DNA of 64,000 nucleotides from assembly GCA_003598015.1 (NCBI GenBank), contig QZKE01000033.1, positions 124,616 to 188,615 of the forward strand. The letters are read 5' to 3'. This document shows positions 1 through 64,000 of the stretch, piece after piece (the first letter of the stretch is position 1; the number at the start of each line of letters is the position of its first letter). The position numbers and the translations under genes were made by a program. This DNA comes from Actinomycetota bacterium (lineage in GTDB: Bacteria; Actinomycetota; Geothermincolia; Geothermincolales; RBG-13-55-18). The notes beneath the pieces are model-generated. The model searched no databases, was not told the origin of the DNA, and was given only the letters and a program-made list of their open reading frames with translations.

Positions 1-110
1 TGTCCGAACTTGGTATCGCGCGGGAGTTAACCGGTAGAAAGCGCAACAGAATATTCGTTTACGATCGTTACCTGTCTATCCTAAGCGAGGGAACAGAGCC
101 TTTGTAATAG

Positions 111-186
111 GTTCTTCTGCGAAAAATGTGGGTGCCTGACAAACTCGACTCTACCATACATACACCCAGCTTTTCGCAGAAGAACC
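111..186. repeat. 16-bp perfect inverted repeat GGTTCTTCTGCGAAAA (111-126) / TTTTCGCAGAAGAACC (171-186) with 44-nt spacer; possible structured element/terminator downstream of the minus-strand TA operon
   Basis: Read directly from sequence; arms are exact reverse complements. Confidence 0.5.
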
Positions 187-267
187 CTGCAATATTAGTT
201 ATGGTATCCGATGAGAATAGGGTAATAGTGAGAAAGTTGCGTTACATGGTACATGTGCCTTGAAAAT

Positions 268-295
268 CATTAGCCTTCGCGGGTTCGAACCCCCC
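268..295 (+). other. tRNA 3'-end-like fragment (T-arm GCGGG-TTCGAAC-CCCCC then CCGCCAC-C) without a matching 5' acceptor half; possible integration-site remnant
   Basis: GGTTCGAAC T-loop consensus with flanking G/C stem; no complementary 5' acceptor strand within 100 nt upstream; sits at a GC-content drop. Confidence 0.25.
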
Positions 296-359
296 CCGCC
301 ACCTATTGTTCCTCGAAATGGTTAAGCGGTTCAACCCGGAATGAGTTTTCGGAGACGAT

Positions 360-782
360 CTATAGTCGTTTAGGCAGCCGCGTCTTTGCCCAATCCATGA
401 ATCTTTGAGCATCCAAGACGATCTCCCGTGCTTCTCTCTCTGTCATGCGCTTTTCCTCGTATTCAACCCTGCTCTTCTTCGCGATTACGGTTCCAAGGCG
501 TTTGGCCGCTTTTTGTGCATCCTCTTCCTTGAACCGGGACTGCAGGACTCTGACTGCGTCTTTATGGTCTTGGCTCGCTGGTCTTATCCCCCTCAGGGCG
601 ATGAGCAGTGCATCGTTTGCTGAAATGGCGCAGTGTACGGCGTTGATGCCTGCGGCCTCCCAATGTCCTTCTTGCAGTGCTTCATTCATCGCGTGCGCAC
701 ATTGCTGAGCCCTGTCCCAGAAGATACCGGCCATGGATTTGTCGGTGCGCTTCGTCTGCGGTTCTTTCCCCATAATTACCAT
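360..782 (-). CDS. HEPN domain toxin-like protein (partner of upstream nucleotidyltransferase)
   Basis: 140 aa; helical; R-x5-H motif (RPASQDH); stop TAG at 360; 7-nt gap after upstream MNT gene. Confidence 0.75.
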   Translation of the reverse strand: MVIMGKEPQTKRTDKSMAGIFWDRAQQCAHAMNEALQEGHWEAAGINAVHCAISANDALLIALRGIRPASQDHKDAVRVLQSRFKEEDAQKAAKRLGTVIAKKSRVEYEEKRMTEREAREIVLDAQRFMDWAKTRLPKRL

Positions 783-789
783 TCCACTT

Positions 790-1380
790 TCAGGGACCTA
801 TCAGGATACCTGTCTCCGCGATCTCCCTCCACAGGCCACGCCTGGCATTCTTCTTGCGCTCATACTCTGAGCTCGTAACGGACACTGCTGATACCTGGTT
901 TCCGAAATGTTTTGCTACCCGCAAAGACGCTTCCGAGACATCGTCTTCCTTGACCGAGAGATCAACCTCGTCTGAGAATACGAGGACAAGGTCTAAATCG
1001 CTATTCGGGATTTCCTCGCCCCTTGCTACACTACCGAACAGGATTATCGCCAAGAGATCCTGTCCAATCTCGTCGGAAAAAATACTTGCCACTTCTCCGA
1101 GAAGATCCTCTTCAAGCTCGAATGCAGGGGATAAGACCCTAGTGAAAATGATGTTATCTTGATCCAGGGAATACATATTCGACCTGCCGGCTTGCTGCTT
1201 TACGACCAGGCCGTGGCGCTCGAGTTCTTCTAGCGCATAGCGGGTCGTATTGTGAGACTGCCCGATCAGCCTTGCCAGCTCTCTTCCCGTATGAGCGCTT
1301 CTCGTTCTGGAAAGAAGCCTCAGGAGTCTGACCTGAGTCCTGTTGCCCAAGATGTCGTCAAGTGGCTCGTGAAACCTCAT
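790..1380 (-). CDS. Nucleotidyltransferase (MNT) domain protein with N-terminal winged-HTH; antitoxin-like partner of HEPN gene
   Basis: 196 aa; N-terminal wHTH (RLLRLL...GRELARLIG); GS-x9-12-D-x-D motif (FGSVARGEEIPNSDLDLVLVF). Confidence 0.8.
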   Translation of the reverse strand: MRFHEPLDDILGNRTQVRLLRLLSRTRSAHTGRELARLIGQSHNTTRYALEELERHGLVVKQQAGRSNMYSLDQDNIIFTRVLSPAFELEEDLLGEVASIFSDEIGQDLLAIILFGSVARGEEIPNSDLDLVLVFSDEVDLSVKEDDVSEASLRVAKHFGNQVSAVSVTSSEYERKKNARRGLWREIAETGILIGP

Positions 1381-1395
1381 GCAATGATTCTAGCA

Positions 1396-1441
1396 TAATT
1401 ATGACCATATGGGCAATAACAAGACCATATGGTCATAATTA
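1396..1441. promoter_or_regulatory. Putative operator: 17-bp perfect inverted repeat TAATTATGACCATATGG / CCATATGGTCATAATTA (12-nt spacer) 16-60 nt upstream of the MNT start
   Basis: Exact reverse-complement arms, each containing the palindrome CCATATGG; AT-rich; directly 5' of the wHTH-MNT gene. Confidence 0.55.
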
Positions 1442-1546
1442 AGGACACAATATAAACCTGCAGAGATCCTGTAAGACATAGCTCTTCGTGTCGCCCTATT
1501 CCTTGCATATGCTTGATCCAGGCTACTCGGAGATGCCTGGTGTTGA

Positions 1547-1795
1547 TTATATCTCGAGTTCGTCAGCCTCGGATTTACCATGTTCCACTACATTCCTGGA
1601 ACGCGGGCCGGTTTCTCTCACCCCCCAGATAAGGATGAGAAAGGGCTTGCGCAGCCTCACCTTCTCGGAGAGGTCGGGCATCATCCCCGCTCCGACGATG
1701 CCACCCAGAATCATGGCGCTTGCTACGTACGAAGCGAACTTGGAGGAGAAGCCGTGATAACCACTCGCGGGTACGAATCCCGCCCCCTCCGCCAC
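1547..1795 (-). CDS. Hypothetical small protein with one hydrophobic Gly-rich segment (AMILGGIVGAGMM)
   Basis: 82-aa ORF, GTG start preceded by GGAGG 13 nt upstream; overlaps a plus-strand ORF of similar quality. Confidence 0.3.
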   Translation of the reverse strand: MAEGAGFVPASGYHGFSSKFASYVASAMILGGIVGAGMMPDLSEKVRLRKPFLILIWGVRETGPRSRNVVEHGKSEADELEI

Positions 1796-2041
1796 TATAA
1801 TCTATGCCTCCATATCCTGGTTTGCAGCCATCTATTAGGGGGGAAACTTCGAATGAGGGCTATCTTTCATTCAAGAACCAAGAATTTGCTTTAGATAAAC
1901 TTTTCCGCCAGTGGGATTATCCGCAAGCTCACTTGCGCTCTGGGAAGGCCCCCTCCCTGCATTGTGCTAAAGTACCGGGTCGATTGTGACGGAAATATAA
2001 ACAGCGATCGTGTGCATGGACAAGAGGACACGAGGAGGACC

Positions 2042-2338
2042 GTGAATAAGCCGCCACGCCCGAACGGAGTAGCGCCGAGGTTCCCCTACGAAGCGCCACA
2101 GCGGAGTACCGAAGGCTTGCGGAAGATAAACGTCCATGTGGGTTCACCCATCAAGAGGGCTATCGACGGCATGGTCTGGTGGAGTGAAGAGAGGGCGTTT
2201 GGTGGATGGAGAAGGCTGCGAAGAGCGGTCAACAGGCACAGGCGCCAGCAGCGCCGATTCCGGAGAGCGCAGAAACAGCTTAAGAAGCATGAATACCAGA
2301 TGTGGCTCGAACAACAGAAACGGGAATACGTAATCTGA
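2042..2338 (+). CDS. Hypothetical small highly basic protein (Arg/Gln/Lys-rich C-terminus)
   Basis: GTG at 2042 with GAGGAGG 4 nt upstream; 98 codons; lower-GC region next to TA module. Confidence 0.25.
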   Translation: MNKPPRPNGVAPRFPYEAPQRSTEGLRKINVHVGSPIKRAIDGMVWWSEERAFGGWRRLRRAVNRHRRQQRRFRRAQKQLKKHEYQMWLEQQKREYVI

Positions 2339-2440
2339 GAAAAAAGCTTTTGATGCGCATACGAGGGATAGCGGATCATATCATGTGGTCCTCTGGATAG
2401 GTCTTCAGGAACGAAGCAGCCACATCGACCGGTCGGATGA

Positions 2441-3049
2441 TCACGAGAAAGCGATGCCGTTGAACAGGGTCCCGATTACTGTTTTCTTGAGCCGCTCGAT
2501 ATTATCGGGCGAGAAACCGTCCTCGCCGGTGAGCATGGAGTAGACCTGTCCCGCGAAGAAATAAAAACTGGTCATCCCGAAGACGTTGAAGACCAGGAGG
2601 TGGATATCGTGCTTCTGGAGTCCGTTCTGCTCTGTGCCGCTCTCTTCTAGTGTCCCCGCGACCTCGTTGAAAACCGGAACCCAGAAGTTGGATATCAGCT
2701 CGTCCACCGTGTGTTCTCCCTCCAGCATCATCCCTTCGGCGAGGATGCGGGGAAGCCCGGGATGATCCGCCCAGAAGTCGATGAGGAGCAGTGCCAGCAT
2801 GCGAACCTGCTCCTTGAATTCGGATGCCTCCTTGATGCGATCCAGGACGGCGGTTTTTAGCTGGTTGAAGCGGTACACGATAAGGGAGTTGTAGATGTCG
2901 CCTTTGCTCTTGAAGTAATTGTAGAGGCCGGGGGTCTTGATGTTCACTCCCTCGGCTATCTCCCTCAAGGTCGAACCCTTGAAGCCCTTTTCGGAGAATA
3001 GCGCTTCGGCGACCAGCAGTATCTGCTCCCGCCTGTCCACTCCTGCCAT
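2441..3049 (-). CDS. TetR/AcrR family transcriptional regulator
   Basis: N-terminal HTH (ILLVAEALFSEKGFKGSTLREIAEGVNIKTPGLYNYFKSK), 202 aa. Confidence 0.85.
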   Translation of the reverse strand: MAGVDRREQILLVAEALFSEKGFKGSTLREIAEGVNIKTPGLYNYFKSKGDIYNSLIVYRFNQLKTAVLDRIKEASEFKEQVRMLALLLIDFWADHPGLPRILAEGMMLEGEHTVDELISNFWVPVFNEVAGTLEESGTEQNGLQKHDIHLLVFNVFGMTSFYFFAGQVYSMLTGEDGFSPDNIERLKKTVIGTLFNGIAFS

Positions 3050-3224
3050 TCTCTCAGCCGCCTTTCGCCGCCTTCCGGCTACAACAACCGTCGATCAGGT
3101 CAGTCCCTTCCTGGCCCAGCCAGGTGAACACCGGTCTTTCCACGCTATATTTAAGCAGGTAGGACAGGAGGATGTACAGCGCCGACGGTGCGACCCGGAG
3201 GCTTCTTTCCAGAGCGTCTTCGAG

Positions 3225-4031
3225 TCATCGGAACCTCATGTTGTAGGTGCGCAAGAACCATGCTATCCCGGTCAGCCCCACCGGGAACATATACTTGAGC
3301 AGGTTGATATCCATCCTGACCACCCTCATGGGCAGGGGGTTGTCGAAGTCAGCCACATACTCCCTCAGCGGGTCGAGGAGGGAGTGGTCGATTGCGAGTG
3401 TCCCGAGGGCCGTCCTGGATTCGTATATCACCTCCCCGAGCCTGAAACACCAGACCGGATTGAAGAAGAAGAGCTGCCCGGGCCCACCGACGTTGAACGC
3501 CTTCGCTCCCAGCACGAATTCGGGGCGTTCCTCGCTGCCGGTTATCTCCGCGTCGATAGACAACAGCATGGTACCCTTTCGCTCGACATCCGCGGTAACC
3601 CTGCCTCCCGTCTCGTGGTAGCGGATGACCGCCATCTTTTTCGGGCACGAGAGCAGTTCCCGGCCGAGTATGAGGGCGGTGTCGTCGTCCACGACCATCC
3701 AGGCCACATGCCCGCCCTCGCCGAACGGAGACCGCACGAAGAAAGAGAGGGACGCCTCGTTATAGGGCGGGCAATAGGCCGCCCTCTCGTAGCTGACTAC
3801 GAACAGCCTGGCCATCGCCGGGTCGGCCGGCCTGAGCCCCAAGGGAAGGATACCGGCTACCTTATCCCTTCTTACCGGGAGGTCGACCAGCACCATGCGC
3901 GCGTTCCTGACGATGCTTTCACCGGGCTTGAACATGGAGATGAGCGAGCGGCGGAGCGCCGCAAACGCCGGCTTCTCAGCGATCGGGAACGGGATATCCT
4001 TGCCGAAAGGCAGCTCTTTTTCCCTTTTCAT
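3225..4031 (-). CDS. Acetoacetate decarboxylase (ADC)-like family protein
   Basis: 268 aa; ADC-like signature PYNEA...G..G...WMVVDDDTALILGRE...PKKMAVI; 4-nt overlap with upstream paralog. Confidence 0.5.
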   Translation of the reverse strand: MKREKELPFGKDIPFPIAEKPAFAALRRSLISMFKPGESIVRNARMVLVDLPVRRDKVAGILPLGLRPADPAMARLFVVSYERAAYCPPYNEASLSFFVRSPFGEGGHVAWMVVDDDTALILGRELLSCPKKMAVIRYHETGGRVTADVERKGTMLLSIDAEITGSEERPEFVLGAKAFNVGGPGQLFFFNPVWCFRLGEVIYESRTALGTLAIDHSLLDPLREYVADFDNPLPMRVVRMDINLLKYMFPVGLTGIAWFLRTYNMRFR

Positions 4032-4870
4032 GCTGGTCCCTCCCGGCTCGGCCCGGGTTGGCGCGATACCAGCCCGGCAGCGGCGAGCGCCCTCCCGAGA
4101 AGTGGCATGGAGTAGCTCTCGGGCCCGTAGAGAACGGCCTGAACGCGCGGGAAGTAGAGCCCCGCGAGGGCGATGGGCGCGATTATCGCCTGCGAGATCT
4201 CGCGGCCGATGGCGCTTGCCGTGTTGATATGCAGCGAAACCGACCTGGGACCGATCCCTATGGCACCCTCTATCACATTCGCCTTTATCTCCGCGAACTG
4301 GGGCTTGCGATACTGGTAAAGGTCCGCCACCAGCAGCATCTCGCCCAGATTCCGCCCGGAGGCCTTCGCGCAGGAGATGGATAGTATGCGTTCCCCGTCA
4401 CGGCCGAGGGCGCACTCCAGGGTGTCGCCTGAATCCGTGAACTCGATATCGGCGATGAACTTGGGGAAGTTATAGTTATCGACTCCGGCCTTCAAAGCCA
4501 CCTCCGTGGTCACCGGAAGCCGCACGACGAAAGCCGAGAAGAAACGGTCCACCGCCTGCCTGAGAAGGTTATATCCCGGGAAACCCGCATACAGGGGCGA
4601 GTTGGTGAGGACCGCGACCGCGAATTCGTTATAGGGCCCGATATCCGTGTCCCGGTATTCGAAGGCTCCCAGCAGAAGGCCTCCGACACCCGGCATTATC
4701 TGGGCCGCCTTGAACCTGGGGTCGGGCAGCAACCGTCTCAACTTCATGATGTTCGCCGGGAGAAGGGCCCCGAGAGCGCGGGCTTCTCTATAGAAAAGGG
4801 GCAACTTCCCCTTGACTCCGGGGATGAACTCGACGTCGATCTGCTCTATGTCAGTAAAGAAGTCATTCAC
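4028..4870 (-). CDS. ADC-like family protein (paralog of 3225..4031)
   Basis: GTG start at 4870 with GGGAGGTG 8 nt upstream. The longer track ORF (to 5212) overlaps the acyl-CoA dehydrogenase gene. Motif VTTEVALKAGVDNYNFPKFIADIEF resembles the neighbouring paralog. Confidence 0.45.
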   Translation of the reverse strand: MNDFFTDIEQIDVEFIPGVKGKLPLFYREARALGALLPANIMKLRRLLPDPRFKAAQIMPGVGGLLLGAFEYRDTDIGPYNEFAVAVLTNSPLYAGFPGYNLLRQAVDRFFSAFVVRLPVTTEVALKAGVDNYNFPKFIADIEFTDSGDTLECALGRDGERILSISCAKASGRNLGEMLLVADLYQYRKPQFAEIKANVIEGAIGIGPRSVSLHINTASAIGREISQAIIAPIALAGLYFPRVQAVLYGPESYSMPLLGRALAAAGLVSRQPGPSREGPA

Positions 4871-4920
4871 CTCTCGACACCTCCCGTTGCATCTACCGGC
4901 CTCGCGGTATGCGAGGCGCG

Positions 4921-6174
4921 CTAGAAGTAGTCCTCCATTCTCCTGGGATATTCTTCCGCCAGCACTTTTCCGCCGTACGCCTGGAGCACCTCGTTGTTGC
5001 CGTCCCCAATCATCGCCGACCTGGCGTCCCGGAAGAGCTTCTCCACGAAACCTTCCTCGGTGAGCCCGTACCCGCCGAGGATCTGCATCGCCTCGCTCGC
5101 CACCTCGAACGCAAGCTGGGTGCAGAAGGTCTTGGACGCCAGCGAGTACTCCGGGAGCGGGGGGGAGATGTTCAGGTTGAGATCGATGACCGACCGCGAG
5201 AGCGCCCTGCACGCCTCCACCTTGGCGAACATCTGAAAAAGCCGCTGCCTCACCGATCTATGCTCGATGATGGGCGCGCCGCCCTGGACCCTCTCCCTGG
5301 CATACTGGAGCGCCTCCTCGAACGCCGCCCTGGCGATGCCTACGACACCGATCCCGAGGGCCGCGTTGGCGGAGGACAGGATCAGCTCCAGCATCTCCGG
5401 GTAGTAGTCGGGCTCGCAGAACATGTATCGCTTCGGTATGCGCACGTCGTCGAAGTAGATCTCGCCCTGGTTCAGGTCCCGGCACCCCATCTTGGCCAGC
5501 GGCTTTCCCCTGGAAACCCCGTCCCTGTCCAGCGGGCAGATGCAGATACCCCCTCCCGCCATGCCGAGGGAGGGGTCGACCTGGCAGAACAGCAGCGCGT
5601 GCGTGGCTATGGTGCCGCCGGATACCCAGGCGGACTTCTGCCCGTTTATGACCCATTCGTCTCCTTCGAGTCTGGCCTGGACGTTGTTGCGGATGTCGGG
5701 GTTCCGGAAGAAATCCTCGCAGCCGAAATAGTCACTCCCGTGGTCCGGCTCGGTTATCGCCCAGCATCCCCGGATGCTCCCGTCCCTGCACGAGCAGAAC
5801 GGTATCACGAACTCCTCTATCAGCTCGTCGTCCGCGGTGAGGCAGGCGGCGAAGAAGGGCACGCAAGAGGCGGCGATAAGCGTGCCGAGACCGGCTCCAC
5901 CCCATGCTATCTCCTCGAAGATAAGGTTGATCTGGTGGGGCGACAGACCGAGGCCGCCGTACTCCTCGGGAAGGAGTATCGTGTGGTAGCCGAGCTCGTA
6001 AGCGGTTTTCAGAAAATCCCAGAGAGGAGAATCCTCCGCGATCCCTTCCTCCGGGCTCATGGCGTCGAGCCGGCGCGAAGCGGGCCTTACTACCTCCTCG
6101 GCGAAGGTATGCGCCGCTCGTTTGATATCGAGGTCCTCGTCAGTGAGCTTCTCGTAGATATCGAAATAATCCAT
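4921..6174 (-). CDS. Acyl-CoA dehydrogenase family protein
   Basis: ACAD-family hallmarks across the length (WITEPDHGSD..., C-terminal GGYGLTEEGFVEKLFRDARSAMIGDGNNEV); ATG at 6174 with AAGGAG 8 nt upstream. Confidence 0.85.
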   Translation of the reverse strand: MDYFDIYEKLTDEDLDIKRAAHTFAEEVVRPASRRLDAMSPEEGIAEDSPLWDFLKTAYELGYHTILLPEEYGGLGLSPHQINLIFEEIAWGGAGLGTLIAASCVPFFAACLTADDELIEEFVIPFCSCRDGSIRGCWAITEPDHGSDYFGCEDFFRNPDIRNNVQARLEGDEWVINGQKSAWVSGGTIATHALLFCQVDPSLGMAGGGICICPLDRDGVSRGKPLAKMGCRDLNQGEIYFDDVRIPKRYMFCEPDYYPEMLELILSSANAALGIGVVGIARAAFEEALQYARERVQGGAPIIEHRSVRQRLFQMFAKVEACRALSRSVIDLNLNISPPLPEYSLASKTFCTQLAFEVASEAMQILGGYGLTEEGFVEKLFRDARSAMIGDGNNEVLQAYGGKVLAEEYPRRMEDYF

Positions 6175-6225
6175 CTCATATCTCCTTGGCTCCAGGTCGC
6201 CGCACCGCTTTTCGCGGGCGGTCAC

Positions 6226-6633
6226 TCACACTTCCGTGGGGAGGTCATACTTGCGGCAGTATTCCAGGTAGACTTTGTTCGCGGGTTTGAGAAGCGGGAG
6301 AAGCTTCATAACCTTGGGGACCGGCCCCCGGGTCTTCACCTGCCTCGTCGCCAGCGCCTTGGCGACGTTGAGTTTCTTGAGCCAGAACAGGTGTACGGTA
6401 TCCGCGGACATGGTGAGCGTGAGGACGGGGTCCATGGCGTTGGCCTCGGAGTCCCACCTGATCCCGTCCTCGTCGATATACATCGAGAATTCGGGATCGC
6501 TCACCCGAAAAAGCGCCGTCAGCCCCGTCTCCTTCAACTTGGCTCCAACATCGGGATGTTCCAGGAGTTCGCTCCAGAACTCTCCGAGAACCTGCCTCGC
6601 CTGCTCAGCATCCCTGTAGTAACCCATATCCAT
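6226..6633 (-). CDS. SCP2 (sterol-carrier-protein-2-like) lipid-binding domain protein
   Basis: C-terminal segment LFWLKKLNVAKALATRQVKTRGPVPKVMKLLPLL resembles the SCP2 signature; immediately upstream of the ACAD gene; start uncertain (TTG at 6699 in track). Confidence 0.5.
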   Translation of the reverse strand: MDMGYYRDAEQARQVLGEFWSELLEHPDVGAKLKETGLTALFRVSDPEFSMYIDEDGIRWDSEANAMDPVLTLTMSADTVHLFWLKKLNVAKALATRQVKTRGPVPKVMKLLPLLKPANKVYLEYCRKYDLPTEV

Positions 6634-6746
6634 CCCCCCAATCCACGAGAACATCGAACACGCAAACGGATTATTGTCTTGTTTCAACCCCCTTCCCAAG
6701 CCCGAATTCCACTATCGGTTGGCAACGCGCATGAAACGGAGCTTAC

Positions 6747-6787
6747 GTTATTAACTGTTATTAATTTATTAACGATTATTAACATTC
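6747..6787. promoter_or_regulatory. AT-rich island with four tandem copies of tTATTAAc between divergent SCP2/ACAD operon and hydrolase gene; putative regulator binding array
   Basis: gttattaac-tgttattaa-tttattaac-gattattaac read from sequence; striking in a roughly 65% GC background. Confidence 0.4.
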
Positions 6788-6926
6788 CTTGAGGATATGT
6801 CAAGAGCTTTTCCGGAATCCTCTGCCCACACTTCTTGGAGAACTTGATAGAATTACCATGTTCGGCTGGAAGATATGGGAAGATGTCCAAGTACGTCTGT
6901 GTCGGGAAACAGGAGGGCAGGTGGCG

Positions 6927-7523
6927 ATGGCGGACTACGTTCTCGTGCACGGTGGCCATAAGGACGGGAGCATATGGGACAAAGTAGTCCCACTGCTGGA
7001 AGAAAAAGGCCACAGGGTGTGCGCACCCTCCCTTCCCGACGCGGAGACCTCGATCCTTGAAGAGTTCATCTCCGCAGTTTGCCGGCTCCTCGAGGACGAA
7101 GGCCTGCATGACATCGTCCTCGCCGGCCACAGCTCCGGAGCTTTGACCATCACGGGCGTCGCGGACAGGATGCCCGAACGTGTCGGTCACCTCGTGTACG
7201 TGGACAGCTCGGTCCCCATTGTCGGCAAATCGCTCTACGGCATGTTCGAAGACCTGGGCATTTCCCCCGCGCAATACGACCTCCCGCAGGACCCCCCGTG
7301 GCTCGAGCCCCTGTATTTCGATGCAGAGAAGATCCGCAGGATACCTAAGACCTATGTTTTCTGCACGCAAGGCGAGTTCAAAGCGGTTGCCGAGCCTTTT
7401 TACGAGAAGGTCAAGCGGAACGCGGAACGGGACGGCTGGAATTACTATGCCCTGGACTCAGGCCACGAATGCATGGTATCCCATCCGGCCGAGCTCGCGC
7501 ATATCCTGCTCGCCCAAGGCTAG
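6927..7523 (+). CDS. Alpha/beta hydrolase fold protein (esterase-like)
   Basis: MADYVLVHGG...LAGHSSGA nucleophile elbow GHSSG; ATG at 6927 with AGGAGG about 10 nt upstream. Confidence 0.8.
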   Translation: MADYVLVHGGHKDGSIWDKVVPLLEEKGHRVCAPSLPDAETSILEEFISAVCRLLEDEGLHDIVLAGHSSGALTITGVADRMPERVGHLVYVDSSVPIVGKSLYGMFEDLGISPAQYDLPQDPPWLEPLYFDAEKIRRIPKTYVFCTQGEFKAVAEPFYEKVKRNAERDGWNYYALDSGHECMVSHPAELAHILLAQG

Positions 7524-7612
7524 ACGAAGCCCTTTCGGAGAGGTCGTAGTGTCAGAATACAAGCGCGAACAAGAGTAGAAGATGCGTTGCCCCAGTCGGC
7601 AAGACGGACCGG

Positions 7613-8281
7613 CTACCGGACCCTCCGCCCCTTCTTGTATCTGAAGTCACAACGTTCTGCCCCCTCGGCGAGCGTCGTCGTGCGCACCAGGCCCGTGCCC
7701 TGGTATTCGCTGATGATGAAGTCCTGCTCGCACATGTACGGGATCAGTTCGGCGGCGCCCTGTTTCTCGAAGAACTTGCATATGCCACACTCCGTGAAAT
7801 CCCATCCCCAGTCGAAGCTCCCCGGCTCGCCCGCGACGAAATCGAAGACCCAATCCCCGGGATAAAGCCTCTTGTGCGATTCCCGGGAGACGACTTCCTG
7901 CACCCCATACCATTCCGGGGTGAACTGCTGTTCTCCCTGGGCAATCTGGATCTCCTGCGGGACGGCGCGGCAGGCGATATCCGCGGCATCCAGGATCACC
8001 TGCCCAGCATCGCCGGTCGTCATGCCGAGATCCTTCAGCGCCCGATAGAAGGAGAGCGCGACGGCGCTCTCGATCAGATCCCTGGCCAGCGGGTACTGTA
8101 AGCTCCCGACGAAAGGTATATCGGGTACCAGGGCCGCGAAGTCCGCGCTGGCGCGGGAGAGCACCCGGTCGACGCTCTCCCCTCCCAACGCCTTTGCGGC
8201 CGCTGCGCGGTAGTAAGGCAGGAGCTCGGTGAAAACCGCGTCAAGCTCTTCCCGCTCGTACGATTCTTTCATCTCATCCAT
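7613..8281 (-). CDS. L-2-amino-thiazoline-4-carboxylic acid (ATC) hydrolase-like family protein
   Basis: 222 aa; C-terminal FDF...CGICKFF...ELIPYMCEQD resembles the ATC-hydrolase-like family; last gene of a 3-gene minus-strand operon. Confidence 0.45.
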   Translation of the reverse strand: MDEMKESYEREELDAVFTELLPYYRAAAAKALGGESVDRVLSRASADFAALVPDIPFVGSLQYPLARDLIESAVALSFYRALKDLGMTTGDAGQVILDAADIACRAVPQEIQIAQGEQQFTPEWYGVQEVVSRESHKRLYPGDWVFDFVAGEPGSFDWGWDFTECGICKFFEKQGAAELIPYMCEQDFIISEYQGTGLVRTTTLAEGAERCDFRYKKGRRVR

Positions 8282-8303
8282 GGCTGCTCCCGGACAACGA
8301 TCC

Positions 8304-9470
8304 CTAGACCCAACCGCGCTTGGCCATGTAGTTGACCATGGGCTCGGCCAGTCCCGATCCGTACATGAGGGGAAGCATCTTCACGAAGAGGGGAAGGCTG
8401 GTCACCTTCATCACCGGGTTGAGTTTGCCGAAGCCGAGCCCTCTTTTTTTCGCCAGTTCCGACAGCATATTGAGGTAATTCGCCGGCACCGGCGCCGTTT
8501 CCCTGGCGACCAGCGACAAGGCATGCTGCGCACAGGTGGAGACACAGAGGCCGCAACCGATGCACCTGGCGAGGTCGATCTCGACCCTGCCGTCCGTCTC
8601 GGAGATCGCCTCCATCTGGCAGCGCTCCAGGCACACCCCGCATGCGGTGCAGCGTTCAGGGTATTTCCTGACCAGGAAGGCGGAGCGGACGTAATCGGCG
8701 GGCCTGTCGTGTACCTTCAACATGCGCAGCAGAGCGCAGCAGCACGAGCAGCAGCAGCACATGTGCACGATGTCCCGGCTGTTGGTGGGCATGAGTATCA
8801 TCGCGTTCTCATCGGCGCGATCGACGATCTTCAGGGCCTCGTCGATGCTTATCTCCCGCCCCTTGCCGGTGCGTATCATGTGATCGGCCCCTATGCCGAA
8901 ACTCAGGCAGGTCTCGTGCGGCTTCTCGCATTCATTGCCCAGCAGGCCCTGCTGCTTCTTGCAGATACATTCCGCCACGGCGGCCAGTTTCTGTTTCTTG
9001 ATGATCTCCCTGGCCTTGTCGAAGCTGGCGATGGATGAGGTGGGGTCCACGGCGGCGCCTACGGGCACCACGCGGTGCTGCTGAAGGACCGCGTCGCCCA
9101 GGTGTTTCTCGAATTCCACTACCATCTCCGCCAGTTCGCGGTCGATGGTGTCTACGAAGAACTCGAGGAAGCCTACCTGGTACTGCGTCGCCTGGTAGAA
9201 ATCGTGCTTGCCACTGTGGATCCTGATGATGAGTCCCGTCTGTGCCATCTCGGCGAGTTTCTCGGCGGCCCGTTCCTCGGACATCCCCCACCGCTTCGCG
9301 ATCACCGCGGGCGGTTCGGGGAACAGCCGCAACTGCATGGTAAGGCGGGCATCCTCCGGCGTGAACATCTTCGCCAGGATCTTCAGTTCCACCCCGCTCT
9401 CGGTCGAGGGGAATCCTCCCGGCGTTCTATCCAGATACTCTCGCAGTCGGGTGTAGGTTTCCTCCGGCAT
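8304..9470 (-). CDS. Iron-sulfur protein: N-terminal helical/wHTH-like region, poly-Cys tract (HMCCCCSCCC) and C-terminal 2x[4Fe-4S] ferredoxin domain
   Basis: CTACGVCLERC and CIGCGLCVSTC CxxCxxCxxxC motifs; additional CxxxC...C cysteines; RBS AAAGGAGAGG before ATG 9470. Confidence 0.7.
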   Translation of the reverse strand: MPEETYTRLREYLDRTPGGFPSTESGVELKILAKMFTPEDARLTMQLRLFPEPPAVIAKRWGMSEERAAEKLAEMAQTGLIIRIHSGKHDFYQATQYQVGFLEFFVDTIDRELAEMVVEFEKHLGDAVLQQHRVVPVGAAVDPTSSIASFDKAREIIKKQKLAAVAECICKKQQGLLGNECEKPHETCLSFGIGADHMIRTGKGREISIDEALKIVDRADENAMILMPTNSRDIVHMCCCCSCCCALLRMLKVHDRPADYVRSAFLVRKYPERCTACGVCLERCQMEAISETDGRVEIDLARCIGCGLCVSTCAQHALSLVARETAPVPANYLNMLSELAKKRGLGFGKLNPVMKVTSLPLFVKMLPLMYGSGLAEPMVNYMAKRGWV

Positions 9471-9563
9471 GGCCCCTCTCCTTTCTATTGAAAGATCTCT
9501 CCTGACAGGGAAGACCCGGACCGTGCGATATCGCGAACCCCATGGCGTCCTCGTTCTATATAC

Positions 9564-10781
9564 TCATCCGGCCGCGACGATAGCCAGCGCTTCGACCGGG
9601 CAGATGGTGATGCAGGCACCGCAGCGTTCGCAGAGCTCCAGGTCGATCAGCGGCTTGCCGTTGTCCATGGTTACCGCGCCGTAGATGCAGGAAGCGCACT
9701 TGCCGCAGCCGTTGCATTTATCCTCGTCGAGGACGGTATGCAGGGTCTGGGGAGGAACGGCTCCCGTCATGAACTGCACCACCAGCTCTTCCATGTTGTC
9801 GATGTGGGGAACCGCGAGCCCCACCATATCCGGGACCCGTTCGTAACCCTTGCGTTGCATGAAACGGGTCAGGCCGCCCAGGATCTCCTCGAAGATCCGG
9901 TAGCCCCTGTACTGCACCGGGCTTTCCAGGGCGGCTATGGTCGCACCACACATGATGCGCTCGACTGCATCCCTCCAATTCCATATACCCCCACTGCTGA
10001 TGATCTGCAGGCCGGTATCGTTCGCGGATAGGAATATGGCGTAGTTGCACAAGCCCCGCAGCCAGCGGCCGTAGCCGAAGGGTACGGTAAGGGGGGGTCT
10101 CGCCGTCTCGATATCCAGGAAGGTAACCCGGAAGTCACTGTAAGTATGCATCGCCGCCGCGCCCAGGCCCCGCATCGTCTCGAGGTAGCCCCGCCAGAAT
10201 ACGTCGTGGTTGAAGCCCAGTTTGAGCCAGAACGGCACGCGGAGGTGGCCGTCGAGCGCCTTGAATACGGCCGGGATGGCCTCATCCACGAAGGAAGCCG
10301 TCTCGCCCGCGCTGCAGGACAGGCCGCAGGTGCAGACCACCTCTATAGCCTCCGCTCCCGCCTCCTCCATCTGCAGGGCCATCTCCCGCAGCGTCACCTC
10401 AGATGGCGGCGAGACGGTCTCGAAGGGCGGCAGACCGGTCCACGGCCCTATGTAGAAGAAGCTGCCGATGAGCCGCGTATCCTCCCTCTCGGCCACGGGC
10501 TTCACGGTGCTGATGTATTCCAGCGCGTTCTCGAGCGGCAGGATGCCGGCATAACAGTGCATGAGGCTGCCGCGGTCACCTATCCTGTCGCAGAACCAGT
10601 TGCCCGGGCGGGGAAGAAGCTGCGTCAGCTCATCCAGCCCGACGCTCTTTACGATGACCGCGCCTGCGCCGGCTTCGATACAGCGCTGGATCGTGTAGGG
10701 TGTCGAAGTGATGGCACCCGCGGCGGCGGCAATCGGATTCTTCATGCGCATTCCGGCGAATTCGATCTCGAGATCAGCCAT
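9564..10781 (-). CDS. Dihydroorotate/dihydropyrimidine dehydrogenase (PreA)-like TIM-barrel flavoenzyme with C-terminal 2x[4Fe-4S] domain
   Basis: N-terminal LKNPI..AAG-type motif (MRMKNPIAAAAGAI), SSGGI motif, C-terminal CNGCGKCASC...CERCGACITICP; ATG at 10781 with GGAGGTG RBS. Confidence 0.75.
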   Translation of the reverse strand: MADLEIEFAGMRMKNPIAAAAGAITSTPYTIQRCIEAGAGAVIVKSVGLDELTQLLPRPGNWFCDRIGDRGSLMHCYAGILPLENALEYISTVKPVAEREDTRLIGSFFYIGPWTGLPPFETVSPPSEVTLREMALQMEEAGAEAIEVVCTCGLSCSAGETASFVDEAIPAVFKALDGHLRVPFWLKLGFNHDVFWRGYLETMRGLGAAAMHTYSDFRVTFLDIETARPPLTVPFGYGRWLRGLCNYAIFLSANDTGLQIISSGGIWNWRDAVERIMCGATIAALESPVQYRGYRIFEEILGGLTRFMQRKGYERVPDMVGLAVPHIDNMEELVVQFMTGAVPPQTLHTVLDEDKCNGCGKCASCIYGAVTMDNGKPLIDLELCERCGACITICPVEALAIVAAG

Positions 10782-10955
10782 TTCCCTGCACCTCCCCTTT
10801 CGAGACGTCGTCGCGGTCCGGCCTGTGAGTCCGGGACCTCCGTCCGCTTCCCGGGGCCGTTCCACGCCGTTCCCTCGAGCCTTCACCCACGCAGACTGTA
10901 TATCTATATCCCGGGAGGCCGAGCGGAGGACCAGCCCTGATGGTCCGCTTCCCGT

Positions 10956-11624
10956 TCAGGCTCTCCCCTCCAGCTGCTGTTGCAGGAGCGCGTTGACCCC
11001 CGCGAGCAAGAAAGTCACGGTCTGATCAGAGATCTCCGGGATACGGTCGGATTCATCCCGCCATATCAGGTAGTGATAGGCGACCTGCGCATAGAGGCCG
11101 ACGGTCAGTACGGCGATCAATTCCATGAGAGGGGCGGAGATGACGATATCGCCCTCGCGCCGGCAGACCTCTTCCAATCCGCCCTGGATATCCGCGGTGA
11201 GTTTCTCGAACAACTGCTTCCTCTGTTCCTCGACCTCCGCGCCCTGGCCGACCGTCTCGCGGAAGAGGATGGTCGCCTTTTCGGGATAGCGGCTGCAGAA
11301 GTCCAGCAGAAAGACCTGGCCGACCTGGCAGAAATCCGCGAGCGCGAAATCGGAACTCCGCAGCCCGCCGGCGAGCGATTCACGCAGGAGGTATACACAA
11401 TCGTTCATCAACCTGATCAGCAGGTCTTCCTTGTTCTTGAAGTAGAAATAGATGGTGCCGGTCGAAAACTCCGCCAGGTCCGCTATATCGCCCATGCTCG
11501 CTGTCTGGTAGCCTTTTTGAGCGAACAGCTTCTCGGCGGCGGCGAGGATAGCCGCGATACGCTGTTCCTTCTCGCGTTGCTTGCGCAGCGTTCTGCGCGG
11601 AACTTCGGGCTCTGAAGCAGGCAT
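10956..11624 (-). CDS. TetR/AcrR family transcriptional regulator
   Basis: HTH AAILAAAEKLFAQKGYQTASMGDIADLAEFSTGTIYFYFKNKEDL. Confidence 0.85.
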   Translation of the reverse strand: MPASEPEVPRRTLRKQREKEQRIAAILAAAEKLFAQKGYQTASMGDIADLAEFSTGTIYFYFKNKEDLLIRLMNDCVYLLRESLAGGLRSSDFALADFCQVGQVFLLDFCSRYPEKATILFRETVGQGAEVEEQRKQLFEKLTADIQGGLEEVCRREGDIVISAPLMELIAVLTVGLYAQVAYHYLIWRDESDRIPEISDQTVTFLLAGVNALLQQQLEGRA

Positions 11625-12093
11625 GGAACCCCACCTCGTAAGGGCGATCTTATGCCCCGGTCGGTGCTGCGTATGTTGCGTTATAGATATGCCATATAAT
11701 TTTAAACTGTATTAGAAAAATAAATCAGATTATAGATATTGTCAACAGACAGCTATTGCGGCTGAAAGGCAGGGTACCTACGGGATGATTGCCAGTGGAC
11801 GGTATGCAGATTGCCGTCATGCGCATCAGACAAGGCTGCATCGTCATGCGCGGAGGTTGCGGCCCCACAGCGGGAGGAATGCTGCACAGGCAGCCTTCAG
11901 GTCAGGTGCCCCACCGCTGGCGTCTCGATATAACATCTTCTTAAGGGTGGCGTAACAGATCCTTCACATGGAATCCGACTTATACAATAGATCAATCAAG
12001 GCGCTGCGATGGCGGGTCGGCGCGGGTATGATACCTCCGCCGGACCGGCCTAGCGGGCGAGCCGAGGCCATGAGGTGGCGGGGAGGGATCACC

Positions 12094-13566
12094 GTGAGTA
12101 AGAAAGCGGCGAAAACGAGCATGTTCATAGCGGCCCTAGCGTCAGCCGTCATCGCGGTGGCGTGCGTCACGGTTTTCGTGGCGCTGCGGGGCCCGGACGG
12201 GGGAGGGGGAGAGGCCACGTCCTACTACCAACTGCGCGTCGAGCTTACGACCAGATCGGACGGCGCCGAGCTCGAGCCCGCGCGGACGGCTGAAATCCTC
12301 AGCGTGAGAGAGGTCGGGGTTCAGGGTAAATGGGAGAAAAAGGGCGTGTCCATGCTCCGCGTGTGGGTGCAGAGGGACGGCGCCGCGTCGGCGGAGGAAG
12401 TCGTGGGCATCACCGCCGACTATGCCATCGACCCAAGCGCCCTCGGCCGGCCTTTTGCCTTCAGCCTGCATGCGGCAGGACCGGAGGGTTGCGCCTTGCG
12501 CGTGACCGGGGCGGGCGATGGAGAGGAGGTGGAGCTGGCGGTGGTGGAGCACGCCGGCGCCGAGCCCCTCGAGTTTCAAGTCGAACTCTCGCCCCTGGGA
12601 GGTTCGCCTCCCCTCGTAGACGAAACGGAGTCGCGGTCCTCGTCCATGGCCCTGGCCTTCTACTACCCCTGGTACGATTCCACGCGCAACTGGGACAGCC
12701 CTGCCCTGCAGGACCGTCCCGCACAGCCGTATGTCTCCGCAGACCGCGCGGCCATGGAGCGGCACGTCGAGCAGGCCCGCGAGGCGGGGATCGACGGTTT
12801 CCTGGTCTCCTGGTGGGGCCCCGGCTCCTACACCGACGAGAACCTGGCGTTGCTCCTGGACGTGGCGGAGGAGAGCGGGTTCTCCATCGCCATCAACTTC
12901 GAGACCCTGCGAGGCGACAGCCCGGCCGGGAACCCACAACCCCTCCCGCCCGACGAGATCTTCGCCTGGATGAGGTACGCGCTAACCAGCTACGGCGATC
13001 ATCCCGCCTATCTCAGGATCGACGGAGAGCCTCTCATCGCCGTTTGGGCGTCCCAAGCGGTACCCCTCGACGACTGGGAGCGCGTCTTCGCCGAACTGGA
13101 GGCGCGGGGGCTCGAGGCCTTCTGCCTGGCCGAGTTCGGAGGCGATCACCCCAAGACGGACGTCCTGGAGGTCTTCGACGGGCTGCACACCTACAATATA
13201 GTGGGCATGGCGGGGGGAGACGGGGGGATGGATCAACTCGCCTCCATTTATGCCGATACCGGGCGCATGGTCAGGAACTACCACCTCCTGCAGGAGGAGG
13301 GAGCCCCCCGCAAGCTGTGGGCAGCGACCGCCCAACCCGGGTACGACGACCATCTCATACCAGGCCGTCCGGGGGTAGTCCTCCCGCGTGAGGACGGGGA
13401 GACCTACCGCGCGAGTTTCGAGGCGGCGCTGGCGAGCGGTCCCGACTGCGTGTTCATAACCTCGTGGAACGAATGGTGGGAGCATACGTATATCGAACCG
13501 AGCGAAGCCTACGGGGACCTTTATCTCAGCATAACCGCCGAGTGCCTGGGGGCGTGGAGGGAATGA
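12094..13566 (+). CDS. Membrane-anchored/secreted glycoside hydrolase family 99-like (endo-alpha-mannosidase-like) protein
   Basis: N-terminal signal anchor (KKAAKTSMFIAALASAVIAVACVTVFVAL); GH99-like motifs AFYYPWY, GIDGFLVSWWG, FITSWNEWWE; GTG 12094 with GGGGAGGG RBS (ATG 12070/12118 alternatives). Confidence 0.55.
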   Translation: MSKKAAKTSMFIAALASAVIAVACVTVFVALRGPDGGGGEATSYYQLRVELTTRSDGAELEPARTAEILSVREVGVQGKWEKKGVSMLRVWVQRDGAASAEEVVGITADYAIDPSALGRPFAFSLHAAGPEGCALRVTGAGDGEEVELAVVEHAGAEPLEFQVELSPLGGSPPLVDETESRSSSMALAFYYPWYDSTRNWDSPALQDRPAQPYVSADRAAMERHVEQAREAGIDGFLVSWWGPGSYTDENLALLLDVAEESGFSIAINFETLRGDSPAGNPQPLPPDEIFAWMRYALTSYGDHPAYLRIDGEPLIAVWASQAVPLDDWERVFAELEARGLEAFCLAEFGGDHPKTDVLEVFDGLHTYNIVGMAGGDGGMDQLASIYADTGRMVRNYHLLQEEGAPRKLWAATAQPGYDDHLIPGRPGVVLPREDGETYRASFEAALASGPDCVFITSWNEWWEHTYIEPSEAYGDLYLSITAECLGAWRE

Positions 13567-13593
13567 TCCCGCGCGGCGCCCCGCCCCGGGAAC

Positions 13594-14277
13594 TCAGGAG
13601 AAGAGTTCCTCGAGCAGGGGCGTGAACACCGCGAGCAGGGTGTCCTTTACCCATTGCCGGTATGCTTCGCCGTCGGGATCCATCCCCAGGATCTGGGCGT
13701 GGGCCGACTTGGCGCCCAGGAAGGAGTCGGCGAGGATGTGGAAGCAATACACGAAGCTCTCCGCCTCCTCCCTGCGGCCGGGCAGCGGAGCCATCCCCTC
13801 GAGCATGCTCCGCAGCCCCTCGATATGCATGAGGATGTAGCGATAGCCCGGTATCTCCTCCAGCTGGCCTATCTGCGCCATGTTCACGAAGATGATCTGC
13901 TGGGCCTCGGGGTGGTCGAAATAGTAGTCGAGGAAGCGATCGATAAAGAGAGAGAGGCCCTCAACCGGCCGCATGCGTGAGAGGTCGTGCAGCCAGGCGG
14001 GCATTATCTCCATAGTCTCGCGGTAGATCCTCTCCGTCACCGCCTCGAAGAGCTTCTCCTTGGAGCCGAAGTAATAATGTATAAGCGGGTGGTCAACGCC
14101 CGCCTCCGCGGCGATCATGCGTGTGCTGGCCGCGCGGAAGGAATGTTGCGCGAATACCCGGGTGGCCGCCTTGAGTATCCTCTCCCGCGTGCCCTCGTCC
14201 CCATCGCCCTTGCGTTGGCGGCGCCTGCTTTCACCCATAGCGGCGGGCTTGCTGTGTCCCTTTCTTGCCACTGCCAT
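13594..14277 (-). CDS. TetR family transcriptional regulator
   Basis: HTH RILKAATRVFAQHSFRAASTRMIAAEAGVDHPLIHYYFGSKEKL. Confidence 0.85.
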   Translation of the reverse strand: MAVARKGHSKPAAMGESRRRQRKGDGDEGTRERILKAATRVFAQHSFRAASTRMIAAEAGVDHPLIHYYFGSKEKLFEAVTERIYRETMEIMPAWLHDLSRMRPVEGLSLFIDRFLDYYFDHPEAQQIIFVNMAQIGQLEEIPGYRYILMHIEGLRSMLEGMAPLPGRREEAESFVYCFHILADSFLGAKSAHAQILGMDPDGEAYRQWVKDTLLAVFTPLLEELFS

Positions 14278-14366
14278 GACGCTTGACCCTTTCTCTGTCT
14301 CCGGCCGGCTTCGCTGACGACGGGACGGGGTTCCACGCCGCCGATGATAGCGCAGCCATCAGTATA

Positions 14367-14416
14367 TTGACAAATCGGTAAAATATCCTATGATAGTATT
14401 TACCAATCGGTAAAAG
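14367..14416 (+). promoter_or_regulatory. Sigma70-like promoter (TTGACA 14367-72, 16-nt spacer, TATGAT 14389-94) overlapped by two copies of AATCGGTAAAA (second inside the near-palindrome TTTACCAATCGGTAAA); putative TetR operator
   Basis: Read from sequence; AT-rich intergenic between divergent TetR (13594..14277) and the 14465 operon. Confidence 0.45.
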
Positions 14417-14464
14417 TATAGACGACATAATATTTTTCGGCAAGCGGAAAGGGGTGCGTGGCAC

Positions 14465-15202
14465 ATGGAGCCTCAGGCGGGTCTGTTGCAGGCGGGGATG
14501 GAAGAGAGGAGCGAGGCGGTATGGCAGGCGATGCGCGCCGCCTACAAGTCGGGCCTTATGGACGAGATGCTCGACCTCGCCGGTGCGCTTATGCCTCCCG
14601 ATATGGATCAGATCGAGATGATGGGAGAGGCCGAGGAGCGATTGATGCAGGCCGATCTGGCCGCTACGGCCGGGATGATGGACGAGATGCTCATCCCGCT
14701 GGCGCGCGTCATGGCCAGGGAAGAGGTGGTGGAGGCGATGAAGTCACTCCTGCTCACCTTCAAGCCGGCCATCATGGGCGCCGTGTCGGCGTCGGGAGGA
14801 GATGTCACATTGCTGAGGGAAAGGCTCCAGGCCGTGCAGGCGAGCCTGCTGGCCTTGCGTCCCGTGGCGCAGGTGGCGGCGCCGGCCGCCCTGCAGGCCG
14901 CCTCTCCACGGCTGGAGGGTTTCCTCCTGGATAAAGCCGGTCCCGCGGTGGGCAACATGATAAACGCGCAGTGCGCCGGCCTGAACCACCTCATCGAGAC
15001 CAACCCCCGGGCCATCCCCGCTTTTCTGCGAGGGGTGGCGGAGACCGTCGACAGCGCGGAGATGAGAAAGGCGGCCTCCGCGCTCTTTGGTATCCTCCTC
15101 GCTCACAGGCCCAAGCCGCTCAAGTGGCTGGTGCGGGAGATAGCGATGCGCACGAGGAAGCGCTTCGGAGCTGCGAAGGGAGGGGCGCGTGATGACGGCT
15201 AA
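14465..15202 (+). CDS. Hypothetical helical protein (Met/Ala/Leu-rich, no recognised domain), first gene of the GlcD/F/E-like operon
   Basis: 245-aa ORF with RBS AAGGGG; coding-type GC3; overlaps next gene by 11 nt. Confidence 0.5.
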   Translation: MEPQAGLLQAGMEERSEAVWQAMRAAYKSGLMDEMLDLAGALMPPDMDQIEMMGEAEERLMQADLAATAGMMDEMLIPLARVMAREEVVEAMKSLLLTFKPAIMGAVSASGGDVTLLRERLQAVQASLLALRPVAQVAAPAALQAASPRLEGFLLDKAGPAVGNMINAQCAGLNHLIETNPRAIPAFLRGVAETVDSAEMRKAASALFGILLAHRPKPLKWLVREIAMRTRKRFGAAKGGARDDG

Positions 15203-16646
15203 GAGCGATTGCGTGAAGATCGTAGGCGAAGAGAGCGTGCTCGCGGACAAGAAAATCCTGGCCTCCTTCGCCCGCGATGACGGCGGCAGCCAGGGGTCGC
15301 CTCCGGCCTGCGTGGTGAAACCCCGCAGCGCGGAGGAGGTACGCGAAATCGTGCTCATGGCCAACGCCAGGGGTTATGCGCTGGTGCCCGTCTCCTCCGG
15401 CGAACCGCACTCCCGCGGCGATACCGTGCCCGCGACGGAGGGCGCGGTGATCGTCGACCTCTCGGGGATGAAGCGCGTGCTGCGTATGGACCGGCGCAAC
15501 AAGGTGGCCATGGTGGAGCCGGGAGTGACCTTCGGCGAGTTGAGGGACGCCGCCGCGCAGGAGGGATTGCGGGTGCTCACTCCCCTGCTTCCCCGCCCCA
15601 GCAAGTCGGTACTGGGAAGCGCCCTGGAGAGGGAGCCCATGCTCATCCCCAAGTACCACTGGGATATGACCGACCCCCTCATGTGCGTGGAGGTCGTGTT
15701 CGGGACGGGCGACGTCTTCCGCACCGGCTCGGCTGCCGGCCCCGGCACCCTGGAGGAGCAGTGGGCCGTCGGGTGCGCCCAGAAGAATCCCATGGGGCCG
15801 GGACAGACCGATTTCCTGCGCCTCGTCCAGGGTTCCCAGGGCAGCATGGGCATCGTGACCTGGGGCACGGTGAAACTGGAATTGCTGCCCGGCGTGGAGA
15901 AAGCCTTCCTCGTCACGGCGGACGAATTCGGCGCGCTGCAGGATTTCGCCTACACCATCCTCAAGTTCAAGCTCCCGGATCTCTGCCTCATCCTCAACGG
16001 CGCCGCTCTTGGCGCCATAACGGAAAAGGGCGGAGGGGATATGCCCCCCTGGACGCTCGCCTATTCCATTTCCGGCTATACCTACATGCCGCGGGAGAGG
16101 GTGGAATACCTGGAGAAAGACGTCGCGGATATCGCTTCCGCGGCGGGGGTCAAACCCGCGCGCACCGCGGGGGACGTCGATGCCGGCGAGCTGGCCCGCA
16201 TGATGGGCGCGCCGTGCCCGCCGCCGCACTGGAAGACGCGCGCCAGGGGCGCCTGCCGGGAGGTCTTCTTCCTCACCACCCTGGACAGGGTGCCCGCGTT
16301 CCTGGCGGCGGTGGATGGGGAGATGTCCGCGCACGGCTTCGATGCCCGGGACCTGGGGGTCTACGTGCAGCCCATCCGCCAGGGGACCGGATGCCACCTG
16401 GAAATGGACTTCTTCTACGACCCGGGAAGCGAGGAGGATACGCGAAAAGCCAGGGCGCTCCACGAGGGCGTCAGCCGCGCCTGCATCGAGATGGGAGGTT
16501 TCTTCTCGCGCCCCTACGGCGGCTGGGCCGACCTGGCCTACGGGCGCGCGCCGGATGCCGTGGCGGCGCTTGCCAGGATAAAGGACATCCTCGACCCGCG
16601 CGGCGTGATGAACCCGGGCCGCCTCTGCTTCGGGAAGGAGGGATAG
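15192..16646 (+). CDS. FAD-binding oxidoreductase (FAD-linked oxidase, GlcD-like)
   Basis: PCMH-type FAD-binding region (VVKPRSAEEVREIVLMANARGYALVPVSSG); C-terminal oxidase domain; GGGAGGGG RBS 7 nt before ATG 15192. Confidence 0.85.
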   Translation: MTAKSDCVKIVGEESVLADKKILASFARDDGGSQGSPPACVVKPRSAEEVREIVLMANARGYALVPVSSGEPHSRGDTVPATEGAVIVDLSGMKRVLRMDRRNKVAMVEPGVTFGELRDAAAQEGLRVLTPLLPRPSKSVLGSALEREPMLIPKYHWDMTDPLMCVEVVFGTGDVFRTGSAAGPGTLEEQWAVGCAQKNPMGPGQTDFLRLVQGSQGSMGIVTWGTVKLELLPGVEKAFLVTADEFGALQDFAYTILKFKLPDLCLILNGAALGAITEKGGGDMPPWTLAYSISGYTYMPRERVEYLEKDVADIASAAGVKPARTAGDVDAGELARMMGAPCPPPHWKTRARGACREVFFLTTLDRVPAFLAAVDGEMSAHGFDARDLGVYVQPIRQGTGCHLEMDFFYDPGSEEDTRKARALHEGVSRACIEMGGFFSRPYGGWADLAYGRAPDAVAALARIKDILDPRGVMNPGRLCFGKEG

Positions 16647-16649
16647 GCA

Positions 16650-17918
16650 ATGGCTTTACAGGATATGGAAAGGGATATGGCGGGCTGTTCCAGGTGCTCG
16701 AGCTGCAAGTGGATACCCCACAACCAGGTCAAGAGCTGGAGGTTCGCCCAGGGGTGCCCCTCCAGTACCCGCTACAGCTTCCACGCTTACTCCGGCAGCG
16801 GCAAGATGATCATGGGGCTCTCCATGCTGCAGAGCCGCAGCGAGCTCAACGACGACGTGGCCGGCATCATCTATAACTGCCAGCTCTGCGGCTCTTGCCA
16901 GGTCTCGTGCCAGGTTTACCGGGACGACATCGACCTTTCCGACGTGCTCCTCGAGCTGAGGGCGAAGTGCGTGGAAGACGGCTTCCTCATCCTCGAGCAC
17001 ATGGAGATGCTGCAGTCCATGAAGAAGGAGGACAACCCCCTGGGCATGCTCAAGGCCGACCGCGGGAGGTGGGCGGAGGGGCTGGGCCTGCCGGAGATCG
17101 GCGGGCGCCAGGTGGAGGTGCTCTTCCATGCCGGTTGCCGCTACTCCTACGACGAAGACCTGCGCGGGACGGTGAGGGGTACGGTCTCCCTCCTGCGCGA
17201 TGCCGGTATAGATATCGGCGTGGCGGGGAAGGATGAGGCTTGCTGCGGCGGCAGGGCCTACGAACTGGGTTACCAGGGAGAGATGCGCAACTTCGCGGAC
17301 GACATGGCCGGCCGGGTCAAGGCCTCCGGCGCCCGCACGCTGGTCACGGCATGCTCCGACTGCTACTACACCTTCATGTACCTCTACCCCAAGAATGGAT
17401 TGGACCTCGGGGTCGAGGTGCTGCATATCACCGAGCTGGTAGGCCGCATGATCGAGGAGGGGAGGATCGAGCCCGCCGGCGAAGTGCCCATGCGCGTGAC
17501 CTATCACGATCCCTGCCACCTGGGCCGGCGGGGCGAGTCGTACAAGGAGGGCTGGAGCGGCGGCGACAAGCTGCTGCGGCCGGTACGTTTCAAGCAGAGC
17601 GGGCGTCTGGGTGTGTTCGACCCTCCGCGGGACATCATCAGGGCGCTGCCCGGAATCGAGCTGGTCGAGATGGAGCGCATACGTGAATACTCCTGGTGCT
17701 GCGGCGCCGGTGGCGGCGTGCTCGAGGCTTTCCCCGAGTTCGCTTCCTGGACGGCGGGAGACCGCCTGGAGGAGGCAGCGGCCACCGGGGCGGAGGCGCT
17801 GGTCACCGCATGTCCCTGGTGCGTGAGGGTGTTCCGGGACGCCGTGACGGAGCGGGGCATGGAGATGAAGATCTACGACGTGATGGAACTGCTGGCGTCG
17901 TCACTGGGAGGTGCTTGA
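16650..17918 (+). CDS. (Fe-S)-binding protein, GlcF/heterodisulfide-reductase-like with two CCG cysteine-rich domains
   Basis: CSRCSSC...C and CQLCGSCQVSCQ ferredoxin-type motifs; two CCG-type cysteine-rich repeats (AGCRYSY...ACCGG; ACSDCYY...HDPCHLGR; WCCGAGGG). Confidence 0.85.
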   Translation: MALQDMERDMAGCSRCSSCKWIPHNQVKSWRFAQGCPSSTRYSFHAYSGSGKMIMGLSMLQSRSELNDDVAGIIYNCQLCGSCQVSCQVYRDDIDLSDVLLELRAKCVEDGFLILEHMEMLQSMKKEDNPLGMLKADRGRWAEGLGLPEIGGRQVEVLFHAGCRYSYDEDLRGTVRGTVSLLRDAGIDIGVAGKDEACCGGRAYELGYQGEMRNFADDMAGRVKASGARTLVTACSDCYYTFMYLYPKNGLDLGVEVLHITELVGRMIEEGRIEPAGEVPMRVTYHDPCHLGRRGESYKEGWSGGDKLLRPVRFKQSGRLGVFDPPRDIIRALPGIELVEMERIREYSWCCGAGGGVLEAFPEFASWTAGDRLEEAAATGAEALVTACPWCVRVFRDAVTERGMEMKIYDVMELLASSLGGA

Positions 17919-17919
17919 G

Positions 17920-19572
17920 ATGATAACGGATGCAGCCTACCGGGAACTCCAGGAAACCCTGGGTGCGGAGAACGTCTCCCGCGAGCCGGCGGTGCTGGAC
18001 GGCTATACCTGGCAGCCCTTCACCGATATCCTCGGACTTCCCGACTCATGGTGCCGCTACCGGCCCGCCGCGGTGGTGCTGCCGGGAAGCACCGAAGAGG
18101 TGCAGGAGGTGGTGAGGATCTGCGGCCGGCACGGGCTGCAGTTCAAGGCCATGAGCACGGGCTGGGGCGCCTGGAACGCCATGGGCGGGGAGAACACCGT
18201 GCAGATCGACCTGAAGCGGATGAACCGCATCCTGGAGATAGACGAGAAAAACATGTACGCGGTGGTGGAGCCCTGTGCCGTCTGCTCCCAGCTGCAGGCT
18301 GAGGCGATGAAGAAGGGTTTGAACTGCCATATCATCGGGGCCGGCTGCGGCTCCTCACCATTGGCCAGCGCCACCTCGCTGTGCGGTTACGGCTGGAGCG
18401 GCCTCACCACCTCCTACAGCGCCCGCAACGTGCTGGGCGTGGAATGGGTGCTGCCCGACGGCGAGGTGCTCAGGATCGGGACCCCGGGCCAGGACGCGGG
18501 TTGGTTCAACGGCGACGGCCCCGGACCCAGCCTGCGCGGCGCCATGCGCGGCTTCATGGGTGCCTGCGGCGGCCTGGGGGTGTTCACGCGCTGCGCCGTG
18601 AAGCTCTTCCCCTGGCCGGGTCCCGAGGAGCCGCAGGTCGAGGGGCTGCTCAACGACGTCACCGCGGAGGTGCCGGACACCCACGCCATGTTCCTGATCG
18701 CCTTTCCCGACCTGCAGCGTTGGGCCGATGCCGCCTACAGTGTCGCCGACGCGGAGATAGGGTACATGATGTGTAAGAACGCCATCGGGGCCCTGGTGGC
18801 GACCATGATGCCCCGGGGGCTGAAGGAGTTGACGCGCTTTGCGGTGTTCAAGGACATACTCAAGACCTTGCGCTACCAGTTCCAGTTCCTGGTCTGCGCG
18901 AGGACGCCGCGGGAATTCGCATACCAGAAAGCGGTCCTCAGGGAGATCGTCGAGGAATGCGAGGGCATATGCCTGGACGTGAGCAAGCTGCCGGGCCTGC
19001 ACGACGCTTTCTGGTGGGGATTCGTGCGCGCGGCCATGCCCCCGCTTATCTTCCGCATGGGCGGAACCTTCGGGACCTCCTACGGCGCCCTGGAGGGGTT
19101 CGATCACCCCGCCTACCAGTCCCAGGAGGGAGCCCGCCTGAAGAGCCAGTACACCGAGACGGGCAGGCTCATGGACGACCTGGCGGACAACTCCTGGGGA
19201 GGCATCTACGAGGGGAGCACGGGGTTCGGCCACCAGGAGGAACTGTATGTTTACGACCCGCGCGACTCCGCCCAGCTGGAGGCGGCGGAGGATTATCTGG
19301 CGGGTACCCTGGTGGACACCGCGGCGAAGAAGCTGGGCCCCGGCCTGGGGTTCGCGGGAGGAGCCATCGTGGCGGAGATCTTCGGCCCCCTCATCGGCGA
19401 CTATCACGAATGGCTGCGCAAGATCAAGGGCGCCTTCGACCCGGACAACGTGAGCGATCCCGCCTTCTACGTATCCCCCGATCCGGAGAAGCTCATCGCC
19501 GAGGAGATGGCCAACCGGCCCGGCATGGCGCAGAGCCTCCTCAGCGTGATGGGGGAGGAGGATACTCCGTAG
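17920..19572 (+). CDS. FAD-binding oxidoreductase (second FAD-linked oxidase subunit, GlcE/GlcD-like)
   Basis: FAD-binding PCMH region (VVLPGSTEEVQEVVRICGRHGLQFKAMSTG); ATG 17920 with GGGAGGTG 6 nt upstream. Confidence 0.8.
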   Translation: MITDAAYRELQETLGAENVSREPAVLDGYTWQPFTDILGLPDSWCRYRPAAVVLPGSTEEVQEVVRICGRHGLQFKAMSTGWGAWNAMGGENTVQIDLKRMNRILEIDEKNMYAVVEPCAVCSQLQAEAMKKGLNCHIIGAGCGSSPLASATSLCGYGWSGLTTSYSARNVLGVEWVLPDGEVLRIGTPGQDAGWFNGDGPGPSLRGAMRGFMGACGGLGVFTRCAVKLFPWPGPEEPQVEGLLNDVTAEVPDTHAMFLIAFPDLQRWADAAYSVADAEIGYMMCKNAIGALVATMMPRGLKELTRFAVFKDILKTLRYQFQFLVCARTPREFAYQKAVLREIVEECEGICLDVSKLPGLHDAFWWGFVRAAMPPLIFRMGGTFGTSYGALEGFDHPAYQSQEGARLKSQYTETGRLMDDLADNSWGGIYEGSTGFGHQEELYVYDPRDSAQLEAAEDYLAGTLVDTAAKKLGPGLGFAGGAIVAEIFGPLIGDYHEWLRKIKGAFDPDNVSDPAFYVSPDPEKLIAEEMANRPGMAQSLLSVMGEEDTP

Positions 19573-19574
19573 GC

Positions 19575-19606
19575 TCAGGCATAGGGGTCGGCCCTGGACT
19601 CATGCC
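19575..19606 (+). repeat. Dispersed palindromic repeat unit TCAGGCATAGGGGTCGGCCCTGGACTCATGCC (copy 1)
   Basis: Identical 32-mer recurs at 44579-44610; followed in both copies by ..CTTGCGATC.. Confidence 0.6.
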
Positions 19607-19643
19607 CGGGACTTGCGATCCCTATGCCTGACGGGCTTCTTCC

Positions 19644-19678
19644 TCAGGCATAAGTCCAGGGCCGACCCCTATGCCTGA
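19644..19678 (-). repeat. Inverted copy of the same palindromic repeat (TCAGGCATAAGTCCAGGGCCGACCCCTATGCCTGA)
   Basis: Contains exact reverse complement of AGGCATAGGGGTCGGCCCTGGACT from copy 1; lies between convergent gene ends. Confidence 0.6.
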
Positions 19679-20382
19679 TCGCCGAATCCCTTCTCGACCC
19701 GCGACAGGTGCCGGAACATGGCCGCGCGCGCCGCGGCGGGGTCGTGCGACTTCAGGGCCCGCACGATGGCGCGGTGATCGCGTACGGTCTGCCGGCGGAT
19801 GTCCGGGGATTCCGCAGTCCGCCGGCGGCTGTACACGCTCAGCTGGTTGATGGAGGACATGAAGAGCTCCAGGATACCGTTACGGGCCGCCTTGACGATC
19901 TGATTGTGGAGCGCCAGGTCCAGATGGAGGAAGGCCTCCGCATCGTCCACCCTCTCCTTCGCTTCCTTCACCAGCGCCTCCAGTTCCTCCACCTCGGAAT
20001 CGGTTATGTTGCCGGCGGCCAGCTCGGCCAGGCCTGTTTCCATAATCTTCCTGGCCTTGAAGAGGTCTACGTAGACGGCATCGTCGAGGACGAAGACCGC
20101 CTCGAGGTGTTCGATCAGCTTCTTCGGTTCCAGGGAAGTGATGTAATTCCCGGAACCCTGCCGGTTCTCGATGATGTTCATGATCTGAAGGGCTCGCAGG
20201 GCCTCCCGCAGTGAGGGGCGGCTCACCTGCATCATGCGCGCGAGCTCGCGCTCCGAGGGCAGCCGGTCCCCGGGGCGCAGCTGCTTCTCCTTGATGAGGG
20301 AGAGTATCCTCTTGGCGATCTTCATGGAGAGGGTTTCCCTCTCCAGGGTTCCGAACAGGTCCCCCCACGGCTGGTCTACCAT
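19669..20382 (-). CDS. GntR/FadR family transcriptional regulator
   Basis: wHTH RLPSERELARMMQVSRPSLREALRAL plus FadR-type C-terminal helical domain; start uncertain (20382, 20325 or track 20457). Confidence 0.8.
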   Translation of the reverse strand: MVDQPWGDLFGTLERETLSMKIAKRILSLIKEKQLRPGDRLPSERELARMMQVSRPSLREALRALQIMNIIENRQGSGNYITSLEPKKLIEHLEAVFVLDDAVYVDLFKARKIMETGLAELAAGNITDSEVEELEALVKEAKERVDDAEAFLHLDLALHNQIVKAARNGILELFMSSINQLSVYSRRRTAESPDIRRQTVRDHRAIVRALKSHDPAAARAAMFRHLSRVEKGFGDQA

Positions 20383-20392
20383 CGCCGCGGCC

Positions 20393-21163
20393 TCACTTGG
20401 CCACCCAACCACAATCCACGAGGAGGTCAGCGCCGGTGATGAAGGAGGCCTTCTCACTGGCGAGGAAATAGACCGCTTCCGCTATCTCCAGGGGAGAGGC
20501 CCAGCGCTTGAAGGCCTGCTCCGCCTCTCTCATCTTCTTGACCTCCTCGTAAGGCAGGCCGGTCCTGCGGGATTCGATATCTATGTCCCCACGCAGCATG
20601 GGGGTATCCACCGACCCCGGGCTCAACGAGTTCACCCGGATCCCGTGGGGCGCCAGTTCCCAGGCGATGGCGCGGGTGAAGGAGATGACCGCGCCCTTGC
20701 TGGCCCCGTACACGGAGTGGTCCACCTGGCCCACGTGGCCGGACACCGATCCCATGTTAACGATGGCCCCCGCACGCTGCCCCTTCATCACCGGGACGAC
20801 GTGCTTGCAGAAGAGAAAGATCCCGCCCAGGTTGATGTTCACCACCCGCCTGAACTCGTCCACGCCGATTTCCTCTACCGGCTTCACCAGCACTACGCCG
20901 GCGTTGTTCACCAGTACGTCGATGCGCCCGAAACGGTCCGCCACGTCGTGCACGAAGGAAGCTACGTCTTTCTCCTCGGCCACGTCCCCCCGGGCGCTGT
21001 GGCACGCCGCCCCCTCCGCTTCAGCGGCGGCGGCTGTCTCCTGCACGGCTTCGGCTATGTCCATGACGGCCACGTCGTATCCGTTGCGGGCGAAAAGCTC
21101 CGCCGCGGCCCTCCCGATGCCGCTCGCGGCGCCCGTGACCATGGCCAGGCTTCTTCCCTCCAT
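20393..21163 (-). CDS. SDR family NAD(P)-dependent oxidoreductase
   Basis: TGAASGIGRA Rossmann motif, NNAG, catalytic YGASK. Confidence 0.85.
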   Translation of the reverse strand: MEGRSLAMVTGAASGIGRAAAELFARNGYDVAVMDIAEAVQETAAAAEAEGAACHSARGDVAEEKDVASFVHDVADRFGRIDVLVNNAGVVLVKPVEEIGVDEFRRVVNINLGGIFLFCKHVVPVMKGQRAGAIVNMGSVSGHVGQVDHSVYGASKGAVISFTRAIAWELAPHGIRVNSLSPGSVDTPMLRGDIDIESRRTGLPYEEVKKMREAEQAFKRWASPLEIAEAVYFLASEKASFITGADLLVDCGWVAK

Positions 21164-21166
21164 CTT

Positions 21167-21973
21167 TCAAGGCCTCCTTCCTATTCCCAGCCTGCCGCGG
21201 GCTTCTTGCGGCGTGGCTACCGGCCTGCCCAGCGCCTCGGCGATGCGCCGCGCCTCCTCCACCAGCACGTGGGTGGGGGCTACCTCTCCCTCGCGGTTGA
21301 AGGGGTAGTCCTCCGTCCCCACGCGGATGTGGTCTCCCTCCACCATGGCGGCCGCCAGGAGTTTCATCTGGCTCTCGCCCATCACGCTGACCGTGCACAC
21401 GCATCCCTCCGGCATCTGCCTCCGCCGGTAGAGGTATTCATCGATGGTGGGAGGGCTCCAGGTCCCCCCCGGCCAGCCGAAGAAGAGGGTGGTGACGTAA
21501 GGTTCAGCGAGCAACCCCTCGCGCACGAGGAAGAGGAGGTTCCAGATGGAACCGCTGTGCCATACCTCGAACTCCGGCACCACGCCGGAGTCAGCGCAGG
21601 CCCGGGCATAGGAGATCAGTTCCTCCTTGGTGTGGAGGACGTTGAAATCCTCCGCGGCGAAGGCCTCGTCGTGATGGCCCAGGATCACGGATATCATGTC
21701 GCCCTTATGCGCGAAGACGTCCGCGCGCTCCTCCAGGGTGGTGCTGGACATCCCGCACTGGATGATGATATCGCACCTTTGCCGTATCGCCGGAATAACC
21801 TCGTCCCAGCGTCCTTCGGCGTGGGTGTGGCAGACCGCCGCCCCCTTTTCCAGGCAGAGCGCGGCCTCGTCCGCGATGGCCTGCGCGGTCCTGGGGTACT
21901 CCACCCCGGGATGCATCCAGCAGGTGTTGGCGGTCGCGGTGATGATTAGCGGCGTCTCAAATACCCTGCTCAT
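21167..21973 (-). CDS. 3-keto-5-aminohexanoate cleavage enzyme family (BKACE/DUF849) protein
   Basis: 268 aa; BKACE-like TIM-barrel pattern incl. HTHAEG, IIIQCGMSSTT, PEFEVWHSGS. Confidence 0.7.
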   Translation of the reverse strand: MSRVFETPLIITATANTCWMHPGVEYPRTAQAIADEAALCLEKGAAVCHTHAEGRWDEVIPAIRQRCDIIIQCGMSSTTLEERADVFAHKGDMISVILGHHDEAFAAEDFNVLHTKEELISYARACADSGVVPEFEVWHSGSIWNLLFLVREGLLAEPYVTTLFFGWPGGTWSPPTIDEYLYRRRQMPEGCVCTVSVMGESQMKLLAAAMVEGDHIRVGTEDYPFNREGEVAPTHVLVEEARRIAEALGRPVATPQEARGRLGIGRRP

Positions 21974-22003
21974 TTTCTGCTCCTCTCGCCGGCTCGCCCC
22001 GGC

Positions 22004-24280
22004 TCATGCGCCGTCCCGGCCCGTAATGCGTTTGTCCAGGGTGGTGATCCTGCGGCAACCATCGCCGGTGACGACGTAACAATCCTCCACTCCGATCAGG
22101 GTGTCGCGGAAGGGCTCCCAGGCCTCTATCTCGAAGACCATGTTCTCCTTGAAGACCCCTTCGGCGACCCCCATGGTCCCGAAGAGGTGCTGCTCCTCGC
22201 ACTCCAGGCCGATGCTGTGGCCCACCACGAAGGTGAGCCCTTCCGGCCTCAGGGACTTGTAGTAGGCGATCGCCTCCTCGTTGAGTTCCCGCATGTTTAC
22301 CCCCGGCTTCACGTGCTGCTCGTAGAACTCCTGCAGCTGTATAAGGCTGCCCACCAGCTCCTCCGCCTCGGGAGGGACTGGGCCCAGCACCAGGTGGCGG
22401 TTCACATCGGAGACGTAGCCCTTGCATACGGCGCCGAAATCGAAGCGCAGGATATCACCTTGCTCGGCCACCGTGCCCAGACCCGGGGCCTCGGGATCGG
22501 AACCCCCTATGCTCAAGGTGAGGTGATCCCATCCGTCCGCGCCCTCCGCGAGCATGGTCTGCTTGCCCAGTTTGAGGAAGTCGTTGTCGCTTATCCCCGC
22601 GGCGGCGGCCTCCATGCAGGCCGTGATGGCCTTCTCGGTAACGGCGGTGGCCTTCTCGATGAGGGTTATCTCCTCCTCGCTCTTGACCACCCGCAGGTCC
22701 AGGAAGGCCTGGTCCGCGGTGACCACCTCGAGCTCGGGGTCCTTCGAGGACAGGTGTTCGACGAGCCACTTGGGAGCGCTGGATTCGACTCCCACCCGCC
22801 TGCCCCTGAAACCCCATCTCTTGAGCTTCGACCATACCGCCCTCTTCGCTTCCCTCTGCCCGATGATGCCTTTGTACTCGTTGGCCCAGCAGAACTCGTC
22901 CACGCTCCGGAAGAGGGCCCAGTGGAAGAGGGCGAGATGTCCGTCCCGCCGCATGAGCACCACGTTGGGATACATGTTCCTGAGGGCGAAGAGGATGGGG
23001 TTGGGGGCGGTGGGCAGGGTGGGCAAACCGCTCAGGTAGTAGACGTTGATGGGGGAAGTGGCCACGAGAAGATCGAGGTCCTGCCCGTTCATGATCTCCT
23101 CGGCCCGTTCCCTGTCGAATCCGATGGGCTTCATGCGTTTCACCTCCGGCAATCCGGGGCGGGCCGGGATATGTTCTCCCAGGTCTTGGTAGAGGCTCCC
23201 GGTGCCCTCCTTCTCCGCCAGCTCCACGAGCTCTCCGCGCGTGGCCGCCCTTCCCGTGCCGGCCGAAAGGTAGCCCATGAGCACGCAGGCCACCGCGCTC
23301 TTCGCATCGTCGGGAGAGAACTCCGGCTCCCGGTCCTCGAGGATGCAGCCGGCGAAATGCTCGTCCTCGTGCCTCACCGATATGGTGTAGTAATGGGGGA
23401 AAGGGGCGTGCTCCAGTTCCGGCTCGTACCACTCACGGCGATGGTCTCCCATGGCCTTGTGGTAGGAGTAGATGCGCACCGGCCTCTCCCAGGCGTGGTT
23501 CTCGAGTATGGTTCCCTGCGTGCCGTATATCTCCAGGCTGTTGAAGGGGGTGGTCTGCTGGGTGAAGCTCACCACGACCTCCCCGATGGTCCCCCTGGAG
23601 AAGCGTATCATGGACAGGGCGTTGTCCTCGCCCTTCTCGGGATGGCTCACGGCCTGCCTGGAGAGCATGGCGGTTACTTCCTCCACGCGGTCCTGCAGGA
23701 TCCACTCCAGGGTGGCGAACTTATGGGCTCCCATGTCCATGAAACTCCCGCCCCCCGCCTTGTTGATATCTCCCTTCCAGGAATCGGGCTGGCTGAGGCC
23801 GGCGATCTCGTTCACCCCCTCGTAGGCCCTGACCAGGAGCACCTCGCCGATGAGCCCTTCCCGGATCGCGTCGTGTATGTAGCGATGGGCGGGGAGAAAG
23901 CGGTGGTTCTCCGCCACCATGAATCTCACCCCGGCCTTGCGCGTCGCCTCGATCATCGCGTCACAACCCTCCAGGGTGGTGGCCATGGGCTTCTCGCACA
24001 GCACGTGCTTGCCCGCCGCCGCGCACAAGCTCACCGTCTCCTCGTGATAGGCGTGGGGGACCGTCACCAGGACGGCATGTATATCGCTCCCCAGAAACCC
24101 CTCCAGGTCCTTGTATACGGTTACCGGGCCGGCGCGGTAGCGCCTGCTCATCTTCAAGGCGTGCCGGTAGTTGACGTCGTACATGGCCGTGAACCTGATC
24201 ATTGGTGATGCCGCGGTGGCGTTTCCGTGGAAGCTCCACGCCCCTCCCAGACCTATAACGCCGAAGTCTACCGCATTCAT
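22004..24280 (-). CDS. Fusion protein: N-terminal Gfo/Idh/MocA-family NAD(P) oxidoreductase + C-terminal creatinase/Xaa-Pro aminopeptidase (M24) domain
   Basis: Single uninterrupted 758-761 aa frame; N-term FGVIGLGGAWSF...EKPMA (Gfo/Idh/MocA); C-term HLVLGPV...HSIGLECEE (M24 pita-bread metal-ligand region). Confidence 0.7.
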   Translation of the reverse strand: MNAVDFGVIGLGGAWSFHGNATAASPMIRFTAMYDVNYRHALKMSRRYRAGPVTVYKDLEGFLGSDIHAVLVTVPHAYHEETVSLCAAAGKHVLCEKPMATTLEGCDAMIEATRKAGVRFMVAENHRFLPAHRYIHDAIREGLIGEVLLVRAYEGVNEIAGLSQPDSWKGDINKAGGGSFMDMGAHKFATLEWILQDRVEEVTAMLSRQAVSHPEKGEDNALSMIRFSRGTIGEVVVSFTQQTTPFNSLEIYGTQGTILENHAWERPVRIYSYHKAMGDHRREWYEPELEHAPFPHYYTISVRHEDEHFAGCILEDREPEFSPDDAKSAVACVLMGYLSAGTGRAATRGELVELAEKEGTGSLYQDLGEHIPARPGLPEVKRMKPIGFDRERAEEIMNGQDLDLLVATSPINVYYLSGLPTLPTAPNPILFALRNMYPNVVLMRRDGHLALFHWALFRSVDEFCWANEYKGIIGQREAKRAVWSKLKRWGFRGRRVGVESSAPKWLVEHLSSKDPELEVVTADQAFLDLRVVKSEEEITLIEKATAVTEKAITACMEAAAAGISDNDFLKLGKQTMLAEGADGWDHLTLSIGGSDPEAPGLGTVAEQGDILRFDFGAVCKGYVSDVNRHLVLGPVPPEAEELVGSLIQLQEFYEQHVKPGVNMRELNEEAIAYYKSLRPEGLTFVVGHSIGLECEEQHLFGTMGVAEGVFKENMVFEIEAWEPFRDTLIGVEDCYVVTGDGCRRITTLDKRITGRDGA

Positions 24281-24322
24281 GATTCTCATCCTCTTTCCCG
24301 TTCTCTCCCGCGTTTCAGCCCA

Positions 24323-24757
24323 TCAGTCCATCTCGTCCTGCACCAGCTCGAGCAGGTCCTTGAAACGGATGGCGTCGCTGATGATCCCGTCCACCTCGAG
24401 GTCGCCGCACATGTAAGCCGCGGTGGGATCCACGCTGCCGCTGAAGACGCCCAGGGCCACCTCTTCATCCATGTTCAATATTATGTCCGGATTGGGAAGG
24501 GAACCCGATCCCGCCTCGAACCTGCATTCGCGCACGGACAACCAGCAGAGCGGTTTGCCCTCCACGTTGATCTGGAAACTGCGGTCGAAGCCCTCCACCT
24601 CGTCCTGGACGTCTTCGGCGTTGTTGGCGATCTGGGTGAAAACGGTGAAGTAGTCCTTGATGTCAGCCATGCAGAGGGTGTTTTCCTCCATCTTCTGCAG
24701 CACCTGGTCCCGCAAGACCTCGTCTATCTGCTGCCCGCTTTCCGCTTTCCAATCCAT
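24323..24757 (-). CDS. SCP2 domain-containing protein
   Basis: ATG 24757 with AGGAGG 6-7 nt upstream; C-terminal SCP2 signature (AAYMCGDLEVDGIISDAIRFKDLL). Confidence 0.6.
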   Translation of the reverse strand: MDWKAESGQQIDEVLRDQVLQKMEENTLCMADIKDYFTVFTQIANNAEDVQDEVEGFDRSFQINVEGKPLCWLSVRECRFEAGSGSLPNPDIILNMDEEVALGVFSGSVDPTAAYMCGDLEVDGIISDAIRFKDLLELVQDEMD

Positions 24758-24994
24758 CTGCGCCCTCCTTTTCCGGCACGGCTCTTGCCCCGCGACAGCT
24801 GAATCGTCAAAGTGGTAAAATGGTAAGACCATTAAAATATAACGCGCTTCTCCTTCGCCTGTCAACCGCACCATGCGGCCGGATAGCATCTTGCGGATCA
24901 GCCGGGTGAGGCAAGTTTGGAGCTTCTCCGAGAAGTGTAGTATTTCGCGGAGTCTTCAGGGTCTACCCCCTGCGCTACTCGCGGAAGAACCTCT

Positions 24995-25759
24995 TCAGAG
25001 GGTAGACACGAATTCCGTAATGGCCCGTGAGACCTCTTGCGGTTTTTCCATGGGCGACAGGTGGCCGGCGTCGGCTATCTCGACCAGGGTGGCGTTTTCG
25101 ATGCGGTTGGCCATGAACGTGCCGTATTTCACCGGGGTCATCCTGTCGTCCGACGCGGTGAGGACGAGGACGGGGGCTCCGATCTCGTCCAACCTCTCCA
25201 TGACGTCGAAGGCGTCGCAGGCCCGAAAGTCGCCCAGGGTCACCTCGGGAGGGCACGTGGCCGTGGCCTCCATGAGAGGAGCGATACAGGAGGGGTCGGT
25301 CTTCTCGGAGATGCTGAACTTGGGCGCTCCTTCCAGGTAGGCGCGGTAATCGTTCTCGATGGTCTCGAAGATAAGCGGCATCACCCTCAGCCTCGCCCCC
25401 GAGTTCACTACGATTCCGGCCTTGTACCTTTGCGGCATGTCCAGCAACAGCTGCAGGACAATAGCGCCGCCGATGGAGAGGCCGCAGACCACGGGTCGGG
25501 TTACACCCAGGGAAGTAATGAAGCCGTCGACTATCGCGGTGTAATCCGCGATGCAGTTCTTCCCCTCGCCCCCGCTTGCGCCGTGGCCGGGCAGATCGAG
25601 GGCGATGGTGTTCATGTCGCCTGCGAGCGCTTCCACCTGCGCGCGCCACAACACGCTCGCTCCGCCGGATCCATGGATGAACACGATGGTGGGCAGGTCC
25701 GGTTCGAGCGGCCACCGGCCCGCTATGAAACCTATACCTCCGGTCTTTGATTCATACAT
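24995..25759 (-). CDS. Alpha/beta hydrolase
   Basis: IVFIHGSGG..., GLSIGG nucleophile elbow, C-terminal DAGH. Confidence 0.8.
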   Translation of the reverse strand: MYESKTGGIGFIAGRWPLEPDLPTIVFIHGSGGASVLWRAQVEALAGDMNTIALDLPGHGASGGEGKNCIADYTAIVDGFITSLGVTRPVVCGLSIGGAIVLQLLLDMPQRYKAGIVVNSGARLRVMPLIFETIENDYRAYLEGAPKFSISEKTDPSCIAPLMEATATCPPEVTLGDFRACDAFDVMERLDEIGAPVLVLTASDDRMTPVKYGTFMANRIENATLVEIADAGHLSPMEKPQEVSRAITEFVSTL

Positions 25760-25804
25760 CTCACGGGCAGCATATCACATCCTGGCGCGATTGAAGATGG
25801 CGGT

Positions 25805-27313
25805 TTATTTCAGGTAGATGGATTGCTCCACGAGGATGGGGGCGTCCGAGAGCACGCATGTGGCGACGTCCGGGGCGCTTCCGGCGATGTCGTTCAACCG
25901 CAGCGATGCCTTGCCCCGGGCGGGGAGCGCGACGGAGTATTCCGAGGAGCGCGCTCCGGCCGTCATGGCGATGATAACTGGATGGGATTCCACCTCCCCG
26001 GGGTTGCATACGTAGAGCCACGTCTCCGCGCCCCCGGCGGTGCAGCCTCCGGCGGTATACCATTCCGTGGCCGCCCAGCATGATCCCACCCTGTTTTTCT
26101 CCAGCGACCAAGCGCCCCCGCGCCGGTAATACGTCGCTTCCTCCGCCAGGATGGGGATATCGGAATCGATGCACAAGAACAGGTCCCGGCCCATTCCGAA
26201 GAGCTGATTCATACGCAGTGTCCTGGTGCTCCGTGGCGGGACGCATATCCTGTGTTCCTCCTCCGCCCCTGCTCCCCCCGGGGATCGCACGAACGCGATG
26301 GCCGTGCTCTTGTCGTAGTTGGTCAGACGGAGCCACGTCTCGAAGCTCTCCGCCGTGGACGCATGCGCGAAGAACCATTGCTCCGAGGGTTGATACGAGC
26401 GGGTCGCGGAGGCGCCCCCCTGGTAATGCCTCCGGGATATGTCCTCGTAGACCAGGCGCGACGCCTCCGCATGCACGCTGAAGCCTGGAGCGCCTCCGGA
26501 CATTACGCAAAACACGTAGGTCAGGCCGTCCAGGAAGACTACCGCCGCATCGTTGTAGTAGCCCTGGTAATTGCCCGTCTTGTTGCCCACCGCCACGCTC
26601 TCCGGAAGTCCTGCGGGGATGCCGCTGTTCAGGGTACTTTCCTCGAGATAGGTGACGACCTCCCGTCCCAGGGGATCCGTCTCCGCGAACTGCAGCACGC
26701 GCACGAGCAGGATGCCCATCTCCCGCGCGGTGGTCGAGTTGATGTTGTATGTCCCGGCTACCGGGCAGCCCAGGGAGGCGGCGTAGTCGCGGAACTTGCG
26801 GTAGCCGTAGACGCGCTTGAGCATGCGTGCGGCCACGTTGTCGCTGTTGACGATGGCGCAGCGGCACAGCTCCCGCGTGGTGAAGCCCGTCCCCAGGGGG
26901 GCGGTCTGGATCACCCCCTCCTCGCCCTCCATGTCGCCGGCCTGGTAGGTGATGATGCGGTTGAGGTCGAAGGTTCCCCTGGCGGCTTCCTCGTAGATGT
27001 ACATCACCAGGAACAGCTTGTAGCAGCTGGCGGCGTAGAAGACCTCGTCTTCCCTGTATCCCGCCTGTTCTCCGGTCTCGAGGATGTTGAGGTACATGCC
27101 GTAGCTGCCGTAATAACCGTCGGCCAGCTCCTCCAGTTGCGCCGCGATAGGGGGCGCGGCGGTTTCCACGCTCTCCTCACCAGGGGTGGCGTATTGTCCT
27201 CCCCGCAGGCCGCAGGCACGAGCGCGAGCATGCGAGGCGGCCGGGAAGGGCAACATAATAAGGAGGAAGCAGATTGCGACGATCAGCCGCGGGCTATCGC
27301 GACGGGCATACAT
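25805..27313 (-). CDS. Secreted class A beta-lactamase-like serine hydrolase with C-terminal repeat-domain (shared with 44696..45837 proteins)
   Basis: Signal peptide; SCYK (SxxK), SDN (NSDNVAA), KTG (NKTGN) motifs; C-terminal roughly 190 aa resemble the W.FAEG...ERPMYFNY repeat unit. Confidence 0.65.
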   Translation of the reverse strand: MYARRDSPRLIVAICFLLIMLPFPAASHARARACGLRGGQYATPGEESVETAAPPIAAQLEELADGYYGSYGMYLNILETGEQAGYREDEVFYAASCYKLFLVMYIYEEAARGTFDLNRIITYQAGDMEGEEGVIQTAPLGTGFTTRELCRCAIVNSDNVAARMLKRVYGYRKFRDYAASLGCPVAGTYNINSTTAREMGILLVRVLQFAETDPLGREVVTYLEESTLNSGIPAGLPESVAVGNKTGNYQGYYNDAAVVFLDGLTYVFCVMSGGAPGFSVHAEASRLVYEDISRRHYQGGASATRSYQPSEQWFFAHASTAESFETWLRLTNYDKSTAIAFVRSPGGAGAEEEHRICVPPRSTRTLRMNQLFGMGRDLFLCIDSDIPILAEEATYYRRGGAWSLEKNRVGSCWAATEWYTAGGCTAGGAETWLYVCNPGEVESHPVIIAMTAGARSSEYSVALPARGKASLRLNDIAGSAPDVATCVLSDAPILVEQSIYLK

Positions 27314-27768
27314 GACAGACCTCGTATCAAATAGCACCCTTGCCAGTGAGAATGATACAGGGAAAACGGCCCAGGCTTCAACGGCAAATCAATCGACTCG
27401 CGCCACCCATTTGCCCAGGGCTTTTCCCATGCTCCGTATGCCCCCACCCGAGCGAGGCGAGGAGGTCGGCTGCCAGGGCCTCCCAATATCATACAACACC
27501 ATGCATGGATATCAGGACAGGCAGCTTTACTCTGTCCTTCTCGATCCCTCCGACGCGGTCGCATTGCCGCAATTGCTTTGCTTTACAGAATTTGCCTATA
27601 CATTATGCTGATGACAAGGGCTATCATCACAAACACTCCGTATAAGCAGGCTCGTGTATTGCGGCGCCCTGGAGCGGTCGGATATGCGGATACGGCTGGG
27701 AGGCAAGCTGCGAACGAGCTGCCGGCCGCATAACTGACTGTACCGCTCAAGAAAGAGGGGGTTAGAAG

Positions 27769-28953
27769 ATGGAATCCATGCACTACGACCTTGTGGTGGT
27801 GGGGGGAGGCCCGGCAGGAGCGGCTGCGGCCAGGGCGGCAGTCGAAGGCGGGATGAGCACCTTACTCATCGAGAAGAAGAAGATGCCCCGGCCCAAGCAG
27901 TGTTCGGGCATGATCATGCCGGCTGCCCGGCGCTACTTGCAGGAATATTTCGGGCCCCTGCCGGAGAAGGTACTGGCGAGTCCGCCCTTCAAGGGCTCGA
28001 GCTGGCATCTCAAGGGAGACAGGACCATCAACGTACATCTGGACGGAGATAACGTATGGCGGGACAGGTTCGACCAGTGGTTGTGCGAGGAATCCGGGGC
28101 GGAAATACGTGATGGGACGAGGCTCGTGGATTTCGCGGCATGGAAGGACCATGTTGAAATCATCTGCCTCCGCAATGGCGAGGAAGTGAGGCTGCGTTCC
28201 TCGGCCATGGTAGCGGCGGACGGGGTCTATTCCGGGGTCGTAAAGAAAATAGATCCAACCTTCAATGATGGCCTGGACTGCTTCTATTACCGGCAGGACT
28301 ATTACCGCTGCGATGTGGAACTGGAGCCGGGTTATTTCCATGTTTTCCTGGATCCAAGGTTCGGGCTCTACCCCGCCGCCTATGTCAAGGACGACATTCT
28401 GGTGGTGGACAGTTGCGTACGTGCGGGAGAGAAGATCGCGCCGGCCCATGATCGCTATTGCTCATCTTTGAGCGAGAAGCACGGTTTCAAGTGTCACGAG
28501 CTGGTCATGACCTTGGGCTGCAGGGAGACCGGTACACCTGGATTCAACCGCTTCTGCCTGGGCACGGACCGCGTCCTTGTGGCGGGAGAGGCGGCCGGCT
28601 TCATAAACGGTTACGGCGAGGGCATCTCGTCGGCGTTAGCCACGGGTTATCTGGCGGGGAAAGCGGTGGTGGAATCCGGGAGCTCCTCTCCCGGGCCCGT
28701 GTATCGAGAAAGCGTTGCGCCTGAGAGGGAGCGTACCATGAAAGAATGGCACCTGCCGGACGTCATATCGGGACGCTCCAATCCGGATGTAACCCGGGCC
28801 ATTATGGCCTTGCCTCCCAAGGACATACTGCGGCTGATGCCGAAGATATTCGCCTTCGGCATCAAGCATAAAGCTTTCCCCGGGTTTCACAGGGGCAACT
28901 TGGAGCTCTCCCTGAGAAGGCTGCTGCACGGCGATTTTAACTTCCGAGGTTGA
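27769..28953 (+). CDS. FAD-dependent oxidoreductase (geranylgeranyl-reductase-like family)
   Basis: N-terminal DLVVVGGGPAGAAAARAA Rossmann FAD motif; GDAAG-like VAGEAAGF near C-terminus. Confidence 0.75.
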   Translation: MESMHYDLVVVGGGPAGAAAARAAVEGGMSTLLIEKKKMPRPKQCSGMIMPAARRYLQEYFGPLPEKVLASPPFKGSSWHLKGDRTINVHLDGDNVWRDRFDQWLCEESGAEIRDGTRLVDFAAWKDHVEIICLRNGEEVRLRSSAMVAADGVYSGVVKKIDPTFNDGLDCFYYRQDYYRCDVELEPGYFHVFLDPRFGLYPAAYVKDDILVVDSCVRAGEKIAPAHDRYCSSLSEKHGFKCHELVMTLGCRETGTPGFNRFCLGTDRVLVAGEAAGFINGYGEGISSALATGYLAGKAVVESGSSSPGPVYRESVAPERERTMKEWHLPDVISGRSNPDVTRAIMALPPKDILRLMPKIFAFGIKHKAFPGFHRGNLELSLRRLLHGDFNFRG

Positions 28954-29103
28954 TTGATAAGCATTTCAGGTTCTTCTCCGAAAAGCTTGGGTGAACAGTA
29001 TGGTGGAATCAGGGTCAGGCCAGGCCTAACGGCAGCTACTCACACTTCTCAGGGAAGAACTACATCATACCCTGGGGAGTCGTGCGAGAAATGGAGGATG
29101 ATC

Positions 29104-31170
29104 ATGATGGGAGGAAACTGGGGCAGGATTCTCGAGGTCGATCTCACGCAAAGGTCCGTGCGGGACCTGGAGCCGGATGAGCAACTGTATCGCGATTACC
29201 TGGGGGGCAGCGGCCTGGCCGCCAGGCTGTTCTTCGACCGCCGTGGTTGGGAGGCTGATCCCTTATCCCCCGAGAACCCGCTGCTGATCATGCTGGGGCC
29301 GCTCTCGGGGTTGAACCTTCCGGGGGTGTCCAGGCTGGAGATCTGCGCCCGCTCCCCCCTCACCGGCATCTGGGGGGAATCCTGCATGGGAGGCCACTTC
29401 GCCCCTCAATTGAAGCGCACCGGCTACGACGGTATCATCGTGACCGGGGCATCGGACAAGCCGGTCTACCTCTGGGTGACGGACGAGGGGGCCGAGATCC
29501 GCGACGCCTCCCACCTCTGGGGCAGGGACACCTACGAGACGGAGGATATCCTCAAGACGGAGGCGGGAGACAAGCGAGCCCAGGTGATGTGCATCGGCCT
29601 GGCCGGGGAGAACCTGGTGAAGTACGCCAACGTGATGAACGACAGGGGCTCCACAGCCGGGCGCTGCGGCATGGGGGCGGTGATGGGCTCCAAGAAGCTC
29701 AAGGCGGTGGTGGCCCGGGGCGGCAGGAAACCTCCCATCGCCGACGAGGATGGGTATAAGAAAATCCGCGAGCGGCTGGGCGAGGTATTGAAGTTCAGCA
29801 TGGTGGCCGAGTCCTTCGGCGCCTACGGGACCAACGTGGGCATGGAGTTCGGCATGGCCATGGGAGACGTACCCACCAAGAACTGGCGGGAGGCCTACTG
29901 GGAGGCCGGCCGGGAGAAGCTGGGCGGAGTGGCGGTGGCGGAGACCATCCTTACCAGGACCCACTCCTGCTACGGATGTCCCGTGGGATGCAAACGTATC
30001 GTAGAGGTGGATTCCGGCCCCTACGCCCTGGAGGAAGGTCCGGGAAGCGAGTACGAGACAGCCGCGGCCCTGGGCACCTTGCAGCGCCTGGACAGCGTGG
30101 AGGCCAATCACAAGGCCAACGAGATGTGCAACCGCTACGGCATGGACACCATCTCCGCCGGGGGGAGCATCGCCTACGCAATCGAGGCCTTCGAGGAAGG
30201 CTTGATCGTGGAGGCCGACACCGGCGGCATCAAGCTGGGCTGGAACCAGCCCGAGACCCTGCTCCTGCTCATCGACAAGATCGCCCAGAGGGAGGGTTTC
30301 GGGGATGAGCTGGCCGAGGGGGTACGGTCCATGTCCGGGAAATACGGCGGGGAGGAATTCGCCATCCACGTCAAGGGGCTGGAATGTCCCATGCACGATC
30401 CCCGGGCGATGTGGGGCCTGGCCCTTACCTATGCCACGTCGGTGAGGGGAGCGTGCCACGTCTCCGACGCGAATCTTTTCGCTGATTATGGCATAACCGA
30501 CCACAGGGACCTGGGGGCGAAGAGGTCCTGGCCGTACAGGGCCAAGGGCAAGGCGGCCCAGACGGTGGCATCGCAGGAGAAAGGATCCGTGGCCAACTCG
30601 GCGATCATCTGCCTGATCGCCTGGGCTTCGGAAGGCGGCGCCATGCGGGATATGATGGAGATGCTCAACCCCGTCACCGGCTTCGCCTACGATGTGGATG
30701 AACTGGCTCGGGTGGGGGACCGCATATGGTTTATCAAGCGCGCTATCGGCAACCTCTGCGGGGCTACACGCCAGGATGACCGGCTGCCCGCGCGCATCAT
30801 AGAGCCGCATGTTGAGGGGACCACCTCGTATCTCACCATGGCGGCATTCCCGACCATGATGTCCATGCTGCCCATGGGCAAGCTGCGGGTGGATAAGCTG
30901 AGGGATGTCCTGGCCAACTTCCAGATGAAGGTCCTGGTGCCCAACATGAACAAGCTGCTCAGATCCCAGCGCAATCTTCCCGGTTTCAGGGGCCACATGA
31001 AAAGGCTGGAGGCGGGAGAGGCGGAGGAGATAAAGCGCAGGACAGTCCCCTTCGACGATATGCTCCAGGAGTATTATCGCTTGCGTGATATAGACGGCCG
31101 GGGGCGCCCCAGCCGCAAGGTCCTCGAGAGCCTGGGGATGGGGGAGGTGGCCAAGGAGCTGCACGGCTGA
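29104..31170 (+). CDS. Aldehyde:ferredoxin oxidoreductase (tungsten-containing AOR family)
   Basis: AOR N-terminal domain (GNWGRILEVDL...GGSGLAARL) and AOR C-terminal domains with Cys ligands; GGAGG 6 nt before ATG 29104. Confidence 0.85.
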   Translation: MMGGNWGRILEVDLTQRSVRDLEPDEQLYRDYLGGSGLAARLFFDRRGWEADPLSPENPLLIMLGPLSGLNLPGVSRLEICARSPLTGIWGESCMGGHFAPQLKRTGYDGIIVTGASDKPVYLWVTDEGAEIRDASHLWGRDTYETEDILKTEAGDKRAQVMCIGLAGENLVKYANVMNDRGSTAGRCGMGAVMGSKKLKAVVARGGRKPPIADEDGYKKIRERLGEVLKFSMVAESFGAYGTNVGMEFGMAMGDVPTKNWREAYWEAGREKLGGVAVAETILTRTHSCYGCPVGCKRIVEVDSGPYALEEGPGSEYETAAALGTLQRLDSVEANHKANEMCNRYGMDTISAGGSIAYAIEAFEEGLIVEADTGGIKLGWNQPETLLLLIDKIAQREGFGDELAEGVRSMSGKYGGEEFAIHVKGLECPMHDPRAMWGLALTYATSVRGACHVSDANLFADYGITDHRDLGAKRSWPYRAKGKAAQTVASQEKGSVANSAIICLIAWASEGGAMRDMMEMLNPVTGFAYDVDELARVGDRIWFIKRAIGNLCGATRQDDRLPARIIEPHVEGTTSYLTMAAFPTMMSMLPMGKLRVDKLRDVLANFQMKVLVPNMNKLLRSQRNLPGFRGHMKRLEAGEAEEIKRRTVPFDDMLQEYYRLRDIDGRGRPSRKVLESLGMGEVAKELHG

Positions 31171-31285
31171 AGCGCCCGTCAGCTGCAAGCCTTGAGGGGC
31201 TCGGAACCCTGACTCCTGGTCACGAGGGCATGAGGTAAGGCGCCCGCCTGTTTCAACCGCCGGCTAAACCGGGTGCCCTGGCGCA

Positions 31286-32593
31286 TCAACCCAAAGCGTC
31301 CGCGAGAAAACTCAGCATTTTCGCCCAGGAGTCCGAGCTGGCGCGCGCGTTCGCCCCGGGGCTGCCGCCGAAGTCCAGGGCCATGCCGGAGAAGACGCGG
31401 GTGTAGCCCACCGTCGCCGGCTGATAGGGCATGAAGACGACGTGGCCTGCGCCGTCGTAGTCCAGGTGCTCGCAGGGGTAGGGGTGGTTGTTCTTCTCCA
31501 GGCGCCCGAGGGCGATGCGTGACAGCTCGGAGGACGGCCATACCCTGTCCCCCTTGCCGGACACCAGCAGCACCGGCCCCTTTATCTTCTCCACCTCTAT
31601 GGTGGCCTTATCCACCGACCCCTCGTCCTTCATACCCTCGATATAGGTGGACAGGGTGGAGAGGGGCTTTCCTGACATGCCGCTCCAGATGGCCTTCGCC
31701 GTGAACGCGAAGCTGTCCTTGCGCTTCGCGAAGGGCACCGCCTCCCCCCGCCAGGTCCAGGGCGTATCCGCTTCCGCTTCCCGGGGGTTCTTGTGCAGCC
31801 CCTCGAAGACCACTCCCCCTCCGGAGATGGAGACCACCGCGCTCACCTGCTCCAGTTTGGAGGCGACCAGGAGGGCGCCCTCGCCGCCCCGCGACACCCC
31901 GATGAGGGCGACGCCGTCCTCTCTCACTTCCAGCCTCGCGGACAGCCAGGCGATGCATTTCTCGAAGTATTCCACGGGGATTCTTATGTAGTCTTCCGGC
32001 TGTCCAGCGCCGCCGAAGTAGAGCAGGGAGAGCACGGCGTAGCCCCGCGAGGCCAGGAGGGACCCCCTGTCCTCCATGATGCGGTTGGAGGTGCCGTGCA
32101 TGACGATGATTCCGGGACGCGGACCGGCGGCAACGGGCTTGAAGTAGGTGCCCGTGATGCCGCCCTCGGAGACGGGGATGCGCTCCACTCCCGGCGCCAG
32201 GTACAGCCTCTCGATCTCCCTGGTGGCTGCGGCAGCCCCATCCACTTGCGCGGTGAAGGTCATCTTCTTGGGTTCGGTGTTCTCCTTCACGTATATGCCC
32301 GCGCTCTTGTCCAGCGGGGACATGGACCAGAAGAGGCCCATGGGATCGGCATCCTTGTAGGTTCCCGCGGCGGGCTTGTGCCGGGACAGGTCCGCCATGC
32401 CGTCCTCATCGCAGGTAAAGACGGCATGGGATTCCCACCTCTTCCCGGCGTCGTCATCGAGCGACGCGCCGAGGTTCACCCGCTGGTGAGGCTCGAAGCC
32501 GGCAAGCCTTATCTCCAGCGCTTCGTCGGCCAGCGAACTCTCGGGCGCTATCTCTATGCGCGGTCCTTGGGGAGCCCCTTCATCCCTTGCCAT
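31286..32593 (-). CDS. Acyl-CoA thioesterase / BAAT-family hydrolase (N-terminal thioesterase-like beta domain + C-terminal alpha/beta hydrolase)
   Basis: GVSRGG nucleophile elbow, C-terminal YDGAGH; ATG 32593 with GGGAGGTG RBS. Confidence 0.6.
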   Translation of the reverse strand: MARDEGAPQGPRIEIAPESSLADEALEIRLAGFEPHQRVNLGASLDDDAGKRWESHAVFTCDEDGMADLSRHKPAAGTYKDADPMGLFWSMSPLDKSAGIYVKENTEPKKMTFTAQVDGAAAATREIERLYLAPGVERIPVSEGGITGTYFKPVAAGPRPGIIVMHGTSNRIMEDRGSLLASRGYAVLSLLYFGGAGQPEDYIRIPVEYFEKCIAWLSARLEVREDGVALIGVSRGGEGALLVASKLEQVSAVVSISGGGVVFEGLHKNPREAEADTPWTWRGEAVPFAKRKDSFAFTAKAIWSGMSGKPLSTLSTYIEGMKDEGSVDKATIEVEKIKGPVLLVSGKGDRVWPSSELSRIALGRLEKNNHPYPCEHLDYDGAGHVVFMPYQPATVGYTRVFSGMALDFGGSPGANARASSDSWAKMLSFLADALG

Positions 32594-32935
32594 TTTGGCA
32601 CCTCCCGGTGGTAATGCACGGTTCCGCCCGTGCCGAGAGACGTTGAAAACGCACTTGACCATAGCATAACGCATGTTCGCATCCGAGTGGTGGAGAATGG
32701 CCGGCATTTTATGGTGCTGCATTACCTTCCAATCCCCTCTCGTCCCCCCGTGGTGTTTGCGTCCCGCATTCCTGCCACTCCTTCCCGTTCAAGCCGGGAA
32801 GGGTCCGGAAAATACCATCCACCTCACCGCGGGCGACCTTGGTTTGCATGCCGGCGATATACTGGCAGGGGCTCCGATGCAATAATAGAGGCATGCCGTT
32901 ACCATTGCAGGCTCTCAGGTGAGGAGGGAGGGGGC

Positions 32936-35599
32936 ATGGGCAGGTCATTCCTGATGGCGTTCGACCTCGGCGGCGGCTCCGGCAGGTGCATACTGGTCGA
33001 CCTGGAAACGGGAGCCGCCTTTTCAACCAAGAGGGACTGGTCGTATCCCGTAGCGCCCGGTACCGCGGGCCTGGGTTACGACCTGGATCTCGAGGACATG
33101 TGGCGCAAGCTGGGAGAAGCCTGCCGCCAGGTGGTGGAGGAAGCGGGAGCCGGGCCCGGGGAAATACTGGGCGTAGCCGCCACCAGCATGCGCAACACCA
33201 CGGTATTGCTGGACGGCGAAGACAGGGTGCTCTTCGCCACCCCCAACCAGGACGGGCGTGCCCTGGGCAACGCGCTGATGCTGGCGGGCGAGCGCGGCAT
33301 GGAGTTCTATCGGGCGGGCGGCCACTGGCCGGGCCCCATTTTCACCGGCCCGAGGCTGCTGTGGATGCAGAACAACGCGCCGGAACTCCTCGCACGGGCC
33401 ACGCGCGTCACCTGCCTCTCCGACTGGATGGGGTTCCGCCTGAGCGGGGGTCTCTATTCCGAGAGGTCGCAGGCGGGCGAGACCATCCTCTTCGACCACC
33501 GCAAACGCGACTGGGCCCGGGACCTCATCGCGTCCATCGGAGTGGATCCGGGGATGTTCCCCGAGGTGGTGGGTGCGGGGACCCTTATCGGAAGCCTCAC
33601 GCGCGAGGCGGCGGAGCACCTGGGCCTGGCGCCCGGCATCCCGGTTGCGGCGGGCGGCGCCGACACCCAGTGCGGCCTGCTGGGGGCGGGATGCGTGCGG
33701 GACGGGGATCTCGGCGTCATCGCCGGAACCTCCATGTCCGTGCAGCAGGTCTGCGGGGACTACGTGCTGGACGGGGAGGGCCGGCTGTGGAGCGGGCAGC
33801 ACGTGGTGCCCGGACTGTACGTGCTGGAGAGCAACGGCCTGCTCTCGGGCACGGTCCTGGAATGGTTCTCGCGCATCCTCCATCCGGGCAGCTACGACCC
33901 GCTCGCGGTCCTCTTCGCCGCGGCGGCACGTTCCGAGCCCGGCGCGGCGGGGGTGTATTCGACCTTCGGGGCCCATGTAGGGGACGCCCGCAGCATCAGC
34001 GTCATCCTCGGCAGCCTCACCATGTCCCACATGGTGACCCCCGACACCCTCGCCTGCCGCGATCACATCGGCCGGGCCCTGCTGGAGGGCATCGCCTATT
34101 CCGCCTGGGCCAACGCCGGACAGGTCATCGCGGTGAGCGGCATGGACCCGGACTTCCTTGACGCGGGAGCGGGCATGTCCAGGAGCGCACTGTGGACCCA
34201 GATAGTCAGCGACGTGGCGGGGAAGACGGTAAGGGTGCATGCGGTGGCGGAGAACTCGGCGCTGGGCGCGGCCATCTGCGCCGGCGTGGGGGCCGGCGTC
34301 TTCCCCGACCTGGTGGAGGGCGCCAGCCGCCTGGTGAGCGTGGAGAGGGAACAGCGGCCGGGGGAGCATGCCCAGAAATACGGGGAGCTGTACGCGGGCT
34401 GGAGGGAGGCCATGGACAAAGGCTCCGAGTGTGAAAGCTGCATGGCGAACCAGATGGCCGTGGCCATGCTCTCCCGCGCGCCGGCGGCCTGCGAGGCACC
34501 ACCCGCCTTCCGGCCCCGCATACTGGTCACCGCGAGCATGGACGATGCGGCCCTGGGCGAGCTGCGCGGCATGGGCGAAGTGGACTTCCGCCCCTGGCGC
34601 GAGGAGATGAGCGTCCTGGGGGGCGGGCGGGAGCTGGCGCAGGCGCTGGCGGGCTTCGACGTCTTCATCACCGAGATGGACGTGGTGGACTTCGAGGCCC
34701 TGCGCGATACGCCGGGCCTGAAGATGATCATCTGCTGCCGCGTCAACGCCGTCAACGTCGACCTGGAGGCGGCCACCGCCTTCGGCGTACCCGTGGCCAA
34801 CACCCCCGGCAGGAACTCAGGCGCGGTGGCGGACCTCGCCGTGGGCTTCATGATCATGCTGGCGCGCAAGCTGCCCGGGGCGGCCACGTTCCTCAAGCAA
34901 AGCGGCGGCGAGGCCGGCGACCTCCTGCGCATGGCGCAGGCCTACGAGGAATACCAGGGCAGCGAGCTCTGGCGCAAGACGGTAGGCCTGGTGGGCCTGG
35001 GCAACGTGGGAACGCGGGTCGCCGCCAGGCTGTGCCCCTTCGGCGCGAAGGTCATCTTCTACGATCCCGGAATAGACGCCGCGGAAGGGGTACTGGCGGG
35101 GGCCGAGAAGGTGTCCTTCGAGGAGTTGCTGAGGCGCAGCGACTTCGTGAGCGTGCATGCCCCGGCCACCGCGGCCAGCGAAAAGCTCATGGACCGTGAG
35201 GCCTTCTCGCGCATGAAGGAGGGGGCGTTCTTCATCAACACGGCGCGGGCCTCCCTCGTCGATGACGAGGCCCTGGCGGAGGCGCTGGAGAGCGGGAAGC
35301 TCGCCGGGGCCGCACTGGACGTTTTCACGGTGGAGCCCCCCGCGGCGGATAACCGGTTGGCGGGGAGGGAAGACGTCATCGCCACCCCGCATATAGGGGG
35401 CAACACGCGGGAGATCGGCGCCCACCAGGGGGATATCGCCGCGGACCAGCTGCGCAAACTGCTGCGCGGAGCGTCACCCGACCACATCCTCAACCCGGGG
35501 GTACTGGAGGGGTTCGCCTGGGAGGGGCCCCGCCGCGAACCACCTCCCGAGGTGCTCGAGTCACTCGCCCGCAACCCGAAGCCGTCCATCACCTCTTAG
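32936..35599 (+). CDS. Fusion protein: FGGY-family carbohydrate kinase (N-terminal about 500 aa) + D-isomer-specific 2-hydroxyacid dehydrogenase (C-terminal about 330 aa)
   Basis: Single frame without stop; FGGY motifs (MAFDLGGGSGRC, AGGADTQCG, GTSM); 2-HADH NAD-binding GLVGLGNVGTRVA and catalytic HIGGNT; ATG 32936 with GAGGAGGGAGGGGG RBS. Confidence 0.7.
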   Translation: MGRSFLMAFDLGGGSGRCILVDLETGAAFSTKRDWSYPVAPGTAGLGYDLDLEDMWRKLGEACRQVVEEAGAGPGEILGVAATSMRNTTVLLDGEDRVLFATPNQDGRALGNALMLAGERGMEFYRAGGHWPGPIFTGPRLLWMQNNAPELLARATRVTCLSDWMGFRLSGGLYSERSQAGETILFDHRKRDWARDLIASIGVDPGMFPEVVGAGTLIGSLTREAAEHLGLAPGIPVAAGGADTQCGLLGAGCVRDGDLGVIAGTSMSVQQVCGDYVLDGEGRLWSGQHVVPGLYVLESNGLLSGTVLEWFSRILHPGSYDPLAVLFAAAARSEPGAAGVYSTFGAHVGDARSISVILGSLTMSHMVTPDTLACRDHIGRALLEGIAYSAWANAGQVIAVSGMDPDFLDAGAGMSRSALWTQIVSDVAGKTVRVHAVAENSALGAAICAGVGAGVFPDLVEGASRLVSVEREQRPGEHAQKYGELYAGWREAMDKGSECESCMANQMAVAMLSRAPAACEAPPAFRPRILVTASMDDAALGELRGMGEVDFRPWREEMSVLGGGRELAQALAGFDVFITEMDVVDFEALRDTPGLKMIICCRVNAVNVDLEAATAFGVPVANTPGRNSGAVADLAVGFMIMLARKLPGAATFLKQSGGEAGDLLRMAQAYEEYQGSELWRKTVGLVGLGNVGTRVAARLCPFGAKVIFYDPGIDAAEGVLAGAEKVSFEELLRRSDFVSVHAPATAASEKLMDREAFSRMKEGAFFINTARASLVDDEALAEALESGKLAGAALDVFTVEPPAADNRLAGREDVIATPHIGGNTREIGAHQGDIAADQLRKLLRGASPDHILNPGVLEGFAWEGPRREPPPEVLESLARNPKPSITS

Positions 35600-35617
35600 A
35601 GGGGAAAGGAGACAGCC

Positions 35618-35959
35618 ATGGCCGTTGGTTTCCCGGCTAAATACGAGGAAGTACGCCCATACAACCTGCACTTCAACTATCTCAGCAACGCTGCGGTGAA
35701 CGCGCTGAATTCCCTGGGATGGAAATACTATGCTTTAACTCCCTATCAATTCAGCGCGGAGGGCAAGATGAGCCTCTTATCCTGGGGCGAGACCATGGCC
35801 ATCAATATCTTCCAGGACGGAACGGTGCAGATGCTGAGCAAATGCTCATTCCCCCTGCAATGGTTCGATTGGGGCAAGAACAAGAAAAATGTGGTCCGTT
35901 TCTTCGCCTGGCTGGATTATTTCCTTTCCCAGATGGCCTATGCGCCTGGAAACAGATAA
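35618..35959 (+). CDS. Hypothetical protein (aromatic-rich, no recognised domain)
   Basis: 113-aa ORF, RBS GGAAAGGAG, 19 nt after preceding gene; lower GC than surroundings. Confidence 0.4.
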   Translation: MAVGFPAKYEEVRPYNLHFNYLSNAAVNALNSLGWKYYALTPYQFSAEGKMSLLSWGETMAINIFQDGTVQMLSKCSFPLQWFDWGKNKKNVVRFFAWLDYFLSQMAYAPGNR

Positions 35960-36148
35960 TTATCAATGAGAGCCTTCACTTCCTGAGGGCTGACGTAAGG
36001 GGGGTAGAACGTACCCGACTCCGATCAATTGCCCCAGGCGTAATGGTAAGAATGAGCCTGGGGTCAGAATGTGAGGATCTACTGGCTAAATGACCGGAGA
36101 TCACACCGGACAGGGCTACGCCCTGGCTGCGTTATTCTCAATCTTCGT

Positions 36149-36799
36149 CTAAGTGCCTTCGTAACCTTTCTCGTAGTCCTTATTGTAACCGTCATAGAAA
36201 CCGCGTTCATACTCTGGGGGGCCGCCGCCGGTCCAAAGGCCGGGTGTGGGGCTGAACCCAAATCCGAAATCCTTGTCCGCTTCGCCGTGCCTTAAGCCCA
36301 TCTCATATCCATCTTCGTAGCCAGCATCGTAGTCCAGGATTCTATCTGACTCCACGGTCTCTTTATCATCACTGGAGGCCTCCTCCCCAGAGGCCTCTTC
36401 CTCGGAGGCAGCTAACTGCAGCTCTTCCTCCTTTATGCGAATGCAATCTTCGTAAGCGTCAAAATATCCATCCAGATTACCAACCCGGAATCCCTCGTCA
36501 TACTTTGCATTGCCGGTCTTGACGCCCATGGAAGAAGGGGTGAAGTCTTCTCCCCTCGCGTAGTCCCCCGTCCCTTCGGAATACCCGTTCTTATAGCCGA
36601 GATCGTATCCTTTGCGATACTCCTCACTTGTGGATTTGTTGCGGTTGGCTGGATCGCCGACACCCTGTTTCTTCAGCAAGTCCATGTACGCCTTGTTCCT
36701 CTCCGCCAAGCTCTTGCCGTTGCAGCCGCAAGAGAGGATAAGGGACAGGCTGAGTAAAGATATGATCAGCAACAGACCCCTGGTGGTGGCCTTCTGTAT
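36149..36799 (-). CDS. Predicted lipoprotein with Gly/Tyr/Asp-rich repeats (GYDLGYKNGY, DGYFDAYED, GYEDGYEMG)
   Basis: Signal peptide ending in lipobox-like LILSC|GC; low-GC gene. Confidence 0.5.
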   Translation of the reverse strand: MQKATTRGLLLIISLLSLSLILSCGCNGKSLAERNKAYMDLLKKQGVGDPANRNKSTSEEYRKGYDLGYKNGYSEGTGDYARGEDFTPSSMGVKTGNAKYDEGFRVGNLDGYFDAYEDCIRIKEEELQLAASEEEASGEEASSDDKETVESDRILDYDAGYEDGYEMGLRHGEADKDFGFGFSPTPGLWTGGGPPEYERGFYDGYNKDYEKGYEGT

Positions 36800-36971
36800 C
36801 ATCACAACCACCTGTTTTGGATTTGCCGCCCTATTGCTTTGATTATATACAGTGAGGGAATCCTATGCCTAGCATGTAGGATACGTATACAGTGCCATCT
36901 TTGCGGCTCTCTTTGAATCTGAGTCCTGCTAGGGTACATCTATATCCAGGATCACACGGGAAGGGCGTAAG

Positions 36972-37038
36972 TTGACGTTAGAATCGATATGTTCTATAGT
37001 TAACTGATATATATACTATATTGTTAGTTTACAATAGG
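36972..37038 (+). promoter_or_regulatory. Promoter for arsR-nifS-dsrE operon (TTGACG 36972-77, 17-nt spacer, TATAGT 36995-37000) followed by TATTGT-N6-ACAATA inverted repeat (putative ArsR operator)
   Basis: Read from sequence immediately 5' of ATG 37050. Confidence 0.4.
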
Positions 37039-37049
37039 TTCAGGTAGAG

Positions 37050-37370
37050 ATGAACGAGATATTCGAACTCCACGCGGACATATGCAAGACTTTTGCGAAC
37101 TCCAAGAGGCTTGAAATCATCGATGCATTGAGGGATCAAGAGATGACAGCAAGCCAGTTGCTCATGCGAATCGACACCAGTAAGGCAAACCTCTCACAAC
37201 ATATGAAAGTACTTGTGGAAAAAGGGGTAGTGGATTCGAGGAAAGACGGAGTGAAAGTTTACTACCGCCTGAGCGACGAGAGGATAACCAAAGCGTGCGA
37301 CCTGATGCGCGAGGTGTTGATAAAAAGGTTGGAGCTGAACAACGAGATCCTACAGAATCTGAGAAAGTAA
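37050..37370 (+). CDS. ArsR/SmtB family transcriptional regulator
   Basis: 106 aa; wHTH ICKTFANSKRLEIIDAL...MTASQLLMRIDTSKANLSQHMKVLVEKGVV. Confidence 0.8.
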   Translation: MNEIFELHADICKTFANSKRLEIIDALRDQEMTASQLLMRIDTSKANLSQHMKVLVEKGVVDSRKDGVKVYYRLSDERITKACDLMREVLIKRLELNNEILQNLRK

Positions 37371-37371
37371 A

Positions 37372-38580
37372 ATGAACCAGCGTAGCGTATCAGCGGGAAA
37401 CACGGAAGCCGGAAAACCGGTCTATCTGGATTATAATGCAACCACGCCAACCGATCCCGATGTTGCTGAGGCGATGCGGCCTTATCTTGCGGAGTATTTC
37501 GGAAATCCGTCCAGTTCCTATTCGTATGGCATTCAAACAAAGGACGCCATTGAGAACGCGCGCGCGCAAGTCGCGGCGCTTCTAGAATGCCAACCCCATG
37601 AGGTGGTCTTCACCAGCGGGGGGACAGAATCCAATAATTTCGCGATAAAAGGAACGGCCTTCGCCAATCGCGATAGGGGCAACCATGTCGTAACAGCACA
37701 GATCGAGCACCCGGCAGTCACGCAGGTATGCGAGTACCTCGAGCGGCAGGGTTTCGATATCACTTATCTGCAGGTCGACGAATTCGGCCTCATCAGCGTT
37801 TCGGATGTCGAAAAGGCCATTAGCGGTAGAACTACGCTTATAACCATCATGCACGCCAACAACGAGGTTGGGACCATTCAACCCATCGAACAGATTTCCA
37901 GGCTGGCTTCCGAAAAGGGGGTCACCTTCCATACCGATGCTGCTCAATCCGCCGGGAAGATCCCCGTAAGCGTCGGTGATCTTGGGGTTGACCTCCTTTC
38001 CCTGGCCGGGCACAAAATATATGCTCCAAAGGGTATTGGTGCATTGTACATCCGACAAGGCCTGAGGCTCGAGAAATTCATGCACGGAGCCGGCCAGGAG
38101 CGAGGAATGAGGGCTGGAACCGAGAACATCCTGGGGATTGTAGGCCTTGGGAAAGCCTGCGAGATCGCGAAGCGGGACCTAAGCCGTAACGCGTCCCGGA
38201 TGAGAGACATGCGTGACGCATTATATAAAGGATTGTTTGAAAGCCTGGAAAACGTGCGGCTGAACGGGCACCCGGAGAGGCGTCTCCCCAATACGTTGAG
38301 CTTCAGCATTCAGGGTGTTCAGTCGGACGTTCTCCTCGGCAAGATCAAGGGACGTTTGGCTGCTTCCGCAGGTGCGGCCTGCCACTCCGGCGAAGTCGAC
38401 ATATCCCACGTCCTACGGGCGATGAAAGTGCCGGAGGATTGGGCGAGAGGGACAATCCGTTTGTCCACCGGCAAGATGACGACCGAATCCGATATCGAAA
38501 CGGCGATAAGGATTATCGCGGATGCGGTGAGCAGTCTCAGGGACACAGCGGATGGTTCTTCTATGAAGAGGAGGTTATGA
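37372..38580 (+). CDS. nifS: Cysteine desulfurase (NifS/IscS-type, class V aminotransferase)
   Basis: YLDYNATTP, GGTESNN, PLP-Lys motif SLAGHKIYAPKGIG, active-site SAGAACHSG. Confidence 0.9.
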   Translation: MNQRSVSAGNTEAGKPVYLDYNATTPTDPDVAEAMRPYLAEYFGNPSSSYSYGIQTKDAIENARAQVAALLECQPHEVVFTSGGTESNNFAIKGTAFANRDRGNHVVTAQIEHPAVTQVCEYLERQGFDITYLQVDEFGLISVSDVEKAISGRTTLITIMHANNEVGTIQPIEQISRLASEKGVTFHTDAAQSAGKIPVSVGDLGVDLLSLAGHKIYAPKGIGALYIRQGLRLEKFMHGAGQERGMRAGTENILGIVGLGKACEIAKRDLSRNASRMRDMRDALYKGLFESLENVRLNGHPERRLPNTLSFSIQGVQSDVLLGKIKGRLAASAGAACHSGEVDISHVLRAMKVPEDWARGTIRLSTGKMTTESDIETAIRIIADAVSSLRDTADGSSMKRRL

Positions 38581-38900
38581 TGAAACTCGGCATGATCATC
38601 AGCCAGACCGATGCGGAGACCGTCTTCAACGCCTTGCGCCTGGCCCTCTACAGCCTGGAACAGGGCGACGAGGTGCGCATTTTCCTTTCGGGAAGAGGCG
38701 TTGAGATAGACAGCATAGAGGATCCCAAGTTCGATGTGAAGGCCCAGGCACAGCTGGTCCTGGATGCGGGCGGACAATTCCTCGCATGTGGCGCATGCCT
38801 GAGGCTTCGCAACTCCGAGGGGTCTGAGATATGCCCCCTCTCAACTCTAATGGATCAATACGATATCGTACGCGAATCCGACAGGGTCGTGACGTTCTGA
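38580..38900 (+). CDS. DsrE/DsrF-like sulfur-relay family protein
   Basis: ATG 38580 with GAGGAGG 7 nt upstream, overlapping nifS stop; about 107 aa with conserved Cys (ACGACL). Confidence 0.6.
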   Translation: MKLGMIISQTDAETVFNALRLALYSLEQGDEVRIFLSGRGVEIDSIEDPKFDVKAQAQLVLDAGGQFLACGACLRLRNSEGSEICPLSTLMDQYDIVRESDRVVTF

Positions 38901-39003
38901 CACTTATTCAGTAGAGTGGGCGGAAACGGAGGCAGACCGTTACCCGATCGGCAAGTCATTTGGTTGACCTTGATTTGTGTAGGAATATTCTGGTAAGCGC
39001 ATC

Positions 39004-39040
39004 TGCCTCGAAAGGCGTTTCGCTTTGCCGCGGGCTTTGC
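39004..39040. repeat. Left copy of imperfect direct repeat TGCCTCGAAAGGC...GGGCTTTGC flanking the HepT/MntA + TIR-gene islet
   Basis: Matches 43592-43616 (TGCCTCGAAAGGCaccGGGCTTTGC); left copy has a 12-nt internal insertion. Confidence 0.45.
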
Positions 39041-39209
39041 GGAATCGCATCCCTCCCCTCCGTCAACATCTATCTTGAGCTGGGAATCTGCGTGAAAAAT
39101 CTAGACCGCTTGTTTATGCCATCGAATTGCGAATTCCCCGGCTGTGCCCAAAACGTGCCCGATTTACGAGGAGGCCAGAGTGCAGATATGATGGAGAAGG
39201 CAGCGCAGG

Positions 39210-39557
39210 TCATACTTCTTTCTCTATTACGTATGCGATGAGCGGCTTAAGTCTCGGGATGTCCTCCATCACGGTGTTCCATACCACCCTTGAATTCACC
39301 CCGAAATATTCATGGATCAGCTTATCACGGATTCCAGCCATCTCCTTCCAGGGGACCTCTGGATAGGAATCCCTTGTCTCTGGAGGGATTTTCTTCGAAG
39401 CCTCGCCGACGATCTCCAGGGCCCTGACCACGGCGTACGAGGTCTTCTTGTCCTTTGTGAATGCTTCGTAATCAAGGCCTTGCGTAAAATCCACGATGTC
39501 CAGGATAGCCCTTTGGATGTCTTGAAGGTAGTCCTTATGATCTCTTTCGGCAATCAT
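39210..39557 (-). CDS. hepT: HepT-like HEPN toxin (DUF86 family) of type VII TA system
   Basis: R-x4-HxY motif (RDKLIHEY); 115 aa; 4-nt overlap with upstream mntA. Confidence 0.85.
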   Translation of the reverse strand: MIAERDHKDYLQDIQRAILDIVDFTQGLDYEAFTKDKKTSYAVVRALEIVGEASKKIPPETRDSYPEVPWKEMAGIRDKLIHEYFGVNSRVVWNTVMEDIPRLKPLIAYVIEKEV

Positions 39558-39895
39558 AGCGAAACGGCTTCCTTGAGGATTCTTTCACCTATTGCCGGCT
39601 TCAATGCATCCTTCATCACCAGGTCTACCTTGATTCCCAGAAGGTCGGATAGGTGATTCTCGAGTGCGATGAAAGCAAGCAAAGAGGGGGTTTTTACAAA
39701 CTCTACTAAGAGATCAAGATCGTTTGCCGACTCTCTCCCGCCCCGCAGAAAGGACCCGAAGACCTGAATGTTGCCTACGTGGTAGTCACATTTCAATCGC
39801 GGGAGGTTCTGGCGCAAGGCAGATATTATCTCCTGGGTATCTCCAGGAAGATCCTTATAACCATGTGGGCTCTTACCCTTGGAGTCCGTAGCCAT
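39554..39895 (-). CDS. mntA: MntA-like nucleotidyltransferase antitoxin
   Basis: GSxxRG...DxD motif (FGSFLRGGRESANDLDLLV); 113 aa. Confidence 0.85.
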   Translation of the reverse strand: MATDSKGKSPHGYKDLPGDTQEIISALRQNLPRLKCDYHVGNIQVFGSFLRGGRESANDLDLLVEFVKTPSLLAFIALENHLSDLLGIKVDLVMKDALKPAIGERILKEAVSL

Positions 39896-40208
39896 ACCCT
39901 TTCCACCACCTCAAATCGGCCTGTTCTGTAAACATTCTACAATGCCAAGAAGACCTTGACACTATAAAAACATTACATGGGGCTAAACAGCACAGCCCAT
40001 GCCGGTCGTGAGGGTGCTGTCGTGATCCGTAATGTGTGGGACTACCCAGATATGATACCCCTACCCGAGGTGCTATCATGGTTGTAGTGCTGTGGTTCGG
40101 GGCCAAAGGGTTCCAACTATTTAAGGGTTACGCGCAGGGCAGTTCCCTTGCATGCGTGACCACCATCAAGAGGGCCTGCACCACTGGATCTATCCAGGTG
40201 AGGTGCAC

Positions 40209-43200
40209 ATGGGAAATATCTTCATCAGCCACGTCATTGCGGACGAGCTCCTCATGCGCGAAATAGCGCAGGGGCTCGAGGAGGCGGGCTATGCCGCCTG
40301 GTTCTTCGAGAGGGGCGTCCTCCCCGGAACCTCCTATCTCATCCAGATCACCCGGGCGATAGAGGCCTGCGACGCCCTGGTACTGCTGGTCACCCCCGCA
40401 GCCCTCGAATCCGACCAGGTGACCAAGGGGGTGGTGGGGGCCTTCGAGCGCAGGATACCTTTCATACCGGTACTGGTGGGTGTGATCCCTGACGAGCTCA
40501 AGGAATGCCAGCCGGAGTGGCGGCACGCCCTGGGGGGAACGGCCATGCTCTGCTGCGGGGAGGGGGGCCTCTCACCCACCATACCGCGCATCATAGATGG
40601 AATCCGGGCGCTGGGCATAGAACCCAAGGAAAGGGAGTTCTCTACAACTACCCCTGCTTCCTCCGCACCAGCAGATGTCTCCGAGCACATTCTCTCCTAC
40701 CGCTCATCCCTGGAGGGGGAGCGCAAGCAGGTGACGGTGCTCTGCGCCGGCGCATCCCTTCCTCCCGCCCTCTCCGAGAAGCTCGACCCCGAGGAGGTAC
40801 ACGACCTCCTGAGGCCGGCTATAGACATCATGGCTGAGGAGGTCCACAGATACGAGGGCACCGTGGCCCAGCTCGCAGGCGACGGCCTCACCGCCGTCTT
40901 CGGAGCCCCCCTGGCTCACGAGGACGACCACCAGCGGGCCCTGTACGCGGCACTGGCCATCAGGAAGCGCCTGGGCGGATACGAGGAGAGACTCAAAGCC
41001 AAGGGGATGGAACTTGCCCTGCGCGCGGGGGCCAACACCGGCCTCATCAAGGTGGAGGCCGTAGGGGAGGACCTCTCCATGTCCTATACCCCCCTGGGCA
41101 TGGGCAAGTCCCGCCTGCTGCTCGAGTTCAGGAAAACCCTCCCCGAGGACGAATACACCTACCTGGAGGGGGGGTGAATCCACTACGGGGAGGCCATCGC
41201 CTACCTCCCCATCCTGGACATCCTGCGGGACTACTTCGATATCGCTGAGGGAGAGGATGAGAAGAGCAGCAGACGCAAAGTGGAGGAAAGGCTGGCTCCC
41301 CTGGACGGCCAGCTCTCCCATATCCTCCCGCCCCTCGAGGAGCTGCTCTCCCTTCCCATGGACGACGAGTCCTATCTCTCCCTGGAGCCCGCGCAGAGGA
41401 GGAAGAGAACCTTCGAGGCCATCCGCTGTCTGCTCATAGCCGAATCCCACAAGAGGCCTCTGGTGGTCTCGGTGGAGGACCTGCACTGGATGGACAGGAC
41501 GAGCGAGGACTTTATCTCCTATTTCGTGGAGAGCATGCCCGCTGCCTCCATCCTCCTGCTCCTGCTCTACCACCCGGAATACAGCCCTGCCTGGGCAAGC
41601 AAGACCTATTACCGGCAGATCCTCGTGGATCACCTGCAGGAGAGGCCGAGCATGGAACTGGTGCAGGCCATCCTCTCTGATGGTGAGGTCTCCCCCGAGC
41701 TCTCCGCTTTTATCACCGAAAGAGCCGCTGGGAACCCACTCCTTATCGAGGAGCTCACCCGCTCCCTGCTGGAGTCGGGCTCCATCACGGCAGAGGACGG
41801 GCGCTACACCCTCGCGGCCGAGCCCTCTGAGATCAAGGTGCCGGATAGCATGCAGGGCATCGTCGCCTCCCGCCTGGACCATCTGCCTGAGGAGGAGAAG
41901 GAGGTTCTGCAGCTCGCCTCGGTCATCGGGAGGGAGTTCTCACTGCGCCTGCTGGAGGAGGTCACCGGCCTGGGTAAGGTGCTCAAGTCCACACTCCACG
42001 CCCTGCAGTCCCTGGAGCTCATCTACGAGAAGGGCCTCTTCCCTGAGCCGGAGTACATCTTCAAGCATGCCCTCACCCAGGAGGTGGCCTACGAGAGTAT
42101 CCCCTCAAGAGAAGGAAGAGACTGCACGAGAAGATCGGCCAGGCAATTGAGCGGCTCTACCCGGAACGCCTGGAGGAATTCTACGAGACCCTGGCCCACC
42201 ACTACTCCAGGAGCGAGAACGCGGAAAAAGCCGTGCACTACCTCCGGCTCTCCGGAGACAGAGCGACACGCGACTACGCCAACTGGGAGGCCATACGCTT
42301 CTACCAGGAGGCTATACATATACTCGATTCCCAACCGCAGAGCGAGGAGACAAAACGGGCCAAGTTGGATATCTTCATCTCCATCCTGGACCCCGCCTTC
42401 TTCCTGGGCTTTCCCGAGGGCAGCAGCGAGTTCCTGGCAGAAGCGGAGAGGCTCGCCTGGGAACTTGGTGACGATGGCAGCCTTGTCGCCGTTTACAGCA
42501 GGTTCTCCCTCTACCACACCATGAGGGGAGACATATCCCTGGGTGTGGAATACTCCTGGAAATGCTTCGACGCAGCGGAGAAGGCCGGGGACGTTAGATC
42601 TATGTCCCTAGCCGCTTTCGACATCTGCAGCTCCCTGTTCTTCTCGGGAGATTTTTTAGAAGTCGTCATGATTGGCCGCAAGGTCATCGAGGCCCTGGAG
42701 GAGAAGCACCTGGAAAAAGAGCTCAAAGTAGGGCCGTGGACCGTATACAGCGATCAGTGCGCGTGGTGCGGAGAAGCCCTGGGGATGATGGGGGAATTCG
42801 AGGAGGCAAAGACGGTGCTGAAGAAGGGGATCGAGCATGCCCTGGGGATCGGTGAAGTCTTCGGGATCGGATATATCGGCCAAGCTCACTGCGTCGTTTC
42901 GTTCCCGGAAGGGGACGCGGATGGCCTTGCCTATCACGCGAGCAGGTCCATCGAGCGCTTCGAGGAGACGGGGGTAAAGTTCCTCCTGGGAATTTCGATG
43001 GCTTGGTCGGGGCTGGGCTATTTGCTCCTCGGCGATTATGAAACTGCAAGGGAGGATATCGAGAAGGGCAGCGAGAGCAATAGAGAGTTTGGCTTACCAA
43101 TCATGCTGTCGTTTTTTTCATGGGCGCTGTCCCTGGTTGATCTCGGAGCAGGGGCACCCGGCAAAGCAAAAGCGCATGCGGAGGAGGCCTTGAGGCTGGC

Positions 43201-43519
43201 GCGTGTGCACGGGGCGGTGTTATATGAGGCATTGGCCCTAGTGGCCCTGGGAAGGGCGGAGGGAGAAGAGTCCCCCTCTCGTTTGCGGGAAGCATCAGAG
43301 CATATCCGTTGCGGTATTTCCATGGCCGAGGAGATGTTGTCGAAGCCAATCTCACAGCTGGGCTATATTTTTCTTGGCGAGGTCTTCGAGCTAGCCGGCC
43401 GAAGGGAAGAAGCTGTGGAGGAACTTCGTAAGGCAGAGGCGATGATGGAGGAGCTGCGGGTGATTCCCGACTCCTACTGGCTCACCCGCACCCGGGAAGC
43501 TCTGGCGCGTCTCGGTTAG
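40209..43519 (+). pseudogene. Disrupted TIR domain - class III adenylate/guanylate cyclase (partial) - AAA_16/STAND ATPase - TPR protein (in-frame TGA at 41175-41177; -1 frameshift in C4 run 42101-42104)
   Basis: TIR: MGNIFISH...DALVLLV...PVLV. Cyclase N-half: ERKQVTVLCAGA...GDGLTAVFGAP..HEDD. Walker A: GMGKSRL. The same frame continues after TGA (...LEGG*IHYGEAIAYLPILDIL...). The downstream frame resumes ...PLKRRKRLHEKIGQAIERLYPERLEEFYETLAHHY then TPR repeats to 43519. Confidence 0.6.
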
Positions 43520-43591
43520 GAATAGATCTACTTCGCGATTCCATAACATGATGTGCGATTACACCGAAACCGCCCATTTGAAAATCTCACA

Positions 43592-43616
43592 TGCCTCGAA
43601 AGGCACCGGGCTTTGC
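43592..43616. repeat. Right copy of direct repeat TGCCTCGAAAGGC-N3-GGGCTTTGC
   Basis: See 39004-39040. Confidence 0.45.
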
Positions 43617-43672
43617 TGCTGGTCGCGCGAGTCCGCAACCAACCCTATCCGCTGGCATTAGAGCGATCTTGT

Positions 43673-44209
43673 TCAGGCCATCTTCTTGCGTAGTTTCGCC
43701 AGCTTGGGAGAGATGACCGCCCGGCAGTAGGGCTGGCTCGGGTTCCTCTCGTAGTACCTGTGGTGGTATTCCTCGGCCGGATAGAACCTGTCCAGCTCCT
43801 TAAACTCGGTGACGATGGGCCTGCCGTAGCTGCCGGTGATGCTCGCGATATATTTCTCCACGCGCTCTTTCTGCTCCGGCGATTTGTAGAGGATAATGGA
43901 CCTGTACTGCGTGCCGACGTCGGCGCCCTGGCGGTTCAGCGACGTTGGGTCGTGCGTCGCGAAGAACACCTCCAGCAAGTCCTCCAGGGAGATGACCTCA
44001 GGGTCGTACTCTACCTCGACAACCTCGGCATGGCCCGTGTTTCCATAGCAGACCTGGCGGTAGGTGGGTTCCTCAGTCACGCCTCCCGCATAACCCGGGG
44101 TAGCCCTGAGCACTCCAACAATGGTGTTCAGCAGTGCTTCCATGCACCAGAAGCACCCTCCACCCAGGACGATGGTCTCGTGGCTATTCTGCATTATCAT
44201 CGGGTACAA
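43673..44209 (-). CDS. msrA: Peptide-methionine (S)-S-oxide reductase MsrA
   Basis: GGGCFWC active-site motif; 172-178 aa. Confidence 0.9.
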
Positions 44210-44555
44210 ACCTCATGGAAATGGAATTTACGCAATGGCGCGTGTCCTTGGGGGTGAACCTCTCACCCTCGAAGACGTGGCCGAGATGGCCCCCGCACTT
44301 CGCGCACATGATCTCCGTCCTCCTGCCGTCTGCGTCGGTTTGCCTCTTCACCGCCCCCGCGATCTCGTCGTCAAAGCTGGGCCAGCCGCAGCCCGAATGG
44401 AACTTGTCCTGCGAGCGGTAAAGGGGAGTACCGCACCTCCGGCATACGTAGGTGCCTGGCTGTAAGAGGTCCGTATACTCTCCCGTAAAGGGTCTTTCCG
44501 TTCCCTTGTGAACGATAATCCTCTCTTCCTCGGCCGTAAGCTTTCTCTCTTCCAT
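44184..44555 (-). CDS. msrB: Peptide-methionine (R)-S-oxide reductase MsrB
   Basis: Zn-binding CxxC pairs ([20 protein letters not shown]), catalytic RHC(V)NS; overlaps msrA by 26 nt. Confidence 0.9.
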
Positions 44556-44578
44556 GTTTGTCCCAATCCTCTTCTCAT

Positions 44579-44613
44579 TCAGGCATAGGGGTCGGCCCTG
44601 GACTCATGCCTGA
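44579..44613 (+). repeat. Third copy of dispersed palindromic repeat (TCAGGCATAGGGGTCGGCCCTGGACTCATGCCTGA) with terminal inverted ends TCAGGCAT/ATGCCTGA
   Basis: 32/32 identity to 19575-19606; intergenic between msrB and the repeat-domain gene. Confidence 0.6.
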
Positions 44614-44695
44614 GACCTTTCTTGCGATCTTGGTTCTCCAGTCTATATAAAATCTATTCCCATTCGGGCCACGCCTGTATGTTCCATGTCAACCT

Positions 44696-45837
44696 TCATG
44701 GCTGGAAACCCACAACGTCGTGGCCTCCGCTCCATGACCCGTCGTAGTCGAAGTACATGGGGCGCTCGGCGATTACAGGCGGGCCGCTGGTCACCAGGAC
44801 CCGGCAGGACAATTGCAGGCCGATGCCGGCGTCCAGGTTGACGGGGATGGTGTAACGGCTCCCGGCCGGCAGGCTGTGCTCACGGGTGAAGGCGTCCCCA
44901 CCCTGGGGCATGTAGGTCACCAGGACAGTGGATGGAGAATCGGCGGGGTTGTACAGGCACAGCCACTCCTCGAAATCGCTGTCCGCGTATCCCTCGGCGA
45001 AAAACCATTCACGCCCCGGCGCGCCTGCGCCGATGACGCAATGACCTCCCGTCCATGCCCCATGATAATTGAAGTACATGGGTCGTTCGGCTACGATGGG
45101 CGCATCCGCTGCGACCTTGACGGAAACCTCGCGGTTTGGCCCCACGACGTCGTTAACACATACCGTAGTGCGGGAGACGGGACCGACGATGACATCCTGA
45201 TCCTGCCTGGTGCCGTCGGCGAACATGTAGGATATGGAGACGCCGGCCGGCTGCAGGCCGGGGTTCGCGAGGCAGAGATACTCGTCGAACTCGCCCTGTC
45301 CCGTGTATCCCTCTGCGAAATAGAAGATCGTCCCGGGGCGGGGGTACCGATGACATCATGCCCGCCCGTCCACACCCCGTTGTAATTGAAATACATGGGG
45401 CGCTCCACTACGATAGGCTGCCCCCCGGCGCTTTCAACTTTCACGGAGAAGTCGTGTGCTACGTCGTCGGCGACGCCCAGCTCGTCCCGGGGATCGACGG
45501 TAAGGCGGGAATGTGCGGCTACGGCCACTTCCTGGCTGTCCATCGTGCCGTCTCCCAGCATGTAGGTTATTTTCGCCGTCGCTTGTTCGTCCCCGGGATT
45601 CTGGATGCACAGGTAAGGCACGAAGCCGGGTCGGCAGGTCCCCTCCGCGAAATAGAAACAAGTCTGCGGCGCGGGGATACCCACTACGTCATGGCCACCC
45701 GTCCACACCCCGTTGTAGTTGAAGTACATGGGGCGCTCGGCCACGATACGCTGTCCGTTCACGCATTCGACTTTGATGGAAAAGTCGTATGAGGTGTCGT
45801 CACCGGTCCCCAACTCGCTGCGGGGCAGCACGGTCAT
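44696..45837 (-). pseudogene. Tandem-repeat protein (at least 3 copies of an about 120-aa domain with W.FAEG and ERPMYFNY..W.GGHDV motifs) split into two frames by a 1-nt indel near 45335-45350; N-terminus starts mid-repeat
   Basis: Track ORFs 45091..45837 and 44696..45226 overlap in different frames. DNA at 45315-45378 is 1 nt shorter than the paralogous segment at 45655-45719. Confidence 0.45.
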
Positions 45838-46039
45838 GCGTGGTCCTCATCTATAACACTGCACAGGTCAGAGCTTCATCTCTCCGAACTGCTTTCTTAC
45901 CTCAGTGGAGGGCGGAGGATCAAAGCCCCCATAGGCTGCGCCAACGGATTTACAGTCCGGAGATGCCCCTAGTACACCTCAGATAATCTTGTCAAGATCT
46001 CAATCCCCGCTCCCCCACCGATCCTCTATATATAGTGGC

Positions 46040-46171
46040 ATGAAATCTGTGCCCCTCCATGACGGAGACGAGTGCCTGGGATCCGTCCTCCTCACCACCG
46101 ACCTCGATTTTTATGACGGCATGAGGTCAAGGCACGGAAGTGGAGGTGATTGTCGCCAAGTAAGGGTATAA
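46040..46171 (+). CDS. Small hypothetical protein (about 43 aa), paralog of 47335..47523
   Basis: MKSVPLHDGDECLGSVLLTTDLDFYDGMRSR vs MKNVPLYDCDQNIGSVPLTTNLDTWDGMRWR; ends 55 nt upstream of Fic. Confidence 0.35.
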   Translation: MKSVPLHDGDECLGSVLLTTDLDFYDGMRSRHGSGGDCRQVRV

Positions 46172-46226
46172 TAATCATTGTATTACCCTTACTTATGGGT
46201 TATTACCCCGACTGTCAGGAGGGCAG

Positions 46227-47273
46227 ATGAACACGCTGTCGCTGGAATACATAGGGGGGAAGCTCCTGCCTCAGCAGTTGTTGAAGACCATCAGATTGAT
46301 CGGGGAATACAAAGGGAGGCAAGACCTGTTCAAGGCGCAGGCGCCACAGATGCTGGAGAGCTTGAGGCAGGTGGCCATGGTGCAGAGCGTGGAGTCTTCC
46401 AACCGCATCGAGGGCATCACCGCACCCCATGAGAGAATCCTGGCCTTGGTGGGCGAAAAAACCTCGCCCAAGGACAGGTCCGAGCAGGAGATCGCCGGAT
46501 ACCGGGACGTGCTCAACAGCATCCACGCCAATTATAAGAACATGGAGCTCTCTGAGGAGCTTATCTTGGGGATGCACAAAGACCTATACGGATACCTTCC
46601 CGATGAAGGAGGCTTTTGGAAGAGGAGAGACAATCGGATCGTTCAGATAATGGCCGGCGGGAGCGTGGTAGTGAGGTTCGACCCCGTGGCGGCGTCTGAG
46701 ACCAAGAAGGCCATGGCAGACCTGCAAAAACGCTTCGAGGTGTTGTGGCGCTCGGGTGAAGTGGAGCCGCTCCTTTTAATCGCAAGCTATGTATTCGATT
46801 TTTCGTGCATCCATCCCTTCCAGGATGGGAACGGCAGGATGGCGCGCCTGCTCACCCTCCTGCTCCTCTACAAGCAGGACTATGAGGTAGGCCGCTACAT
46901 CAGCCTGGAGAAGGTGGTGGAGCAAACCAAGGATAGCTATTACCGCGTGCTCTATACATCCTCCCAGGGATGGCATGAAAAGGAGCACGACATCCTGCCA
47001 TGGTGGGAATACTTCATCGGGGTTATGTTGCTCTCTTCCTATAGGGAATTTGAAGAGAGGGTGGGGGTGGTGTCCTCATCGAGGGGGACCAAGACCGCCA
47101 TGGTCTTGGACGTTATCAACGGCTTTGCAGGAGAGTTCACCTTTGCGGACTTAAAGGAAAGGTGCCCCACCGTCAGCGTGGATATGATCAGAAAGGTCTT
47201 GAAAGATGAGCGCGGGGCCGGAAACCTGGAATGCAGGGGCAAAGGCCCGGGGGCGAGGTGGAGGAATACATGA
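46227..47273 (+). CDS. Fic family protein (class II, N-terminal inhibitory SxxxEG motif) with C-terminal wHTH-like domain
   Basis: HPFQDGNGRMARLL Fic motif; SNRIEG inhibitory motif about 130 aa upstream; lower-GC region. Confidence 0.85.
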   Translation: MNTLSLEYIGGKLLPQQLLKTIRLIGEYKGRQDLFKAQAPQMLESLRQVAMVQSVESSNRIEGITAPHERILALVGEKTSPKDRSEQEIAGYRDVLNSIHANYKNMELSEELILGMHKDLYGYLPDEGGFWKRRDNRIVQIMAGGSVVVRFDPVAASETKKAMADLQKRFEVLWRSGEVEPLLLIASYVFDFSCIHPFQDGNGRMARLLTLLLLYKQDYEVGRYISLEKVVEQTKDSYYRVLYTSSQGWHEKEHDILPWWEYFIGVMLLSSYREFEERVGVVSSSRGTKTAMVLDVINGFAGEFTFADLKERCPTVSVDMIRKVLKDERGAGNLECRGKGPGARWRNT

Positions 47274-47334
47274 TATGCAACCAATGCGCTGAAAGTGCAC
47301 CTGCACTCTCAGGTAGGCATCGTCGGGCAGCAAC

Positions 47335-47523
47335 ATGTCCTTTGGTGAGGCAATGAAGAACGTGCCCCTCTACGACTGTGACCAAAACATAGGCTCCGTC
47401 CCGCTCACAACCAACCTTGACACCTGGGACGGCATGAGGTGGCGCTTTCAGCAGACCGGCTGCCATCTGGGTATAGGGAAGCTCGAGGATGGCCGCTTCT
47501 ACGCCTGCTACTCCAGCGACTAG
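47335..47523 (+). CDS. Small hypothetical protein (paralog of 46040..46171); in-frame TAG at 47521 followed by 52 more coding-like codons to TAA 47689-47691
   Basis: Paralogy as above; GC3-rich codons continue in the same frame after TAG (PEGIVRRKQDDGIWEVLFRCTGDFGPPALAVVISEEEAKELVRECKEDMYEEMFG). Confidence 0.4.
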   Translation: MSFGEAMKNVPLYDCDQNIGSVPLTTNLDTWDGMRWRFQQTGCHLGIGKLEDGRFYACYSSD

Positions 47524-47767
47524 CCCGAAGGCATCGTCCGGCGCAAGCAAGACGATGGCATCTGGGAGGTCCTCTTCAGGTGTACCGGCGACTTCGGACC
47601 CCCGGCCCTGGCGGTGGTGATCAGCGAGGAAGAGGCCAAGGAGCTGGTACGAGAGTGTAAAGAAGATATGTATGAGGAGATGTTCGGGTAAGGGCTAAAA
47701 TGGAGCATCTACACAATCATATCGTAGCCATTATTTTGGATTGATATAGCGGTACGTCTCATGTATA

Positions 47768-47835
47768 AGGGCTCAAATGTTGACATTTCGTATTTCTCTA
47801 CAAGCCCCATGGATTTGAAAGTCAACATTTGAGCT
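47768..47835. promoter_or_regulatory. Long inverted repeat GGGCTCAAATGTTGACATTTCG / TGAAAGTCAACATTTGAGCTC (25-nt spacer) upstream of the glpA-like operon; operator or terminator hairpin
   Basis: 14-bp perfect core GCTCAAATGTTGAC in both arms read from sequence. Confidence 0.4.
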
Positions 47836-47912
47836 CTGACCCCATAATCTTGATTTTTATGGGTAGAATGGTATGAATAGGCCTGAGGACACCGATTGAA
47901 CGAAGGAAACGT

Positions 47913-49472
47913 ATGCGAACAGAGACATCATCCCTGCCTGCGCGGGCCGGCCTGGTGATCGTCGGGGGCGGCGTCATCGGCTGTTCCATCGCCAGGGAAG
48001 CAACGCGTTATACCCCCGACGTGGTCGTCCTGGAGAAGGAGAGCGACGTATCCTGCGGCACCAGCAAGGCCAACAACGCCGAGGTGCACTCCGGCATCGG
48101 CGAGGACGCGGGGACCCTGAAACAGAAACTCAACGTGCGGGGAAACCAGATGTATGATGAGTTCGTGCGGGGCCTGGGCGTGGAGGTCAAGCGGCACGGC
48201 ATGCTCATCGTGGTCACCCAGCGCGTCATCCCCGAAGAGACCGCCGGGGGCATGAGCGAGGAGGAGAGGGAGGAGATCCTCACGCGCAAGATACCGCAGG
48301 GCATCGTGGCCTACGGCGAGAAGGCCGGTATAAAGGGGCTGCGCGTGCTCACGCGCGACGAGGTCTTCCGCATGGAGCCCAACGTCACCCGCGAGGCCGT
48401 GGCCGGCGTGTTCGACGGAACCTACGGCCTCATCAGCCCCTACAAACTGACCATAGCCCTGGCGGAGCACGCGGTCATCAACGGGGCCAGGGTGTTCACG
48501 GACACCGCGGTCACCGGGTTCCGCGTGGAGGACGGAGGGGTCAAGGCGGTGATCACGGACCGCGGAGAGATCGAGACCTCCCTGGTGGTGAACGCGGCGG
48601 GCGTGTTCGCCGACGAGGTGGCGGACATGGCAGGGGCGGGCGGATTCATCATCCACCCCCGCAAAGGGGCCACCCTGCTTTTCGACCGCCAGGTGACCGC
48701 CGAATACGTGAAGTCGAGCGTGGCGGAGTTCCGCCTGCCGGGCCAGAAGACCACCCAGAGCAAGGGCGGCGGTGCCATGCCCACCGACGAGGGCAACCTG
48801 CAGCTGGGGCCCACCGCGGTGGAGACCGGCGACAAGTACGACACCTCCATCTCCGCGGAGGAGATCGAGGAGATCTTCGAGAGGTTTCACTACCTCCTCC
48901 CCGATTTCCCCCGCGACGCCCTCATCTCCGCCTTCAGTGGCATCCGTGCCCCCACCCTGGAGGAGGATTTCGTCATCGGCGCCTCCGAGGCGGTGCTCGG
49001 CTTCGTGAACGTGGCGGGGATCCAGTCGCCGGGTCTCGCCTCCGCTCCGGCCATCGCCGAGATGGTCATCGGCATACTGCACGAACTGGGCATGCCCGGC
49101 GAACCCAGGCCCGACTTCGATGCGGTGCGGCCGAAGCCCGCGAGGTTCTCCCAGCTTTCCAACGCCGAGCGCAACGCGCTCATCAAGGAAGACCCGCGTT
49201 GGGGGCACGTCATCTGTCGCTGTGAGACGGTGACCGAGATGGAGGTGCTGAACGCCATACACGCCGTAATCCCCGCCACCAACATGGACGCGGTGAAACG
49301 CCGCACCCGCACCGGCATGGGCAGGTGCCAGGGTGGGTTCTGCCACAACCGCGTGGCGGCCATCCTGGCCGGGGAATTGGGGATACCCATCACCGCGGTG
49401 ACCAAGGACGGGGAGGGTTCCCCCATCTTCCTGGGGACGGCCAAGGATTTTCTCAGGGGTGAGGGCGCATGA
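47913..49472 (+). CDS. FAD-dependent oxidoreductase, anaerobic glycerol-3-phosphate dehydrogenase subunit A (GlpA)-like, with C-terminal BFD-like [2Fe-2S] domain
   Basis: GLVIVGGGVIGCSIAREA FAD motif; C-terminal CRCETVTE...GMGRCQGGFC. Confidence 0.8.
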   Translation: MRTETSSLPARAGLVIVGGGVIGCSIAREATRYTPDVVVLEKESDVSCGTSKANNAEVHSGIGEDAGTLKQKLNVRGNQMYDEFVRGLGVEVKRHGMLIVVTQRVIPEETAGGMSEEEREEILTRKIPQGIVAYGEKAGIKGLRVLTRDEVFRMEPNVTREAVAGVFDGTYGLISPYKLTIALAEHAVINGARVFTDTAVTGFRVEDGGVKAVITDRGEIETSLVVNAAGVFADEVADMAGAGGFIIHPRKGATLLFDRQVTAEYVKSSVAEFRLPGQKTTQSKGGGAMPTDEGNLQLGPTAVETGDKYDTSISAEEIEEIFERFHYLLPDFPRDALISAFSGIRAPTLEEDFVIGASEAVLGFVNVAGIQSPGLASAPAIAEMVIGILHELGMPGEPRPDFDAVRPKPARFSQLSNAERNALIKEDPRWGHVICRCETVTEMEVLNAIHAVIPATNMDAVKRRTRTGMGRCQGGFCHNRVAAILAGELGIPITAVTKDGEGSPIFLGTAKDFLRGEGA

Positions 49473-50737
49473 GCGCGGCGAGGCGGCCGGACTGCGCGGT
49501 CATCGGCGCCGGGCCTGCCGGGCTGGGGGCGGCCCTGGCCGCCCGCGAGGCGGGCCTGAAGGACGTCATGCTCATCGAGCGGGACGTCGAGCTGGGCGGC
49601 ATCCTCCCCCAGTGCATACACGACGGCTTCGGCTCCATCGTCTTCGACGAGGTGCTCACCGGCCCCCAGTACGCCCAGCGCTATATCGACCGCATCGAGG
49701 CGGCGGATATCGATGTCAGGCTGAACACCATGGTGCTGGAGATGGCGCCCGACCGGCGCATCACCGCCGTGAACGCCCGGGAGGGGGTCATCGAGCTGGA
49801 GCCCCGGTCCATCGTGCTGGCCATGGGCTGCCGCGAGAGGACGCGCCACCAGGTCATGATCCCCGGCTACCGGCCGGCCGGTGTCATCTGCGCCGGAGCG
49901 GCCCAGAGGGACATCAACATCGAGGGCATCATGCCCGGCCGCAGTGTGGTCATCCTGGGCTCGGGAGATATAGGGCTGATCATGGCTCGCCGCTTCACCC
50001 TCGAGGGCGCTGAGGTGGAGGGGGTATACGAGATTATGGCGAACCCGGGCGGCCTCTCGCGCAACGTGGTGCAGTGCCTGCACGACTACGATATCCCCCT
50101 GCACCTCTCCCATACCGTGACCTTCATCCACGGCCGCAAGCGGGTGGAGGCGGTGACGGTGGCGCAGGTGGACGGGGGTTTGAAGCCCATCGGGGAGACC
50201 GAGCGGCTGGTCCCCTGCGACTCCCTGGTCCTCTCCGTCGGCCTCATTCCCGAGAACGAGCTCTCCCTGCAGGCGGGCGTGGAGCTGGATCCCGTCACCG
50301 CTGGGCCCGTGGTCGACGAGAGCATGCACACCTCCGTGGACGGCATCTTCGCCTGCGGCAACGTGGTCGGCGTCTTCGACCTGGTCGACTGGGTGACCCG
50401 CACCGCCGAGACGGCGGGGAGGGGCGCGGCGGAGTACGTGTTGGGAAAGAAGAAGATCAGGACCCCCATCCGGGTGAACCCCGGCAGGAACGTGAGATTG
50501 GTGGTGCCGCAGCTGGTGCGCAACCTCGGCCGCGAGGTGGATTTCTACTTCCGCGTCCAGCGCCCCGAGCGCGAGGTGAGGGCCAACGTGCTGGCCGGGG
50601 GCGAACAGGTCTTTTCACGCAAGGCGAGGATGGTGCGGCCGCCCGAGATGATACATGCGCAGATAAGCGCGTCCGGCGCCGCCGGGAAAGCGAAGGATAT
50701 CACGCTGGAAGTGGTCCCGCATGAAAAAGAAACATGA
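49469..50737 (+). CDS. NAD(P)/FAD-dependent (pyridine nucleotide-disulfide family) oxidoreductase
   Basis: CAVIGAGPAGLGAA and VVILGSGDIGL dinucleotide motifs; ATGA overlap with upstream gene. Confidence 0.8.
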   Translation: MSAARRPDCAVIGAGPAGLGAALAAREAGLKDVMLIERDVELGGILPQCIHDGFGSIVFDEVLTGPQYAQRYIDRIEAADIDVRLNTMVLEMAPDRRITAVNAREGVIELEPRSIVLAMGCRERTRHQVMIPGYRPAGVICAGAAQRDINIEGIMPGRSVVILGSGDIGLIMARRFTLEGAEVEGVYEIMANPGGLSRNVVQCLHDYDIPLHLSHTVTFIHGRKRVEAVTVAQVDGGLKPIGETERLVPCDSLVLSVGLIPENELSLQAGVELDPVTAGPVVDESMHTSVDGIFACGNVVGVFDLVDWVTRTAETAGRGAAEYVLGKKKIRTPIRVNPGRNVRLVVPQLVRNLGREVDFYFRVQRPEREVRANVLAGGEQVFSRKARMVRPPEMIHAQISASGAAGKAKDITLEVVPHEKET

Positions 50738-51098
50738 GTTCCTGTGCATAAACTGCCCCCTGGGCTGCAGCCTCGAGCTCACCGAGGAGGGCGGAGAGAT
50801 CCTGGAGATCGCCGGCGCCGAGTGCAAGGTGGGAGAGAAGTACGCCGAGGAGGAGTTCAGGAATCCCCGCCGCAGGGTGAGCACCACGGTGAGGGTCTCG
50901 GGCGGGACGCTTCCGTTGCTCCCCGTAGCGAGCGAATCGCCTATACCCAAGAAGATGGTCAGGGACGCGGTCAAGGTGCTGGCCGAAACGGTGGTAGAGG
51001 CACCGGTAGCGGACGGGCAGGTGATATACCCGGACATCCTGGGCACCGGCGTCAATGTAGTCGCCTCACGCAGACTGGATCGCGAATCCACGCGGTAG
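50721..51098 (+). CDS. DUF1667 domain-containing protein (third member of GlpA-like/oxidoreductase/DUF1667 trio)
   Basis: FLCINCPLGCSLE...AECKVGEKY N-terminal Cys motif typical of DUF1667; overlaps upstream gene by 17 nt. Confidence 0.65.
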   Translation: MKKKHEFLCINCPLGCSLELTEEGGEILEIAGAECKVGEKYAEEEFRNPRRRVSTTVRVSGGTLPLLPVASESPIPKKMVRDAVKVLAETVVEAPVADGQVIYPDILGTGVNVVASRRLDRESTR

Positions 51099-51219
51099 TC
51101 AGGCCTGACCCCCGGGCCTGACACAAGCATTTTCGCCATATCAGGAACACCTCAGTCATAACCCGAGTCATAGGGCATGTAGTCATTTATATACGTAAAG
51201 GAAGGGGCAGCCAATAATC

Positions 51220-52284
51220 ATGCTTCAAGGAGTCACTGCCATGGACATGTTCGATTTCCTGACCAGCAGGCAGTTCACCCTGCCGGCGCTGTTCATGCTG
51301 GGCGGACTGGCCCTGGGTTTCGTTCTGGAGAGGGTACTCCTCGTCGCCCTGGGCAGGCTCTGGTCCCGCAAGGACTGGGATGGGTTCCAGACGGTAAGGA
51401 AGTCCCTGCGAGGTATGATAACCTTGTGGTTCGCGATCGGTGGAGCTTATGCCTCCACACGTCTGGCCGCCTTGAATCCAGCGGTGAGGTTGATCTATCA
51501 CGAGGCCTTCCTGGCCCTCATCATCTTCACCATGTCCCTGGTTATCGCCCGCATCCTGGCGGGGCTGCTGGACCTGTACATAAGCAGGGCGGAAGGGGCC
51601 TTCCCCTCGACGACCATCCTGGGCAACATCGTCAGGATAACCGTGATGCTTACTGGGATACTGGTCATCCTCAAGATCCTGGATGTCCCCATCACCCCCA
51701 TCCTGACCGCCCTGGGCGTGGGCGGCTTCGCCATGGCCCTGGCCTTCCAGGACACGCTGTCCAACCTTTTTTCCGGGCTGCACATACTGGCATCCAAGCA
51801 GTTGAGGCCGGGTGATTATGTCGAGCTGGACACCGGTAACGAGGGATACGTAGTGGACGTTACCTGGAGAAACACCACTATCAGGACGCTCCCCAACAAC
51901 GTGGTGGTTATCCCCAACTCGAAACTGGCCACGACGGTGCTGACAAATTACCACCGCCCGGTGAAGGAGTTCTCGGTCCTGGTAGACGTGGGCGTGGGTT
52001 ACGACAGCGACCTGCAGAGGGTCGAGGAGATTACCCTGGAGATCGCACGTGAGGTGCTGAGGGAAGTGCACGGCGGCGTCTCTGGCTTCGAGCCGCAGGT
52101 CTACTATAAGGAATTCTCTGATATCAGGATCGAGTTCACCGTGGTTCTCCGCGCCGAGGAATACGTGGACCAGTACCGGCTCAAGCACGAGTTCATCAAG
52201 AGGCTGCACGAGCGCTACGGCTTGGAGGAGATAGATATACCATCCCTGGTGACCACAATGTACCTGGAGCCGAGCCGGCACTGA
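51220..52284 (+). CDS. Mechanosensitive ion channel (MscS family)
   Basis: 3 N-terminal TM helices, pore helix GVGGFAMALAFQDTLSNLFSG, beta-domain PGDYVELD...G.V.DV. Confidence 0.85.
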   Translation: MLQGVTAMDMFDFLTSRQFTLPALFMLGGLALGFVLERVLLVALGRLWSRKDWDGFQTVRKSLRGMITLWFAIGGAYASTRLAALNPAVRLIYHEAFLALIIFTMSLVIARILAGLLDLYISRAEGAFPSTTILGNIVRITVMLTGILVILKILDVPITPILTALGVGGFAMALAFQDTLSNLFSGLHILASKQLRPGDYVELDTGNEGYVVDVTWRNTTIRTLPNNVVVIPNSKLATTVLTNYHRPVKEFSVLVDVGVGYDSDLQRVEEITLEIAREVLREVHGGVSGFEPQVYYKEFSDIRIEFTVVLRAEEYVDQYRLKHEFIKRLHERYGLEEIDIPSLVTTMYLEPSRH

Positions 52285-52288
52285 TGAA

Positions 52289-52373
52289 GGGGTCGTATCT
52301 TCGATCTTCGGTTCTTGCTTAGATAAACGCTGCCCCTAACGGAATACTGAACTCAATATTGAAGATACGACCC
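52289..52373. repeat. 16-bp near-perfect inverted repeat GGGTCGTATCTTCGAT / ATTGAAGATACGACCC with about 52-nt loop between convergent mscS and ligase genes
   Basis: Read from sequence; 15/16 complementary. Confidence 0.4.
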
Positions 52374-52374
52374 G

Positions 52375-53358
52375 CTAGGCGGACTCCCTGACGACCTCGC
52401 CGGGCTCTTTGTCGCTGCGCAGGCCCAGGAACCTCGGGTGGCGCAGCCTGCCATCCCGCGTCCACTCGGCGAAACCGACCCGGGCTACGAGTTCGGGCCG
52501 CACCCAGTGCACGCCCCTCTGGTCCAGGTCATCGCCGAAGGGTGAGCTCTCCTGCTCCATTCGGGATAACGACGCATGCAGGCTCTCAAGCATAGACTCG
52601 CTGAAACCCGTACCGACCTTTCCGGCATAGCGTAGCTTCTTCCCCTCGTAGTATCCGAGCAGCAAGGCTCCGAACCCGGTCCTCGTCCCCCTGGGCTCCG
52701 TGTACCCGCCGATGACGAACTCCTGCTCCCTGACGCATTTGAACTTCAGCCAGTCCGGCGAGCGTCCGGAGACATACAGGCTTGCCACCCGCTTGGCGAT
52801 GAGGCCCTCCCTTCCCTTGCCGCATATCTCCTCGAAATATGCCTCGTCGGCCTCGGGAATGTGGGAGAGGAAGCGTATGGGGTCCGTGTACGATACCGCC
52901 TTCTCGAGCAGCCTTTTCCTCGCTGCGAGGGGGAGTTGGGTGACGTCGTAACCCTCGACGTAGAGGATATCGAAGACGTAGTAGCGTATTACGATGCCGG
53001 CACCGTGGGATGTGGAGGGATTGCCACCATGCGAACGCCCCTGGAGAAGCGAGAAGCTGGTGCGATCCCCCTCGCATGCCGCGATCTCGCCGTCCAGGAT
53101 CAACGCATCGGCGGCCTGCCCGCGCAGCGCCGTCTCTATCTCCGGGTAGCCCTCGTTGAGGAGATTCCGGTTCCTCGAGTACATATTGATGTCGCCGCCT
53201 CTCTTGAAGGCGAGACAGCGTATGCCGTCGAGCTTGGGCTCGCATATCCAGCCGGGTTCGAAAAAGCGCTTGCCGGCCAGCGTCGCGAGCATGGGCGATA
53301 CCCAGCGCGGCTGCGGCGTCTTTATCAGTTTTCCCCTCAGGTCCTCCGGCAGATCCAT
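52375..53358 (-). CDS. ATP-dependent DNA ligase (LigD ligase-domain-only gene)
   Basis: KxDG adenylation motif (EPKLDGIR), downstream ligase motifs (EGLIAKR, WLKFK). Confidence 0.85.
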   Translation of the reverse strand: MDLPEDLRGKLIKTPQPRWVSPMLATLAGKRFFEPGWICEPKLDGIRCLAFKRGGDINMYSRNRNLLNEGYPEIETALRGQAADALILDGEIAACEGDRTSFSLLQGRSHGGNPSTSHGAGIVIRYYVFDILYVEGYDVTQLPLAARKRLLEKAVSYTDPIRFLSHIPEADEAYFEEICGKGREGLIAKRVASLYVSGRSPDWLKFKCVREQEFVIGGYTEPRGTRTGFGALLLGYYEGKKLRYAGKVGTGFSESMLESLHASLSRMEQESSPFGDDLDQRGVHWVRPELVARVGFAEWTRDGRLRHPRFLGLRSDKEPGEVVRESA

Positions 53359-53437
53359 GCGGCCCCCGTTGATACGCTGGAAAAACCCTGGGCGACACCC
53401 TTATAGTCACACATCCACGCGTACACTTACCAGCCCC

Positions 53438-53536
53438 ACGCTTGGTTGGGGTCAGCCCCGGACATGGGACAAAAACCAGACGTATACTCTTCCTATATTC
53501 GGTTTTTGTCCCATGTCCGGGGCTGGCCCCAAGCGT
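53438..53536. promoter_or_regulatory. Large palindrome (25-bp perfect arms CAGCCCCGGACATGGGACAAAAACC / GGTTTTTGTCCCATGTCCGGGGCTG, 23-nt AT-rich spacer containing TATACT/TATATT) in the divergent promoter region between the ligase gene and ligD PE-Pol/ku
   Basis: Exact reverse-complement arms at 53453-53477 and 53501-53525; partial extension ACGCTTGG../..CCAAGCGT. Confidence 0.5.
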
Positions 53537-53580
53537 TAGCTTGCCGTACGGGATGGGAAGATTAAGAATGGGGAGAGAGC

Positions 53581-55110
53581 TTGAAAGGCTTGCAGGCAAT
53601 GGCAGAGAATAATCTGGAGAAATACCGCAGCAAGAGGGACTTCGGGAAGACGCCCGAGCCGGGCGGGGCCCCGGGGGAATCCCGGGGCGGCGCTATCTTC
53701 GTCATCCAGAAGCACGCCGCCCGGAACCTCCATTACGACATCCGGCTGGAATCCGACGGGGTTCTCAAGTCCTGGGCGGTACCCAAGGGGCCCTCCATGA
53801 ATCCCCGCGACAAGCGGCTGGCCATGCCGACGGAGGACCACCCCCTCTCCTACGCTGACTTCGAGGGGGTCATCCCCAGGGGCGAATACGGAGCGGGTGC
53901 GGTGGAGGTATGGGACCGGGGCGTCTTCGTCAACCTCAAGCCCAAGGGCGAGGGCAATTCCATCTCCGCCAACATGGAAGACGGTCTGGTCGAGGTGTGG
54001 CTGGAGGGCGAGAAGCTCAAGGGTGGCTTCGCGCTGGTCCGCACCAGGATGGGGAAGGGCGAGACCTGGCTGCTGGTGAAGATGAGGGACAAAGAGACCG
54101 GCCTGGATAGAAACCCGGTCGAGGACCTGCCCCGCTCCGTGCTCACCGGCCGCACCCTGGAGGAGATAGCGGAGGGGGCGGGATATTTCTCCGAGGATCC
54201 GCCCAACATCAAGGTGAGCATAGGCGGCCGCACCCTCACCTTGACCAACCTCAACAAGATCATGTACCCGGAGGCGGACTTCAGCAAGGCCGGCGTGCTC
54301 AACTACTACATCGGCGTCTCTCTTTATATCCTGCCCCACCTGCGGGGGAGGCTGCTCACCATGAAGCGGTATCCGGACGGGGTGGATGGGGATTTCTTCT
54401 ATGAGAAGAGCTGTCCCGGATACAAACCCGACTGGCTCACTGTCACCGAGGCGGGCAGAACGAAGAAGGTGGCGTACTGCACCGTAGAAGACGAGGCCGG
54501 CCTGGTGTGGATAGCCAACCTTGCTTCCCTGGAGTTCCATACCTCGCTCAGCCGTTCCGGCAACATATCCAGGCCGACCATGGTGGTCTTCGATCTCGAT
54601 CCCGGAGAGGGCATGGATATCCTGGACTGCGCAAGAGCGGGGGTGGACCTGAGGGCGCTGCTTGCCGGCCTGGGGCTGGAATGCTGTGCGAAGACCTCGG
54701 GGGGAAAAGGCCTCCACGTCTACATCCCCCTCAACACGCCCGTCTCCTTCCAGGAGACCAAGGACTTCGCACATGCCGTGGCGCTCATGATGCAGGAGCG
54801 GTACCCGGACATGATCGTCGCCAACATGCGCAAGGCCCTGCGCAAAGGGAAGATCCTTATCGACTGGAGCCAGAACGACGAACACAAGACGACGGTCTGC
54901 GCCTACTCCCTGCGTGCCCGGACCAGGCCGGTGGTCTCCACGCCCGTCACCTGGGATGAACTGGACGCGGCGGTCGAGAAGAAGGACAAAGGCCTGCTCT
55001 TCTTCGAGGTAGAGGATGTGCTGGAGCGCGTGCATGAAAAGGGTGACCTCTTCAGGCCCGTGGCCGTCATGGAGCAGGAGCTGCCCGCGGCGGCGCACCT
55101 GGGGCGATGA
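53581..55110 (+). CDS. ligD: LigD 3'-phosphoesterase (PE) + polymerase/primase (Pol) domain protein
   Basis: PE domain (FVIQKHAARNLHYDIRLE...SWAVPKGPS) followed by LigD Pol domain (KIMYPE..., ...KGLHVYIPL...). Confidence 0.8.
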   Translation: MKGLQAMAENNLEKYRSKRDFGKTPEPGGAPGESRGGAIFVIQKHAARNLHYDIRLESDGVLKSWAVPKGPSMNPRDKRLAMPTEDHPLSYADFEGVIPRGEYGAGAVEVWDRGVFVNLKPKGEGNSISANMEDGLVEVWLEGEKLKGGFALVRTRMGKGETWLLVKMRDKETGLDRNPVEDLPRSVLTGRTLEEIAEGAGYFSEDPPNIKVSIGGRTLTLTNLNKIMYPEADFSKAGVLNYYIGVSLYILPHLRGRLLTMKRYPDGVDGDFFYEKSCPGYKPDWLTVTEAGRTKKVAYCTVEDEAGLVWIANLASLEFHTSLSRSGNISRPTMVVFDLDPGEGMDILDCARAGVDLRALLAGLGLECCAKTSGGKGLHVYIPLNTPVSFQETKDFAHAVALMMQERYPDMIVANMRKALRKGKILIDWSQNDEHKTTVCAYSLRARTRPVVSTPVTWDELDAAVEKKDKGLLFFEVEDVLERVHEKGDLFRPVAVMEQELPAAAHLGR

Positions 55111-55141
55111 GAGAAGAGCGAGATGAAAGGATGGGAGTGAA

Positions 55142-55996
55142 ATGCCAAAAGCACTATGGAACGGATATATAAGCTTCGGGCTGGTCAACATACCGGTCTC
55201 CCTGGTGACGGCCGTGCGCGATAAGTCCATCCATTTCAACCTCCTCCATCCCGAAGACGGGGCCAGGCTGCGCCAGAAGCTCGTGTGCCCTTTCGACGCC
55301 AAGGAAGTGGGGCGCAAGCAGGCGGCCAGGGGCTATGAAGTCTCTCCCGGCGAATACGTAATCGTCGAGGAAGATGAGCTGCGCGCGCTGGAGCCCGAGA
55401 AGAGCAGGATGATCGAGATATCCGACTTCGTCGCGATGGCGGAGATAGACCCCGTCTACTACGAGAGGCCCTATTATCTCATCCCGCAGGAGGGGGGAGG
55501 AAAGGCCTACTCGCTCCTGCTGCGAGCCATGGTGGAGAAGAACAGGATCGGCATCGGCAAGTTCGTATTCCACGAGCGCGAGCACGTGGTGGCATTGAGG
55601 CCCCTGGACGGCATCCTGTGCCTGGAGATAATGCGCTTCGCCGATGAGATCGTCGGCAGGAAGGGTATCAGGGATAGCGTGGAGGAAGAGAGGAGCGCAG
55701 ACAAGAAACAGCTCGAGCTGGCCAAGGAATTGATCGACGCCCTGGCGGGGGATTTCGAGCCGGAGAAATACAAGGACGATTACCGGGAAGCCGTAAGGGA
55801 ACTGATAGAGAAAAAGGCCAGGGGCGAGAAGATCGTGGCGGCGCCCGCAGAGGCCCACGAGGGCAAGGTCGTAGATCTCATGGCCGCCCTGGAGCGCAGC
55901 CTCGCGCAGGTCCGGGGCGGGCAGGAAGACGCCCAAGGAGCGGCGGGGAGGAAACCCACGCGCGGGGGTAGGAAGAAAGCGTCGGGAAAGCAATGA
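55142..55996 (+). CDS. ku: Ku protein (NHEJ DNA end-binding)
   Basis: MPKALWNGYISFGLVNIPV... canonical bacterial Ku N-terminus; basic Lys/Arg-rich C-tail. Confidence 0.9.
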   Translation: MPKALWNGYISFGLVNIPVSLVTAVRDKSIHFNLLHPEDGARLRQKLVCPFDAKEVGRKQAARGYEVSPGEYVIVEEDELRALEPEKSRMIEISDFVAMAEIDPVYYERPYYLIPQEGGGKAYSLLLRAMVEKNRIGIGKFVFHEREHVVALRPLDGILCLEIMRFADEIVGRKGIRDSVEEERSADKKQLELAKELIDALAGDFEPEKYKDDYREAVRELIEKKARGEKIVAAPAEAHEGKVVDLMAALERSLAQVRGGQEDAQGAAGRKPTRGGRKKASGKQ

Positions 55997-56206
55997 TCAC
56001 GCAGCCCCGTAGTTGTGACGCACCTCGCGTGGAAGCGTTCCACCCCTTGCTATCGGCACCGGCATCCCGGATGAAAAGATACGAGACGTGCGCAAGGCGG
56101 CTTCGTCCTTCCCGATATTAAAATCCCCGGGTTCGGTATAGATCTGCATGGGCGTCATGATGTCCGTGCCACCCGGGCTGCACCCGGCCTGTATCAAGAA
56201 CAGATG

Positions 56207-56890
56207 CTACGAACCCCGCACCGGCCGGTTGCCTCTCCGGCCAGGCAGCATCCCGCGTAGTTCGATTGCGTTCGCGGCGGCGTATCCCCCCTGGTCGTTG
56301 TCGAAGTAGCAGTAGATGTCCAGGCCTTTCCCGCACCAGGCGGAGAAAGCGTGCGCCCAGCCCGCCAGTGTCTTCGCGTCGTATTTCCCCCGGTATGCCT
56401 GGCCGGGGCCGTGCAGCCTCACGTACACGAAGTCGGCGGTGATCTTTTTGGGGGAGAGGCGGCCTTCCAGATTGTAGATACAGAGGGCGATATTGTGCCG
56501 GTCGAGCAGCCCGTACACTTCCTCGTGGAACCAGCTCGCATCGCGGAATTCGAAGGCGTACTTTCTCCCCCCGGGCAGTACTGCGAGGAAAGAGCGCAGG
56601 CGCTCCAGGTCGAGCTTCCAGCGGGGCGGCAGCTGGAAGAGGATGGGGCCGAGCTTGCCCCCCAACGCCTCCATCCTCTGCATGAAGGTGGAAACCGGCT
56701 CCTCCGCCTCCCGCAGCTTCTTCATATGCGTTATGTACCTGCTTGCTTTCACGGCGAAGATGAAACCGGCAGGCACGCTATCGTGCCAGTGGAGCAGCGT
56801 TTTTTTCTCCGGCAATTGATAGAAGGTGTTGTTCACTTCGACCGTGCGGAAACGGCCGGCATAGTAACCCAACATCCCTGCGGAGTCCAT
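56207..56890 (-). CDS. DUF72 domain protein; annotated from downstream ATG because the native N-terminus (MNKGERIHVGTSGWHYDH*RGPFYP) is interrupted by in-frame TAG at 56905-56907
   Basis: DUF72 N-terminal signature IxGTSGWxYxxW present upstream in frame with TAG replacing the conserved Trp codon. Confidence 0.65.
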   Translation of the reverse strand: MDSAGMLGYYAGRFRTVEVNNTFYQLPEKKTLLHWHDSVPAGFIFAVKASRYITHMKKLREAEEPVSTFMQRMEALGGKLGPILFQLPPRWKLDLERLRSFLAVLPGGRKYAFEFRDASWFHEEVYGLLDRHNIALCIYNLEGRLSPKKITADFVYVRLHGPGQAYRGKYDAKTLAGWAHAFSAWCGKGLDIYCYFDNDQGGYAAANAIELRGMLPGRRGNRPVRGS

Positions 56891-56982
56891 GTCCCGGGGA
56901 TAGAAGGGACCTCTCTAGTGATCGTAATGCCAGCCGGAGGTCCCTACGTGGATTCTCTCACCCTTGTTCATCGCCCTCGCAG

Positions 56983-58239
56983 TCAGGCGCCTTGCAGCGC
57001 GTCTCCCACCTCGCCCAGCATGGCGTCCAGGGATTCCAGCACCTGCCGCGCCTGTTCCTCCTCGATGATGAGCGGGGGGAGAATCTGGCTCACCGAGGCG
57101 TCGTTGTTGGCGTAGATGGTGAGGATGCCGTGGCGGAATCCGGCCAGGGTCATGAGCGGGCCGCAGAATTCCCCCGCCATCTTGAGGCCCATCATCAGGC
57201 CCCTCTGGCGCGCCTCCACCAGGACGTCGGGGTGCCTGTCCCGCAGCTCCCCGAATCCCTCCTCGAATACCGCGGTCATCTCCCGCACATGCGCGAGGAA
57301 ACCCTCCTCCTCCAGGATGTCCAACACCTCCATGGCCGCGTAGCACCCCACCTCCGATCCCCCGAAGGTGGAGACGTGGATGAAGGGGTTCTCGTCGAAG
57401 AAGGAATTGAGGCTGTCGTCGTAGATGGTGGCGGTTATGGGGTAGATGCCTCCCGAGAGCCCCTTGGCGGTGACCAGGATGTCGGGGACCACCCCGTAGG
57501 TGTCGATGCCCCAAACCTCACCGCACCTCCCCAGGCCGGTCTGGACCTCGTCGATGATCATCAGCGCCCCGTGGCGGTCGCACAGTTCGCGCACCCCGGT
57601 GAAGTAGTCCTCGGGCGGAACGGCGATGCCCAGGGTGGCGGGGATGGTCTCGAAGATGACCGCGGCGGTGCCCTCGCCCATGGCTTCCTCCAGGGCCTCG
57701 ATATCGCCGAAGGTCACCTGGGTGAATCCCGGCGGCAGGGGCTCGAAGGGGGCGCTGTACTTGGCATCCCCGGTGGCCAGGGCGAAGCCGGTATGCCCGT
57801 GATATCCCCCTATGCCGGAGATTATCCCCGCCTTACCCGTGTACCCCCGGGCGAGCTTGATGGCGGTTTCTATGGCCTCGCCGCCGCCCACCCCGAAGAC
57901 GACGCGGTTGAGGTCTCCCGGGGACAGCACCGCCAGCCTCTCGGCCAGCCGCGCGCGGTGTTCGCTGACGAGGTGATGGTTGCCGATGTCCAGTTCATCC
58001 AGGGCCCGCTTCAGAGCGGCGACAACGCGCGGGTTTCGGTGCCCGAGGTTGAAAACCCCGCCGTTGCAGTGGCAGTTGATGAGGCGGGTGCCGTCCAAGT
58101 CCCACACGTAAACGCCCTCGCGGCGCGCGAAGACGAAGTCGATGCCCACCTGCGCGAAGAACTTCGCCTTGCCGCTGGAGACGTGCCGGGCGAAACGTTC
58201 GACGATCTCCTCCTTGGGGTCCTGTCCGATCAACGACAT
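56983..58239 (-). CDS. Class III (acetylornithine/GABA-type) PLP-dependent aminotransferase
   Basis: PLP lysine motif (TAKGLSGGIYPI), DEVQTGLGRCGE. Confidence 0.85.
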   Translation of the reverse strand: MSLIGQDPKEEIVERFARHVSSGKAKFFAQVGIDFVFARREGVYVWDLDGTRLINCHCNGGVFNLGHRNPRVVAALKRALDELDIGNHHLVSEHRARLAERLAVLSPGDLNRVVFGVGGGEAIETAIKLARGYTGKAGIISGIGGYHGHTGFALATGDAKYSAPFEPLPPGFTQVTFGDIEALEEAMGEGTAAVIFETIPATLGIAVPPEDYFTGVRELCDRHGALMIIDEVQTGLGRCGEVWGIDTYGVVPDILVTAKGLSGGIYPITATIYDDSLNSFFDENPFIHVSTFGGSEVGCYAAMEVLDILEEEGFLAHVREMTAVFEEGFGELRDRHPDVLVEARQRGLMMGLKMAGEFCGPLMTLAGFRHGILTIYANNDASVSQILPPLIIEEEQARQVLESLDAMLGEVGDALQGA

Positions 58240-58349
58240 TACCTCGACCTCCTGTTAATAAGACCGGGCCGGCCCCGGCTTTCGTATCCAGATCGGCAGA
58301 CCGAGCGGCTTCAGCGGGAATACCGCCTTTTCGCACCCACCGGGCCTGG

Positions 58350-59327
58350 CTACTTCCTCTTTATCTTTCCAGGCAGGATATAAGGATACTCCCTGCGCAT
58401 GAGGCGCGCATGAAGGAAGCGGTCCAGCTTGCGCAGGGCGAGGTACAGTGCCCATATAATACGGTCCTCGCGGTAATACGAAGCTATGTCTTTTTCACTG
58501 ATGGGCTCGATATCCAGGTGCGACGCCTCTTGCGAGAAGAAATCGTTGGCCGTCTCCACCAGGCGGGGGATGAGCTCCGCCCTCTGTTCCTTGTAGAAGT
58601 TGGCGATGAGGTCGATGGCCACCAGGCGAAAGTCGTAGTAGCGGGTCATCACATCCTCCAGGAAGAAAAGGCGTATCAACCATACCAGGAAGGACGGGGC
58701 GCTGCGCAGGAAGAGCTCCGGATCGAGCTGTTCCTCTCCCTCTATGCGGAAGAGCGGGGTGCTGGTGTCCATGTAAAGAAAGCGCGTGGCCTCGTCCACG
58801 TGGGGGGAGACCGCGTCGAAGGAGACGATGGACCAGTTGGATATCTGCCCGTCGATGGCCACCTCTAGGCTCTCGCTCCCGTGGTTGAAGTCCCATACCT
58901 TCGCAAGCTCGCGCAGGATCATCCTCACCAGGATGGGGATCTCTTCATCCGGGAGGATATGGATGGCCTGGTTGCCTATGGAGTTCGCCGGGAGCTGTTC
59001 CTGGACTATGAAGAAGACGGGCCGTCCGCTTGAGGACACGAAATCCGCATGCCCGTACGCCGGCAGGGAGATGCCAACCTCTTCCCGCAGGACGCGGTTG
59101 TATTCCTCGTAGCTGGCCAGGTAGGGCTCGATCTCCTCGCGGTCCTTGAAGATGGGCAGCCGCTTGAAGGCGTAACCCTCCATCCCCTCCGCCTGTATCT
59201 CGAACACGGTGCTGATCTCGCCGTAACCCAGCACCCGGGCGGGTATGCGGCTGCGTTCGGGATATCTCGGATCCAGGCCCCGCTCGAACTCCTCGAGCAT
59301 GTACACGTCGACCTGAAGCTCTTCCAT
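58350..59327 (-). CDS. Hypothetical protein with protein-kinase-like/phosphotransferase-like features (Gly-rich loop LGYGEISTVFEI, AFKRL)
   Basis: 325-aa ORF immediately downstream of the aminotransferase; weak kinase-like motifs only. Confidence 0.4.
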   Translation of the reverse strand: MEELQVDVYMLEEFERGLDPRYPERSRIPARVLGYGEISTVFEIQAEGMEGYAFKRLPIFKDREEIEPYLASYEEYNRVLREEVGISLPAYGHADFVSSSGRPVFFIVQEQLPANSIGNQAIHILPDEEIPILVRMILRELAKVWDFNHGSESLEVAIDGQISNWSIVSFDAVSPHVDEATRFLYMDTSTPLFRIEGEEQLDPELFLRSAPSFLVWLIRLFFLEDVMTRYYDFRLVAIDLIANFYKEQRAELIPRLVETANDFFSQEASHLDIEPISEKDIASYYREDRIIWALYLALRKLDRFLHARLMRREYPYILPGKIKRK

Positions 59328-59568
59328 GGGTCGGACTCCCCTATGGTCGTATCGCCTGCGACTTCATGCGGGCCGAGATAAAGCGCCGTCAGCATGATTC
59401 TACTACAGGGAAGCCTCCCGGGCCCGTATATGAGCGGTGATGATTGTCCGGCCGAGATAGGGGAGGCGCCGAGCGCGTTATCGTATCCCGTGCGTCCTGT
59501 CACGAAGACAAGGCCGATCTCCAGGCTCGACGCCGGTCATCATCGATCAAGCCTCAGCCGCCCATGTC

Positions 59569-59850
59569 TCAGCCGCCGAGGTCTGTCTTGATCCTCTCGA
59601 ACTCCTCCGGAGTTATCTCGCCCGAGGCGTACCTGCGCTGAGCTATCTCCAAAGGCGTCTCTTCTTGCCGGGGGACTGCATATACTCCCTCAGTCCGGGA
59701 GGAAGACGCTCCCTTGAGCAGCAGGTATACAACAGCTGCTATGAGGATTAAACCCGCAAGCATCATCAAACCCATCCAGATCCAACCTCCTGTGCTCCAG
59801 TTAGAAAAACCGTGGCCGCAGTCTGATACAACGTCCGTAAAAAGCCCCAT
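59569..59850 (-). CDS. SHOCT domain-containing membrane protein
   Basis: One TM helix then C-terminal SHOCT-like LEIAQRRYASGEITPEEFERIKTDL. Confidence 0.6.
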   Translation of the reverse strand: MGLFTDVVSDCGHGFSNWSTGGWIWMGLMMLAGLILIAAVVYLLLKGASSSRTEGVYAVPRQEETPLEIAQRRYASGEITPEEFERIKTDLGG

Positions 59851-60011
59851 TATCTATCACTTCCCTTCTGATGAGCATCCATGTTTATATTATGGCCCCT
59901 CGATTCTTTAGATGCTTTGAGATGCGTCAATCTCGGGGCGAGGTACTATCGGCAGTAGTGACAGATATCAACAGGAGATGTCTTGATATTTGACTATATG
60001 TAAGTTACACT

Positions 60012-60031
60012 TATATGTATATAGACATATA
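60012..60031. promoter_or_regulatory. Putative PadR operator TATATGT-N6-ACATATA (ATGT...ACAT type) overlapping a TTGACT(59990)-N16/17-TATATG promoter
   Basis: 7-bp inverted repeat read from sequence 27 nt upstream of padR ATG. Confidence 0.4.
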
Positions 60032-60057
60032 GCTAGATAAGACAGGGAGCGTATGAA

Positions 60058-60465
60058 ATGAGCAGGCCGGCTTCGGAAGAGAAAAAAGCGCGAAAGCATG
60101 TACCCGGCGCCATCGACCACGAGAGGTTCGTGCGCGAGGGGCCCCAGAAGAGGTTCATCGAGCCGCGGCTGCTCTATCTCATCAAGAAAGCCCCGAGCTA
60201 CGGATACCAGCTCAGCGAGGACATGGGGGAACTGCCTTTCCCGGGACCCACCCCCGACTCCGCGGCGGTCTACCGCATGCTGCGCGAGCTGGAGAAGAAC
60301 GGCCTGGTACGATCGCAATGGCAACACGGGGAGACGGGTCCATCCAAGCGGGTCTATTCCCTCACGGCGGCAGGCGGGGAGCGCTTGGAGGCATGGATCG
60401 ACGCCTTCAGGGGGAGGGTTGAATTACTCAACGCATTCATCGCCCTGTGCGAGGAAGCGGGGTGA
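60058..60465 (+). CDS. PadR family transcriptional regulator
   Basis: wHTH with PadR signature (LLYLIKKAPSYGYQLSEDM...SAAVYRMLRELEKNGLVRS). Confidence 0.85.
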   Translation: MSRPASEEKKARKHVPGAIDHERFVREGPQKRFIEPRLLYLIKKAPSYGYQLSEDMGELPFPGPTPDSAAVYRMLRELEKNGLVRSQWQHGETGPSKRVYSLTAAGGERLEAWIDAFRGRVELLNAFIALCEEAG

Positions 60466-60956
60466 TGGGCATGTCCACGACTTCCATCGTCATCGATGCT
60501 TTCGTAGCTGTGTGCCTTATACTCTCCCTGGTGAAGAGCAGGGAGAAAACGAAGACGGCCCTACTTATCGCCTGGAATGGGATGAAGAGACTCGTCCCCA
60601 GCGTTCTGGCGGTTATCGCGGTGATCGGCCTCATCGTAGGGTTCATCCCTCCGAAGTGGATCGCATCGAGTATCGGTGGAGAGAGCGGCTTCGTGGGGGT
60701 GCTCGTCGCCGCACTGATCGGTTCCGTCCTCTTCATCCCCGCCATCATCGCCTTTCCGCTGGCGAGATCCCTGCTGGACATGGGAGCGGGAGTGATGGCT
60801 ATAGCCGCTTTCATCACTACCCTGACCATGATCGGTTTCGTATTCCTGCCCATAGAGATCAAGGAGCTCGGCAAGCGATTCGCCCTGCTGCGCAACGGGC
60901 TCAGCTTTGTAGCCGCCTTGATCATCGCCGTCATCATTGGCCTGGTGCTGGGCTGA
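60465..60956 (+). CDS. Integral membrane permease subunit (about 5 TM helices; COG0701/DUF318-like two-part permease)
   Basis: ATG overlapping padR stop; strongly hydrophobic. Confidence 0.5.
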   Translation: MGMSTTSIVIDAFVAVCLILSLVKSREKTKTALLIAWNGMKRLVPSVLAVIAVIGLIVGFIPPKWIASSIGGESGFVGVLVAALIGSVLFIPAIIAFPLARSLLDMGAGVMAIAAFITTLTMIGFVFLPIEIKELGKRFALLRNGLSFVAALIIAVIIGLVLG

Positions 60957-61632
60957 CAGGGGGGAGGTGGCAGACTTGGGAGAAAACATTGCGGCAGCGG
61001 GGGACAGCGTACCCGGACTCCCCCTGCGCAAGAGGATCAAGTGGGACCTGGTCGCACTCGTGGCTTCCGCCGCGGCTCTCTACGGCCTTTCCCTTGCCTT
61101 CCCGCAGAAAGGCGAGATGGCGCTCGAGGTGTCCTGGGAATTCTTCAAAGAGATGGTCTTCATCCTGCCCGCGGTATTGATCGTCATGGGCCTCTTCGGC
61201 GTGTGGGTGAAGAGGGAGGTCGTGGTCAGGTATCTGGGCAGAGATTCAGGTATCGGCGGACTGTTCCTCGCCATCCTGCTCGGAACCCTGCCCACCGGCC
61301 CCCTCTACGTGGCATTCCCGCTCGCGGCGATGCTTCTCAAGAAGGGCGCGAGGGTGGCCGGCGTCATGCTTTTTCTCTCCGCCTGGGCCTGCATAAAGCT
61401 TCCCCAGGAGATCATGGAGCTGCAGTTTCTCGGCTTGGAATTCACGCTGTTGAGGCTGGGGTTGACAGTAGCCGTCCTCATCCCCATGGTATTGTTGGCG
61501 GAGACCCTTTACCATCGCGGAGGCTCGCGAGAAATGCAGCCGGTCAACGAGGAAGGGGCAGGAGAAGTGGAAACGGAAACAGTAGCGGGGATGGAAAACC
61601 CCGGCACGAGCGAGGAGAATGTGCCGGCCTGA
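60937..61632 (+). CDS. Integral membrane permease subunit (second half of two-part permease)
   Basis: Hydrophobic 231-aa ORF overlapping upstream permease gene by 20 nt. Confidence 0.45.
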   Translation: MAWCWADRGEVADLGENIAAAGDSVPGLPLRKRIKWDLVALVASAAALYGLSLAFPQKGEMALEVSWEFFKEMVFILPAVLIVMGLFGVWVKREVVVRYLGRDSGIGGLFLAILLGTLPTGPLYVAFPLAAMLLKKGARVAGVMLFLSAWACIKLPQEIMELQFLGLEFTLLRLGLTVAVLIPMVLLAETLYHRGGSREMQPVNEEGAGEVETETVAGMENPGTSEENVPA

Positions 61633-61698
61633 CCGGCGGGAGGAGGCTGGGCGAAATGTCCCGGAAACGGCGTGGGATGCGGAGACAGGGGGGTTACG

Positions 61699-62451
61699 AT
61701 GAATGAAGGAGCCTCCGGCTACATGATCGAGGCGCACGGCCTGGTGAAGCGCTACGGCAAGTTCACCGCCGTCGACCACCTGGACCTGCAGGTGAACAAG
61801 GGCGAGATCTACGGCCTGCTCGGTCCCAACGGGGCGGGCAAAACCACCACCATCAAGGTGCTATGCGGTCTGCTCAAGTTGAGCGGGGGCGAGGCTTACG
61901 TGAACGGAAAGCCGATCCCCGACCGCCGCATCGCGGCGCAGATCGGGTACATGCCCCAGGAGACCGCCCTCTATCTCGGTCTGACCGTGCATCAGAACAT
62001 GGCCTTCTTCGGGGAGATATTCGGGCTCACCAAGCGCGAGATAGGGGAGAGGGAACGGGACCTGCTGGAGTTTATCAACCTCAGCGGATGGCGAGACGAG
62101 ATGGTGGGGAACCTGAGCGGCGGCATGAAACACCGCGTATCCCTGGCCTGTGCGCTGATACATATGCCGCCCCTCTTGCTTCTCGACGAACCCACCGTGG
62201 GGGTGGACCCGGAACTGCGCGTCTCTTTCTGGGACTATTTCAACGACATCAAGAGCCAGGGAAGGACCATCGTTATTACCACGCATTACATGGACGAAGC
62301 GGGCCACTGCGACCGCATCGGGTTCATGCATAACGGGCTCCTTATCGCTGAGGGAGAACCCGGGGAGCTGCTGGTGATGACGGGGACGGACAACCTCGAG
62401 GACGCGTTCATGAGCTTCTCCGCAAGCGACAGGAAGGGGGCCGAGCAATGA
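61699..62451 (+). CDS. ABC transporter ATP-binding protein
   Basis: Walker A GPNGAGKTT, signature LSGGMKHR, Walker B LLLLDEP. Confidence 0.85.
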   Translation: MNEGASGYMIEAHGLVKRYGKFTAVDHLDLQVNKGEIYGLLGPNGAGKTTTIKVLCGLLKLSGGEAYVNGKPIPDRRIAAQIGYMPQETALYLGLTVHQNMAFFGEIFGLTKREIGERERDLLEFINLSGWRDEMVGNLSGGMKHRVSLACALIHMPPLLLLDEPTVGVDPELRVSFWDYFNDIKSQGRTIVITTHYMDEAGHCDRIGFMHNGLLIAEGEPGELLVMTGTDNLEDAFMSFSASDRKGAEQ

Positions 62452-63587
62452 GGAGAGCCCGCTTCTTCACCGTCACCAAGAGGGTCTTCAAGGACCTCAA
62501 GAACGACAAGCGCTCCCTGGCGCTCATCGTCATCGCGCCCATATTCGTCATGTTCGTCTTCGGCCTGGCCTTCAGCGGCGAGGTGAAAAACGTCAAGGTG
62601 GTGGTGGTAAACCAGGACCAGGGGGCTGCAGTTGCCGGAGGAGGCACCATGTCCCTGTCGGAGAAGATCATCTCCAACCTGGATGCGGAAGTGCTCAAGC
62701 TGGAGTACGCGGACGACCGGGATGCGGCGCTGGCGCAGGTGGAGAACGGGGACGCCTACGCGGCCATAATCTTCCCTTCGGACTTCACCTCCAGCGCACT
62801 AGCGGTCATAGATGACCGTTCCTCGGGCTCGTCCACCGATATCGAGCTCCTGCTGGACAAGAGCAACATCAACGTGGCCAACGCCATCACCAAGGCGGTC
62901 AACGACGCCCTGCTGGCGACGATAGACCAGGCGGGCATGCAGACGCCGGTAAAGGTGGAAACCGAGGCGGTTTTCGGCCAGAACGCGAAGTTCATGGATT
63001 TCTTCGTCCCCGGCATCATGGCCTTCGCGGTGTACATGATCACCACCCTCCTCACCCTGGTTACCTTCGTGGGAGAGAGGACCTCCGGCACACTGCAGCG
63101 CATGCTCGCCACGACTCTGAACGAGCGGGACATCGTGATGGGTTACGCGGCGGCCTTCAGTATCATAGGGATCGGGCAGGCCATTCTGCTGCTCCTCGTC
63201 GGTATCCTGGTCTTCGACATCACCGTGGTCGGCAACGTGCTGCTGGCTTTCCTGGTCATCGCCCTGCTGGCTATCGTCTCCCAGGCACTGGGGATACTCC
63301 TCTCGAGTACGGCCAGGCGGGAGGCCCAGGCCATACAGGTGCTGCCCTTCGTGGTCCTGCCGGCTTTCCTCCTGGCGGGCATCTTCTGGCCCATCGAGGC
63401 CATCCCCACCTGGCTAAGGCCGCTCTCCTACCTGGTGCCTCCCACCTACGCGGTGGACGCATCGCGCGCGGTCATGCTCAAGGGATACGGCATCGGTAAG
63501 ATATGGATAGACATCGTGGCCCTCCTCGCCATGGCCGCTGTTTTTCTGACCCTGGCGGTGTGGTCGCTGCGGACGAGGAAAGATTGA
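62448..63587 (+). CDS. ABC-2 family transporter permease
   Basis: N-terminal TM, large extracytoplasmic loop, 5 C-terminal TMs; ATGA overlap with ATPase gene. Confidence 0.8.
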   Translation: MRRARFFTVTKRVFKDLKNDKRSLALIVIAPIFVMFVFGLAFSGEVKNVKVVVVNQDQGAAVAGGGTMSLSEKIISNLDAEVLKLEYADDRDAALAQVENGDAYAAIIFPSDFTSSALAVIDDRSSGSSTDIELLLDKSNINVANAITKAVNDALLATIDQAGMQTPVKVETEAVFGQNAKFMDFFVPGIMAFAVYMITTLLTLVTFVGERTSGTLQRMLATTLNERDIVMGYAAAFSIIGIGQAILLLLVGILVFDITVVGNVLLAFLVIALLAIVSQALGILLSSTARREAQAIQVLPFVVLPAFLLAGIFWPIEAIPTWLRPLSYLVPPTYAVDASRAVMLKGYGIGKIWIDIVALLAMAAVFLTLAVWSLRTRKD

Positions 63588-63852
63588 GTGAACCGGGACC
63601 TGGCGGCGCAGTAGGACACCATCATGGAACACTACGGCGAAAAGGGACCGCATACATAAGGAGAAGAACCTCTCCCTCGCCCTGGTCATCCGCATCGATA
63701 TCGACGAGATGACGTGCAAGGCCAACGGCTGTTGAGGCAGCCCGGCTTGCCCCGCCCATGGTCCTTCGGATGACATAAGTCCACATAGTGGTAATATGTA
63801 AACAGGGCTCGAAAACAATCTCTCAAGCACCTCGAGGGATATCCAGGCAGAG

Positions 63853-64000
63853 GGGCGAAGGATGGGGACAGATGGTCCGAATGTCTCCGACATGGACAAG
63901 CTCAAACCGGGCGACCATGTCTGTATCCTCTTCAAGGATGGAGACGAGCGGCGCAGTGCATTCACACGAGTCGTATTACCCGGGCTGAAGGGAAACGAGA
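63853..64000 (+). CDS. 5' part of a MEDS-domain-like protein (runs off window end)
   Basis: ATG 63853 with RBS AGGGGCGAAGG; N-terminus LKPGDHVCILFKDGDERRSAFTRVVLPGLKGNE resembles MEDS domain start. Confidence 0.3.

What the first reader, a model, noticed from the sequence alone, without database searches (positions are those of the whole stretch)
40209..43519. Decaying TIR - adenylate-cyclase - STAND ATPase - TPR gene (in-frame TGA, -1 frameshift, probable internal deletion)
The N-terminus is a clear TIR domain (MGNIFISH...ALVLLV). It is followed by the first half of a class III cyclase domain that runs almost directly into Walker A GMGKSRL, suggesting an in-frame deletion. TGA at 41175 replaces what is Cys in the canonical ...LEGRC..YGEA.. 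AAA_16 motif. A C4 run at 42101-42104 (expected C5) shifts the frame, after which ...PLKRRKRLHEKIGQAIERLYPERLEEFY... and TPR repeats continue to 43519. TIR+STAND architectures are anti-phage or effector systems, so this TIR-cyclase variant, sitting beside HepT/MntA, looks like an inactivated defence gene. It is a fossil of a potentially undescribed TIR/cyclase signalling system.
Basis: partly seen in the sequence, partly recalled or inferred. Interest (0 to 1): 0.7.

Follow-up and report, generated by a model that had tools for sequence, protein, structure and literature searches.

The report
Dead TIR–cyclase–STAND sensor gene
This is a broken, non-functional copy of a large bacterial sensor gene (TIR + cyclase + ATPase switch + TPR repeats); the same genome keeps an intact copy, so the locus is an ordinary pseudogene, and only the untested gene family behind it is mildly interesting.

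Summary
Window 40209-43519 (+) is a multiply disabled copy of a ~1210-aa TIR / class III cyclase / MalT-type STAND ATPase / TPR protein.

I confirmed three lesions:
- TGC>TGA at 41175, at a Cys that is invariant in 74/74 homologs.
- A 1-nt deletion at 42101-42105, at the boundary with the TPR region.
- An in-frame loss of 105-107 codons. It removes the C-terminal half of the cyclase domain, the linker, and strand beta1 plus the first Walker-A glycine of the ATPase.

I found two more: the TIR catalytic Glu (74/74 homologs) is Gly, and the near-invariant D36 is Gly.

The same 9.2 kb is 100% identical in two metagenome assemblies, and the deletion junction shares only GG(G). Sequencing or assembly error is therefore unlikely.

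An intact 75%-identical paralog (RJP35145.1) lies in the same MAG. More than 70 intact TIR-bearing relatives exist in Actinomycetota and Desulfobacterota MAGs, already annotated by domain but not characterised in any paper I found.

In this sub-clade the cyclase catalytic residues were already lost. TIR-bearing members lose them often (25/76, against 1/44 TIR-less).

The defence role is inferred, not shown. Interest is low.

The parts
40209..43519 (+). Whole pseudogene: TIR / truncated class III cyclase / truncated STAND ATPase / TPR. It is annotated in GenBank as three ORFs (RJP33115.1, RJP33116.1, RJP33117.1).
   Evidence: ORFs and translations. Pfam on the stitched product. 80% identity to the intact 1210-aa P0001. 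GenBank ORF identities.
40218..40490 (+). TIR domain core (aa 4-94). The family-specific tail QPEWRHALGGTAM follows, up to about aa 135.
   Evidence: Pfam TIR_2 E 8e-14. PDB sequence hits to bacterial TIRs 7uxr and 3h16 and to TIR-STING 6wt6. TIR fold at residues 1-135 in the AF2 model of homolog P0045.
40314..40316 (+). D36G substitution (GAC>GGC) in the BB-loop region of the TIR domain.
   Evidence: The 74 homologs have D (72) or N (2) here; the window has G.
40428..40430 (+). E74G substitution (GAG>GGG) at the TIR catalytic glutamate position.
   Evidence: 74/74 homologs have E. This position aligns with the Glu of the WxxxE-type motif in 7uxr, 3h16 and 6wt6. Codon comparison. That this Glu is the NADase catalytic residue is established knowledge, not tested here.
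40725..41096 (+). N-terminal half of a class III cyclase homology domain (aa 173-296). The first metal-binding Asp is already Gly.
   Evidence: Guanylate_cyc profile positions 7-118 of 183, 16.2 bits, below the 21.9 cutoff. D1 is G in the window and in P0001, and S in P0002.
41095..41098 (+). Junction of the in-frame 105-107-codon deletion (CTGG|GCATGG), with 2-3 nt of GG(G) microhomology.
   Evidence: Protein alignment columns 303-409. DNA comparison with L001 and L002. Equals P0001 residues 297-401 and P0045 residues 282-388.
41097..42104 (+). Remnant of the STAND NTPase: second half of Walker A (GMGKS), Walker B, arm and winged-helix regions. Strand beta1 and the first Walker-A glycine are missing.
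   Evidence: AAA_16 match covers profile positions 34-166 only, against 1-166 in intact P0001. In the AF2 model of P0045, beta1 is 380-385 and the P-loop is 386-393.
41175..41177 (+). In-frame TGA replacing an invariant Cys (TGC in the closest homologs).
   Evidence: TGA is the commonest ordinary stop codon in the window, ending 32 of 48 ORFs.
42101..42105 (+). 1-nt deletion (-1 frameshift): CCCCT where relatives have CCCGCT. It lies at the boundary between the winged helix and the first TPR helix.
   Evidence: Maps to P0045 residues 724/725.
42105..43519 (+). TPR sensor region, about 470 aa, read in frame 2 and ending at TAG 43517-43519.
   Evidence: TPR_MalT, TPR_2, TPR_8 and TPR_12 hits. 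Colinear with homologs to the C-terminus.

Best explanation
Window 40209-43519 is a genuine, recently inactivated pseudogene. Its family is a single-polypeptide sensor with four parts: an N-terminal TIR (NAD+-cleaving effector type), a class III cyclase homology domain, a MalT/PH0952-type STAND NTPase (AAA_16) and a C-terminal TPR sensor.

**How the intact protein most likely works (inferred).**
1. A ligand binds the TPR sensor and releases autoinhibition.
2. The NTPase exchanges ADP for ATP and multimerises.
3. Multimerisation brings the N-terminal TIR domains into proximity, which switches on their NADase or signal-producing activity.
4. Proximity also pairs the cyclase domains, which need a dimer to form active sites.

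In many TIR-bearing members, including the window's sub-clade, the cyclase catalytic residues are lost. There the domain probably serves only as a dimerising spacer, and the TIR is the working effector.

**Why the window copy cannot do any of this (shown).**
- The TIR catalytic Glu is Gly.
- Half of the cyclase fold is deleted, together with strand beta1 and the first Walker-A glycine of the NTPase.
- A TGA ends translation at residue 322.
- A frameshift disconnects the TPR sensor.

The genome keeps an intact paralog, so this is paralog birth-and-death in a toxin-antitoxin-rich variable island.
For: **Lesions.**

**Lesions are real rather than artefacts.**
- The 9,245 bp covering the locus are 100% identical in IMG 3300007354 (194-kb scaffold) and in IMG 3300038436 / GCA_020060335.1 (15-kb contig).
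- The deletion junction has only GG(G) microhomology, too short for an assembler to collapse.
- About 45 other ORFs in the window look intact. The only other broken gene is 1.2 kb away, in the same low-GC island.

**Intact paralog in the same MAG.** P0002 (RJP35145.1) has neighbours with the locus-tag prefix C4536, the same prefix as the window's ORFs.

**Family features.**
- TIR Glu 74/74; Walker A G, K and S 74/74; Walker B D 73/74.
- Intact domains in P0001 and P0007.
- AF2 model of P0045 has pLDDT 84.9. Foldseek's top hit is the STAND-TPR protein PH0952 (6mfv, E 3e-13), and the cyclase domain matches CyaB with target-normalised TM-score (TMt) 0.87.
- PDB profile hit to CyaB, E 7e-38.

**STAND activation model.** PMC6468293.

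**Cyclase decay in TIR-bearing members.** The catalytic tetrad D-D-N-R is intact in 51/76 TIR-bearing homologs against 43/44 TIR-less ones (Fisher p 5e-5). Parsimony gives at least 13 independent state changes.

**Conflict-system flavour.**
- Tandem paralog arrays: three copies next to a SLATT_1 protein in L087, two copies in L001.
- Toxin-antitoxin neighbours.
- The same TIR subtype is fused to vWA, nSTAND1, NB-ARC-TPR, WD40 and FGE-sulfatase domains. Kaur et al. describe such architectures in conflict systems (PMC7159879).
Against: - Selection is not detectably relaxed. Pairwise dN/dS is 0.24. Branch-specific counts are 110 non-synonymous and 92 synonymous changes for the window against 59 and 62 for P0001, which is not significant by my own estimate from these counts. 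Death must therefore be recent, or some lesions could still be errors.
- I could not inspect reads. I also could not prove that the two assemblies come from independent sequencing data.
- The defence function is not shown. PADLOC has no STAND/Avs hit. Some homologs sit among housekeeping genes (L086). No experimental paper was found.
- The comparison of TIR-bearing and TIR-less members is not phylogenetically corrected. It also uses hits selected by similarity to a query whose cyclase domain is already degenerate.
Confidence: 0.9

Rival explanations
1. The gene is intact in the organism. The TGA and the frameshift are sequencing or assembly errors next to G7 and C4 runs, and the deletion is an assembly collapse.
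For: - Both small lesions touch homopolymer runs (G7 before the TGA, C4 at the frameshift).
- dN/dS on the window branch is not elevated.
- Frame breaks in other family members occur largely in long-read MAGs.
Against: - The sequence is identical, 0 mismatches over 9,245 bp, in two assemblies with different contig lengths and sample IDs.
- TGC>TGA is a substitution, not an indel.
- The 315-321-bp deletion has only 2-3 nt of junction homology, which cannot mislead a k-mer assembler.
- E74G and D36G hit residues that are invariant or nearly so elsewhere.
- The rest of the window shows no comparable breaks.
Confidence: 0.03
2. Recoding: the TGA encodes selenocysteine (a Sec/Cys pair with the homologs) and the C4 run supports -1 ribosomal slippage, so a full-length protein is still made.
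For: - TGA aligned to a conserved Cys is the classical selenoprotein signature.
- A hairpin starts 12 nt downstream of the TGA.
- A tRNA-Pro slip on C-CCC would give exactly the homologous peptide (my reading of the sequence).
Against: - The hairpin is not significant (z -1.6, 15 of 200 shuffles fold as well).
- L001 has the identical nucleotides there, and L002 nearly so, although both encode Cys.
- No Rfam SECIS or other RNA family and no tRNA-Sec were found in the window.
- TGA is the main stop codon in the window.
- C4 with no stimulatory element is not a known programmed frameshift site.
- Even a read-through product would lack NTPase strand beta1, half of the cyclase fold and the TIR catalytic Glu.
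Confidence: 0.01
3. Fragments have been put to new use. The 322-aa catalytically dead TIR + half-cyclase peptide, or the stand-alone TPR ORF, is kept as a regulator or decoy of the intact paralog.
For: - The start codon, a Shine-Dalgarno-like GAGGTG and a promoter-like site upstream are intact.
- dN/dS is still about 0.24.
- The deletion is in frame.
- An intact paralog exists in the same genome.
Against: - No relative shows a conserved split of this kind. The broken paralog in L001 is broken at a different place.
- Half a cyclase fold is unlikely to be stable.
- The window copy deviates at 12 of 151 columns that are at least 95% conserved, against 3 of 172 for P0001. This points to decay, not new constraint.
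Confidence: 0.05

Closest known systems
MalT/PH0952-type STAND ATPases with a TPR sensor (PDB 6mfv; PMC6468293)
   Same: The NTPase / arm / winged-helix / TPR layout is the same. 6mfv is the top Foldseek hit of the intact-homolog model (E 3e-13, 824 columns). AAA_16 and TPR_MalT profiles match. The expected mechanism is inducer-triggered ADP/ATP exchange followed by multimerisation.
   Different: MalT carries a C-terminal DNA-binding effector. This family carries N-terminal TIR and cyclase domains. Sequence similarity is too low for a PDB sequence hit. The window copy lacks beta1 and half of Walker A.
Cyclase-ATPase multidomain proteins such as M. tuberculosis Rv0386, and the 'adenylate/guanylate cyclase domain-containing protein / AAA family ATPase' genes of rhizobial and Cupriavidus megaplasmids
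   Same: Class III cyclase domain directly upstream of AAA_16, with TPR in the megaplasmid proteins. 468 plasmid records match residues ~155-1157 of the homolog. The purine-selecting Lys position is Gln in 53/76 TIR-bearing members. A Gln-Asn pair is reported for this mycobacterial cyclase group (10.1101/2024.03.06.583649; attribution to Rv0386 by Castro et al. 2005 is from my memory).
   Different: These proteins have no TIR domain. No plasmid hit covers the first ~100 residues of the query. Rv0386 ends in a LuxR-type HTH rather than only TPR. In the TIR-less relatives the cyclase tetrad is almost always intact (43/44).
NCBIfam TIGR03903, TOMM system kinase/cyclase fusion protein
   Same: It is the best NCBIfam match and covers cyclase + ATPase + TPR (model positions 282-1249; 364 bits).
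   Different: The score is far below the curated cutoff (705.75). The N-terminal domain is a protein kinase there and a TIR here. No TOMM biosynthesis genes lie nearby.
Antiviral STAND (Avs) and other bacterial NLR-like proteins with N-terminal TIR effectors
   Same: The logic matches: an N-terminal TIR effector, a STAND NTPase and a C-terminal repeat sensor in one polypeptide. Paralog arrays and toxin-antitoxin-rich or island context also fit.
   Different: No PADLOC Avs or other STAND model matches. A cyclase domain is inserted between the TIR and the NTPase. No phage-defence experiment exists for this family.
Pycsar / Pucsar (cyclase PycC plus a TIR effector activated by a cyclic nucleotide)
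   Same: A class III-like cyclase and a TIR occur together. PADLOC gives a PycC hit at E 3e-7 on the remaining cyclase half.
   Different: Pycsar is a two-gene system, and its TIR effector carries a cNMP-binding domain. Here both domains are fused to a STAND, there is no cNMP-binding domain, and the cyclase is often catalytically dead.

Membership tests
Pseudogene of the TIR-cyclase-STAND-TPR family | Disabling lesions relative to intact close homologs: a premature stop, a frameshift, and loss of essential segments. | tested here: met
   TGA at an invariant Cys, a 1-nt deletion, a 105-107-codon deletion, and E74G. Intact homologs at 80% and 75% identity.
TIR domain (Pfam TIR_2, NADase type) | Profile match above the curated cutoff. 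| tested here: met
   52.6 bits against a cutoff of 28.
TIR domain (Pfam TIR_2, NADase type) | Catalytic glutamate in helix alphaC (WxxxE-type position). | tested here: not met
   The window has Gly74 and 74/74 homologs have Glu. The position was checked by alignment to 7uxr, 3h16 and 6wt6.
Class III nucleotidyl cyclase (Pfam Guanylate_cyc) | Complete domain scoring above the curated cutoff. | tested here: not met
   Window: 16.2 bits against a cutoff of 21.9, covering profile positions 7-118 of 183. Intact homologs score 51-111 bits.
Class III nucleotidyl cyclase (Pfam Guanylate_cyc) | Catalytic residues: two metal-binding Asp plus the transition-state Asn and Arg. | tested here: not met
   In the window Asp1 is Gly and Asp2 is present, while Asn and Arg are deleted. 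P0001 reads G-G-N-Q and P0002 reads S-D-N-Q.
STAND NTPase (AAA_16, MalT/PH0952 type) | Profile match above cutoff, and a STAND-TPR fold in intact relatives. | tested here: met
   54.9 bits against a cutoff of 32.6. Foldseek hit to 6mfv at E 3e-13 for the model of P0045.
STAND NTPase (AAA_16, MalT/PH0952 type) | Complete P-loop core: strand beta1 plus Walker A GxxxxGK[ST]. | tested here: not met
   The match starts at profile position 34. The window reads TPLGMGKS where homologs read GEPGMGKS, and strand beta1 (VVGVVG) is deleted. Walker B is retained.
Avs / known anti-phage STAND systems (PADLOC) | Match to a curated defence-system STAND model. | tested here: not met
   PADLOC returned only a partial PycC-like hit (E 3e-7) and weak TIR hits. 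No Avs or other STAND model matched.
Avs / known anti-phage STAND systems (PADLOC) | Experimentally shown protection against phage. | not testable with these tools
   No paper on this architecture was found.
TIGR03903 TOMM kinase/cyclase fusion | Score above the equivalog cutoff, and an N-terminal kinase domain. | tested here: not met
   364 bits against a cutoff of 705.75. Only model positions 282-1249 match, so the kinase part is not matched.
Thoeris (ThsB TIR plus a separate effector) | ThsB-type TIR match and an adjacent ThsA-like effector gene. | tested here: not met
   ThsB hits are weak (E 0.011-0.018; ThcB4 E 8e-4). Neighbours are HepT/MntA and MsrA/MsrB.
Selenoprotein (Sec/Cys pair) | UGA aligned to Cys, plus a SECIS element and Sec machinery. 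| tested here: inconclusive
   UGA aligned to Cys is met. The downstream hairpin is not significant and is shared with homologs that encode Cys. No Rfam hit and no tRNA were found in the window. The rest of the genome could not be searched.

The most novel reading that the evidence does not exclude
The intact family (TIR / class III cyclase / MalT-type STAND / TPR) is an uncharacterised single-polypeptide immune or conflict sensor, widespread in anaerobic Actinomycetota and Desulfobacterota.
- STAND multimerisation would fire a TIR NADase.
- The sandwiched cyclase domain would act either as a second signal generator (members with an intact catalytic tetrad and an unusual Gln/Thr substrate pair) or as a mere dimerising scaffold (members with a degenerate tetrad).
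- The window copy and the broken paralog in L001 would be snapshots of rapid birth-and-death turnover of such sensors.
Probability: 0.35. Interest if true: 0.5.

Novelty: new member of a known kind. Interest (0 to 1): 0.25.

Why it matters
The locus itself matters little. It is a dead paralog, and correct annotation would merge three 'hypothetical/TIR' ORFs (RJP33115-33117) into one pseudogene.

The family behind it has modest value. It is an abundant architecture, found only in MAGs, that joins two proximity-activated signalling enzymes (TIR and a class III cyclase) to a STAND switch.

The TIR catalytic Glu is invariant, while the cyclase active site decays repeatedly and only in TIR-bearing members. 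This gives a testable idea about which effector does the work. Intact templates are available for testing: RJP35145.1 from the same genome, and P0045 or P0007, which have a complete cyclase tetrad.

Tried and rejected
- **Selenocysteine at the TGA.** Rejected. The hairpin is not significant and is shared with homologs that encode Cys, no SECIS or tRNA-Sec was found, and TGA is the main stop codon.
- **Programmed -1 frameshift at C4.** Rejected. There is no stimulatory element, and the other lesions make it moot.
- **Assembly-wide frameshift noise.** A GC3 frame plot and ORF map of all 64 kb found no other broken genes except the DUF5719-like neighbour.
- **Relaxed selection.** The Nei-Gojobori dN/dS estimate and the three-taxon counts gave no significant signal. 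Only the count of deviations at conserved columns is raised.
- **A conserved partner gene.** None was found. DUF433/PIN follows the gene in L001 and L002 but not in the window. L085 and L086 have unrelated neighbours, and L087 has a SLATT_1 protein plus three tandem copies.
- **Synteny with intact relatives.** Similarity to L001 and L002 stays within ~150 bp of the gene on either side; the only other match is one unrelated L002 segment at window 17962-18623.
- **Literature.** Seven searches for TIR + cyclase + STAND or AAA_16 found nothing on this architecture.
- **Other look-ups.** P0007 and P0008 contigs were not on record.
- **Pseudogene frequency from 79 genome loci.** Eight loci have frame breaks, but four are long-read MAGs, so no reliable rate can be given.
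Full report
**1. What is in the sequence**

On the + strand, 40209-41177 is an ORF that ends in TGA. The same frame stays open from 41178 to about 42104, and a third ORF in the -1 frame runs to TAG at 43519. I changed the TGA to a sense codon and added one base at 42104/42105. This gives an 1103-aa protein with four Pfam features:
- TIR_2 (aa 4-94, E 8e-14).
- Guanylate_cyc, covering only profile positions 7-118 of 183 and scoring 16.2 bits, below the 21.9 cutoff.
- AAA_16, starting only at profile position 34 (E 2e-14).
- TPR_MalT and other TPR hits at the C-terminus.

**2. Intact relatives and the catalogue of lesions**

A search of 5.8 billion proteins returned 3104 hits at E <= 1e-10. Of the best 120, 76 carry TIR + cyclase + AAA_16 + TPR, nearly all of them 1190-1230 aa long. 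The closest are P0001 (80% identity, 1210 aa) and P0002 (75%, 1208 aa). Alignment with them and with 72 other full-length TIR-bearing homologs defines five lesions:

| Lesion | Window position | Comparison with homologs |
|---|---|---|
| D36G (GAC>GGC) | 40314-40316 | D in 72/74, N in 2/74 |
| E74G (GAG>GGG) | 40428-40430 | E in 74/74 |
| In-frame deletion of 105-107 codons | junction 41095-41098 | = P0001 residues 297-401; only GG(G) shared at the junction |
| TGC>TGA | 41175-41177 | Cys in 74/74 |
| 1-nt deletion | 42101-42105 | window CCCCTC, relatives CCCGCTC |

Residue 74 aligns with the Glu of the WxxxE-type motif in three solved TIR structures: 7uxr, 3h16 and the TIR-STING fusion 6wt6. 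From established knowledge, this is the NADase catalytic glutamate.

I mapped the deletion onto an AlphaFold model of the intact homolog P0045 (pLDDT 84.9). It removes:
- the cyclase helix that carries the transition-state Asn and Arg;
- the last four strands of the cyclase fold;
- the linker helices;
- strand beta1 of the P-loop NTPase, together with the first Walker-A glycine.

The frameshift falls at the boundary between the winged helix and the first TPR helix.

**3. Real mutations or artefacts?**

- The three ORF products are in GenBank as RJP33115.1, RJP33116.1 and RJP33117.1, with locus-tag prefix C4536, from a MAG named 'Actinobacteria bacterium'.
- The 9,245 bp spanning window 37280-46524 are 100% identical in two IMG data sets. 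One is 3300007354 (a 194,319-bp scaffold). The other is 3300038436 (a 14,959-bp contig, also deposited as GCA_020060335.1).
- The stop is a substitution. The deletion junction shares only 2-3 nt, which no assembler would collapse.
- A GC3 frame plot and ORF map of the whole window show about 45 uninterrupted genes elsewhere.
- The only other broken gene is a DUF5719-like repeat gene 1.2 kb away (44696-45837, minus strand). It has a 1-nt frameshift near 45330 and no proper 5' end.
- Both broken genes lie in a lower-GC stretch (about 35.6-47.5 kb) that also holds HepT/MntA, MsrA/MsrB, Fic and an ArsR-NifS-DsrE cluster.

I could not inspect reads, and I could not verify that the two assemblies rest on independent sequencing. 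I therefore leave about 3% for artefact.

**4. Recoding readings**

TGA aligned to an invariant Cys is the classical Sec/Cys signature, so I tested that reading.
- The hairpin 12 nt downstream is not more stable than shuffled sequence (z -1.6).
- L001 has the identical nucleotides there, and L002 nearly so, although both encode Cys.
- Rfam and ARAGORN find nothing in the window.
- TGA ends 32 of 48 ordinary ORFs.

A tRNA-Pro slip on the C4 run would give the right peptide. However, there is no stimulatory element, and the product would still lack essential parts. Both readings are rejected.

**5. Timing**

- Pairwise dN/dS to P0001 is 0.24.
- With P0002 as outgroup, the window branch carries 110 amino-acid and 92 synonymous changes. 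The P0001 branch carries 59 and 62. By my own estimate from these counts the ratio is only slightly higher and not significant.
- The window copy deviates at 12 of 151 columns that are at least 95% conserved. This is the second-highest fraction among 75 sequences. P0001 deviates at 3 of 172 and P0002 at 6 of 172.

The gene was under purifying selection for most of its divergence and died recently.

**6. An intact paralog in the same genome**

P0002 is RJP35145.1. Its neighbours carry locus tags C4536_01280 and C4536_01285, the same MAG prefix as the window ORFs. The lost function is therefore probably still covered, and the window copy is a redundant paralog in decay.

In the closest other genome (L001) there are two tandem copies. 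One of them is also frameshifted, at a different site. L087 has three tandem intact copies behind a SLATT_1 protein. This pattern fits birth-and-death turnover.

**7. What the intact protein is**

- The cyclase domain is a genuine class III domain. The PDB profile hit to P. aeruginosa CyaB has E 7e-38, and Foldseek gives target-normalised TM-score 0.87 at 40% identity.
- The ATPase-TPR part resembles the STAND-TPR protein PH0952. 6mfv is the top Foldseek hit (E 3e-13 over 824 columns).
- Walker A and B residues, the TIR Glu and the Cys after beta2 are invariant or nearly so.
- The cyclase catalytic tetrad (Asp, Asp, Asn, Arg) is complete in only 51 of 76 TIR-bearing members, against 43 of 44 TIR-less relatives (Fisher p 5e-5). 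The degenerate patterns are diverse, and parsimony on a tree built from STAND-TPR columns gives at least 13 state changes.
- The window, P0001 and P0002 all lack the first metal-binding Asp. P0001 and P0002 have Gln in place of the Arg. The cyclase was therefore already catalytically dead in this sub-clade before the deletion.
- The Lys that normally selects the purine is Gln in 53 of 76 TIR-bearing members. A Gln-Asn pair is reported for the mycobacterial cyclase-ATPase group (10.1101/2024.03.06.583649).

**8. How it most likely works**

Shown: the domain order, the conservation pattern and the structural class.

Inferred: the protein follows the STAND paradigm (PMC6468293).
1. Ligand binding to the TPR sensor releases autoinhibition.
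2. The NTPase binds ATP and multimerises.
3. The clustered N-terminal TIR domains become active NADases or signal producers.
4. The cyclase domains, which form active sites only as dimers (established knowledge for class III cyclases), are either co-activated or serve only as a dimerising spacer.

The invariant TIR Glu, set against the frequently degenerate cyclase, points to the TIR as the main effector.

A conflict or defence role is suggested by three things:
- paralog arrays;
- toxin-antitoxin-rich surroundings;
- the reuse of this ~140-aa TIR subtype. It heads more than 1000 50%-identity clusters and is fused to vWA, nSTAND1, NB-ARC-TPR, WD40, PQQ-propeller and FGE-sulfatase domains. Kaur et al. 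list such architectures for conflict systems of multicellular prokaryotes (PMC7159879).

Against a defence role: PADLOC has no STAND/Avs match, some homologs sit among housekeeping genes, and no experiment exists.

**9. Comparison with known families**

- The cyclase-AAA_16-TPR core is common. TIGR03903 (TOMM kinase/cyclase fusion) is the best NCBIfam hit but scores far below its cutoff (364 against 706 bits).
- 468 plasmid records, mostly Rhizobium, Sinorhizobium and Cupriavidus, encode the core. None of them covers the TIR region.
- TIR-STAND fusions are known among Avs and NLR-like proteins.
- The combination of TIR + cyclase + STAND appears only in MAGs here. It is named by domain in NCBI and IMG, and it is absent from the literature I could search.

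**10. Verdict**

The interpretation as a decaying gene is right. The claim of a fossil of an undescribed TIR/cyclase signalling system is overstated for three reasons:
- intact relatives abound;
- one is in the same genome;
- the cyclase was already dead in this lineage.

The locus is an ordinary pseudogene. The family behind it is a modestly interesting, untested domain-shuffled variant of STAND sensors.

Noticed in passing
window 44696-45837 (minus strand): A DUF5719-like repeat gene (ERPMYFNYxGxWTGGH units; Pfam E 1e-14) has a 1-nt frameshift near 45330 (GTPAPG|TIFYFAEGY) and stop codons where its 5' part should be. It is a second decayed gene, 1.2 kb from the TIR pseudogene.
   Followed up: partly
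window 39210-39895 (minus strand): An apparently intact HepT (115 aa, E 4e-29) and MntA (113 aa) toxin-antitoxin pair is transcribed divergently from the TIR gene. A palindromic promoter-like site (ATGATA-N16-TATCAT) lies at 40052-40079 in the shared intergenic region.
   Followed up: partly
window ~35600-47500: A stretch of lower GC and GC3 (0.51-0.59, against 0.60-0.67 elsewhere) holds ArsR-NifS-DsrE, HepT/MntA, the TIR pseudogene, MsrA/MsrB, the DUF5719 remnant and a Fic protein. It looks like a variable island. No tRNA or integrase was seen.
   Followed up: partly
L001 5389-9034: In the closest other genome (MAG CAYPZH01), a tandem paralog of the same family lies just upstream of the intact P0001 gene. 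It is also frameshifted, at a different site (DIEVP|DTIQGII).
   Followed up: partly
L087 1-11624: Three tandem intact TIR-cyclase-STAND-TPR genes (1210, 1203 and 1207 aa) lie directly downstream of a 539-aa SLATT_1 protein.
   Followed up: no
L001 13697-14279 and L002 13698-14280: A DUF433 + DUF5615/PIN gene pair immediately follows the intact gene in both L001 and L002. It is absent downstream of the window copy.
   Followed up: no
proteins P0151-P0298 (TIR-only search): The ~140-aa TIR subtype with the QPEWRHALGGTAM tail heads more than 1000 50%-identity clusters (E <= 1e-10) with very different C-terminal parts: vWA, nSTAND1, NB-ARC-TPR, WD40, PQQ propeller and FGE-sulfatase. One protein has seven tandem TIR domains (P0154).
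   Followed up: partly
homolog alignment: The position of the adenine-selecting Lys of class III cyclases is Gln in 53/76 TIR-bearing and 20/44 TIR-less members, and the partner position is Thr. The substrate of the catalytically intact members is therefore unclear.
   Followed up: no
window ~52375-55996: Gene-sized ORFs, some with Ku/LigD-like N-termini, suggest a non-homologous end-joining cluster. This rests on reading the translations only and was not confirmed by HMM.
   Followed up: no

Follow-up and report, generated by a model that had tools for sequence, protein, structure and literature searches.

The locus raises the question of why a Fic gene in a deep-subsurface Actinobacteria MAG stands between two small, related open reading frames (ORFs), the second of which carries an in-frame TAG followed by a stretch that still looks coding. 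Within the 64,000-nt stretch of DNA analysed here (the window), the gene order, all on the forward strand, is a 5' stump of a small gene, the Fic gene (46227–47273) and a full-length copy of the same small-gene family with the in-frame TAG. All of the features listed in a preliminary description of this DNA (the Fic gene, the two small ORFs, the TAG and the open frame behind it) were recovered in place, and the low-GC islet that it had noted was borne out, with a GC content of 53.7% between 45850 and 47912 against 61.3% in the remaining window; the islet is bordered by a DUF5719-like gene that ends near 45837 and a DAO/GlpA-like gene at 47913. We consider it probable that the locus is a small, horizontally acquired patch of lower-GC DNA which reflects ordinary island decay around an uncharacterised family of small genes of mobile elements. 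Comparison with other loci suggests that the arrangement would have arisen when related mobile DNA integrated repeatedly, or when family copies recombined with one another, with deletion thereafter.

For the conceptual protein of about 112 aa encoded by the downstream small gene, 52 close homologues were identified (about 115 aa, 70–82% identity), and an alignment of the family (A3) has invariant residues at P5, L6, Y7, G14, N21, G27, H38, G40, W57, P58, E59, R63, R64 and K65. Purifying selection acts on this ~115-aa family (pairwise dN/dS = 0.14–0.46 among nine copies), which marks it as a genuine protein family whose product matters. When the small ORFs and their distant relatives were compared with Pfam, NCBIfam and PHROGs, the only match was a ribbon-helix-helix tail on one relative; such a domain is C-terminal in the distant relative P0191. 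An initial guess of DUF2283 found no footing, as Pfam yielded no family at E ≤ 1 for either small ORF. Fold comparison with PDB and BFVD by Foldseek likewise gave no match to a characterised or named anti-defence protein (E > 0.02). More distantly, the family extends to ~100-aa proteins encoded by phages, by plasmids and by a conjugative element; a protein-collection search returned at least 400 members. Members were located on a 15-kb protein-primed PolB element of Bacillus cytotoxicus (tectivirus-like; P0289), in a prophage, immediately upstream of ssb in a conjugative element (P0233), on plasmids of Clostridium, Anoxybacillus and Geobacillus, and on 21 IMG/VR viral contigs. A useful by-product of this analysis is the delineation of a small-protein family of this size for which Pfam, NCBIfam and PHROG hold no model.

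The subfamily represented in the window is chromosomal and carries an additional insert of ~20 aa; it was not found in IMG/VR, and tblastn of a phage collection with the Trp-restored window protein, P0191 and P0289 returned no usable match. The ~115-aa family would descend from the broader ~100-aa family of phages, plasmids and conjugative elements. The phage relatives stand among small early or accessory ORFs, a setting like that of phage-early and plasmid-leading accessory genes, which include anti-defence genes and in which ~100-aa homologues occur, for example upstream of ssb. The likeness has its limits in that no named anti-defence protein is matched and in that the window's subfamily differs by its insert and its chromosomal location. 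We offer as a guess that the small protein plays an accessory part on mobile elements, possibly in anti-defence or establishment.

Downstream of Fic, the full-length family copy spans 47353–47691 on the forward strand (112 codons; 80–82% identity to P0001/P0002 at 95% coverage) and is inactivated by a nonsense codon. It begins at the ATG at 47353, the start chosen by the ORF caller lying six codons earlier at 47335. The TAG at 47521–47523 (forward strand) replaces the TGG of W57 through a single G-to-A transition, in a column that is invariant in alignments A2 and A3. Beyond it, the frame stays open for 55 sense codons up to the TAA at 47689–47691. The GC3 of the whole 47353–47691 frame is 0.79, its dN/dS against other copies is 0.16–0.30, and every residue invariant in the family is retained save W57, now the stop. 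At 47692–47709 (forward strand) there follows what is left, in degenerate form, of the 3' flank that the family conserves; here blastn matches to L012, L013 and L014 run on as far as 47704–47709. The early proposal of a protein of about 118 aa broken by a nonsense codon is upheld by full-length homologues of about 112–115 aa and by the position of the TAG at an invariant Trp. On the best reading, the TAG is a plain nonsense mutation and the copy a pseudogene, rather than a case of read-through or a Fic antitoxin; the 52 coding-like codons behind the TAG would be the still uneroded remainder of a recently inactivated gene.

The open, coding-like frame behind the TAG and its match to homologues would also be expected from programmed recoding, with the TAG translated through pyrrolysine, suppression or read-through and a protein of 112–118 aa as the outcome. 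This is extremely unlikely, because the homologues invariantly have Trp (TGG) and never TAG at this position, and because TAG is not depleted as a terminator, ending 14 of the 49 long ORFs in the window. The window shows neither a recoding signal nor pyl genes, and Rfam returned no match for it. Moreover, stops and frameshifts occur at unrelated positions in other family copies, and the read-through entertained in the preliminary description was set aside on this ground and on the ordinary use of TAG as a stop here. By manual count, roughly two thirds of the ~30 family copies elsewhere are truncated, frameshifted or stopped (L002b, L006a–c, L007, L013a, L015, L018, L019, L021, L024b, L026 and L027b–d).

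A single G-to-A change is enough to create the TAG, and elsewhere the copy is undamaged and has a dN/dS like that of functional copies. The true gene could thus have TGG, and the TAG could stem from an error of sequencing or assembly or from a minority allele. We regard this as improbable, given that the TAG base is common to two assemblies with different sample accessions (3300007354 and 3300038436) that are 100% identical across 9–13 kb. Both assemblies derive from a single site, perhaps from one clone, and could therefore share a systematic error at 47522 or miss a polymorphism at the population level. The error or minority-allele explanation is further weakened by the proneness of the family to pseudogene formation and by the loss, in this copy, of the conserved upstream region of the family. 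The 79-nt spacer between Fic and the copy (47274–47352, forward strand) is unlike that region, and blastn against the family loci found no match anywhere between 46128 and 47352; the downstream copy consequently lacks the family promoter. Apart from the TAG the copy is intact, it lies on the same strand as Fic and 79 nt 3' of it, and a Shine-Dalgarno-like GGTGAGG is present, so that translation of the first 56 aa may continue and give a product that is possibly functional.

Within the islet, family homology is limited to 47353–47709 and to a second block at 45992–46127 (blastn against all family loci), the latter containing the upstream stump. This stump (46040–46127, forward strand) corresponds to codons 1–29 of a family copy and matches the family consensus by tblastn at E = 2e-10. 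Its frame opens with the ATG at 46040 and runs on past the end of homology at 46127 to a stop at 46171, which yields a 43-aa ORF; the other truncation that ends near the same place, in L006b, stops 11 nt further on. In front of the stump, the promoter-like upstream region conserved in the family ('ctatatata..ATG') is kept at 45992–46039 (forward strand), and the upstream element TCTATATATAAT-N(5-8)-ATG is conserved in other family copies as well. Compared with alignment A3, residues that are invariant in the family are replaced in the stump (Y7H, N21D, W25Y and W30S), and its differences from the consensus fall on the three codon positions in the ratio 6:6:10. The stump, with its promoter-like leader retained, would thus appear to be drifting neutrally.

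The paralogy of the ORFs at 46040 and 47353, recognised from the outset, takes the form of an 88-nt direct repeat with 70% identity (46040–46127 and 47353–47440), which is well above chance because the stump by itself matches the family consensus. Both repeat copies end in an identical 13-mer, GACGGCATGAGGT. As a site-specific att core this 13-mer was ruled out, since it is coding sequence (DGMRW) conserved throughout the family, and a DGR-like template/variable repeat was likewise ruled out, the mismatches between the 88-nt copies not being adenine-specific and a reverse transcriptase being absent. It had been suggested that the small ORFs are the duplicated remains of a gene into which Fic inserted. 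Family remnants do bracket Fic, as this suggestion has it, but the two are not each other's closest relatives: they are 70.5% identical and have only one derived position in common, and the downstream copy ranks ninth among 22 relatives of the stump, which makes a local duplication of the target improbable.

The Fic gene itself (46227–47273, forward strand) encodes a class-II Fic (Fido) protein of 348 aa that matches Pfam Fic (PF02661) at E = 2.8e-16 and has a winged-helix-like region in its C-terminal part. The core motif HxFx(D/E)GNGRxxR is present, with HPFx(D/E)GNGRxxR intact, as HPFQDGNGRMAR at 46809–46844 (forward strand, residues 195–206). The inhibitory motif S58-N-R-I-E62-G63 at 46398–46415 (forward strand) precedes the core on the same polypeptide, in agreement with the class-II assignment and the SNRIEG motif reported at first reading; its aligned counterpart in the solved homologue 8UQU_A is SSNRLEG. 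This homologue aligns over residues 1–345 (E = 2e-103); a literature search for PDB 8UQU gave no match. Whereas the best match is 100% identical ('Fic family protein [Actinobacteria bacterium]'), the next-best relatives, at 63% identity, come from Cyanobacteria and Thermodesulfobacteriota and not from Actinobacteria. Like the class II AMP-transferases Shewanella SoFic and 8UQU ('Fido domain-containing protein'), to which HPFx(D/E)GNGRxxR is common, the window Fic has (S/T)xxxE(G/N) N-terminal to the core on the same polypeptide. It aligns end to end with 8UQU_A but only partially with SoFic, scoring 53 bits against a cut-off of 550 bits for the NCBIfam SoFic equivalog. From these motifs, the protein is predicted to be a self-inhibited class-II AMP-transferase. 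On its 5' side, a hairpin/palindrome at 46156–46198 (forward strand; DNA fold −9.2 kcal/mol, z = −4.3) overlaps a TATAAT box and is followed by AGGAGG and then ATG, making it a possible operator or promoter of Fic.

In class I Fic modules (VbhT/VbhA, FicT/FicA), the inhibitory SxxxEG helix is carried by a small antitoxin. The window resembles these modules in its pairing of a Fic gene with a small adjoining ORF on the same strand, and the small proteins might accordingly be dedicated Fic partners, as had been proposed, with stump, Fic and copy forming a functional three-part module in which the TAG is tolerated or read through. The short distance of 79 nt from the Fic stop to the downstream ATG, the ribbon-helix-helix tail of P0191 (a trait of many antitoxins) and the frequent position of family copies 5' of conflict-type effectors (Mrr_cat, HEPN and Fic) are compatible with such a module. 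We nevertheless find it very improbable. In contrast to class I modules, the inhibitory helix lies inside Fic itself, so that an inhibitor or antitoxin acting in trans is not required; with the inhibitory motif placed there, the small ORFs lack the SxxxE(G/N) antitoxin motif, and they have no PhdYeFM or VbhA-type Pfam match. The family also does not co-occur with Fic elsewhere, since none of ~18 distinct other family loci (L001–L028) contains a Fic gene and none of the three loci of the closest available Fic homologues contains a family gene. Furthermore, the genes 3' of family copies are inconsistent and often metabolic or on the opposite strand, and of the upstream copy only 29 codons are left, in which invariant residues have mutated. 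Fic would instead be one cargo gene among variable defence-type cargo, with no dedicated partner. The locus is then of little consequence for Fic biology, its TAG being a nonsense mutation and its flanking ORFs remnants.

Comparison with the other family loci places the window in a wider pattern, in which one subfamily has expanded as co-oriented, decay-prone arrays in defence-type islands of uncultured subsurface and sediment lineages; the family may serve as a marker for variable islands in subsurface and sediment MAGs. Adjacent copies are co-oriented in 11 of 11 pairs across seven loci (binomial p ~5e-4) and are interleaved with variable, mostly defence-type cargo, including DUF5677, Mrr_cat, HEPN ApeA, NACHT/STAND, methyltransferases and ParE. 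This pattern invites the explanation that co-oriented copies are recombination scaffolds or boundaries, at which a cassette system takes up and exchanges variable defence genes, Fic among them. We judge this unlikely, with a modest outside chance of being correct. Besides the co-orientation and the variable cargo, it draws on partial copies arranged as mirror images around single cargo genes (in L002, a full copy, a DUF5677 gene and a 3' fragment, the mirror image of the window), on mosaic junctions (between L005 and L016 the gene is 83% identical but the right flank 96%, and L009 and L011 cease to match 163 nt past the stop) and on a conserved inverted module of ~40 nt around the gene in a subset of loci. 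Against it, the break points in the gene are scattered (residues 8, 16, 29–33, 36, 48, 57, 59 and 67–68), so that no site-specific recombination site is evident, nor is any recombinase linked to the gene with regularity. Members of one array share just 70–85% identity, with no near-identical pairs to mark recent events, and the purifying selection on the family shows the protein to be of importance in its own right. The co-orientation is explained equally well by tandem accretion of related integrative elements at hotspots, as suggested by a tRNA in L006, which together with one ALIL element was all that Rfam returned for six family loci, and by an integrase fragment in L002.

One extension of the cassette explanation, on which the ~115-aa family is not mere debris, has a small chance of being right: that promoter-bearing, co-oriented copies are the boundaries or homology scaffolds of a previously undescribed cassette array whose cargo (Fic, Mrr-like nuclease, HEPN, DUF5677 and STAND NTPases) is captured and swaps between subsurface Actinobacteria-like genomes. 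If so, the window would show one eroded cassette. A weaker variant takes the ~100-aa mobile-element family for a new anti-defence or establishment factor. An integron-like cassette array was rejected in view of the scattered break points and the lack of a consistently linked integrase. For an insertion sequence, MITE or transposon carrying the small gene, inverted modules around some copies stand on one side; on the other, target duplications are not clear, none of the copies exceeds 90% identity and a transposase is lacking. The decay of accreted mobile DNA, which we prefer, has a parallel in orphan rhs/cdiA-CT modules and the accretion of integrative elements, where co-oriented, partly truncated copies likewise lie among variable conflict-type genes and 5' or 3' stumps stand beside a complete copy. 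Unlike in rhs/cdiA-CT, what recurs in the family is an entire small gene, promoter included, and not the conserved end of a large toxin gene; the cargo does not pair a toxin tip with an immunity gene, and a defined recombination junction is absent.

The conserved ~40-nt module is absent from the window, L027 and L028; it flanks the gene in inverted orientation in L013 and L016, and right-end modules follow the gene in L002, L005, L012, L014 and L015. Read outward, the module presents a −10 box, a Shine-Dalgarno sequence and an ATG, and it also occurs alone upstream of many unrelated genes.

The small open reading frames on either side of the window's Fic gene are not partners of Fic but what is left of members of a multi-copy family of small genes that originated on mobile elements. 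The features listed in a preliminary description of the region (Fic, flanking small ORFs, an in-frame TAG and an open frame after it) are all present in the sequence, within an islet (45850-47912) of 53.7% GC against 61.3% in the rest of the window. The Fic ORF (46227..47273, + strand, 348 aa; Pfam PF02661, E=2.8e-16) lies between an upstream ORF of 43 aa starting at ATG 46040 and a downstream ORF starting at ATG 47353 (47335 according to the ORF caller), which meets the TAG at 47521-47523 and stays open in frame to a TAA at 47689-47691. The two form a direct repeat of 88 nt at 70% identity (46040-46127 and 47353-47440), and in comparison with all family loci the islet shows homology in only two blocks, 45992-46127 and 47353-47709.

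The conceptual protein of the downstream copy retrieved 52 proteins, most of them ~110-121 aa long with 70-82% identity and ~95% coverage, all annotated as 'hypothetical' and none with a Pfam domain. These full-length homologues bear out the earlier suggestion of a small protein interrupted by a nonsense codon: the TAG falls on a Trp conserved without exception in 17 full-length members, and a single transition converts TGG to TAG. Pairwise dN/dS among nine family copies (0.14-0.46; 0.16-0.30 for the window copy) shows a protein-coding family under purifying selection and a window copy that was knocked out recently relative to its divergence. The TAG is thus best read as a nonsense mutation marking a pseudogene. 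Sequencing error fares poorly as an explanation, since the window, which matches the 194-kb contig Ga0104761_1000014 of sample 3300007354, was recovered at 100% identity over 9.3 kb, TAG included, in a second assembly (sample 3300038436). Programmed recoding fares no better: the read-through that had also been considered is opposed by the Trp conserved in homologues and by the ordinary use of TAG as the terminator of 14 of the 49 long ORFs in the window, on which basis no sign of reassignment was seen there. Rfam gave no match in the window, and the conserved promoter-like leader found 5' of other family genes is absent from this copy, the spacer of 79 nt that separates its ATG from the Fic stop matching nothing at the family loci.

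The upstream block (45992-46127) comprises this leader (ctatatata...ATG), also seen at the family loci L001, L002, L012, L013 and L027, followed by codons 1-29. This stump is decayed, with replacements at invariant or near-invariant residues (Y7H, N21D, W25Y and W30S) and differences from the consensus spread almost evenly over the codon positions (6:6:10). It matches the family consensus at 75% identity, whereas the copy lying 1.3 kb further downstream reaches 70.5%, ranks only 9th of 22 among its relatives and shares one derived position with it; a recent local duplication is therefore unlikely, and the two pieces represent distinct members of the family, of which one has been truncated, or else a duplication of great age. 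The earlier idea of duplicated remains consequently holds insofar as both ORFs are family-gene remnants and fails as regards recent duplication in place.

The Fic protein carries the catalytic motif HPFQDGNGRMAR (46809-46844) and, N-terminal to the core, an SNRIEG motif (S58xxxE62G63; 46398-46415), the placement that defines class II, auto-inhibited Fic proteins, of which it is an ordinary member. PDB entry 8UQU ('Fido domain-containing protein') aligns with residues 1-345 (E=2e-103) and shares the SSNR(L/I)EG and HPFxDGNGR motifs. Apart from its own 100% match, to which NCBI gives the name 'MAG: Fic family protein [Actinobacteria bacterium]', the best homologues (348 aa) reach 63% identity and come mostly from metagenome contigs, with thousands more following; because the named ones belong to other lineages (Cyanobacteria, Thermodesulfobacteriota and Desulfatiglandaceae MAGs) and the islet is lower in GC, horizontal acquisition of the gene appears indicated. 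A trans-acting antitoxin would not be expected, since the inhibitory helix of class II proteins is intramolecular. The proposal that the small proteins are Fic partners or antitoxins, for which co-occurrence had been suggested as a check, fares poorly: no Fic homologue was found in the ~18 distinct other family loci (tblastn, E<=1e-3), and no family relative in profile searches (E>1) of three loci with close Fic homologues, all in defence-type surroundings (methyltransferase and YopA; MNT/HEPN; PglZ and helicase). Immediately 5' of the Fic ribosome-binding site, a TATAAT box is overlapped by a hairpin (46156-46198; z=-4.3), which may be an operator bound by the winged-helix C-terminus of Fic.

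The ~18 loci come from scans of genomes and metagenomes and from contigs that were looked up; those with a named source belong to a MAG labelled Desulforudis sp. SURF_60 (from the window's site), to MAGs labelled uncultured Actinomycetota and to one labelled uncultured archaeon, and the habitat range of sediment and subsurface rests partly on our reading of sample identifiers. Gene neighbours vary from locus to locus, and by our count roughly two thirds of ~30 distinct copies are damaged, by in-frame stops (L006b, L007, L018, L019, L002b, L027c), frameshifts (L013a, L015, L019), truncation (L006a at residue 57, L021 at 68, L026b at 67) or loss of the 5' part (L024b from residue 36, L002b from residue 59), showing a family prone to pseudogene formation though under selection. 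Two L027 copies, also counted as damaged, share a ~84-nt insertion after codon 8 (approximately 4482-4565 and 11931-12019) that contains GGCAACGCTTT repeats and a hairpin. It is in frame in one copy, disrupts the other, and may represent either a miniature insertion element or what is left of a duplication. Copies are clustered (four in 13 kb at L027, three each at L024 and L006, two each at L002, L013, L026 and the window), the members of each of the 11 adjacent pairs point the same way (p ~5e-4 under random orientation), and the intervening genes vary, most of them belonging to conflict or defence types: DUF5677, Mrr_cat, an ABC-three-component-type CTD10/DUF2326 set, ParE, PhdYeFM, HEPN ApeA, NACHT/STAND NTPases, N6/N4 methyltransferases and a PglZ-SNF2 cluster. 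L002 mirrors the window, with a full copy, a DUF5677 gene, a 3' fragment and then Mrr_cat, and at L015 a full-length, frameshifted copy follows a DUF5677 gene that has 87% identity to the one in L002. Given such co-oriented, broken copies with variable cargo, the order of stump, Fic and full copy is thus one case of a general habit of the family and not specific to Fic.

Several repeats were observed at these loci. A ~40-nt module reading outward through a -10 box, Shine-Dalgarno sequence and ATG (GTAGAATnnTGGCATCrGGAGGTGCATATGGGAAAT) directly precedes many unrelated genes and flanks some family copies as inverted repeats (L013 236-276 and 721-683; L016 1699-1739, 2233-2192, 3460-3500 and 4426-4464; L002 3064, 6339, 9878 and 11677; L006 7625 and 9588; and others); it looks like a propagated 'mobile promoter', and none was found in the window. 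A 58-nt motif without an Rfam match, consisting of the GC hairpin cgggggtgtgcccccg followed by ttatgcatgaatagaggcgatattctag, replaces the usual leader at some copies and is 91-97% identical across unrelated contigs (L009 1201-1259; L002 4953-5010; L006 5626-5682; L007 1-57; L013 10906-10839; L016, L018 and L019). Identity between L005 and L016 is 83% in the family gene and 96% in the downstream flank, and L009 and L011 agree at 99.9% until 163 nt beyond the stop, after which their sequences are unrelated; this suggests recombination or gene conversion at family genes, or assembly forks at repeats.

Such mosaic junctions, together with the co-orientation of adjacent copies, would fit family copies that could act as scaffolds or boundaries for cassette exchange. 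A dedicated system of this kind is opposed by scattered break points and by the lack of a linked recombinase or of recent near-identical copies at the loci, and tandem accretion of related integrative elements accounts for these observations as well (a tRNA gene lies in L006, an integrase fragment and an IS3 element in L002). We propose that the islet is what erosion has left of a variable island, which would either have been taken up in that form or have grown by rounds of integration or recombination at family copies, Fic being carried along as a passenger.

The sensitive search advised in the preliminary description succeeded at the profile level, with 63 proteins among 1.84 billion representatives and at least 400 in a protein collection (both E<=1e-3), and gave no fold match: AlphaFold models (five beta strands, then two or three helices; pLDDT 70 and 78) had no significant match in PDB or BFVD. 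The broad family (~100 aa; NLDxWDG ... GxHxGxGK ... DGRxY ... WxG ... YAxI ... EA ... Y..(I/L)FGE), from which a ~20-aa insert sets the window's subfamily apart, has no Pfam, NCBIfam or PHROG assignment for any member; in one relative a ribbon-helix-helix tail is present at the C-terminus, and others consist of tandem duplicates. Its surroundings are mobile elements: a tectivirus-like 15-kb contig of Bacillus cytotoxicus (L031/L032; protein-primed PolB, phi29-type SSB, LexA-binding protein), a prophage context (integrase, Bro-N, amidase), a conjugative element (L034; TraU, TrbC, family gene immediately 5' of ssb), small Clostridium botulinum plasmids, Anoxybacillus and Geobacillus plasmids, and 21 IMG/VR viral contigs, where family genes sit amid runs of small accessory ORFs. 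The narrow subfamily was not found in IMG/VR. From this context we would guess at an accessory protein, possibly with an anti-defence or establishment role on mobile elements, and the L031/L032 and L034 elements offer cultivable systems for testing it. What is new here is the delineation of an unannotated small-protein family, Fic and the remnants being otherwise of known kinds.

A near-perfect palindrome (47768-47837; 20-nt arms, 30-nt loop, DNA fold z=-6.2) occurs once in the window, 75 nt 5' of a DAO/GlpA-like gene, with no counterpart found in the family loci; it could act as an operator or terminator, or be left over from a different element. Directly upstream of the islet lies a DUF5719-like gene (44696-45837, - strand) with repeated ERPMYFNYxGxWTGGH units. 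Its split across two overlapping frames (ORFs 45091..45837 and 44696..45226) points to a pseudogene with a frameshift or to an error in the sequence, and L024 and L027 likewise have DUF5719-like domains close to family copies. Some 3-6 kb upstream of the islet (40152-43519), genes for a TIR_2-domain protein, a 414-aa uncharacterised protein and a TPR protein are followed by MsrA and MsrB, and this larger region may in its own right be a variable one of defence type.
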